The translations under genes were made by a program, and so were the position numbers. Shown here piece by piece: positions 1 through 64,000 of a stretch of DNA of 64,000 nucleotides. Under the pieces are notes generated by a model. The model did no database searches. It worked only from the letters and a program-made list of their open reading frames with translations, and was not told the origin of the DNA. Positions within the stretch are counted from its first letter, which is position 1, and each line of letters opens with the position of its first letter. Source of the stretch: Macrostomum lignano (taxonomy: Eukaryota). The stretch is from assembly GCA_002269645.1 (NCBI GenBank), contig NIVC01000056.1, forward strand, positions 310,001 to 374,000. Reading direction: 5' to 3'.

Positions 1-735
1 ATGAACTCACTCATGAACTCATGAACTCACTCATGAACTCACTCATGAACTCACTCATGAACTCACTCATGAACTCACTCATGAACTCACTCATGAACTC
101 ACTCATGAGCTCACTCATGAACTCACTCATGAACTCACTCATGAACTCACTCATGAACTCACTCATGAGCTCACTCATGAACTCACTCATGAACTCACTC
201 ATGAACTCACTCATGAACTCACTTATGAACTCACTCATGAACTCATGAACTCACTCATGAGCTCACTCATGAACTCACTGATGAACTCACTCATAAACTC
301 ACCCATGAACTCACTTATGAACTCATGAACTCACTCATGAACTCACTCATGAACTCACTCATGAACTCACTCATGAACTCACTCATGAACTCATGAACTC
401 ACTCATGAACTCACTCATGAACTCACTCATGAACTCACTCATGAACTCACTCATGAACTCACTCATGAACTCATGAACTCACTCATGAACTCACTCATGA
501 ACTCACTCATGAACTCACTCATGAACTCACTCATGAGCTCACTCATGAGCTCACTCATGAGCTCACTCATGAACTCACTCATGAACTCACTCATGAACTC
601 ACTCATGAACTCACTCATGAACTCACTCATGAACTCACTCATGAACTCACTCATGAACTCACTCATGAACTCACTCATGAACTCACTCATGAACTCACTC
701 ATGAGCTCACTCATGAGCTCACTCATGAACTCACT
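1..735. repeat. 12-bp tandem repeat (ATGAACTCACTC)n
   Basis: Direct reading. There are occasional 8-bp units and A>G variants. The MNSL/MSEF ORFs are artefacts of the repeat. Confidence 0.97.
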
Positions 736-1118
736 CTTGATGCCACTCGCAGATGTCCTTGAAAGCATGCATGTCTGGCCAACTGAATTCACAGAAGCGG
801 ACTAGCTAGTGCCAGCGTAGACCAGACTTTCAGGGGTCATTTCCCTGTTTCCCGTTTCCCTGTTATCGATAGTAAAAAATCAACTCGCAAATGCCAATGA
901 CCCGCCGCGGCACTGGCCCAGGGAACAGCTTTTGACATAGAGTATATGACACCCGCGCCGCACAATGCACTGCCTGCCTTCCTGTTCCGCTAAAACAACT
1001 TCATTAGCCTAAAGGATAAAAAATGCGACACAGGCCCAAGCCATTGTATTGGGGTGGGCCCCAAATTAGGAAAGTGACATCGGCTCTGCCCAGCTTGGCA
1101 GCATGAGACACAATTCAG

Positions 1119-1175
1119 CCAATAAACTCGCGAGCTGAGGAGCCAATCCGGCAGAACCACACGGCGGCTATAAAT
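1119..1175 (+). promoter_or_regulatory. Core promoter of the peptide precursor gene: two CCAAT boxes and a TATA box
   Basis: CCAAT at 1119-1123 and 1143-1147; TATAAAT at 1169-1175, about 115 bp upstream of the ATG at 1290. Confidence 0.65.
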
Positions 1176-1289
1176 CCAGCACGTCCCGGACAAGCTGGCC
1201 CGGCCACTTTCGGCTGCGAACAAACGAGTTGGCGGCAAGACTGGGTCCATCAAAGATCTCCGAGCTCGATTTCTGAATTAATTTCAAAA

Positions 1290-2088
1290 ATGCCCGCCAG
1301 GCTGCTGTTGGCCGCCGCCTGTCTTCTGGCCGTCTGCCTGCCGGCTGCCGAAGGATTTCGAATTGTCGCACGGGTGAGAGGGCGGTCCCGGGGGCAGAGC
1401 AAGGAGCTTAATGTGCGCTCCCAGCAAACTGAGAAATTTACTCGTAAAGCGAAGTCCCTCCTGAGTAGCTGGGAACCGAATTTCGCAGCCAGGAATTTAT
1501 ATTTGCGTATTGCTGCAGGCAAAGACCAAGTGCCGTCTTGTTGATCTCAAATGTTTGAATAATTTTGAGCAAGTCTCTAGGGAGGTGTCAACTGGGTGCT
1601 CAGCAATTATCTGCACAAATATTGACTCAACTGGGACCAAATGCAGACGCTAGAAACTGATGAACTTTTCACCCCATCAATTTTAGACGCATCACGGAAG
1701 CAAACTCGCCAGCAGCTTCAAAAAACGGCAGGTCTACTTTGATCCCATCGACAACCGGAAGCGACAGGTCTACTTTGATCCCATCGACAACCGGAAGCGG
1801 CAGGTCTACTTTGATCCCATCGACAACCGGAAGCGACAGGTCTATTTTGATCCCATCGACAACCGGAAGCGACAGGTCTATTTTGATCCCATCGACAACC
1901 GGAAGCGACAGGTCTACTTTGATCCCATCGACAACCGGAAGCGGCAGGTCTACTTTGATCCCATCGATAACCGGAAGCGACAGGTCTACTTTGATCCCAT
2001 CGATAACCGGAAACGGCAGGTCTACTTTGATCCCATTGATAACCGGAAACGGCAGGTCTACTTTGATCCCATCGACAACCGGAAGTGA
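1290..2088 (+). CDS. Multi-copy secreted neuropeptide precursor (161 aa; signal peptide + 10x QVYFDPIDN)
   Basis: join(1290..1373,1687..2088). Donor CGG|GTGAGA and acceptor TTTTAG|ACG are both phase 0. Protein: MPARLLLAAACLLAVCLPAAEG-FRIVARTHHGSKLASSF-KKR-(QVYFDPIDNRKR)x9-QVYFDPIDNRK-stop. All differences between the 36-bp units are synonymous except the final CGA/CGG>TGA. Confidence 0.9.
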
Positions 2089-3729
2089 TTAGCGATTGAT
2101 AATCTGATGAACTTTCACACAAGCACACTTTCGAGTGCAAAATGATCTCCCAAAACTGAGGGCACGAATGGTTACAGAAATATAGCGAATGAAGGCTCCT
2201 GGTGTTTCAGCAGTTACTGAGAGCTTGTCCTTGTACTGTTAGTCGTATTTCATAATTCTGTGCTGTAAACTATTCGCAGCCGGAAGATGAACAATCTTTC
2301 AAAATAATCAACCTTGACAGGTGCCCACGCAAACTTTCTCCGGACAATTGTCAGGCCGTGAATAATTTGACTATGAGCCAGAAAACTCACTTCATTTTCC
2401 TATCTAACTTGGCCGTAGGTGCGACAATAATTCATCATTCTGGCTTCCGGGTTCGTGCAGGGCGAGAATATTCGGGTGTGCAAGACTGACAAGGGAAATG
2501 GGAGGACATTGTCTGCTAATTTATGACAGATGATGGCAGCTGGGATCGTGAGCCGCAGAATGAAAGCAACTGGGGATATGCTCTGCTGACTGGGGATAGA
2601 TCGACGTGAAAAATGGTTCCCAGAATCGACATGCAGTAAATAACAACTTAAAGTACACGGAGAAAGAATTCAACCGAGGGTTCTTGTCAGCTTTCTTAGA
2701 AAACGGTTGGCAGAAATTGACAAAGAAAATTAATTGGAGAATTAAAGCCCGGAGAGGGGATTAAATAGAAGCTGAAATGCGCCTCGTTTCAGACTCATAT
2801 ATCAAAGGGAAGTTGTATCCCGGATTAACAATGCCTTTGACTTTCAGACAAATCAAAGAAATGGAAGAGATTTGAGCAATGAGGATGCAACTCCAGAATA
2901 TCTCCCTGCGCGTTAATCAAATATGCGAGCTTTCTGCAATCCAGGCGGCAGTCCGTCAGTTTCTAAAAATAGCTCGTAAACTCGTTCGCTCTCATTTAGA
3001 AGCTCCTACCGAACCATTGAAAAATGGGCTTCGTTCAAGTTGATCGTTTAACTCTTAGTTGGAAAACATTGTCATATTTTTGGAGTTGGCGGATACATGT
3101 GCTCAGCAAATAAAGTTTGGCTATCAAAAAACCGGCTGCCAAAATTTTGATTCCTCTGAGTACTACAGAAAACTTTTTATCTGAGATCCTTATCATACTA
3201 CTTGCTCTTTAAATCAGTAGTATAGTTACTATTTACGTTTATTTTTGCGTTTTTTTAGATTTATTTACTCGTTATCATGCAACTGTTGTGTTTTTGCAAA
3301 GTATTGGTGCGGAGATTTGGGAGTCGGGACTGTCCAGAGCTGGCCTGGAGGTCCTGGGGAATCAACAGGTCTCGTAACCTGATAAGCAGAGAGACTAAAA
3401 ACTAAGAACAACTGCAAGCTTTAAGGCAGGGCTCGGCAAACTCCAGCCTGCATGTGGGCCACATGCGGACCGCAAAGCCTCTCTATCCGGCGTTTGAGTC
3501 CTCCGAAACTTCGCAATAACAATCTCTTCTCTGTCCTCTTCTCTCCTATCTTCTCCGATCTCTTCTCCTTTGTGAGGGGCGCTTTTCCTGTGTATTTCAT
3601 AGTGGCTTAGGAAATAGCAGCGTGACTGAAGGAGGCGCGGGTCGCCAAATTTAAGTCAGTCAATAGCCAGATCAATAGCCAAAAAACGCGTAGGGCCCCT
3701 TGTCTTGACCCTCAACGGTCGTTTAAATA

Positions 3730-4379
3730 CACCCAGCAACATTAAAAAGTGTCCACGTCTGCACAAAAGGCTACACTAGCTGGACGATTAGGGATTGAAA
3801 GGTTTTAACTATGTTTGGGCCATAGACAATCAAAATAAGGCAACAAAGAAAGAACTGCGAAACAAGTCCATGCCCATTTCCACGCTGTGTACGTGTCTAA
3901 AGCACAGTCAGTTACAGGTATACATAGCAACCACGAGCATCCAACAGACCGCTCACTCGTCGAGTCATTCCCGAACAAGGCGCCGCAGAAAGTCTTGTGG
4001 AAGCTGTTGCCACGCGACTGAAATCGCATTGCGCAGCTGGACCATGTTCTGGGGGGATATAGATTGTTGCAACTAATCGTGCGCTTCAGGGAATCCCACA
4101 CGTGCTCAATAGGGTTCATATCCGGTGATCTGGACGGCCAACGCAAAGTGCGCCAATCGGTCATTTGGCGGACTATCGTTGTCACCTGCGTCCAGATGCC
4201 TCCAGTAAACTCCTGTACACTCGTTACTGTAACGCTTTTCCCTGTGACACCAGGTATCGGTCTTTACTTTCCTGCCCTTTTTTTGCTCATTTGTCGATGG
4301 CCCAAAACCAATTGGCGAAACCATCGATCGTGCTTGGACCCTTGGCGCAAGGGTGGGCACTTTTAAATGTTGCTGAGTG
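3730..4379 (-). mobile_element. Tc1/mariner internally deleted element (650 bp)
   Basis: 27-bp terminal inverted repeats CACCCAGCAACATTAAAAAGTGTCCAC (3730-3756) and GTGGGCACTTTTAAATGTTGCTGAGTG (4353-4379), flanked by TA on both sides. The minus-strand remnant WPSRSPDMNPIEHVWDSLKR is the Tc1 transposase motif WPxxSPDLNPIE. Confidence 0.92.
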
Positions 4380-4973
4380 TATATGAGGTGCTTGCGTACT
4401 TTTTGACAGTGTGTTTTTTGTACTATGTCGCCGATTAGACGTCTTGGTTCAGGCTGGCTGGTGGTGCGCCCCAGACTAATTAAGGCTTTTGCCCTCCCCC
4501 CCCCTCTGTCTGGTGTGTTTGGTGTCGCCAGCCGATTGGTTGAGCCAGAAGAAGTCTCTCTCTCCCCTCTCTCCCCCAGTTTGTTTGTGACCTGCCCCCC
4601 TCCTTTGTCCTGCCTATCAGCGCTGCCCTGGGGCGGTTTTCTAGCCACCCCGGCTCTCTATATACCCAGTATCCAGAGATAGTAGACCGACTCGACTGAT
4701 TCTCACGATAGGAACTCTGACTCTGTGTTGCTCCTTTCCTTCAACTGGCGGGCCACGTGATCCGGGCCGAGGGCTACTGCTCCCAACCTGTTCAGAGCGT
4801 CCTGCTGCTTACCTTGCAGGGCCTGTTCAGGCGAGGTCAGGCCCGAACCCGTCGATACGTGGAGTCCCAGCCATGCAGCGCTGGGGCGCCCGACACTGCC
4901 AACGGGGCGGACTTTGTGACATGCTGACGCGCCCTGCCCTTACACTGTGACTTGCATGCGGGGCTGCGTATTT

Positions 4974-5050
4974 TGTTTTTGTTGTTGTTATTGTTGTTGT
5001 TGTTGTTGTTGCTGTTGTTGTTGTTGTTGTTATTGTTGTTGTTGTTGTTG
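4974..5050. repeat. (TTG)n microsatellite
   Basis: Direct reading. Confidence 0.95.
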
Positions 5051-8000
5051 TCCTTTCCGGAATTTCCAGACCGGTTATCACAGTAGCATCTGTCAGCACG
5101 TTTCAACGCCTGAATAGTATAAATTACTGCAAGTTTGAATAGTACTGGGACCGGGCACCGGGGTCTCGAACCGACTACAGTCACTACAAATACAAATAAA
5201 GCCTCAACTGGGAGGTGCATAAAGTTAAGAAAGGGCGGGAGGTTGAGAGAGTGAGAGGGAGAGCTCAAACGTCAGCCAATCAGCGCAGACAAGCGAAGCT
5301 TAGAGTGGACTTAGTCAACGCATCAAAAATAGAGAGACAGATGACAAGGGGCAGCGAGAAAGTTGGCCAGCCAATCAGCGCGAGAGCGAAAGGGGGCGGG
5401 GCCGACCTAAGCCAGCCAGACAGCCAGACCAGCACTGACTCAGACTGATCCCTATCCTCACGCTTAATAGTACAAGCAAGCAACCCTGACATGGTAGATA
5501 ATAAAATAATAAATATTTGAGCTACGGCAAAGGACAGTGCGCGCAAGGCCGAACGAAACCAGCCATAGGTCACTTGGACGGACCAGGTCGGGCGGTACGA
5601 TACAGTGGGACGTTGGTGACTCGATCGTCGTTGATCTTGAGGCGGCACGCAGCAGGTCAGCATGCTGTTTGAGCGAGTCCAAGTCTAACCGTTGCAAAGC
5701 AGGATGGTCTTGACTACCGCCTGCAACAACGCCGCCCTCTGTAACGACAGCAGGACCAGCCTCACAGAATGAATGCCAGCCCAGGCCGCATATCCTCGCA
5801 AAAGTCGGGAACCAGCCTGTTGGAATTATAAACAAACTGCTGACATCCCGGAAGTTCTTAGGCAGAAGATCGAAGCCTGGATGCCGTAACGACGGTCTTC
5901 TGTGTGTTGACCAGCAGGCAAACGTATGAAGTATTGGCGTAAGTACTTGTACAAGCTACAGGTATTTTGGAGTCACAGGCAATATACTTTTACCGACGCA
6001 TACTTTTATCCCAACCCAAGGTATCAATTAATAGCAGTAACTGCATTTAATAGCTAAAAGCTAACAAACTGATAAAATGCAAAAGGCTATATTATACAAG
6101 CAACTTACAACAGGTATCCAACGTCTGCATGATTAGCGCCAGGTGCGCACAGGGTTGCATAGCTTATTCGTTGCTTAAGTCCGCAATCCCGGCTCGCCCG
6201 GGTGTCGCCAACATGGCAGTGCTCAGTGGTGGGAGATATTGAGCACAGAAAGATACCGATGCGATTGAGGCGTCCACGAAATGCCAAAACCTTCTCAGTC
6301 TCAATGTCTGAACGTAATGAGGCGAGCAAAGTGGGCAGCGCTTGGAGCAGTATGACTATATGATGATACTTTTCGGTTAAAATAACGGGCGAGGCCGTTT
6401 CCGCTTCAACGCTGCTGATAAGGTGGGGATATGGGGATTGGGTCGGCTGGATCCACGAAATAAATTTGATAGCGAGGCCTAATTGCTGCCTCTTGCCGTC
6501 CCGCCTATCGAAGGCGTCGGGTTCCCCTTTTGTGGCCATCTTCGCCTCATTTGCAGCGATCTTCTGCTTCCCACATTTGCTTCTCGCCCAAAGCCGGAAC
6601 AAAACGAGTCTGCTTTGTTGTTTCGTTTTGTATGTTTTTGTGGCTTTCCAACTTCATGTTTCTTCTTCTTTAACTTCCTTCAGCTGATTCAAAAACCGGA
6701 AGCGACAGATTTGCAACACCACTGATTCTCGCGGACGACGACGTTGGAAGCCAGGAATCGCTGAGGAACCAGGAACCAGACTGTCGACATCACGGAAGGA
6801 TGTACCACTCAAAAAATCAGCTTTCCACTTTTTTTATTTTTATTTAGCTGGCAGTTGACCTCCTTGACCTCTTCTGGCCACTCCTATCACAATTCAACAA
6901 TAATCTCAAAGTCAAACGTCAGTGGCAGCTTGCCTTATCTGCCCCGGTCCCCTCCCCGTTTCTTTGTCCCTTGCCTGCAGGATTACGGTAAAATGTAAAA
7001 AAAATTGTTTAACTTCAAATTGGTTTAACCAGACGAAAGCTATGGTGCGAGCGTAAGAAAGAATCGCTAATCCAAATCTGTTTCAGGGTCTCCTTGATGG
7101 AGTCCACGCAGAGAGAGAGCCCCGAGGCCCAGCACCCAATCAGCGATCGATCGCGCGCCCATTGGCTGGCCCTCTCAGGGTGTGGAGAAATGGCCTTAAT
7201 AGGGCCCGAGCCAAGAGTGGGCAACGGCATAAAGCTCTTCATTTCACCTTAGCCTGAGAAGTAAACAAGACACACCTGCAAACTGAAACCAGGGAAGTCC
7301 GTGGAATCCACAGCCGATCAATAACCAGCAATCAGCGCGGCCTTGCAGATGCAGCCAAGTCCTAGCGGTGGCGGAGCGGCCAGGAGCTCCCATTCGTTCT
7401 GGCTGCCGTCCAGGGTGAGTCCTATGCAATACGAGCTGGAAACTGTTTAGAAAGTGACTGACTGGCACCTGGTGAATGCAAAAATGGATATCAATTGCGT
7501 TGGAACATCTGTGGTTTGTATACGTTCTAACGAAAATCGCTGCGTTGGTAAAAAAGTTAGCAGAGGAGAACGGATCTTAGAGGTTTTACCAGGGAACATG
7601 ATGCACCCCATATTTATTTAGAGGGGCTACGTAAGCCCCTTCCTTGACCCTCCCATGAATGGGCTGTCCATGCAGTCAGGTTCGATTTGTCAACTCGTTT
7701 GACACTTCTGTGAGTCATTGATAGAATTTATTCTGCTTCAAAATTCTGCTCTCCGTTGTTGAACTATCTAGATATTATACCCTTTGCTGGCGAGCAAAAG
7801 CGAGTCGAAAGGATTAGATAAGTGAATGTTTAGTCATATAACTGCATCCGTGCCCAGCAGGAGGACTTCTGACCTCCCCTCCCCACCTGACTCTTGATCT
7901 ACGCTGGTACACTTTGCTTATCAAATTACAATGAATGAGCGCTAAAAATTGAAACAACTTTGAGCTGAACAATATCTTATCTGTGTTAGGGGTATGGTTT

Positions 8001-8609
8001 GAGCAGTTTGCATTTTGTGGAGTGCATGGAGTAGAGCATAGAGTAGAAGGACCCTACACTCGCAAGTCTAGCAAATTAAGCACTGCTCAGGACGTCAAAA
8101 AACAGTTGTATCCTATATGGGGATATCAATATATTAATTTATGTTGATTATTATTGAACTGACAAACTTCAAATCTCGGCTATGCATTGCGCAGTAAAAT
8201 TAGCTACAAGCTTTGCGAGTGCAGTTGACGGAAACATACCTAAAACTGAGTTTCAGGTGGGTTATAGTATATGCATGGAAGCTGACACTTCATACTGCAG
8301 TGAGTGACAATGAGCCCAGAAGCCCCCGCGCCCTTCCTGCATCGGAAATGAAGCCCACCCAACCTTTCCATATAGTTATGAACTGTGGAGCTCAGGTTGT
8401 TAAAAAGCAAAACTGTTTTTTGCTTGTTCAAGTTTCTTGTTTCTCGCTCACCTGAGCTGCGGACTAAAAACGCACGCTCCCAGACTCCAAAACTCAAGGT
8501 TTTCCTGGAATAATGACCTCATCGCCTTCATTACGGGCCCCCCTGTCTCATTTGCAATTTGGCTTCAGAAATTGCTTCTACACGTAAAACTCTTGCATTT
8601 CTGGGCCGC

Positions 8610-21194
<12,585 letters not shown>

Positions 21195-21301
21195 TGAGCG
21201 GCTGGTGCGCTTTTCTACCAATGAATGTACTTTCTAGCCAGCATCGACGCTGAAGTTTATCATTGTCGATAGAGTGATAAATCCAGTCTCTAGATGAGTG
21301 A

Positions 21302-21965
21302 CTTGTGCGGTCGCTAGAGTGACTCTTGCGGTCGCTAGAGTGACTCGTGCGGTCGCTAGAGTCCTTACCCAATCTGTAACAGTGCTGTTTTCGTTTATAT
21401 AAACGTACTTTTACAAGAATCCTGTCTATAGAATGACATGCGTATACTATGTACATGCACTCCCCGCTACCCCCCCCCCCAATACGAGCGTCTCTAGAGT
21501 GACTCATCCGGTCTCTGAGGGACGCATGTCTCTAGAGTGACTCATCCGGTCTCTGAGTGACACACATGGTCTCTAGAGTGACATGTCTCTAGAGTGACAC
21601 ATGTCTCTAGAGTGACTCATCCGGTCTCTGAGTGACACACATGGTCTCTAGAGTGACACATGTCTCTAGAGTGACACATGTGTTTAGAGTGACTCATCCG
21701 GTCTCTGAGGGACGCATGTCTCTAGAGTGACTCATCCGGTCTCTGAGTGACACACATGGTCTCTAGAGTAATTCATCCGGTCTCTGAGTGACACACATGG
21801 TCTCTAGAGTAATTAATCCGGTCTCTGAGTGATACATGTCTCTAGAGTGACACATTTGGTGTTTAGAGTGACTCATCCGGTCTCTGAGTGACAATCTGGT
21901 CTCTAGAGTGACGCATTATTGTCTCAAAAGTTCAGCATCCCGCCTTTAGAGTGACGCATCCTAGC
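21302..21965. repeat. CTAGAGTGAC-core tandem repeats downstream of the ZnF gene stop
   Basis: 21-mer x3 at about 21302-21362 and a composite array at about 21492-21965. Confidence 0.85.
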
Positions 21966-22780
21966 TGTCTTATGAGTGACGCATCCTGTCTACAGACAGA
22001 GTGAGGTCCCATACACATGTCAAGTGCATAAGTTACAGTATGTGTACGTAGTTCCTCTTCATGTACTGCACATTAATTTTTAACTGTCCGGAGCACATAT
22101 CCCGTATCATAGGCGGCTGTGCATGTCGCATTCGTACTGGCATGTTCTCTATAATTGTACATGCAGACTTAGCATATGTACACATTTTTAACTGACATTA
22201 ACTCCATAGACTCGTATATGCAGTTCTTCTATGGTTTAACCATGTGAACTTTACAAAGCACCTGACCTGAGATTGGCAGTTTTCAGGGAACCAGGCAATG
22301 ACACAAAAATGCTTATATGCTGTTACGTAACCATACTACACTGCCGTGAACTTGCACATTTTTTGTCTTTAATTCTCTCTTACCTCGCAAATTGCTTTGC
22401 ATTGCTTATAGACAAATCTAGACTTGTATGCAGATAGATATTACACCTGGAAACAGTTAATTAAGCCCTTACTATGATTGTGAAAATAGCGTAGATCGTC
22501 TTAACCTTGAAAAGCAAATTTTTATAAGACCCAGAAGTCTGGAAAATCACTGAGCGTTTGTTCGAGAAACTTGCTGGCCTTTCCCAAAATGGGCTCTGAA
22601 TTTCTGCGAGGCATTGTGCTTTAAATGCTTTCGGTTCTTCCAAAGTAATAATACCCCAAACTCCATCATCTCTGCACACACCAATATCCAAACTGCCCAG
22701 GATCCTCAGACTCACTGTATCAACAGATTTCAAACTCTCCAATTCTCGAACTCCACAATCTCTAAACTCTGTAATCCCTA

Positions 22781-24108
22781 AACTTCCCGATCCCTAAACT
22801 CTCCGATCCCTAAACTCCCCGATCCCTAAACTCTCCGATCCCTAAACTCCCCGATCCCTAAACTTCCCGATCCCTAAACTCTCCGATCCCTAAACTCCCC
22901 GATCCCTAAACTCCCCGATCCCTAAACTCTCCGATCCCTAAACTCCCCGATCCCTAAACTTCCCGATCCCTAAACTCTCCGATCCCTAAACTCTCCGATC
23001 CCTAAACTCCCCGATCCCTAAACTCCCCGATCCCTAAACTCTCCGATCCCTAAACTCCCCGATCCCTAAACTCTCCGATCCCTAAACTCTCCGATCCCTA
23101 AATTCCACGATCCCTAAACTCCCCGATCCCTAAATTCCCCAATCACTAAACTCCCCGATCCCTAAATTCCCCAATCACTAAACTCCCCAATCACTAAACT
23201 CCCCAATCCCTAAACTCCCCGATCCCTAAACTCCCCAATCACTAAACTCCCCGATTCCTAAACTCCCCAATCCCTAAATTCCACGATCCCTAAACTCCCC
23301 GATCCCTAAATTTCCCGATCCCTAAACTCCCCAATCCCTAAACTCCCCAATCACTAAACTCCCCAATCCCTAAATTCCACGATCCCTAAACTCCCCGATC
23401 CCTAAACTCCCAAATCCCTAAACTCCCCAATCCCTAAACTCCCAAATCCCTAAACTCCCCAATCCCTAAACTCCCCGATCCCTAAACTCCCAAATCCCTA
23501 AACTCCCCAATTCCCAAACTCCCCAATCCCTAAACTCCCAAATCCCTAAACTCCCCAATTCCTAAACTCCCCAATTCCTAAACTCCCCAATCCCTAAACT
23601 CCCCGATCCCTAAACTCCCAAATCCCTAAACTCCCCAATCCCTAAACTCCCCAATCCCTAAACTCCCAAATCCCTAAACTCCCCAATTCCTAAACTCCCC
23701 AATCCCTAAACTCCCCGATCCCTAAACTCCCCGATCCCTAAACTCCCCAATTCCTAAACTCCCCAATCCCTAAACTCCCCATCCCTAAACTCCCAAATCC
23801 CTAAACTCCCCAATTCCTAAACTCCCCAATTCCTAAACTCCCCAATCCCTAAACTCCCCGATCCCTAAACTCCCAAATCCCTAAACTCCCCAATTCCCAA
23901 ACTCCCCAATCCCTAAACTCCCAAATCCCTAAACTCCCCAATTCCTAAACTCCCCAATCCCTAAACTCCCCAATCCCTAAACTCCCCGATCCCTAAACTC
24001 CCAAATCCCTAAACTCCCCAATTCCCAAACTCCCCAATCCCTAAACTCCCAAATCCCTAAACTCCCCAATTCCTAAACTCCCCAATCCCTAAACTCCCCG
24101 ATCCCTAA
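22781..24108. repeat. 16-bp minisatellite (GATCCCTAAACTCCCC)n, about 80 copies
   Basis: Direct reading; each unit contains CCCTAAA. Confidence 0.97.
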
Positions 24109-25362
24109 AACCCACTAAGCATTAGCACTATATACATGCAGAAAAATAAGAGAGACAAGCAAAATCCAAAAGCTTAAATGGCATTTTATCCAGACCATTA
24201 GAAAACAGAACTAAGCTTTGCAGATGATAATAATAACAATAATAATTGATAAATTGAGTAATTTTTATCTTAGCCGCATAGTCAAAGGCATTGAGACAGA
24301 TTTGAATAGCAGACAACAGGCGGGCTAAATATAATTTAGGGTTAAGCGGGACAGACAGGACACACGAACAGCCGCAGAGAGAAGGAAAAACGGGCAGACA
24401 GCGGTGTGCTGCCCAGGCCTGACCACACTGCTCTAGAAGGACACCCAAGGATAATAATGAGCAGATGCTAGCAAAATGACGGAGCTTCAGGAGCAGCATG
24501 GCATCAGTACTACTAGTTAGTAGTAGGCTAGTCAGTAAAGGGTCCATCGAGATGAACTGGGCAGAACTGAGCTGGGACAAACTTACACAGTAGTAAAATA
24601 ATAAGACTTGAATTAGACAATATGATGCAGCATTAGCAGGTTGGCACTCAGAGACAAATCCATATACTAAAATCTAAACTAAACACGGGGCCTAATTAAT
24701 TTACAGTAGAATATTTGTTTAAATAAATGTAGGCGAATGAAAATTCCGGAATTGTTTTTTTGTTCAAATTCAGTACTTGGAACACAAAAATGGATACCGG
24801 GCCTTTTAAATAAGTCTCCCAATTCTTATGCCTCAGTTAGGGTTGTTAAAATTGAAAAAAGTTATTATTGATACTACGAGTAGTTAACACGATAACTAAT
24901 GCCAATTATTATTAATTAAAAACAGGACCAACCACCTTCAGTTTCGGATGGGCATTGAGTGCATTGGTTACTACAGAAAACACAAGGAACTCACAAACAC
25001 GAGGAAGTGTAGAAAAAAAACGCAGTTTATTGATACTACTAACTAACCAGAGTTGGTCAGTAGAGCAGACGAGAATTGTAACTATTTTATATTATATAAT
25101 TTTTATTGCCCATTTAAGATGCATGGCAAACGAGAGGAGCACATTTAACAGGACAGACTATAATGAAAGCAGAGACGCACAGAGGAAAATGAAAAGAGGA
25201 ACAAAGACGATTAACATCGGGGTTTTGAAGCCGGAAACAATGTAAAAGAAAAAAGAAACAGACTGCTTCGGGCCGCATCAACAAAAAACAATTCTAAGAG
25301 TTGGTGACTCGATATTAATTATTCGAATTTCGCATTCATAAGCCTCGAGTTTTTCACGTTTA

Positions 25363-28300
25363 TCAACGATTCCTGGCCGGGCGCTTGCCGCGCACCACTG
25401 ACGGCTTCTGGCGCAGGGTGCCCACCTTGTTGCTAAGGGTCTTCCTAGTATTGAAGACTCGAACCCGGGACTTTGGCTGCTCGATCTTATTGCGATTTGG
25501 CGGCTGCTTCACCTTGTAGATCCGGACCATCCAGTGCTCGGAGGTGAACGCCTCCTCCAGGTGCTTCAATGTGAAGTGCTTGCGGCCGATCTCCGCATTC
25601 CGAGTTCGATCGAATCCTGGCGGAGTTCGAAAATCCGTCTGCATCTCGCCGAACCGATAATAGCTCATCTTGTACATCAGCGAGTTTAGCATGGTCTGCG
25701 AGGCCGAGCCGTCAATCTTGTACTCGCCCTGCGGAGTGAAATAGTCGCTCTCTTTGATGTCGCGCGGGTGCTCGCCCTCGGCGATGCGGACCATCCACAG
25801 GAACTTGTTGATGTCGTCGCCGGAGTAGCCGATGACGCCGCCGAATATGATGAGCACGTAGTCAACGTCCAGCATGCGCATGATCTTGTAGGCCTCTGTC
25901 TCGTTGCTGGCCATGGCCTTGCCGACCAGGGCGATGTGGCTGTTGTTCCACGTGTTGTTGTCAACCAGGGTGGTGCGGTTGGCCATGCCGGCGATCTGGT
26001 AGCCGTAGTCCCACCTGGGCGGTTGGGGGGGGGGCTTTTACATGGGGAATCAGTGGGGCTGGGAGGGCGGCTCTTTTATATGGGGAATCAGTGGGGCTGG
26101 GAGGGCGGCTCTTTTACATGGGGAATCAGTGGGGCTGGGAGGGCGGCTCTTTTATAATATGGGGAATCAGTGGGGCTGGGAGGGCGGCTGGGGAATCAGT
26201 GGGGCTTTTTATATGGGGAATCAGTGGGGCTGGGAGGGCGGCTCTTTCATGGGAAATGCTTGGTCCAAGACAGGTAATTGTCAAACGCCTCACCAGCTCA
26301 TAACCCGGGCCCTGTCGTGCGTGTTCCTCCGCAGCCAATAATAAGCTTCCCTGAAGTCGTCAAGAATCACCCGCGATCCGTCCTGATTGTAGCTGGCCAG
26401 CACAATGCTCGGGGACGAATAGGCATTGGAGGTGACCCAGGTGCAGTGCATGCAGAACAGCAGAATCACTATGACAAACACCAGCAGCACCACCGACTTC
26501 ACGTTCAAGCCGAGCACTTCGTCGTCGCGTCGATCGCCCTGAAATAGTTTAGCGACACGGGCCACTGCATCAATAAGGCGGGCTGGGGTAGGCAGTTTAC
26601 AGTACTGGCTTTGACATATGCTTATATTCTTAATCTCTGTCTCTCAGCCTTAAAACTTAAGCAGAGTTGGGCGTTCAAGATACAGCCACACCTGGCCACA
26701 CCTGGCGTATTGCTATCGGGGCGTTTAAAGTGAGAAAATTGTTAGTGTGTTTATAAAACGACTTACAGGGTATTAAGGAAGCGTTATTATCGGAGTCTTT
26801 AAGGAGCGGTTATCAGGGTGTTTAGGGAGCGGTTATCGGGGTGTTTAGGGAGCGGTTATCAGGGTGTTTAGGGAGCGGTTATCGGAGTCTTTAGAGAGCG
26901 GTTATCGGGGTGTTTAGGGAGCGGTTATCGGAGTCTTTAGGGAGCGGTTACCGGGGTATTTAGGGACTGTTTATCCAAGTGTTTAGGAAGCGCTTATCGG
27001 GGTGGATAACAAAGCCGTTTTACGGGGTGTTTAGCAAGCGATCCTCGAGAATCGAGCTGTTTCAACTATTAAGAAACTTCCCCAAACCGGAGCTTGGTGA
27101 GCATCGCTATACAGACACGGCATGACACGGCTAAATGAACGCACCTGCTGTCCCGTGGCGCTGACAGCCGAGGAGCCGCTGTCTCCCCTCTGCTTAATCT
27201 TGGGCTTGTCGTACAGATTGCGCGGCTCAGACGAAGCCGAACCGGCGCTAGAAGAGGCGCCGGCGGCCTGTTGGCGCCGTTTATTACCAGAGGCGCCAGA
27301 GCCGGCGCCAACAGCCGAAGAAGAATCGCCAGCGGCGCCAGCAGCAGCGCCGGGCTCGACCTCGTCTTTCAAGTAGATGTCAAACAGGCGCGAGAAGGCG
27401 ATGGCGGCCAGCACGCAGACGCAGGGGGTCAGCGTGAGCATCAGGCGGACCATCACGCCGGCGAAGTAGGAGGCGAACACGGCGTACAGGACGATGAAGA
27501 CGCGCTCATCGGTGAGATCCCGGATGCAGAACCAGGCGCCGGCAGGGTAGACGCAGACAAGGATGTGCAAGTCGAAGAAGAAGCTCACCCAGGGAGTTGG
27601 CTGGTGCTCGGAGACGCTGGCGATGATGGGGATGTGGATCTTGGCGTAGCCGGTGTCCCACAGGGAGTAGAACCGGCCGCTCCAGGGCGCCACGTAGCCC
27701 AGGTAGGTGAGGCCCACGACTGAGGCGAACACCAGGCCCGCCGCGGCCACCTGGCGTATGTTTGGGCGTTGGGGCGATTCTTGTAGCTGAGGCTAAGGGG
27801 CGATTCTTGAAGCTGAGGGGCGATTCTTGTAACTGAGGCTAAAGGGCGATTCTTGAAGCTTAGGGGCGATTCTTGAAGCTGAGGCTGAGGGGCGGCTCTT
27901 GTACCTGTGGCTAAGGGTCGATTCTTGTAACCGAGGCTGAAGGGCGATTCTTGTAACTGTGGCTAAGGGGCGATTCTTGTAACCGAGGCTAAGGGGCAAT
28001 TCTTGTAACTGAGGCTGAGGGGCGATTCTTGTAATGAGGCTGAGGGGCGATTCTTGTAACTGAGGCTGAGGGGCGATTCTTGTAGCTGAGGCTGAGGGGC
28101 GACTCTTGTAGCTGAGGCTAAAGGGCGATTCTTGAAGCTGAGGCTGAGGGGCGGTTCTTGTAACCGAGGCTAAAAGGCAATTCTTGTAACTGAGGCTGAG
28201 GGGCGATTCTTGTAATGAGGCTGAGGGGCAATTCTTGTAACTGAGGCTGAGGGGCGATTCTTGAAGCTGAGGCTGAGGGGCAGTTCTTGTAACCGAGGCT

Positions 28301-31300
28301 AAGGGGCAATTCTTGTAACTGAGGCTGAGGGGCGATTCTTGTAATGAGGCTGAGGGGCGATTCTTGTAGCTGAGGCTGAGGGGCGACTCTTGTAGCTGAG
28401 GCTAAAGGGCGATTCTTGAAGCTGAGGCTGAGGGGCGGTTCTTGTACCTGTGGCTAAGGGTCGATTCTTGTAACCGAGGCTGAGGGCGATTCTTGTAACT
28501 GTGGCTAAGAGGCGATTCTTGTAACTGAGGCTAAGGGGCAATTCTTGTAACCGAGGCTAAGGGGCAATTCTTGTAATGAGGCTGAGGGGCGATTCTTATA
28601 ACTGAGGCTAAGGGGCGATTCTTGTAATGAGGCTAAAGATGACGTCAAACTGAATTAAGCCAAAGATGTGGTTGTCATGGAAGTTTAGGCGAAGCAGCTC
28701 ACGGCGGACAGAAAGAAGAAATGCCGGAACTGGCTCTTGGTGAGGCTGTGCTGCAGGTAGCGCAGGGCAGCGTAGGCCTGCAGCAGTACAAACACGCCTG
28801 CGCTAGCCATGTGCTCGCTAGTTCTAATCGGCTGAAATCCCACAAATGGGATCTGCATGCTGAGCAGCAAGCCCAGAATGTAGAATGTAGTGTAGGCAAC
28901 GTAGATCCTGGCTGAGTAGCGCTGCATGAGCAGCAGAACGAACACGTGCAGCGGTACGAGATTGATGATGAACACGTAGCCACCCCAGGCTCCGACCATG
29001 TAGAAATAGGACACAGCAGCCATGGCCGCCCAGAATATGGTGCCGGTCTTCACCGCCTTGATCCACAGGTAGTAGGTGAACATCAGGGCGAAGATGGCGA
29101 TGCCCTCGTTGTCGTAGCTGCCGGCCACGGAGCGGCTGATGTAGCCGGGGACTGCGGATCGGCGAGGGGGAGGAGAGGGGAGGGCGATGCAACGGTGCAG
29201 TACCGGGTTCGACTCTTGTCGTACGGGGTAAGGCAAACTTAATCTCAGGGGCGGTGAGAGGAGGGAGAGAAGAGGAGGGAGAGAAGAGGAGGGAGAGAAG
29301 AGGAGGGAGAGAAGAGGAGGGAGAGAAGAGGAGGGAGAGGAGAGGAGGGATAGGAGAGGAGGGAGAGGAGAGGAGGGAGAGGAGAGGAGGGAGAGGAGAG
29401 GAGGGAGAGGAGAGGGGGAGATGAGAGAAGAGGAGATGAGGAGAGCAGAGAAGGAAGAGGAAAGGAGAGGAGGAGAGGAGGAAGAGGAGAGGAGAGGAGG
29501 GAGAGGAGAGAGGAAGAGAGGAGAGGAGGAGAGAAGAGGAGAGGAGGAGAGCAGAGAAGGAAGAGGAAAGGAGAGGAGGAGAGGAGAGGAGAGAGGAGGA
29601 GAGGAGAGGAGGAGAGAAGAGGAGAGGAGGAAGAGGCGTTTGCCAACCCCTGTTTTAATGTTTGCAGTGTCATTGGGCTAAATATTACTGGCAATGAGCT
29701 CATAGTAATATTATGAAATATGATTTCAATAAAATATCACAATCGCTTACCAATCGCAATAAAGCAGGCTGCAAAAAGTCCAGCGCCTCCATTCCAGAGT
29801 TCTTTGGTTAGCAGATAGGTAGCGATGGCAGTCATGCCACTGAAGATTGGCGCCAGAAAGACGCACACTTCACGGATGTGCACAGGAATGTTTAGCAGGC
29901 TCAGCACATAGTGGATGAAGCCTACAATGTGTTATTGATGGGCTATGTTTTATAAATAAATACTTTTATAATAAACTACCATGATAAATTGCCTTTTTTA
30001 TTTTTATAGCTCAAAACCATATTTAGATTAGTAAGTTTTTAATAAAATAAACAATTAATTCTAAAGTCAAAACTTTACATTTTCAAATTTAAAATAAAAT
30101 ATGAATTGAAATACTTAGTAATTCAAGTACTTCAAGTAAAAGAAATCTATTCTTTTTAGCTATCAACATGCAGCATGCAGAAATATTAATTAGCCTAATT
30201 AAAGAATTGGGATTGGTATTTTAAATGCAAAAATTGCTAAAGGCTCATTCCATATAAGATGGACATATTTGGAAAATAGAAAAAAGTCAATATTTTTGCT
30301 TGCCATTGCCTAATTAGCCTATTTTTTTACCAAATGTTTATATTGTGCAATATATACAATCTAAGAATAAAGGAATGGTAAAATGTTGGATTAGTATGTT
30401 ATCAATTGGCAAAAAGTCATTTTTGTAAAAATTTGGACATTTTTCGAAGCAAAAGACATCATTAAGATTTTGTACCTTTTAAAAACAAATAGAAAGCTTT
30501 TGAAGGTTGAAACAAACTATAGATAAAAGTATAGTACTTGCATCATCAGATAAAAGCATTGGTGACCAAATAATCTATTATATTTTTAATGTATTAGTAC
30601 CTCAAAGTTACTGAATTGACAGAAAAAAATATGTTACGACCATAATGTTACGACCATAAGGCTGCCTTTTCTTTTGTATCTTTGTTGCCTTTGAGTTTAT
30701 ATATTCTAATAAAAGAGTATGATTTCTAAAGATGTTCTTAGTCAAATTTTAAAAATGTATTGCAAAATATCAAAAATGAAAAATGTTATAAGACTTTTAC
30801 CTTTTAGTTTCTATATGTCAAAAATCCTGTCGTTACGACCATAAGTGTCATTTAAGGTTTAATAGCATCTATACTAATGATGATATCTATATGAAACTCT
30901 ATAAATATATTCTAGACAAAATAATCTTTCATTTAAAATATTGGTTTAGTATATTCTATTATTAGATTTCATTTTATAAGTAAAAATAACCTGTCATGTT
31001 ACGACCATGCTTATATGGAATGAGCCTAAAATTCTAAAGTGCTACATTTACACTTAAAATATGTTTTCATTTTAAGGTACATTTTTATAAATATCAAAGG
31101 TGTTTTTGCAAATAGCAGTCTTGCCAGAAATGGTTAGTTCCAAGGTGCACTTAAAGCTCAATTGTTTATAGAAACAAAAAGACTAGCTGTGTTTAATATA
31201 CTTTAAGCATTTTTCTAATACAATTTGATATTTAGCCACAATATAGGCCCCTAAGGGCTAACAACCTTAAAGTCCCATAGGAATTAAACATTTGCTTTCT

Positions 31301-33052
31301 TGACTTGAATGAAAATCTCTCTAAAAGAAACACTTTTGGTTTAGGCTAAACTATTTAGTTTTGCAACTCTAAATCTAAAAAGCTTAATACTTTACAGTTA
31401 CTATAAAACTATTTTGGATCGAGAAATTATCAATATTCTAGAGATAATTGTATATATATACAAGGGGTTATCCCAAAAGTTCCTGGAATTTTTTCTCTAG
31501 CTCCTTTGTACTTTGACCATTTTTTGTTCAATGAGTCAAACTAAGGATAATTTTTCAACAAAAGAACTTGTTTTTTGAATTTCTTTTTTATTGAGTTTAG
31601 GTTAAGAGTTATACTAGAAAATATGAAAGAAAGTCAATATTAACATTTCACAACCTCAAATGTCTAGTGTCCTTTTTCTATTATCATTTTTTGCAAATGT
31701 TAACTTTGTATGTGTCGGAAAGATATGAAAATGTCTATGGATAAAACTAGTATAACTGCACTAGCACAATATCTAGTGCAATTGTATTAGAAAAAGTACT
31801 AGCATAAGTTTATATGCATACCTGGCATATGCTTTATGTATTCATATGGAAGAGTTCCTTTGGTTAAGTGAAAAAATATTATGAAGTTCTTGTAACTTAG
31901 GGCTGAAAATTATTTAGCATTAAATTTAGGATTTCTAGTTTTTGTAAACTTGTATTAGTGCATTTTAACACATCTTCATGATTTTTTTATTTTTTAGCAA
32001 AAGAAATTATAAACCTAAAAATTAGAATTCTTAAACTAGTTTTAATTTTTTATGCAATTGAATTTACATTGGCTAGTACTTTTATTTTTTTAGTTGGTAT
32101 ACAATCAAAACAATATGATATACATTGGCATGTATTTGTATTTGTTCAATTTTTGTTCAGCCATACACCTAGCATGATCTAGACTATGGCATAAACCTAA
32201 TACTTTGGAAGACTCTGTATGTAGCCTAGAAAAAATATTTTTTGGTATAGGCATATGCCAATATATATAAAAAATTTATTAGGCCTAAAGATTTTTCATA
32301 ATTATTTTCTAATTTATCAATTTATATTATCAATTTTAAAACTTTTTTTTGCTAGACTAAGGATTTTGATATTTCAATAAAAGAATAAAAGCTAAAAACT
32401 AAAAAGAATTGTTTAATTTGTATAAAGTTTTATATAGTTAAAGAAAAAAAGTAAACTTGGTATCTTGGATTCTTGCCAGTTTTTGGCACTTTTAAAATTG
32501 AGATTCAATCAATTATCAAGTCAAGATTTAAATTAATTAAAAATATCAAATTCTAAACATAAGATTATGATCTTATTTGACTTTTAATTTATATATACCT
32601 AGATTGTTCAAAATCATAATGCCTACATGGATATTGCCTTAAAGACAAAATAATAAAGAAGAAAGTCAAAGAGTTTCTAAATATATTTTTTGAGTATTAG
32701 TAATTAGTTTCTAATTTGGATGAAAAGATAATATATAATTCAAAATTAAAATAACAATAGAACACTTACCAGATGTTACCATTAGTCCTGGATATACAGT
32801 GCCACCAACAATGCGACCCAATGGATACCAGGCTCGTTCATCAAACCAGTTAAGGAATTCATAGAATCCATTCTCAACCATATGAGCAGTAGAGCGATAA
32901 TTGAACCAGGGATCAAACTCATGAATGATGCTTTCATATCTAATCACACTAAACAATCTTGAGCTAAAACCAGCAATCCAGGCAAGACCAAGCACAAAAA
33001 CAGTAATCAAACTGGTCCATCCAGTAGCTCCAATTTGAAGACCTTCACCCAT
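25363..33052 (-). CDS. STT3B: Oligosaccharyltransferase catalytic subunit STT3B (801 aa)
   Basis: complement join(32770..33052,29751..29921,28703..29151,27145..27750,26294..26538,25363..26014) = 2406 nt. Motifs: [68 protein letters not shown] (split by the last intron), DINKFLWM. Confidence 0.97.
26031..26248. repeat. About 39-bp minisatellite ATGGGGAATCAGTGGGGCTGGGAGGGCGGCTCTTTT, STT3B intron 5
   Basis: Direct reading. Confidence 0.92.
26800..27000. repeat. 23-bp minisatellite TTTAGGGAGCGGTTATCGGGGTG, STT3B intron 4
   Basis: Direct reading. Confidence 0.9.
27770..28640. repeat. About 26-bp minisatellite GAGGCTGAGGGGCGATTCTTGTAACT, STT3B intron 3
   Basis: Direct reading; fills almost the whole intron. 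Confidence 0.95.
29255..29632. repeat. Polypurine (GA-only) low-complexity tract, STT3B intron 2
   Basis: Direct reading; it is a pyrimidine tract on the sense strand. Confidence 0.95.
30242..31026. mobile_element. Non-autonomous DNA transposon (MITE-like), 785 bp
   Basis: Terminal inverted repeats GGCTCATTCCATATAAG (30242-30258) and CTTATATGGAATGAGCC (31010-31026), with TAAA on both flanks. The internal motif GTTACGACCAT occurs four times. Superfamily not determined. Confidence 0.75.
31459..31490 (+). mobile_element. Single mariner-like terminal repeat remnant
   Basis: TA-CAAGGGGTTATCCCAAAAGTTCCTGGAAT resembles mariner-type ends. No partner repeat was found. Confidence 0.4.
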
Positions 33053-33099
33053 TACAAGTTTGTTCAGCTTTACAAATGCCTTCAAATTTATTTAATCTA

Positions 33100-33830
33100 A
33101 AAGTGATTGTAAGGATTCCGTCTAATTTTAAATCACTACTTTAAACGGTGTCTTCGTATCAACTCTCGGTAAATTAAGTGTTCAACACAAATTCCTCTAA
33201 CGAGGTTGTTTTAGGATAATTTCAGGTATGACGAAAATAAGTTTATGGGTGGTTAATCATTCTTTACGAATACTAAATAAACAATTTAAAACTATCTCGT
33301 ATACTAGAAACTAGAAAGTTAGAGAAACGTCTCGTAAAGCCTAAAGCCAAAGGTAGTTTAGTCCAGTTCAGAAATTTCAGAAGAAATCTGACTGATTTAA
33401 AAGGAAAAAGATTAATATTTTAATTTAAATTGCTGCAAAATCGTGGTGTAGCCCCAGAGAACATTAGTAACAGTATTTTAATTAGAAAGGTTTAAAAAAC
33501 AAGCTTATATTATTTTATCCTTTTAAACTAATAACTTAGTCATTTAATACAATAATAATCTTGGCTGTTTGCTTTTACCGTGCGAAAACTTTCAAAACAG
33601 GTTTTTGGTGCGTCTTTCTTAGAATGAAGTTGTGTTGTCTCGAAATTCAACGACAAAGCTGTTGCGCAATGTTTCTGCTTTACAGTATACAGTGACTGGC
33701 CAAATAACAAGTGCCAATGGCAATGATAAATTAAATAGAAGCAAATATTTTTATTTTACAGTCAGTTATTATTAGATACCGGGCTGAAATACATTTATCA
33801 TATGAGTCTGAGTCAAAGTGTATTGGCGAG
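33100..33830. promoter_or_regulatory. Putative bidirectional promoter of STT3B and DDX21 (CpG-retaining island)
   Basis: Lies between head-to-head start codons (33052 - and 37552 +). About 19 CpGs in about 700 bp by eye, against very few in the flanking kilobases. Confidence 0.6.
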
Positions 33831-34061
33831 AAATACATTGTGCTTTCCAATTCATCCCAGCATTTGGTATTCATGAATAATGTCTGATGATGACAGGCAT
33901 CAGGTCCAGGCTGAGGCTTTGGATTTGTGTTGAACTAAATGTTGATTCATGGATAGCACCTTTGGCCTAGTGATGATGCTTTTTATACAAATCAATATTA
34001 AAATATTATTATTATTAATATTGATTTATTATTATTATTAAATCCATACTAAAAAAGAAAA

Positions 34062-34326
34062 TTGGCAATGTCCTAGTTTCCCGCGTTAAATTATTCTTTT
34101 GACCTAAAATAAGTGAAACAAACAAACAAAAGCAAGTTTATTCAAGATTTAAAATGAGTCTTAGGTATTAAAAGGAGTAGTACAGGGTGTAGTGTAGTAA
34201 TGTGTCAGCCAGTACAGAAAGTTGCCAAAGCTCTTTTTGGGTAGTTCCCTAGAGTCAGCACCAGAGAAACTTGCTAAGGTGGGAGTCAAAAATGTAATTT
34301 AACGCGGGAAAGTAGGACATTGCCAA
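34062..34326. mobile_element. MITE-like element, about 265 bp
   Basis: 32-bp inverted repeats TTGGCAATGTCCTAGTTTCCCGCGTTAAATTA (34062-34093) and TAATTTAACGCGGGAAAGTAGGACATTGCCAA (34295-34326), with one mismatch. No clear target-site duplication. Confidence 0.75.
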
Positions 34327-37300
34327 AAAATCTTGCTTGCTTGCTTGCTGCCTTGCTTGCTTGTACGCAGGTCTAAACCATTTATAAACCATGCTAGTCA
34401 GTCATTAGTAGTGTTCCACCATAGCTATGGCTATGGGTATCAATTGTTTCAGTGATAGACATTCTTGTGACAAATATTCTATTCATTTTGGTGACAAGTT
34501 GCTTTTGTTATAGACACTATTTTTATAAAAATTAAAGACTATAAGTATAGTCATTGTAATGACAAGAGGTGCTTCATAATATCAGCTTATAGTTCTGATA
34601 TACAGAAGGCCATTGGCCATGACTATCCAACATGAAAAAGTGACTTTTTTTACATTTCTACTTTTAAGCCATAATAGCCATCTCTATAGTCAATCTATTA
34701 AATCAATATAAGAATAAAAGTAAACAATTTTAATTTTTTATACAAAAGCATTTGAACAATGTCAATATGCCACTTTTAGTTTTTAGATTGACTAAAGCAA
34801 AATAATAGTCTTATTGAGCTTTTTAAAATTGATTTAACCATTCTAATTATAAGTATAGACCTGGCATTCCAGACTTATTGCACAAAAAAGTTCAAAGCCC
34901 CAAGGCCTAGCTTTATTTTTTTTACCTATCTAGATATTATATAAAGTGCAAGTCACCTTAAAGTGTTTTAATATTGACTAAGCCTATTTTTGTTAGGCTA
35001 TAAATTTTAGTTCTTTTCACATTTTCCTTATTTTTTATCCCTTGTCTATAGGCCTATAATGCTTTCTTATATATTATTTCCTATTTATTTGATAGGCTTT
35101 ATCCTAGACTAGGCCCTATTTGGCCTAAGCCTAGTAATTTATAATATATAGAGTTTTCATAGGCCTATTTCATCAATCAAATATACAGATAATAGACCTT
35201 ATAGGTTGAAATGTGTTGGTTTTTTGTAATCAACATTGATTTTAATTCGAATTCATTGGGATATGGATAGGTGTCTATCTGGTGTAGAAAAGGGGATATC
35301 TATTATCTATTATAACTAGGCCTAATATTCTGCCATAGGGGGGTCCATATACTGTAGCCATAAGCACAACTATGGCTTCTTTCAATTCTCCATATTTCAT
35401 AGCCATTGGGACCCCAATATTACCATTTTCCCATAGTTCCTATAGCCATAGCTATAGTTTTAACAAAAAGTCTAAGAAATAAAATAGTTTGAATCAAGAG
35501 GATAACTTGGAACTTAAACTATTACAAATAAAGATAAACTCAAACTAACACTCAACTGCCTTTTGTACGATTACATTTGAATCTAGCTACTAAAAAGTAG
35601 CACTATTGAACATTTTAACTTTGATAAAAAATTGCTAGTTTTATTGTACTATATTAGTTATAATTTTTTAGTTTTTGAATCTATGATACAATTTTTACTA
35701 AGTATCTTAGTTTTATTTTACCTCTTAATATTTTTTTTTCAATTTATAATTACAACTACAAGAATCTACAAAATGTGACTGCAATTATTATATTTCCATA
35801 GCTATAGCTATAAGAACACCTATCTACCATAGGCTATCCTTGGTATCTGTAGCTACTAGAAGCATCTAATTCTACTATATATGCCATAGGATCCCTTAGC
35901 CATGGATTATAGTCATTTTGGTGACAAGAAAAATATTCTTTGGTAATAGCCATTTCATTTTTAAATAGTAAATTTACTTGCAAATTTTAAGGTAAATCAA
36001 ACCTTAACTTTTTAATTATTTTCTGCAATGGTTGAATATTGCTTTATTTAATTTTGTTTATTTACAATTCCAGAGTTATGATCTTTTTGAATTTATGTTT
36101 TCCAATCTAAATCCAATTATGTTTAATGAATAATGAATATCTCTGCTTTTTTCATAGTCAGCATTTCATGAGGATTCTTTATAGTTTATGGATTAAGGCC
36201 TATGTGTTTAAATATGAATATTATGCCTACAAGACAATTCAAAATGATTGACATAGAAAGAAAACCATTAGTTTGATTTTTTTAATTATATATACTAGGC
36301 TTAATCTTTTGATTTGATGGAAATTTTCAAATATGAATAAAATATAAATCTTAAAAAAATAATTACTTGAATGTTAAAATTAAAAAATCCACACATTTCT
36401 TTTGTGAAAATTTAAATTTATGTTTTTTTCATAGAACTCATTTTTAGTATTTGCAGTTTTTATTGCATTCTATTTGTTCTTTGGAAATTGGATTGGGGTT
36501 TTATATGCATTGTCAAATTGATTCAAATTGTTAATTATTAAGATAATATTTGCACCTGTAAACTAAAAAAAATACAATAAAAATTTGGCAGGAATTTGAT
36601 TTTTTTTCAAAGAAAACCATCTGGACTATTATACTTGTAAGTTGATTTTAAAGAAAAAAACAGAACTGTTTCTCAAGAACAGGATTAAACAAATGTAACT
36701 TCACTACATTTATATTCAGTTAATAAAAAATAATTATTTTCTAATTTGTAGTTTTTAATTTGTTAAGTTGAAAATCATAAGGTGCAACAAGTGAAGATTG
36801 TTTTGTGCATTATAAAAAATTGCATAGTTCTATTGGACATGCCAAATACAATAATTTCATCCTGTCTTATGACTTTCTTTGCTGCCTCCCCAGTGGGAGA
36901 TAATAAGATTGCTAGTGATCTCATAAAGGGCCAATGCAACCCCCAGGGCACAGAGAGTGTACAGTCTGACAATTAGGTCAGGACTGATGTACACCCTGTG
37001 TGAGCTTGTGTATGAGCGCATGCCTGCATACAGTATTGACATCTTGTATGTGTTCAGGAGTCAGTGGAATTTGCGTGCAAGCTACTTTCAGTTCAGTAGT
37101 GGGTTAAACAGAAGCATTTTAATGTTATTTTTTAAGCCATGGCTCATTTATGGCTCTTACCTCCCCTAACTTAAATGCACCTCCAACTGCCCCTTTTCAC
37201 ACTACCCCCGTCGCACCCCAATTTTTATTGCCTTTCTGAGAGTTCCAGCCTAAAGCTGCCATGTACATTTTAGTGGATGGGCTAATGTACATTACTGCTG

Positions 37301-37551
37301 AACCAATTAGCAAGATGTTTACATCTGCAAACTTATCAAAGTCATTTTAGCCACCTTTATTTTCATAAAATAGCTTATGTATTCTTCTTTGCTACTGAAC
37401 TGTAAGTAGAAAGCTGTTTTACTAAGCATATATGCCTGAGTAGCCCATCGAGTCCTTTTAGAATCTGTGGAGTGCTCACAGCTTTCATTTGTAATAATAT
37501 TATATTTATTTAAACAGCATTTCCAAACGAATTTGTTTCCAGCAGGGCAAC

Positions 37552-40500
37552 ATGAAGGCGCCTAAAAAGCAGTCAAAGCAGCAACAGAAGAAGAACAAGC
37601 AGTTGAAAACAAAGAAGCAGTCGGATGAAAGCCAGGAAAATGGGCACAGTGCAGAGGTAGCTGCCGAGGACACTGAGAAGCCTGAGGCTGAGCAGCAGCC
37701 TGGCGACCGCAGCCTGGAGCAGTTCGACCTTCCAGACTCTGTGCTGCATCAGTTGCGAGAGCGCGGCATTACCGGCCTGTTTCCAGTGCAGCAGCAGTCG
37801 TTTGATCACGTGATGTCCGGTCACGATCTCATTGTGCAGTCGCGCACCGGCACAGGAAAGACGCTGGCCTTCGGGCTGCCCATTGTCCTTCAGCTGCTGA
37901 AGCAGCAGGACAAGCGGGCTGGCAAAGCCGGGGTGAGAAAATTTTTATTGAGCTCTCTGGCTTCTTTATCGACAGCAACGCTTGACAGCTCAAGAACTTC
38001 TTGTCAGCTCAATCTCACATCGTTAAGAATGTCTTGTCAGAACTTTCAATCTCACATCGTTGAGAATGTTTTGTCAGCTCAATCTCACATTGTCAAGAAC
38101 TTCTTGTCAGCACAATCTCACATCGTTGAGAACTTCTTGTCAGCTCAATCTCACATCGTTGAGAATGTTTTGTCAGTTCAATCTCACATCGTCAAGAACT
38201 TCTTGTCAGCTCAATCTCACATCGTCAAGAACTTCTTGTCAGCTCAATCTCACATCGTTAAGAACTTCTTGTCAGCTCAATCTCACATCGTCAAGAACTT
38301 CTTGTCAGCTCAATCTCACATCGTTAAGAACTTCTTGTCAGCTCAATCTCACATCGTTAAGAACTTCTTGTCAGCTCAATCTCACATCGTCAAGAACTTC
38401 TTGTCAGCACAATCTCACATCGTCAAGAACTTTTTGTCAGCTCAATCTCACATTGTTAACCTCCTTACTTTGCCATTCAGACGCCAGCCAAGCGGCGGTC
38501 CCCGAATCGAGCCCCGCGCGTTCTCATCCTGGCGCCGACCCGCGAGCTGGCCAAGCAGATCTCTGACGATCTGACGGCCACCTGCCCGCCGGACAGCGGC
38601 CTGGTAGTGCTGCCGGTCTACGGTGGCGTGCCGTACGAGAAGCACCGCTCGGCCCTGGCCGCCGGGTCGGACATTGTGGTTGGCACGCCCGGCCGCGTAC
38701 AGGACCTGGTCGAGCAGGGCTGCCTGCGGATGGACAGAATCCGCCGGGTGGTGCTGGATGAAGTCGATAGGATGCTGGATATGGGATTCCGCGACTCGGT
38801 TGATCAGCTGATCAAGCGGCTGTACAGCGGCGGCGAGGAAGATGCTGGCCAAGAGGAGAAGAAGAGGCCGCAGACTCTGCTGTTCTCGGCTACGCTGCCC
38901 TCCTGGGTGAGTTAGTCCTGAGTTCGAATCTTTCTCTGATTCTTATTAGTACAATTTCGGATTCTCGATCTCAAATTCTTAAGATCCTAACCTTGGAGAT
39001 CTCTAATCCAATATATATGATTCCTTAAATCCCAAGTATGATATCCCAGATCCCAATTCCACTATCCCAGATCTCGTTTGCCTAGATCCCAAATCTGGTA
39101 CCCCAGATCCCAGTTCCTAGATCCCAAATCTGATATCCCAGATCCCAGATCTCATTTGCCTGGATCCCAAATCTGATATCCCAGATCCCAGATCTCATTT
39201 GCCTGGATCCCAAATCTGATATCCCAGATCCCAGATCTCATTTGCCTGGATCCCAAATCTGATATCCCAGATCCCAGATCTCATTTGCCTGGATCCCAAA
39301 TCTGATATCCCATATCCCAGATCTCATTTGCCTAGTTCCCAAATCTGCGATCCGAGATCCCAGTTCCTAGATCCCAAATCTGATATCCCAGATCTCATTT
39401 GCCTGCATCCCAAAGCTGCGATCCGAGATCCCAGTTCCTAGATCCCAAATCTGATATCCCATATCCCAGATCTCACTTGCCTAGTTCCCAAATCTGCGAT
39501 CCGAGATCCTAGTTCCTAGATCCCAAATCTGATATCCCATATCCCAGATCTCATTTGCCTAGTTCCCAAAGCTGCGATCCGAGATCCCAAGTGCATAAAT
39601 CAAACTAGCAAATGCATAAATCCCCATGCAGGTCGAAGAGACCTCTGCCAAGTACCTGGACCCGGACAACCTGGTCCGCCTGGACCTGGTCACCGGTGAC
39701 GGCCAGGGCCGGGCCGCCCAGACCGTCGAGCACCTCGCCATCCTGTCGCCGTTCGCCTCGCGCAGCGCGGCCATCGCCGACGTGATCCGAGTGAGGTGCG
39801 GCGGCCCGCAGGCCCGCTGCATCGTGTTCTGCGAGCGCAAGCGTGACGCCGACGAGCTGGCCTCGCACGCGGCGATGTCCGGCGACTGTCACGTCCTGCA
39901 CGGCGACATTCCGCAGGACAAGCGCGAATTGGTGCTGCAAAAATTTCGCGACGGCAAATACCGAGTGCTGGTGACCACCGATGTGGCCGCCCGCGGCCTG
40001 GACATCCCGCATGTTGACCTGGTGATCCTGTGCCACCCGCCCAAGGACACCGAGTCCTACATCCACCGGGCTGGCAGGACCGGCCGAGCCGGCAGGTCCG
40101 GCGCCGCCGTCACCTTCTACACCGTCAAGGAGGAGACCGAACTGAAGAGGGTCGAACGGCAGGCTGGCATCAGGTGCGAATTCTGCAGATGGGGATTTCT
40201 GGGATTGGGATATAATTGAATCAGGAGCAGCTAATCACGCCTTCCCCTTTCCCCGACATCCCGCCCAGATTCAAGCGCATCGGCGCGCCCACAACCGCGG
40301 ATTTGGTCAAAGCGGCCGGCCGGCACTCGCTGGAGCAGCTGCAGGCGGTGCAGGATCCCACCATCCAGCTGCTGGCCGAGGAGGCCTCCGAGCTCATCGC
40401 CGCCATGGGCGCCGAGCGAGCCGTGGCTGCCGCACTGGCGCTGCTCAGCGGCAAAACTGAAATTGTTGGCCGCAGCCTCCTGTCTGCCAGGGAGGGCTTC

Positions 40501-40612
40501 ACCGCCTTCGTGCTGCACACTGAGGCTGAGACTGTGAGTCTATCTGTCTGCCTGTCTGTCTGCCTGTCTGTCTGCCTGTCTGTCTGTCTGTCTGCCTGTC
40601 TGCCTGTCTGCC

Positions 40613-40657
<45 letters not shown>

Positions 40658-40900
40658 GCCTGTCTGTCTGTCATCCTGTCTGTCTGTCTGCCTGTCTGTC
40701 TGTCTGTCTGTCTGTCTGCCTGTCTGTCTGTCTGTCTGTCTGTCTGTCTGCCTGTCTGCCTGTCTGTCTGTCTGTCTGCCTGTCTGCCTGTCTGTCTGTC
40801 TGTCTGTCTGCCTGTCTGTCTGTCTGCCTGTCTGCCTGTCTGTCTGTCTGTCTGTCTGCCTGTCTGCCTGTCTGTCTGTCTGCCTGTCTGTCTGTCTGCC

Positions 40901-40940
<40 letters not shown>

Positions 40941-41433
40941 CCTCATCCCCTGCACAATCACACCTCACCGACCCGCCCAGGTTCGCGGCAAAGGCTATTT
41001 ATTCGGCGCCCTTCGCCGCTGCCTGGACCCCGAGCAGGTGGAGAAGGTGCAGTACGTGACCTTCAGCAAGGATCGCAAATCGCTGCTATTCGACCTGCCA
41101 TCGAACATGGAGGACATCGTCGAGAAGCGCTGGACTGACGGCCGCTACGACCGGCTTGAGAAGCTCACCGAGCTGCCCGAACTCGAAGAAGTGGAGCGGC
41201 CGCCCCATTCTGGATTTGACAACTCGCGCAACGGCTACCGAAATGGCAGCGGCGGCGGCAACTTCAGAGGCGGTGGCGGCAACTTCAGAGGAGGCGGCAA
41301 CTTCAGAGGAGGCGGCGGCGGCAACTTCAGAGGCGGCGGCGGCGGTTTCAGAAACAGTTTCGGCGGCAACAACAAGCGCCAATGGGGCGGCGGTGGAGGC
41401 GGAGGGCCTGATGCCAAGCGGGCCAGGACTTGA
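37552..41433 (+). CDS. DDX21: Nucleolar DEAD-box RNA helicase, DDX21/DDX50 (Gu) family, 688 aa
   Basis: join(37552..37932,38481..38906,39632..40173,40269..40533,40981..41433) = 2067 nt. Motifs: LFPVQ (Q motif), SRTGTGKT, APTREL, TPGR, DEVD, SAT, LHGDIPQ, TDVAARGLD, HRAGRTGRAG, a GUCT-like domain and an NFRGGG/RGG tail. Confidence 0.93.
37990..38457. repeat. 33-bp minisatellite, DDX21 intron 1
   Basis: Unit GTCAGCTCAATCTCACATCGTCAAGAACTTCTT, about 14 copies. Confidence 0.95.
39040..39590. repeat. About 43-bp GATCCC-rich minisatellite, DDX21 intron 2
   Basis: Unit approximately GATCCCAAATCTGATATCCCAGATCCCAGATCTCATTTGCCTG. Confidence 0.92.
40538..40940. repeat. (CTGT/CTGC)n microsatellite, DDX21 intron 4
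   Basis: Direct reading. Confidence 0.97.
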
Positions 41434-41707
41434 GTAGCGGCTCGAGTAGAAAAGTTTTATCGATGCATTTTAAAAAATTGAATATCTAATTGTGCCCTCA
41501 GTTTTAAATAATTGTTGAGCTGCATCGCGTTTTTTTCTGTTGCACTTTGCTGCAATCCAGAGTTGCTCTGAATGAGAACCTAGGCTGCTAATGATGACTG
41601 AGAAATCTGCTTTGCGTCTTCGCAGTAACAAGCCGACCAGTTTTTCTTTTGTGAAACATTTTTTCTGCTTGAGACTTTCTTCTTTTTCTTTGAGGCCTTT
41701 CTCTTTC

Positions 41708-42490
41708 ACTGGAAATCGCCCTCTCCCTCACTGGAAATCGCCCCGCCCCCTAATTGGGAATCGCCCCCCCCTGACTGGAAATCGCCCTCTCCCTCACTGG
41801 AAATCGCCCCGCCCCCACAAGCTGGGAATCGCCCCCCTAACTGGGAATCGCCCTCTCCCTAACTGGGAATCGCCCTCTCCCCCTAACTGGGAATCGCCCT
41901 CTCCCCCTAACTGGGAATCGCCCTCTCCCCCTAACTGGGAATCGCCCTCTCCCTAACTGGGAATCGCCTTCTCCGTAACTGGGAATCGCTCTCTCCCTAA
42001 CTGGGAATCGCTCTCTCCCTAACTGGGAATCGCCCTCTCCCTAACTGGAAATTGCCCTCTCCCTCACTGGAAATCGCCCCCCCCCTAACTGGGAATCGCC
42101 CTCTCCCCCTAACTGGGAATCAGCTCCCCCTCCCTAACTGGGAATCGCCCTCTCCCCCTAACTGGGAATCGCCCTCTCCCCCTAACTGGGAATCGCCCTC
42201 TCCCCCTAACTGGGAATCGCCCTCCCCTAACTGGGAATCGCTCTCTCCCCCTAACTGGGAATCGCTCTCTCCCCCTAACTGGGAATCGCTCTCTCCCCCT
42301 AACTGGGAATCGCTCTCTCCCCCTAACTGGGAATCGCTCTCTCCCCCTAACTGGGAATGGCTCTCTCCCCCTAACTGGGAATCGCCCTCCCCTAACTACG
42401 AATCAACTCCCTCTAACTGGGAATCGCCCTCTCCCCTCTAACTGGGAATTGAGAATCGCCCTCAACTTAATCGAGAATCGCCCTCAACAA
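41708..42490. repeat. About 24-bp minisatellite AACTGGGAATCGCCCTCTCCCCCT between DDX21 and NEMF
   Basis: Direct reading; occupies most of the 1.15-kb intergenic gap. Confidence 0.95.
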
Positions 42491-42587
42491 TTTCAGTCAT
42501 GGACTGAGTTTGCTATTCAACCCCACATCGCACTGCCAACAGTTTCAAACCCGCCTGTTTCTACTCACTTAGTAGTAAGCAACTGAA

Positions 42588-45500
42588 ATGAAGGCTCGCT
42601 TCACCACTCTGGACATTGTGGCCGTCGTGGCCGAGATCTCACAGAGCTGCATTGGTCTGCGAGTGTCCAACGTCTACGACATCAATAATAAGACCTACTT
42701 GATTCGGCTGAGCAAGCCCGATCACAAGGTGAGAGCGATGGTCGTGATTTTGGTTTTCGAGCATGTTTAATTTAAATTTGGAATTATTTTCTCTTTTAGA
42801 AATTACCCCTATGTATAAAGAACATTGTTGCTTTCAGGAATGTCGCCTTATAACCTTACAGAAGTCGCCTTCGAATGTTTAGGAATCGCGATCTTCAGAA
42901 ATCGCCCTCTAATCTTTAAGGATCGCCTTCTTATCTTTAGGAATCGCCCTTTGATATTTAGGAATCGCCCTTTGATATTTAGGAATCGCCCTTTGATCTT
43001 TAGGAATCGCCCTTTGATCTCTAGGAATCGCCCTTTAATCTTTAGTAATCGCCTTTGAATCTTTAGGAATCGCCTTTGAATCTTTAGGAATCGCCTTTGA
43101 ATCTTTAGAAATCGCCCTCTAATCTTTAGGAATCGCCCTCTAATCTTTAGGAGTCGCCCTCTTAATATTTAGGAACCGCCCTTTAATCTTTGGGAATCGC
43201 CTTTAATCTTTAGGAATCGCCTCGAAATCTTTATTAATCGCCCTCTAATCTTTAAGAATCGCCCTGTGATCTTTAGAAATCGCCCACTTATCTTTAGAAA
43301 TCGCCCTCTTATCTTTAGGAATCGCCTTCGACTCTTTGGAATCGCCCTCTTATCTTTTGGAATCGCCCTATTATCTTTTGGAATCGCCCTCTTATCTTTA
43401 GGAGCCGCCCTCTAATCTTTAGGAATCGCCTTTTTATCTTTAGGAATCGCCTTTTTATCTTTAGGAATCGCCCTCTAATCTTTATAAATCGCCTTCCCTC
43501 ACGCATGCCAACCGTGACTCGCCTGTCCCCAGGTGACCCTGCTATTCGAGTCGGGCATCCGGCTGCACATCACGGACTTTGACTGGCCGAAGAACATCAC
43601 GCCCAGCGGTTTCTCAATGAAGCTGCGCAAGCACATCAAGAACAAGCGGCTGGAGCAGATCCAGCTGGTTGGCATCGATCGCATTGTTCGGCTGCAGTTC
43701 GGCACGGGCGAATGGACTTTCCACCTCATTGTGGAGCTGTACGATAAGGGCAACGCCCTGCTCACTGATCACCAGTTCACCATCGTGCACCTGCTCAGGC
43801 CGAGGACAGACGCGGCAGACCAGACCAAGATCGTCACCAGCGAGACCTACCAGCTGGACAAGGCCAGGCAGGCCTGCGACTGGAGCCTGGCCGCAATCGC
43901 CCCGGTTTGCTCTGCAGCCGCCACTCAGAAAGGCCAGCTGGCCAGGTCCCTCACCGGCCTGTTCCCCTACGGAGGTCCCCTGCTCGATCACTGCCTCCGC
44001 GTCGCGTCCGGCCAGTCGCTGAAGTCGCTGGAGTCGCAGCTGACGCCCGACTCAGTGGAAGCCGCGGCCGCTGCCGCCTTGGCCGCCTTCGAGCTGGGCG
44101 AGACGATTGTGGCCAGCCTGCGCGACCGGCCTGACGACTCTGTGCGAGCCTGCGTCACCACCAAGCCGCGCGAGGTCTCCTCCGTAGCGACGGGTTCCGC
44201 TGCGTCTGGCACAGCGCCTGCGGCGGCATCGGTAGATCCGTACAGCGGACTGGACTTTCTGGAGTTTCACCCTATGGAGCTGGTGCAGACTGAGGGCAAG
44301 GACAAGATCCGCTTTCACAGCTTCAATAAGGTGGGCTGGAGCGCGCCTTGCTCAGATTCATATGCTATGCCCCATACCCCAATACCATCCTAAAGTCCCA
44401 TAACCCAATACCATCCTAAAGTCCCATACCCCAATACCATCCCCGAACCCCATACCCCAGTACCATCCTAAAGTCCCATAACCCAATACCATCCTAAAGT
44501 CCCATACCCCAATACCATCCCCGAATCCCATACCCCAATACCATCCCCGAGCCCCATACCCCAATACCATCCCCGAACCCCATACCCCAGTACCATCCTA
44601 AAGTCCCATACCCCAATACCATCCCCGAATCCCATACCCCAATACCATCCCCGAGCCCCATACCCCAATACCATCCCCGAACCCCATACCCCAATACCAT
44701 CCCCGAATCCCATACCCCAATACCATCCCCGAGCCCCATACCCCAATACCATCCCCGAACCCCATACCCCAATACCATCCCCGAATCCCATACCCCAATC
44801 TTCTTCTTCTCTTATATTTTATTTTTATTTTTATTTTTATTTTTATATTTATATATATATATATATATTTTTATTTTTATTTTATTATATTATTTTATTT
44901 TTATTTTTTATACACTAATTTTGCGCTGTATTCGTGCGTGCGTGCAATTGATTTTTTCGAGAATGGCTCAACCGATTCTCTTCAAACTTGCACCATTCGA
45001 TCAGAAATTTTCCTGGGATGGTGCATGCATCTTGGCTAAGAAATTGATTAATATTAAAGGGATTAAATATTCGAAAAACATGATTTTTTGCAAAGGTCAA
45101 GCAGCTCTTTCGACCTGAAATGCATTGTAAGAATGCTAGAGAAAAACCTGACTGACTGAATTTCAATTCTGATAAAGATTGCATCACAGCAAGTTGAAAA
45201 CAGTGCCAAAGAAATGCACACACGACTTGATTTAAATTGCGTAACCATACTGCTAACTTAAATTGAGACTGATACTGGCTGACTGAGAAATTGATTATGT
45301 CATAACTTTTTACTCCAACCGATTTGCTATAAGAATTGAATTATAAGGGCCACAATTCATGTTCTCCAATCGACAAGAGATAGCCTAGATGCGAACAGAC
45401 TGGAATGCTAATGTAGCGACCTGGGTTCGAAACTTAGTAGTGCAAAATAATTTTTTTATTTAAACATCTTAAAAACAAAATGCTAAACATAAAAGAAGCA

Positions 45501-48500
45501 CAACAAAAGTGGCACCATTTCAAACATTAAAGGCCACCATGTCAAACATATATGTGATTCCATGTCGAACATTAAAGAGCCACCATGTCGAACATTAAAG
45601 AGCCACCATGTCGAACATTAAAAAGCCATCATTACAGACATTAAGGTGCCACCAGGTCAAACATTAAAGAGCCACCATGTCGAACATAAAAGAGCCACTA
45701 TGTCAAACATCAACGAGTCACCATGTCAAGCGTATACATGACTCCATTTCAGACATTAAAGTGCCACCATGCCAAACATTAAAGAGCCACCATGTCAAGC
45801 GTATAAGTGACTCCATGTCAGACATTAAAGAGCCATCATTGCAGACATTAAAATGCCACCAGGTCAAACATTAAAAAGCCACCATGTCAAATATAAAAGA
45901 GCCACCATGTCAAACATTAAAGAGCCACCATGTCAAACACAAAACAGCTACCATGTCAAACATAAATGGGGTGCCTACTATCTTGGAGTGCTTGCTATCT
46001 GGAGATGCGTGCTATCTGGGGGTGCTTGCTATCTGGGGGTGCTTGCTATCTGGGGGTGCTTGCTATCTGGGGGTGCTTGCTATCTGGGGTGCTTGCTATC
46101 TGGGGGTGCTTGCTATCTGGGGGTGCTTGCTATTAGGTGGATGCTTGCTATCTGGGGTGCCTGCTATCTTGGAGTGCTTGCTATCTGGAGATGCGTGCTA
46201 TCTGGGGTTGCTTGCTATCTGGGGGGGGGATGCTTGCTATCTTGGGGGTTCTAGCTATCTGGGGGTGCTTGCTATTAGGTGGATGCTTGCTATCTGGGGT
46301 GCCTGCTATCTTGGAGTGCTTGCTATTAGGTGGATGCTTGCTATCTGGGGGTGCTTGCTATCTGGGGGGTACTTGCTATCTAAGGGTGCTTGCTATCTTG
46401 GGGTGCTTGCTATTAGGTGGATGCTTGCTATCTGGGGTGCTTGCTATCTGGAGATGCTTGCTATCTGGGGGTGCTTGCTATCTGGGGGGTTGCTTGCTGT
46501 CCTGGGATGTTTTCTTTTTGCATTGCACTTCATTTGAGCAGTTTTTCTATTGTCTATGTGAAGGCTTTTTTTGGCCGTCTTTTTGATACTTGTAGAGAGC
46601 CAGAGATTCTATCTAGATGCCCCCCATCGGGGGGGGGCGAAGATTGCTAGTACCATCCTAAATTCCCATACCCCAATACCATCCACGAACCCCATACCCC
46701 AATACCATCCCAAAGTCCCATACCCCAATACCATCCCCGAATCCCATACCCCCAATACCATCCCCGAATCCCATACCCCAATACCATCCCCGAATCCCAT
46801 ACCCCCAATACCATCCCCGAACCCCATACCCCAATACCATCCTTGAATCCCATACCCCAATACCATCCCAGAACCCCATACCCCAAAACCATCCCCGAAT
46901 CCCATACCCCAATACCATCCCCGAATCCCATACCCCCAATACCATCCCCGAACCCCATACCCCAATACCATCCCCGAACCCCATACCCCAATACCATCCC
47001 CGAATTCCATACCCCAATACCATCCCCGAATCCCATACCCCAATACCATTCCCGAATCCCATACCCCCAATACCATCCCCGAACCCCATACCCCAATACC
47101 ATCCCCGAATCCCATACCCCAATACCATCCCCGAATCCCATACCCCAATACCATCCCAGAACCCCATACCCCAATACCATCCCCGAATCCCATACCCCAA
47201 TACCATCCCCGAATCCCATATCCTCACAGCCTACTTCATTCCGCAACCCGGATATATTCCCAGCGTGAGCTACAAAATATCATTACTGCGATCCCGAACC
47301 CAGGCTGTAGACGAATTTTTCCTCAAAATGGAGAGCCAACGCCTGGACCAGAAGGCCCTGCAGCAGGAGAAGGCGGCCCTGAAGAAGCTGGACAACATCA
47401 AGCAGGACCACGAGAAACGGCTCGCCGAGCTGGCCGAAGCGCAGATCACCGACAGGGAGAAGGGCGAGCTGCTGCAGCTGAACCTGGCCGCGGTGGAGAA
47501 GGCCCTGCTGGTCATTAACAGCGCCCTGGCCAACCAGCTGGACTGGGAGGCCGTGGCTGAACTCGTGTCCACTGCCCGCGCCCAGGGCGACCCCGTGGCG
47601 GCCTTGATCCAGGTGATACTGGGCACTCTGGATTTTTAGTTGCTGGGCCAGCCTCCCAGATCCTCAGTTTCTGGGCCAGCCTCCCAGATCCTCAGTTGCT
47701 GGGCCAGCCTCCCAGATCCTCAGTTGCTGGGCCAGCCTCCCAGATCCTCAGTTGCTGTGCCAGCCTCCCAGATTCTCATTTGCTGGGCCAGCCTCCCAGA
47801 TCCTTAGTTGCTAGGCCAGCCTCCCAGATTCTCAGTTGCTGGGCCCACCAGGCTCCCAGATCCTTAGTTGCTAGGCCAGCCTCCCAGATCCTCAGTTGCT
47901 AGGCCAGCCTCCCAGATTCTCATTTGCTGGGCCAGCCTTCCAGATCCTCAGTTGCTAGGCCAGCCTCCCAGATTCTCAGTTGCTGGGCCCACCAGCCTCC
48001 CAGATCCTCAGTTGCTGTGCCAGCCTCCCAGATTCTCATTTGCTGGGCCAGCCTCCCAGATCCTTAGCTGCTAGGCCAGCCTCCCAGATTCTCAGTTGCT
48101 GGGCCCTACCAGCCTCCCTCAGTTGCTGGGTCGCTGCCAGCCTCCCAGATCCCCATTTACTCAGCCGGTACGTTCCTGTCCATTTAAAGTAGACCTTGCT
48201 CTAAATAAAGCCGCGAATTTATGCAGGAGCTCCGCCTTGACCGCAACGCAATTGTGTTGCGCCTATCGAATCCGTTCGACCCCGAGCACCGGAGTCACAA
48301 CATTGAGATCGACCTGGCCACTAGCGCCTTCGGCAACGTCAAGCGGCTGTTCGACCAGAAGAAGCAGTTCGCAGCCAAAGAGGAGAAGACTAAGCTGGCG
48401 TCGGAGAAGGCGCTCAAAGCTGCCGATAAGAAGACGCATGAGATGCTTAAGGAGGCGCAGAAGGTGGGATTTTGTGGGTTTTCTGTGGGATTCTGTGGGA

Positions 48501-49812
48501 TTTGTGTTGGATTTGTGAGGATTTAGTGTGGGATTCTGTTGGATTTGTGTTGGTTTAGTGTGGGATTTGTGAGGGTATGGTGTGGGATTCTGTGGGATTT
48601 GTGAGGGTTTAGTGTGGGATTGTGTGGTGTGGGACTCCACACGCCATTCCGCAACCCCACAAACATGGCAGGTGAGCAGCATCGCCAAAGTCCGCAAGCC
48701 GCTCTGGTTTGAGAAATTCTACTGGTTCGTCAGCAGCGAGAACTACGTTGTGATTGGCGGCCGCGACCAGCAGCAGAACGAGTTGATCGTGAAGCGGCAC
48801 CTCAAGGCCGGGGACCTGTACGTGCACGCGGACCTGCACGGAGCCAGCAGCGTGGTCATCAAGAACCCCACTGGAGAGCCGGTGCCGCCAAAGACTCTGA
48901 ATGAGGCCGGCCAGATGGCTGTGGTGTACTCCAGCGCCTGGGCCGCCAAGGTGGTCAGCAACGCCTGGTGGGTGCACCATCACCAGGTGTCGAAGGTGGC
49001 TCCCACAGGCGAGTACCTGACCAGCGGCAGCTTCATGATCCGCGGCAAGAAGAACTTCCTGCCCAGCGTGCAGCTCACCTTCGGCTTCGGCTTCCTGTTT
49101 CGCATCGACGAGGAGTCGGTGCCGAATCACCGGGGCGAGCGCGCCGCGGCGCCCTACTCGGCCGCTGACCTTGTCGGCGACGAGTCTGACGGAGCGGCCG
49201 CGGAGGCCGGCCTGCCGACTCTGCCGGAGGTGCTGGAGTTCGGCGAGGATGACGAGCAGCCGGCAGACGGCACCAACGACGTGGAGATTCGCTACGAGTA
49301 CGGCGCCGACGGTCGATTTGAGGTCGCCCGGCAGGCCTCGACGATGTCCGCCGCGGACAGCCACGCCGCCGAAGATGCCAGTGGGGCCGGCTCGCTTCGC
49401 CGCCGGGTTGACAGCGTGGCCTCCGTCACGTCTTCAACCAGCGGCAGGCGCAAGATGGCCGCTCACGAGAGGCGGGCGGCGCGCAGGCAGCTGAAGGCCC
49501 AGCAGCAGGCCAAAGATGGCACTGACTCATCAGAGTCGGCCGCCAAACTCGAAGCTGACGAATACATGCAGAGCCTGCAGGTGGAGGATCTGGAGGCCGA
49601 CGCCGGAGACACCGACAGCGACAGCGAAGATGACGAGCCCGGACTCGCATTGAAAGCAGAGCAGCCTGATAATGGGGGAGAGTCTGGACAGAGCTCAGAT
49701 GATGATGCCGACACTGTCCAGCCTCTGGTGGCGGCTTCAGCAAAGCAAGAGGAAGCCTCAGCGGTGCCAGTCGAAACTCTGCAAACTTCTGCGCCTGGAA
49801 ACAATCAGAAAA

Positions 49813-49858
<46 letters not shown>

Positions 49859-50498
49859 ACAGCTGGTGAAGCGGGGTCAGCGCTCCAAGCTGAAAAAGAT
49901 GCAGGCCAAATACAAGGACCAGGACGAAGAGGACAGGCGGCTGGCTATGAGCCTGCTGCAGAGCGGCGGCAAGAAGCAGCAGCAACAGCAGCAAAAGCAG
50001 CAGCAGCAGCAGAAGCAGCAATCAAAGCAGAAGCAAAAGCAACAGCAGCAGCAGAAGCAAAGACAGCAGCAGCAGCAGCAGCCGCCCCAGCCTCCAGCGG
50101 CTGTCGCAGTCGCCGCCGAGGATCATCTGTTCGACGACGCAGACGACGACGAAGAGGCAGGCGCCGCCTCAGGCGCTGGCGGTCCCGGCGCCCAGGACCG
50201 CGAATTGCTGGAGTCCCTGACTGGCCAGCCGCTGCCAGACGACATTCTGTTGTTCGCCATACCCGTGTGCGCACCCATCGGCACCCTGGCCTCTTACAAG
50301 TTCAAAGCCAAGCTGACCCCGGGCACAACCAAGCGAGGTAGAGCCGTCAAGACCGCCCTGGCCGTGTTCACCTCCGACAAGTCGTGCAGCCGCGCGGAGC
50401 GCGACCTCATGCGCGCAGTGAAGGACAATGACCTGTGCTGCAACCTGCCCGGCAAAGTCAAGCTGTCTCTGGCTGGAGTGACTAAGCAGAAAAAATGA
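42588..50498 (+). CDS. NEMF: Ribosome quality control factor NEMF/Rqc2, 1103 aa
   Basis: join(42588..42728,43533..44330,47304..47612,48227..48463,48672..50498) = 3312 nt. Motifs: MKARFTTLDI...GLRVSNVYDINNKTYL, LLFESGIRLH, GIDRIV, ELYDKGN, WFEKFYWFVSSENYVVIGGRDQQQNE, YVHADLHGASS, KYKDQDEEDR, PVCAP..KFKAKLTPG. Poly-Gln runs in the last exon. Confidence 0.96.
42880..43495. repeat. 21-bp minisatellite TTTAGGAATCGCCCTTTAATC, NEMF intron 1
   Basis: Direct reading. Confidence 0.94.
44370..47220. repeat. 26-bp minisatellite CCATACCCCAATACCATCCCCGAA(T/C)C, NEMF intron 2, split by a Helitron
   Basis: The same unit occurs at 44370-44798 and 46651-47220. Confidence 0.95.
44799..46650 (+). mobile_element. 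Non-autonomous Helitron (1852 bp) carrying internal minisatellites
   Basis: 5' end TC (44799), 3' end CTAG (46647-46650), GC hairpin GCCCCCC-ATC-GGGGGGGGGC at 46619-46638. It sits between A and T of the host unit CCCCAA|TACCATCC with no target-site duplication. Internal arrays: 23-mer at about 45530-45960 and 17-mer at about 45965-46500. Confidence 0.85.
47640..48150. repeat. 28-bp minisatellite GTTGCTGGGCCAGCCTCCCAGATCCTCA, NEMF intron 3
   Basis: Direct reading. Confidence 0.94.
48465..48635. repeat. GT-rich GTGGGATT low-complexity repeat, NEMF intron 4
   Basis: Direct reading. Confidence 0.85.
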
Positions 50499-50733
50499 TT
50501 ATGCTTCATTTTCATATTTGACTTGTACAGGCTCTTCTGATGTTGAGAATCGCCCTCTACATCCTGGTGAATGTTTGCTTGCGTCGGTATCTGGCTCAAT
50601 CGTTTCCTCTATCGCAATGCAGATTAATGGAGACTGTCAATTCTGTCTGAGCCAAGGACTACTAAAAGTAGAAGGACGGAAAACCTCGTTTCTTAGAAAA
50701 TTTTAGAATAGGCAGAATTGGGACATGTGCAAC

Positions 50734-50983
50734 CGACAGCTCAGCCGCAGCTATTGCGCGGCGCATCTGAAGGCTGCGTACGGCTGTTCAGTCCAAGGGC
50801 TGGGGGGGGGGTCGCCACACACGCCCTCAATTACCCCAGCTAATGCTGGCACCCATTTGAACTGAAGCAATTCAAAGTTAAGTGTCTTGCTCAAGGACAC
50901 AAATTGTTCCGAGTGGGATCGGGAATCGAACCCCCGATCTTCCATTCGTGAGTCAGACGCTCTAACCACTGGGCTACAACCCC
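50734..50983 (-). mobile_element. tRNA-derived SINE with CORE-like domain
   Basis: On the minus strand: A box TAGCCCAGTGG (50966-50976), B box GTTCGATTCC (50922-50931), then TGTGTCCTTGAGCAAGACACTTAAC (50877-50901), resembling the CORE/MIR motif TGTGACCTTGGGCAAGTCACTTAAC. The 3' end is approximate. Confidence 0.8.
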
Positions 50984-51353
50984 ATTTGTACCATTTTTAT
51001 GATTATTAGGCACCGTACATACTCGTATACCGGTGCAAGTCGGCATTTAAACCTAGGATATAAAGTTAACATAGAATTTCTATTTTCTAAATGAAGAGCT
51101 TTATAAATATCAATGAGAGCCTAAGAAATGTAGTTTTCCTCCTACTACTTGAGCAGTCCTTGGTCTGATTCTGTGCGCTGCAGTGGCGCATAAATAAATA
51201 AAATCAACTCTAGTTACCAAGTTTCTGTATTTTGTAGAAATTATCGTGGCTGTTTGTCCTCAGATGTAAAAATTCGCTATTGAGAAATCAGTGTTTATTT
51301 ATTTACTATAGAAACTACTACTTATACTATAGCATGCAACTACTGTGCAAAAT

Positions 51354-51815
51354 CTACGGCACAAAGTGCAGTCTGCAATTGTCAGCCATTGGTTTCGGCG
51401 CCAGCACCCTGGCGCCAAGGCAAGCGCCAACTGCGGCCATCACGGCTCCCCTCCGCCTGGCCTTGCACTCGAGGTTCTTGTAGCTCGGGCCGCTCGGCCG
51501 GCCGTGGCTGGACTCGCAGACCAGCTCTGTGAAAATCCCTGTAGCCGGATGTCCGGTCTGGCACAGCCGGCTGCCGCAGGCCTCCCTGCGTAACGGGGTG
51601 CAGCTCAGCAGCGTCTTCTGCCTCCGCCAGGCGCTCCTGTTCCACACCGCGAAGTCGGCGCCGTCTCGCTCTGGAAGCGCCAGCGCGCCACCCGTGCTGA
51701 GCAGTTCGGCGAACTGCGGACAGTCCTGCAGGATTCTGGAGCGCAGGTCCGCGGAGGCGTTGGCCGCTGTCAGCAAGTGCGCGATGATCAGCAATGTCGC
51801 TAGGCCTGCGGACAT
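51354..51815 (-). CDS. Secreted Cys-rich orphan protein A (153 aa, intronless)
   Basis: Hydrophobic signal peptide, 8 Cys in the mature part, GC-rich codons, TATAAAA at 51909-51915 and AATAAA at 51294-51299 (minus strand). Clear paralogy with 53281-53733. Confidence 0.85.
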   Translation of the reverse strand: MSAGLATLLIIAHLLTAANASADLRSRILQDCPQFAELLSTGGALALPERDGADFAVWNRSAWRRQKTLLSCTPLRREACGSRLCQTGHPATGIFTELVCESSHGRPSGPSYKNLECKARRRGAVMAAVGACLGARVLAPKPMADNCRLHFVP

Positions 51816-52811
51816 TGTTGCTTGTCAGTTGGATTCTTCTCTTTCTGAGTTGTCTTCGTGTCTTCCAACTTGTGAAGCCATGCGGTGGATTGGCCTCCGC
51901 TGGCTTGCTTTTATACACAAACCTGATGTTCGCAGCAACTGTAACACTTCCTGTAACGCGTAATCTGCGTCACTGACACATGATCCGCGGGTAGAAAAAT
52001 TACCTGCCAGGTAGTAGTAGCCCGGGTGTCATTGTTCCTGTGAGTCCTTCCTAATCTCTAGGCGTTCTATCGTCCATATTCTAAAAATTCGAATGCTAAA
52101 AATAGAAGCGAACGCTTCAACACTTGGGCAGACTGCGCGTACTGAGTGCTGTTCTAAATTTATCTGAACAGCTTGAGCTGCGGTGTTTTGCTGTGCTGAG
52201 CTTATGGCGACGGCAAGCCCAACTCAGTTGAAGGGCATGAATCAGAAGATGGAAGTCAGTGATGACGGAGAATGGTTTCCATTTTTTCAGCACCAAAATT
52301 TTTATTGCTTTTGATAGCGAGCAGACCCATCTTGCTTAGCTTACGATATAAGTAATAATTTTATCAGCTTCACATTCAGTAAGCGAGCCTTTATTAAAGT
52401 AGAATAAAATGATTTAATTATATATTGGGCTAATATAGGCCATACTTATGAATTATGAATAGAAGCCTGGTCTAGTCAATGTGTCTCATTTATCTGAATG
52501 CAAAATCAACCAGCTAAGTTTGATAAAAAGATGGAAAAACAAACGAATCACATTGAAAATTTTTATTTTTAAGGCACAGGGCGTAAGATATAAAATTTAT
52601 ATAGAATCCGAATTCTGCAAGAAAAATCTCTATGAATACTTAATACATGTACAGCTCTTTAAGAAAGGCAAGTCACATCAAAAGATGGACATTGGGTCTG
52701 CCATCAAAACAAATCAAAATCAAAACCTAAACCTTCATCCTCCGATGTACGAGTATTTTTTCGGTAAATCTGCCTCATAAAAACTTCCAGAGTTGTCCTT
52801 GGTGGTAGCAC

Positions 52812-53020
52812 ATTGAAAAGTCGGATGGAAGTCAGCAGTGACACATTGAAAAGTCAGATGGAAGTCAGCAGTGACATTGAAAAGTCGGATGGAAGTCAGC
52901 AGTGACACATTGAAAAGTCAGATGGAAGTCAGCAGTGACACATTGAAAAGTCAGATGGAAGTCAGCAGTGACATTGAAAAGTCAGATGGAGGTAAGAAGT
53001 GACACATTGAAAAGTCAGGA
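52812..53020. repeat. 33-bp minisatellite CACATTGAAAAGTCGGATGGAAGTCAGCAGTGA, about 6 copies
   Basis: Direct reading. Confidence 0.92.
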
Positions 53021-53280
53021 AATTCGGAAGTGAGGCAGTGAAACTTTGTATCAAATAAAATTTCTGGTTGAAGCAGACACTTCTACAGACTTTGAGATGC
53101 TCCAATTTGCTGGCAGTTAAAAAAGTGAACTCAATTCAGTTAAAAAAATTGGATTGTAATGCAACTATTGACAATCTACAGTGTTGGTCAAGTGCAAGCA
53201 TGTATTTTATCATTTAGCATTTAAATAAATCTCGAAGAACATGCAGACATTCACACAAGCGCGGGGCGGACAGCAAGATT

Positions 53281-53733
53281 TCAGTCTGAATTCTCAGCAA
53301 GGCGCAGGTTGCAATCTCCGGCCATGGCTCTCGGCGCCAACACCCTGGCGCCAAGGCAAGCGCCAATCGCGGCCAGCACGTGGCGCCTCGGCCTGGAGCT
53401 GCACCGGAAGGATCCGTACTGCGTCGCGGGGCTGGAGCCACCGGGGCAGGCCACCTCCTCGTATTCGCCACTGCCAACCAGCGGGTGCGCCACTCTCCGC
53501 CGCCGGCTGTTGCAGGCGTCCTTGTGGATCAGCCGGACGCTCCTCGGCTGCCTCGCCTCCTTCCAGGTGCCGCTGGTCCAGACGGCTCCTCCGTTCGGCC
53601 GCAGGTCTAATGCTGCACCTGTGCTGAGCAGCTCGGCGAACTGCGGGCACTCCTGCTTGATGCGGAGCCGCAGGTCGCATGTCGCCAGCGTTGACAGAGC
53701 AACGAAAGTCAGGTAGCCGAGCATGTGGCGCAT
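53281..53733 (-). CDS. Secreted Cys-rich orphan protein B (150 aa, intronless)
   Basis: The ATG at 53733 (or 53724) gives signal peptide MRHMLGYLTFVALSTLATC, followed by 6 Cys in the mature part. TATAAATA at 53835-53842. Shares CPQFAELLSTG and GACLGARVLAP with protein A. The ORF-track start at 54012 is probably too long. Confidence 0.85.
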   Translation of the reverse strand: MRHMLGYLTFVALSTLATCDLRLRIKQECPQFAELLSTGAALDLRPNGGAVWTSGTWKEARQPRSVRLIHKDACNSRRRRVAHPLVGSGEYEEVACPGGSSPATQYGSFRCSSRPRRHVLAAIGACLGARVLAPRAMAGDCNLRLAENSD

Positions 53734-54182
53734 CTTGAGTTGGTCTGCTCTGCAAGGTAGAGAAACTTGTTCGGAGTTCTTGAGCTGCGAGTTGGCTGCT
53801 GAGGTCGGAGGAGATCGTGGCCCGCATGGTCCTGTATTTATAGGCTGGGCCAAACCAGCCCAGATCCTTGATGGCGGCCAAAAATCAGGAATTAATTCAA
53901 GTCTCCCCGGATGCTGCGCAAGTTTTTTATATTGTAAAATGATGGCATGCGTGTCGCTAGCCCGAATCTGCCATTGGCCGAGCGAGTCGGAGACTACTAA
54001 AAATATATGCAACCTGGAGTTGGCGGAACCGACTGAGTGAAAAATAATTACCCAGAGTTAGCGGCAATTCAGGAAGCTGAAAATTGCTTAAAGAAAGTTT
54101 TTTTATATTTGAATCAGTAATAAATCTGATATTCAGGTGTGGATTTTTGATTGGGATAATAATAGGGATATACTAATAGGGA

Positions 54183-54400
54183 TCGCCGATGGGGGCACCG
54201 ATGGGGCGCCGATGGGGCGCCGATAAGGGCGCTAATTGGTGGCGCCGATGGGGGCGCCGATGGGGGCGCCGATGGGGGCACCTATGGGGGCGCTGATGGG
54301 GCGCCGATAAGGGTGCTAATTGGTGGCGCCGATGGGGGCACCTATGGGGGCGCTGATGGGGCGCCGATAAGGGTGCTAATTGGTGGCGCCGATGTGGGCG
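54183..54400. repeat. GGGGCGCCGAT-core minisatellite
   Basis: Direct reading. Confidence 0.9.
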
Positions 54401-55034
54401 CTGATGCCCACGTATTTTCCGCTCTTTTCAGTTGGGTAATTTAAAAATTTGTAAATTAACAAATCTTTATTGCCTACCCTATAAGCATCTTTGATAAGTT
54501 TTTTCTTTCCATTCCGAGCTTCTCTATCTAGAAGTCTTTGCGTCAATGTAGCTTTTGTTATGAAATCTGCATTGTTACCTTGTCCGTTTGACTGTTGCCG
54601 CAAAGCGGTTTATGACCGGCAGTGAGTCACTTGAGCGTCTCGTCCCACCCCCCCTCTCCTTTCTGTTTAGCCTCTGGTTGCGGAACAAGTTATTGCAACT
54701 GCTACAAGGGTAATAGTGGATGCCATAAAACCGTAGCTTTGTGTTCGTCTTCACGCGATGCGGGACGGACGGACAATGAAGCGACTTTCTTAGATGAGGA
54801 TGTACAGATAGAGCCTTTTTATATAAATTATTTTTAAGGTCACTAGTACTGGCGTCCTCACCTAAGTTATTGTATAATGCCTGATTTATTGAGGAACTGG
54901 GGGGGGGCAGCTCTGCTACCCGACAATTCGAAATGAAACAAACGACCTGCCTTGAGACTTGAGTGCAATTTTGAGGACTCGAGTGCATATCTCAGCATCC
55001 AGATGCGTCGGATGGCGCTGAATGGGGAGCTCAG

Positions 55035-55590
55035 GTGTGTTAGACATGGAGTTCCACCTGTTAGATACAACAAGTGTGTGTTAGACATGTTAGACATGGA
55101 GTTTCACCTGTTAGATTCAACAAGTGTGTGTTAGACATGTTAGACAAGGAGTTTAACCTGTTAGATTCAACAAGGGTGTGTTAGACATGTTAGACATGGA
55201 GTTTCACCTGTTAGATTCAACAGGGGTGTGTTAGACATGTTAGACATGGAGTTTCACCTGTTAGATACAACAGGTGTGTTAGACGTGTTAGTCATGGAAT
55301 TATATCTGTTAGATACAGCAGGTGTGTGTGTTAGACATGTTAGACATGGAGTTCCACCTGTTAGATATAGCACGCGTGTGTTAGACATGTTAAACATGGA
55401 ATTCCATCTGTTAGATACAGCAGGCGTGTGTTAGACATGTTAGACATGGAATTCCACCTGCTAGATATAGCAGGCGTGTGTTAGACATGTTAGACATGGA
55501 ATTCCACCTGCTAGATATAGTAGGCGTGTGTTAGACATGTTAGACATGGAATTCCACCTACTAGATATAGCACGCGTGTGTTAGATATGC
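55035..55590. repeat. About 49-bp minisatellite TGTGTTAGACATGTTAGACATGGAGTTTCACCTGTTAGATTCAACAGG
   Basis: Direct reading; about 11 copies. Confidence 0.93.
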
Positions 55591-55959
55591 TAGACTTAAA
55601 ATTTGTGCTTTTTTACATGCTTATATTTCCTTTGGTATGCACCTCAAAGGCACCAAATTATTGCACTGACACCCTTAATAGCTCGTATATCTTGCAAAAA
55701 GAAGTTGCAGTTTAACTTGCTTACTATAAGTAGGCGCAATTGGCATGTTACGAGTATATTTGTTATGGGCATTCGATGTGAAAAAGCAATGAGCTGTTAT
55801 TTGACGGCTGTCAACATTGACGAAGAGTGGCGGAGAACGAAATGCGTGTAGATGAGATGAGAGAGGTGAGAGGTGAGATAGGAGGTGATATGAGAGACGG
55901 AACTGGGAAAGGTTGGAGACCTGTGCGAGCGAGGGGTGGAAAGAGGATAGGAGAGGGAT

Positions 55960-57205
55960 GGGGCTGTGGGGTAGAGGGGGCATTGGGAGTAGAGGGGCAG
56001 TGGGAGTAGAGGGGGAAGTGGGAGTAGAGGGAGGCAGTGGGAGTAGAGGGGGCAGTGGGAGTAGAGGGGGAAGTGGGAGTAGAGGGGGAAGTGGGAGTAG
56101 AGGGAGGCAGTGGGAGTAGAGGGGCAGTGGGAGTAGAGGGAGGCAGTGGGAGTAGAGGGGGAAGTGGGAGTAGAGGGGGCAGTGGGAGTAGAGGGAGGCA
56201 GTGGGAGTAGAGGGAGGCAGTGGGAGTAGAGGGGCAGTGGGAGTAGAGGGGGAAGTGGGAGTAGAGGGGGCAGTGGGAGTAGAAGGAGGCAGTGGGAGTA
56301 GAGGGAGGCAGTGGGAGTAGAGGGGGCATTGGGAGTAGAGGGGGCAGTGGGAGTAGAAGGAGGCAGTGGGAGTAGAGGGAGGCAGTGGGAGTAGAGGGGC
56401 ATTAGGAGTAGAGGGGGCAGTGGGAGTAGAGGGAGGCAGTGGGAGTAGAGGGGGCAATGGGAGTAGAGGGGGCAGTGGAAGTAGAGGGGGCAGTGGGAGT
56501 AGAGGGAGGCAGTGGGAGTAGAGGGGGCAGTGGGAGTAGAGGGGGCAGTGGAAGTAGAGGGAGGCAGTGGGAGTAGAGGGGGCATTGGGAGAAGAGAGGG
56601 CAGTGGGAGTAGAGGGAGGCAGTGGGAGTAGAGGAGGAAGTGGGAGTAGAGGGAGGCAGTGGGAGTAGAGGGAGGCAGTGGGAGTAGAGGGGCAGCGGGA
56701 GTAGAGGGGGAAGTGGGAGTAGAGGGGGCAGTGGGAGTAGAAGGAGGCAGTGGGAGTAGAGGGAGGCAGTGGGAGTAGAGGGGCATTGGGAGTAGAGGGG
56801 GCAGTGGGAGTAGAAGGAGGCAGTGGGAGTAGAGGGAGGCAGTGGGAGTAGAGGGGCATTGGGAGTAGAGGGGGCAGTGGGAGTAGAGGGAGGCAGTGGG
56901 AGTAGAGGGGGAAGTGGGAGTAGAGGGAGGCAGTGGGAGTAGAGGGGGCAGTGGGAGTAGAGGGGGCATTGGGAGTAGAGGGGGCATTGGGAGAAGAGAG
57001 GGCAGTGGGAGTAGAGGGGGCATTGGGAGAAGAGAGGGCAGTGGGAGTAGAGGGAGGCAGTGGGAGTAGAGGGGCAGTGGGAGTGGGAGTAGAGGGGGCA
57101 GTGGGAGTAGAAGGGGGCAGTGGGAGTAGAAGGGGGCAGTGGGAGTAGAGGGGGCAGTGGGAGTAGAGGGGGGCAGTGGGAGTAGAGGGGGCAGTGGGAG
57201 TAGAG
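55960..57205. repeat. G-rich 17/18-bp minisatellite GGGAGTAGAGGGGGCAGT, about 70 copies
   Basis: Direct reading. Confidence 0.97.
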
Positions 57206-57524
57206 TGAAGGTAGGAAAAGAACGAATAGAAAGTGTGAAAATTTGGGATTAGAAATAAAAATTTAGCGGAGTTAAAGAACGCAACAATTATAATTACAAC
57301 CTTGGATCTCTTTCCGCGAAAATTGAACTTGCTCAAGAGATATTCAAGCGAATTCGTTTTTGAAAGAACTCAAACATAAGTAGAATCGTGTCATTTTCAT
57401 CTTTTACCTGTCTTTCTGTATAAGTGCGCAATTTTGGAATTTGGTATTCCCAAGTTATCCCAAGAGAACAGCTAGCTTGAGGATCAAACCAAAACAATTA
57501 TTTTTTATCAGAATAATCTAAAAA

Positions 57525-58600
57525 GCATATTAGTAGCATTTGGCGCCGAATTTTAGTAGAATTCAGCGTCAAGTATTTCTTGCATTTAGCGCCAAGAATC
57601 GGTAGTATTTAGCTCCAAATATTAGTAGCATTTAGCGCCAAATATTAGTAGCATTTAGCGCTAAGAATCGGTAGTATTTAGCTCCAAATATTAGTAGCAT
57701 TTAGCGCCAAATATTAGTAGCATTTAGCGCCAAATATTAGTAGCATTTAGCGCCAAATATTAGTAGCATTTAGCGCCAATAATTAGTAGCATTTAGCGCC
57801 AAATATTAGTAGCATTTAGCGCCAATAATTAGTAGCATTTAGCTCCAAATATAAGTAGCATTTAGCGCTAAATATTAGTAGCATTTAGCTTCAAATATTA
57901 GTAGCATTTAGCGCCACGAATTAGTTGCATTTAACTCCAAACATTAGTAGCATTTAGCGCCAAAATATTAGTAGAATTTAGCGCCAAATATTAGTAGCAT
58001 TTAGCTTCAAATATTAGTAGCATTTAGCGCCACGAATTAGTTGCATTTAACTCCAAACATTAGTAGCATTTAGCTCCAAATATAAGTAGCATTTAGCGCT
58101 AAATATTAGTAGCATTTAGCTTCAAATATTAGTAGCATTTAGCGCCACGAATTAGTTGCATTTAACTCCAAACATTAGTAGCATTTAGCGCCAAAATATT
58201 AGTAGAATTTAGCGCCAAATATTAGTAGCATTTAGCTTCAAATATTAGTAGCATTTAGCGCCACGAATTAGTTGCATTTAACTCCAAACATTAGTAGCAT
58301 TTAGCGCCAAAATATTAGTAGAATTTAGCGCCAAATATTAGTAGCATTTAGTGACAAAAATTAGTATCATTTAGCGCCAAGACTTAGTAGCATTTGGCGC
58401 CAAGAGTTAGTTGCATTTAGCGCCAAGACTTAGTAGCATTTGGCGCCAAGAGTTAGTTGCATTTAGCGCCAAGAGTTAGTTGCATTTAGCGCCAAGAGTT
58501 AGTTGCATTTTGCGCCAAGAGTTAGTTGCATTTTGCGCCAAGAGTTAGTTGCATTTTGCGCCAAGAGTTAGTTGCATTTTGCGCCAAGAGTTAGTTGCAT
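57525..58600. repeat. 23-bp minisatellite ATTTAGCGCCAAATATTAGTAGC with higher-order variants
   Basis: Direct reading. Confidence 0.96.
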
Positions 58601-59117
58601 GAGATGTTACTTAGGCGCATTCCAGTAAGCTGTCGAATAGAATACTTCACTGCATTTCGGATGCAAATACAATGATTACTTTCAATGATGCACTTTATTA
58701 ATCAATAATTTCGGATATAGCATCCAGATAAGAGTATACACACATTGAGTACTTATGCACTAAGATATTATCACAATCAAAAGTACAAGGCAGTCAGCGT
58801 TATGCCTTTTAGTACAATAAAGAGCCACTCAAGCCACTCAATCCAAGAGGGTAAACCAAGACGCACAATAATTTTAGGCAGTTTATCATCCTCTGCAGTT
58901 GCCACGTCGTGTGCTGAGCAGGCGAAAGGTTATGAATATTAAACAAAGGGCCCGGAGCTGATGCAGGGGCTTCTCAGCCATCAACTTTGACATCAATCGA
59001 GTGGGCCGGAATCTGACCGCGATGCAATCAATGCCTTCGCTCTGTTGCGTGACCGAGCCTTGTGAGCTTGTTTGAGCATTAGGAATGGGAGCGATTGGAG
59101 TCAGATTTATGGACACA

Positions 59118-59668
<551 letters not shown>

Positions 59669-59808
59669 GTGTGGAGGTACAAGAGCAACTGCAGCACAAT
59701 CAGATTAGTTTAATTAGTTCTCTAAACCCAATAAAAAGTTAGAAGTATTAAACAAATTTGTCCTCCGATACAAACGCTAGAGCCAAACAGTTAGTGTGCT
59801 CAGGCTGC

Positions 59809-60861
59809 TCAGCAAAGACTCGACCTGCCGTTAGCTCCGCTCTGTCGCAGCCAGACAAAATTGCTGCCACCAAATTTGTCAGACGGATTTTGCTGCGGCT
59901 GCATCGACGGAGGCTGCAGCAGCAGCTCCAAGTTCTCGGTGGGCTGCTCCGACAAGTCCACAACCTGTAGCTGCCGCTGCTGTCGCTGCTGCTTGGGCTC
60001 GCCCGAATTGGAAGGCCGGGTCCTCTCAGCTACCAGCCGGTAAAGCAACTCGATGCATTCGACAAAGAATGCCAGAGTCAGGCCGATGTACATGGAGCAG
60101 AGGCCGCCGATGCGGCTGAACAGAGCGTTGACGGTGAGGACGATCTTCTCCTGCCTCACCAGAGTGTTGTTGGCGCGCCGCTTCACCATCACGTAGGTGA
60201 ATCGCTCGTCGAAATGAAAATTGGTGTTGTTGGCCAGCAGCGCCGGGTCCGTGATGTTCCTCATGCGCAGGTAGTCTTTGACGCGACGCAAACCCCGTTT
60301 TAAATTTTCGGGAGTATCCAGCAGCAGGTTCAGCTTCATCAAGTAGTCGCTCCATCGCTCCGACACCTCCTTGATCCAGTGCAGCATCCAGTGGGTGTCG
60401 CGCCACTTCGTGACCGAGAGCTCCTTGCGGTAACTGAGCTCGGTGCACCTGGGCAGGCAGTCGGTCGCCTCGAACTGTTGCCGAATCCTTCGCTGATCGA
60501 TGCTCTTGGCGCACCTCAGCCTGCTGAACAGTTTGTCGTCGATGAAGCCGCAGTAGGGATGGCTGGCGTTTGCCTGCGTCACCAGGGGCAGCTCGACGTA
60601 CAGACAGCCGCAGGCGCTGAGAAAGGCCTCCTGCACCTTGGTGTTGAGGCACAGCTCCTGGTCGTAGTTGTACATCTGGCCGTGATCGGCGAAACGTCGT
60701 CGACGAATCTCGGCGTCGTCCAGGCAAAGACTGCGCGGTGTGTTGGCGCGGACGAAGCGCTCGGTCTGGTACTTGATCTCGTTCATCTTGCCCGGCTCCG
60801 TCTGGACACCCTGCCGCAGCATCTGCGAGCGCAAATGGTAGATTGCGTAGTAGTTAAGGGA
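59809..60861 (-). CDS. DEG/ENaC (ASIC/FaNaC superfamily) channel, last exon (350 aa); N-terminal exons not found in the window
   Basis: Acceptor TATTTCAG|TCC at 60862, phase 0. Cys-rich thumb (ELCLN..CGC...YC...RC...CLPRCTELSY) and TM2 LFSRIGGLCSMYIGLTLAFFVECIEL. A candidate upstream exon end CAG|GTGCAG lies at 63985. Confidence 0.88.
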   Translation of the reverse strand, partial: SLNYYAIYHLRSQMLRQGVQTEPGKMNEIKYQTERFVRANTPRSLCLDDAEIRRRRFADHGQMYNYDQELCLNTKVQEAFLSACGCLYVELPLVTQANASHPYCGFIDDKLFSRLRCAKSIDQRRIRQQFEATDCLPRCTELSYRKELSVTKWRDTHWMLHWIKEVSERWSDYLMKLNLLLDTPENLKRGLRRVKDYLRMRNITDPALLANNTNFHFDERFTYVMVKRRANNTLVRQEKIVLTVNALFSRIGGLCSMYIGLTLAFFVECIELLYRLVAERTRPSNSGEPKQQRQQRQLQVVDLSEQPTENLELLLQPPSMQPQQNPSDKFGGSNFVWLRQSGANGRSSLC

Positions 60862-61247
60862 CTGAAATAATGGCCAAACACGAGTGCGCGTAGCAACGTC
60901 ATTGTTTAGCAATTTGACAATCATTATTCGCATTTTTATGCAGAAAAATACATTACTACAAACAATGCATTGTTTTTTTGTTTCAGCGGTCGCAGCACGT
61001 GACAACGATTTGTCTATGGCTCGCGCCTACCGGCGCTCGCCAGACATTCGTTGTCACGCACTGGGACCGCTGATTATTTATCCATTACTTCACAGTTTTT
61101 TAATTGGCTGTTTTGAGAGTTATTTTACCCATAGACGACTGAGATGTGTGTCTTAGTTTGACTATAGACACACTGTGATGAGTGCTGATTTCGTTTGCGT
61201 TTTGCAAGAAATCAGGACAGCGGGTAGTGCGAGTGAAAGCTACTTGT

Positions 61248-61548
61248 CTTGTCAAACAACTATGGCTGGTGCATCTCGTCAAACAACTATGGCTGGTGCA
61301 TCTTGTCAAACAACTATGGCTGGTGCATCTTGTCAAACAACCATGGCTGGTGCATCTTGTCAAACAACTATGGCGGTGCATCTCGTCAAACAACTATGGC
61401 TGGTGCATCTCGTCAAACAACTATGGCGGTGCATCTCGTCAAACAACTATGGCTGGTGCATCTCGTCAAACAACTATGGCTGGCGCATCTCGTCAAACAA
61501 CTTTGGCTGGTGCATCTTGTCAAACAACTATGGCTGGTGCATCTCGTC
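61248..61548. repeat. 27-bp minisatellite CGTCAAACAACTATGGCTGGTGCATCT
   Basis: Direct reading; about 11 copies, some 26 bp. Confidence 0.94.
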
Positions 61549-62284
61549 AAACAGCCCCGCTTATTATTTGGAAAAATCTTCTTGTCGACGACTGAACGAA
61601 CCGGGCGACCTATGCTTCAGTGGAGGTGACACAGGAGATGCGGGTGAAGCATGGTAAGCATAATATGTCAACATTGTAAGTAAATTAGTGGCTATACTAA
61701 TGGCCATAGAGAAACTGTGAATTTTTTAAAATGTCCATTAATCTGCAGGTCGGATGGATTCGGAACGCGCAGTTCGCCTCTTCGAGAGCTGCCACTTCAA
61801 GAATTGCACGTTTCAGTTTTAATGAGCAACTTCTGATGAACAGTCTATGACTACTGTGTTGTTTTTGTGCTTAATGTGCGCGTTTTCCATGGATTGTTAG
61901 CTAAAATGTCTTGACTATCCTTATTTTCAATGTATTCCATGCCATGTAGACTGTTTGCGAACATTATTCCCTTATGTCAGTTAATAAGTGCATAGTAGTT
62001 AACTAATCGTCTATGGTTCAAACGCCTGCTAAAGCTGAACTAATGGCCAGTTGAGTTTGTCATTGTCAAAAATCAGCCTTTAGGATAATGCAATCGTCTA
62101 TGGTTAAACCATGAGCACATTTATTTATTTTTTCACTTAAACTTCAGGATAATGATTTCAAACTCGGGATAATGGACACCTATTTTTAGAACAAAACAGC
62201 AAACACCAACAACAAAAGATTAGCGCTATGGAAAGTTAATTGTGCAGTATCAATATGGCGCAATTGTCATAGTGCCGAAGACCA

Positions 62285-62592
62285 TTACAGATTGCAATTG
62301 TTGAAAGTGCAGTTGTTCATAATAAAGATATTCCGACCGTTCATCTGACGACCATCAGACACGCTCACTGCTTCTTGCACGATGGAACTTTGGATGCTGA
62401 TGTCAGCAGGCATTGTTACTTGACCGGGGGCGCGGCGCTTTGTCTCATGTTCAACGCACGCGACACTGCATCGCTGCATTGTTGCAGGGACTTGTCCCGT
62501 TTAACTGCCAGGTAGCGCCGGACCGTGCTCTCGGACTTTTGACCCGTGATAGCCATGATCTCGCTCATCGAATGCCCAGCCGATTCCAGGTC
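62285..62592 (-). mobile_element. Crypton-like tyrosine-recombinase C-terminal remnant
   Basis: An ATG-less frame reads DLESAGHSMSEIMAITGQKSESTVRRYLAVKRDKSLQQCSDAVSRAL (compare the recombinase motif G..I..TGH.S..Y). A shifted frame ends IFIMNNCTFNNCNL*. A stop lies immediately upstream. Confidence 0.55.
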
Positions 62593-63399
62593 TCAAGAAA
62601 GTGCAAGAAGTTCAAAAAGTCTTCGTTATCCTTCATGTCCTTCTGAGATGTGGAAAGTCTTGAGATCCAATTGAGTTCGCTGCTAGATACGTTGGCTAAA
62701 CTTTCGACAGGCAGATTGCCCCAGTTGATCGGATATGACGTCTGGTTCTTCATGGCCAAGCGAATGTAGCTATTTACGTTTTATTCTCTCTTTCTCTCCA
62801 CACCTCCTTCCTTTCCACCCTCTTAACCCCCAGCCTGTTTGCAACTTCGTTGTCTATGGCCCAAACTCCAGTAAACCACCTCAGTCTTTATGTCTCTCTC
62901 TCCTCGGTAACCCCTCTCTCCTTTCGATGCCCTTTTTGTCTATGGCCCCACTGAAATTCGACAATGCGGTTATTCGTAAGTGAGACTTTAGGATAATAGT
63001 CCGGCTCATGAGTGCGCACACTTACGAATAACCAACCATTACACCAGGCTGTGTCTTATGGACAATGGCGGAGTGGGGAAATGCCTGCGCCGATTATTGG
63101 ACAACAGGAAATGTTTTTTATTGCTGGGGGAATTGTGACTGACTTGGGACTGTTATTTCCCTTGTAAATAACAACTCAATAAGTAACTTCCTTGTAACGT
63201 GCATGAAATCCAGCAAGGTCTTCGCTAAGTCTATTTTGGCTCATTTCAAGCTGCGATTTGCAACCACTCCGGGCCAAAAATCGCTGTATTCATCTATTTT
63301 TCAGGCTTTTTAAAGCGAGGAAAATAGCTCAGATCTCAGGTCTCTGGCAACCATGATTCCAGATTTTTCTGTAAGACCAATTCCCTATTTCTCGTTTCT

Positions 63400-63872
63400 C
63401 CACTCCCCATTCCCCGATTCCCCATTTCCCATTCCCCGATTCCCCATTTCCCATTCCCCATTCCCCGATTCCCCATTTCCCATTCCCCATTCCCCGATTC
63501 CCCATTCCCCGATTCCCCATTTCCCGATTCCCCATTCCTCGATTCCCCGATTCCCCGATTCCCCATTCCCCGATTCCCCATTCCTCAATTCCCCATTCCC
63601 CGATTCCCCATTCCCCGATTCCCCATTCCCCGATTCCCCATTCCTCGATTCCCCGATTCCCCGATTCCCCATTCCCCGATTCCCCATTCCCCGATTCCCC
63701 ATTCCTCGATTCCCCGATTCCCCGATTCCCCATTCCCCGATTCCCCATTCCCCGATTCCCCATTCCCCGATTCCCCATTCCCCGATTCCCCATTCCTCGA
63801 TTCCCCGATTCCCCGATTCCCCATTCCCCGATTCCCCATTCCCCGATTCCCCATTTCCCGATTCCCCATTCC
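63400..63872. repeat. C-rich GATTCCCC/CATTCCCC short-period repeat
   Basis: Direct reading. Confidence 0.96.
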
Positions 63873-64000
63873 GCAATACCGCATACCGCAACCGCTACAG
63901 TCAGTTAATAATAATTATTTTTCTGGAGTCTGCTGTCTCGTAGACAATAAAATATGCCTAAAAAAACATATTTTCTCCCTGCACCTGGCCGCGTCTTGCG

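Follow-up and report, generated by a model that had tools for sequence, protein, structure and literature searches.

A two-exon gene of Macrostomum lignano probably encodes a secreted-peptide prohormone, a divergent relative of the flatworm YFDPI peptides

The closest described systems are flatworm precursors that carry short peptides with an F-D-P-I core. The NPP-26 peptides of Schistosoma mansoni and S. japonicum (NFDPILF, SYFDPIIY, SYFDPILF and EHFDPIIY; SYFDPIAF and TYFDPIAF) are given as conserved with planarian SPP-15, which holds eight copies of FDPIQFamide together with FDPIMFamide (Collins et al. 2010, PMC2953531). The planarian FDPIQFamide has been seen by mass spectrometry, as has the product of a further planarian precursor, SPP-16, whose peptide QFDPIMY was found both with its N-terminal Gln and in the pyroglutamyl form (KR.pQFDPIMY.KR), with a free C-terminus (PMC2953531). 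The S. mansoni NPP-26 peptides have been detected as free acids in cercariae by LC-MS/MS (PMC9495596). As to the sites of expression, one of the neuron clusters of the miracidium has NPP-26 (Smp_071050) as its unique marker, which also gives a weak signal in the apical gland (PMC11349301), and the expression of Smed-spp-16 extends beyond the CNS to sub-epidermal cells (PMC2953531).

Pedal peptides and orcokinins, which have also been brought into the comparison, are 11–15 residues long and have a conserved C-terminal half. The arthropod orcokinin reads NFDEIDRSGFGFN and carries the motif NFDEIDR. In planarians, PPP-1 (GAYYDPIGGGLL and RSFYDPIGGGLL; xxYYDPIGGGLL) and PPP-2 (SYFDKIGNDLL) share the pattern [YF][YF]D-x-I and are non-amidated (PMC2953531).

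The locus described here lies in a stretch of 64,000 nucleotides of M. lignano DNA, the whole of which is referred to as the window. Its features, in window coordinates, are as follows:

1119-1174, + strand: candidate core promoter motifs from a motif scan, unproven (CCAAT at 1119 and 1143, TATAAA at 1169)
1290-1373, + strand: coding part of exon 1, with the ATG start, a signal-like peptide and the start of the pro-region (FRIVAR), reading MPARLLLAAACLLAVCLPAAEGFRIVAR in translation
1374-1686, + strand: phase 0 intron of 313 nt, GTGAGA...TTTTAG, its junction used by the public gene models P0001 and P0002
1687-1728, + strand: start of exon 2, with the rest of the pro-region (THHGSKLASSF) and the first processing site, KKR (translation, tblastn)
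1729-2085, + strand: ten 36-bp units, each QVYFDPIDN followed by RKR, or by RK in the last unit (TRF, translation)
2086-2088, + strand: TGA stop codon, arisen from CGA (Arg) of the unit through a change of C to T at column 34, in the last unit alone

The donor GTGAGA stands directly 3' of exon 1, after position 1373, and exon 2 opens at 1687, right behind ...CATCAATTTTAG, which ends in the acceptor TTTTAG. Translated, exon 2 gives THHGSKLASSFKKR, then nine times QVYFDPIDNRKR, then QVYFDPIDNRK and TGA. The spliced coding sequence is 486 nt long and specifies 161 amino acids, with ten identical copies of the peptide, the tenth unit being closed by the stop codon without its third basic residue. 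The first-pass annotation had read the array as ten QVYFDPIDN peptides, each followed by RKR, and translation confirms both coordinates and reading, with RK-stop in place of RKR in the tenth unit. Convertase sites are present throughout: KKR before copy 1, RKR between copies and RK-stop behind copy 10. If the intron were retained, the reading frame of exon 1 would close after 84 codons, and that frame is not the one of the array; since, in addition, the 313-nt intron is not divisible by 3, splicing is needed to link the putative signal peptide to the array. A back-translated, degenerate YFDPIDN gave ten matches, in the array only, against 0.02 expected by chance. The same annotation had also remarked that the coding frame was missed by the track of open reading frames. 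This is indeed so: at the array, the mechanical list holds only a +1 frame (1739-2092) and a frame on the minus strand (1718-2140), because frame 0 contains no ATG, GTG or TTG codon and the TAG of the acceptor is in frame with it.

The signal-like N-terminus consists of MPAR, LLLAAACLLAVCL and PAAEG, with Arg4 in the n-region and a hydrophobic core of 13 residues. The Kyte-Doolittle mean is 2.4 over residues 4-19, and is below 0 beyond residue 19. Cleavage of the putative signal peptide after G22 would fit the -3/-1 rule (A20 and G22, with A-E-G at -3 to -1), and cleavage after A19 would be the alternative.

In the TRF output the array at 1729-2085 has a period of 36, 9.9 copies, 95% matches and 0% indels. 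Five columns vary among the units (9, 21, 24, 33 and 36), all of them at codon position 3 and all by silent transitions, whilst column 34 is altered in the last unit alone, where CGA becomes TGA. The claim that the units vary at synonymous positions only therefore stands for all five variable columns, the sixth change being the one that creates the stop. The probability of all five columns landing among the 12 third positions of the 36 is 0.0021, and that of at least five of six columns doing so, when the stop-creating change is included, is 0.010. In seven other arrays of the window, controls whose periods are multiples of 3, the variable columns occur in all three phases. When the other open frames of the array itself (+1 and minus strand) are read, the same unit changes alter amino acids; these frames also lack a signal peptide. 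The peptide sequence is under purifying selection, its variation being silent only, unlike that of the control arrays.

The openness of the frame, on the other hand, is no evidence of coding, since other arrays in the window are open as well, and so is the 36-bp array in three further frames. The arrays at 61247-61553 and 63396-63872 are open in at least one frame, and a 33-bp array at 37992-38459, probably intronic, is open and reads through in frame from a helicase exon. TRF arrays make up ~33% of the window, roughly 40 of them besides this one. The first-pass annotation had contrasted the array with the others on the grounds that those carry indels. This is true of some of them, but several have 0% indels (e.g. 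17338-18014, 22749-24109 and 57527-58587), and the long arrays of this kind have periods of 16, 23 or 26, none of which is divisible by 3.

It had further been expected that repeat masking would hide a gene of this kind. The gene is not fully hidden, in that it is in UniProt, though as two defective models. The first, P0001, was obtained by protein search and is UniRef A0A1I8HWB0, a M. lignano protein of 160 aa. By tblastn its residues 1-85 correspond to window positions 1119-1373 and its residues 86-160 to 1687-1911, both at 100% identity, and the 1373/1687 junction is exact; the public models may be transcript-built or ab initio. The spliced multi-copy precursor with a signal-like exon, as originally proposed, thus has the junction of the public M. 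lignano gene models. P0001 has two defects: its translation starts at 1119 and takes in the 5' UTR, and it ends after five units, being truncated at its 3' end. Its name, 'AMIN domain-containing protein', finds no support in a Pfam scan, and no Pfam family reaches the cut-off when the precursor is scanned.

The second model, P0002 (A0A1I8I4A1, 1002 aa), belongs to the 90% cluster of P0001 and is named 'G_PROTEIN_RECEP_F1_2 domain-containing'. It is chimeric, joining part of a guanylate cyclase and a rhodopsin-type GPCR to a peptide precursor. The precursor part has Ser for Ala in the signal region and 11 units, one of which starts with K instead of Q, and it ends at the matching point ...DNRK; frame and stop are retained, and the copy number differs by one whole unit. 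Judged by its sequence, it is a paralogue or an allele of the window gene. M. lignano is described as a hidden polyploid (PMC10468722). The two copies differ at 1 of 56 residues of translated 5' UTR and at 2 of ~162 residues of coding sequence, and as they are near-identical throughout, comparing them has no power to measure constraint.

A word-indexed protein search with the precursor returned its own cluster only, because its relatives have a single 5-mer in common with it. phmmer, run exhaustively against 1.84 billion representative proteins, gave 128 matches. Only 3 of the 128 combine repeated FDPI with dibasic sites, and all three are from flatworms: P0001 itself, P0003 and P0089. P0003 (UniRef A0A1I8IE52) is another chimeric M. 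lignano model, in which the last 243 aa comprise MASRNFSTSPLLLLLLLLLGCTAFA...EKR followed by 15 copies of AYFDPINYG-KKR, with a signal-like poly-Leu N-terminus in front of this peptide part. P0089 is the hypothetical protein TGZ67796.1 of Opisthorchis felineus, which reads ...GDKR-ASHFDPIMF-KR-...-AYFDPIMF. The E-values are 2e-55 for P0003 and 7e-5 for P0089, but they are inflated and unreliable, the query being periodic and most matches being unrelated proteins with 12-residue repeats, many of which also score below 1e-10. About 125 of the 128 matches are of this unrelated kind, without FDPI or dibasic content. Two false leads were set aside individually, P0006, a transposon-like protein with AFDSIDTTPAAS repeats, and P0021, which has AFDPIDLLRGE without basic sites. 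With the tail of P0003 as query, HFDPIMF precursors of Clonorchis sinensis and O. felineus were found among 5.8 billion sequences, with E = 4.5e-14 and 6e-9. Outside the repeats no similarity between the precursor and its relatives is detectable. Given the lack of a Pfam match and the inflated E-values, the proposed homology rests on the five-residue core, the architecture of the precursor and the phylum.

Aligned on D-P-I, the units with their flanking sites read:

M. lignano, window: RKR, QVYFDPIDN, RKR
M. lignano, P0003 tail: KKR, AYFDPINYG, KKR
O. felineus / C. sinensis: KRR, AHFDPIMF, KRR
S. mansoni NPP-26: KR, SYFDPILF, KR
S. mediterranea SPP-16: KR, QFDPIMY, KR

All ten window units carry Y-F-D-P-I, identical to the core in NPP-26 of both schistosomes, in AYFDPIMF of O. 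felineus and C. sinensis and in AYFDPINYG of M. lignano. The encoded protein resembles NPP-26 (Smp_071050) and its liver-fluke orthologues, TGZ67796.1 of O. felineus and CLF_106202 of C. sinensis, in its small size, its putative signal peptide and its tandem run of a short, presumably non-amidated peptide. The core of these peptides, flanked by KR or KRR, is [S/A/T/E]-Y/H-F-D-P-I followed by exactly two residues. The window peptide keeps this length after Ile, but its last two residues are Asp-Asn, without the aromatic C-terminus, whereas those of NPP-26 and the flukes are hydrophobic and then aromatic (LF, IY, MF, AF). It differs from this group also in the extra N-terminal Gln-Val, in its RKR sites and in having ten identical copies, against 4-7 variable ones there. 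A series of identical copies is found in SPP-15 too, and both SPP-15 and SPP-16 share the F-D-P-I core; the pyroglutamylated N-terminal Gln and free C-terminus of SPP-16 are the chemistry predicted for the window peptide. Both planarian precursors differ from it in having no Tyr before Phe and an aromatic C-terminus, and SPP-15 is amidated via Gly.

The M. lignano paralogue A0A1I8IE52 likewise has a 12-residue period and a signal-like N-terminus; its unit shares YFDPI and one Lys with the window unit, and the gap-free alignment of the two has 49% identity. The paralogue keeps Tyr-Gly, predicting AYFDPINY-amide, whereas the window unit has no Gly. In this register RKR of the window lies over G-K-K, and the N-terminal Gln of the window peptide over the P1 Arg of the paralogue. 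On its scorable features the window peptide is closer to the NPP-26, SPP-15 and SPP-16 group than to the PPP peptides. It is best filed there as a divergent relative rather than a typical member, on account of its two-residue tail, Asp-Asn, which lacks the aromatic C-terminus. As to the suggestion that the peptide may be undescribed, the family (NPP-26, SPP-15, SPP-16) is described, whilst the M. lignano member apparently is not. In the literature searched, no paper was found for YFDPIDN, FDPIDN or FDPINY, and FDPID gave irrelevant matches only; an earlier description, in supplements too, is possible. What is probably new is the family member, with its divergent C-terminus; the element type, the family and the processing chemistry are already known.

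The pedal peptides and orcokinins had been named in the first-pass annotation as what the F-D-x-I-D core recalls, and the reading that the gene is the M. lignano orthologue of that family (PPP-1/2 type), rather than a gene of the NPP-26/SPP-15 type, has several points in its favour. Pedal peptides and orcokinins are, like the window peptide, multi-copy, mostly non-amidated and equipped with an N-terminal [F/Y]-D-x-I; their motif x-[F/Y/L]-D-x-[I/L] is present as F-D-P-I, PPP-1 and PPP-2 also have [YF][YF]D-x-I without amidation, and the orcokinin motif is NFDEIDR. Pairwise BLAST gives E = 5e-14 to PPP-1 as against 1e-4 to Sma-NPP-26, a difference which is largely an effect of repeat number. 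However, the window peptide has 9 residues and ends two after Ile, and the C-terminal half of pedal peptides and orcokinins (GxxLL in the PPP peptides of flatworms and other spiralians, SGFGF in orcokinin), including the five-residue tail G-x-x-L-L that follows Ile in the PPP peptides, is absent from it. The two residues after Ile and the exact Y-F-D-P-I are as in the NPP-26-type peptides and the M. lignano paralogue. A search seeded with PPP-1 found only two Logan-assembled proteins, which keep the G-x-x-L-L tail (MLDPIGDSLL), and no M. lignano protein was among them. We regard orthology to PPP-1/2 as unlikely and the resemblance as a distant lead only, the closest kin being the flatworm YFDPI peptides with their exact pentamer and two-residue tail; at a deeper level, the YFDPI peptides and the pedal-peptide/orcokinin superfamily may be related.

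That the array might be an ordinary non-coding minisatellite, its open frame and the adjoining ATG reading frame due to chance, has to be considered in a window of which 33% is tandem repeat, in which several frames are open in other arrays whose period is a multiple of 3 (the one at 37992-38459 even in frame with the helicase exon), and where three more frames of the 36-bp array are open. It is nevertheless a very improbable account, for frame +0 is the only one in which the variation is silent (P about 0.002-0.01), with no phase bias in the controls, a tribasic site stands at each unit boundary, in-phase splicing joins the array to a signal-like exon by a junction that public gene models use, and the YFDPI core recurs, repeated and flanked by dibasic sites, in precursors of the same phylum. 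We give just as little credence to a secreted repetitive protein that stays unprocessed (a gland, adhesive or antimicrobial product), or to coding in another frame. The sub-epidermal expression of Smed-spp-16 and the weak apical-gland expression of Sm NPP-26 would suit a gland product, but RKR or KKR stands at each boundary, the tenth copy would be freed by trimming of RK, and the relatives are demonstrably cleaved at such sites; the variation read in the +1 and minus-strand frames changes amino acids, and these frames have no signal peptide attached.

In our view it is quite probable that the locus is a two-exon M. lignano gene for a secreted-peptide prohormone, a divergent paralogue within the flatworm YFDPI group. 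On this prohormone reading, the signal peptide would target the 161-aa precursor to the secretory pathway, where a PC2-type prohormone convertase would cut after KKR42 and after each RKR. The PC2 homologue of M. lignano (RNA815_2403.2) is expressed in the nervous system, and its knock-down is lethal, the gene being essential for post-embryonic development (PMC4490696). A carboxypeptidase E-type enzyme would then trim the basic residues, to leave ten QVYFDPIDN peptides and one pro-peptide, (AEG)FRIVARTHHGSKLASSF. The N-terminal Gln would cyclise, at least partly, to pyroglutamate, and as there is no C-terminal Gly, no amidation would take place. For the predicted peptide the calculated [M+H]+ is 1093.4837 in the pGlu form and 1110.5102 in the Gln form, and for the pro-peptide it is 1914.05 or 2171.15. 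The non-amidated product pGlu-VYFDPIDN, already anticipated in the first annotation, has precedents in SPP-16, with pQFDPIMY and QFDPIMY both seen by MS, and in the free acids of schistosome NPP-26. From the P0002 copy one KVYFDPIDN or VYFDPIDN variant would be expected in addition. The peptide would presumably be an extracellular signal acting on a receptor. We infer processing, pGlu formation, neuronal or secretory expression and a signalling function; the label 'neuropeptide' would be given by analogy, and the relatives differ in this respect, Sm NPP-26 being neuronal and Smed spp-16 sub-epidermal.

The simplest reading of the alignment with the AYFDPINYG-KKR paralogue would be that the cleavage site has moved by one residue, and such a shift would account at once for the loss of the amidation Gly and the gain of the N-terminal Gln. 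A bolder version has the gene as a neofunctionalised paralogue, in which the site shift removed the Gly and the aromatic end and made a pGlu acidic ligand with a receptor of its own, maybe a GPCR of the paralogous locus. In that locus an opioid/somatostatin-like rhodopsin GPCR does lie immediately upstream on the same strand, and in gene model A0A1I8I4A1 it is fused to the prohormone. We consider this version a long shot; were it true, that GPCR and the prohormone would be a linked, possibly co-transcribed, ligand-receptor pair.

For the prohormone gene itself, the practical yield is that the neuropeptide catalogue of M. lignano, a transgenic flatworm model, gains a delimited prohormone gene and a predicted peptide with its masses, and that two defective public gene models (A0A1I8HWB0 and A0A1I8I4A1) are corrected. 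The gene reveals no new mechanism. It extends the YFDPI family, so far found in planarians and flukes, to the Macrostomorpha. These are commonly placed as early-branching rhabditophorans, and the presence of the family in them suggests that it is old within flatworms. The gene also illustrates a known hazard: multi-copy peptide genes can be overlooked when tandem repeats are masked and open reading frames are sought from ATG, particularly in a genome with a third of minisatellite sequence.

The ends of the transcription unit are less sharply drawn. The candidate TATA/CCAAT cluster, 120–170 nt upstream of the ATG, is suggestive of a promoter by its motifs, which are frequent in the window (25 TATAAA and 133 CCAAT on the + strand), and an AATAAA at 1121 overlaps the first CCAAT (1119). 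P0001 begins at 1119, upstream of the TATAAA at 1169, and counts these motifs as transcribed sequence. This, and the fusion of both paralogue models to upstream genes, makes the 5' end uncertain; read-through, an operon or SL trans-splicing is possible there. Rfam gave no match at the locus when run over the whole window. Downstream of the stop there is no canonical AATAAA within 1 kb; two copies of ATTAAA lie at 2741 and 2760, and an AATAAA lies at 3109.

Tandem-repeat arrays make up approximately 33% of the window (1-64000). There are about 40 of these minisatellites, their periods range from 4 to 50 bp, and many lie between or inside the exons of ordinary genes. In several arrays whose period is divisible by 3, multiple frames are open and other signs of coding are absent. 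Two individual arrays are:

1-740: 12-bp satellite, ATGAACTCACTC, about 63 copies
37992-38459, plus strand: 33-bp array reading as SHIVKNFLSAQ repeats, within the interval 37552-38574

The reading frame of the first exon in a DEAD-box helicase gene continues through the SHIVKNFLSAQ array. Since the following helicase exon, identified by its Pfam DEAD match, begins at about 38460, an intronic position is probable for the array. The variable columns of this array, counted per phase, are [2,1,5], a mild skew to one phase. The 12-bp satellite begins at the window edge, and its 3' end lies 550 nt upstream of the ATG of the QVYFDPIDN prohormone gene; for this copy of the gene, the sequence further upstream falls beyond the edge of the window.

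A paralogous locus, which lies outside the window, is represented by the M. lignano gene model A0A1I8I4A1 (UniRef). Here the prohormone is immediately preceded, in the same orientation, by two fused parts, a guanylate-cyclase fragment and a rhodopsin-type GPCR; the nearest solved relatives of the GPCR part are opioid and somatostatin receptors (E ~1e-29). Read-through or an operon may explain the fusion, or it may be that ligand and receptor genes are neighbours by chance.

A second M. lignano prohormone, likewise encoded outside the window, forms the C-terminal part of A0A1I8IE52, a chimeric model of 2405 aa which carries the UniRef name 'MMS1_N domain-containing protein'. This precursor is predicted to yield AYFDPINY-amide, in 15 copies.

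The remaining genes and elements recognised in the window are as follows:

3808-4263, minus strand: Tc1/mariner-like DDE_3 transposase remnant (Pfam)
10014-11267, plus strand: open reading frame with a weak match to a SUZ12-like Zn-domain (Pfam)
25366-27792, minus strand: oligosaccharyltransferase STT3 gene (Pfam)
43518-50495, plus strand: NFACT/NEMF gene, with N, R_1 and C domains (Pfam)
50914-50983, minus strand: tRNA match (Rfam), 34.5 bits, just above the gathering score of 29 bits
59812-61026, minus strand: long exon belonging to a gene of the DEG/ENaC family (amiloride-sensitive sodium channels; Pfam ASC)

ARAGORN reported no tRNA at 50914-50983 on the minus strand, and the Rfam match may therefore represent a tRNA-derived repeat or pseudogene. 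Some members of the DEG/ENaC family are peptide-gated channels; the DEG/ENaC exon lies 58 kb from the prohormone gene.
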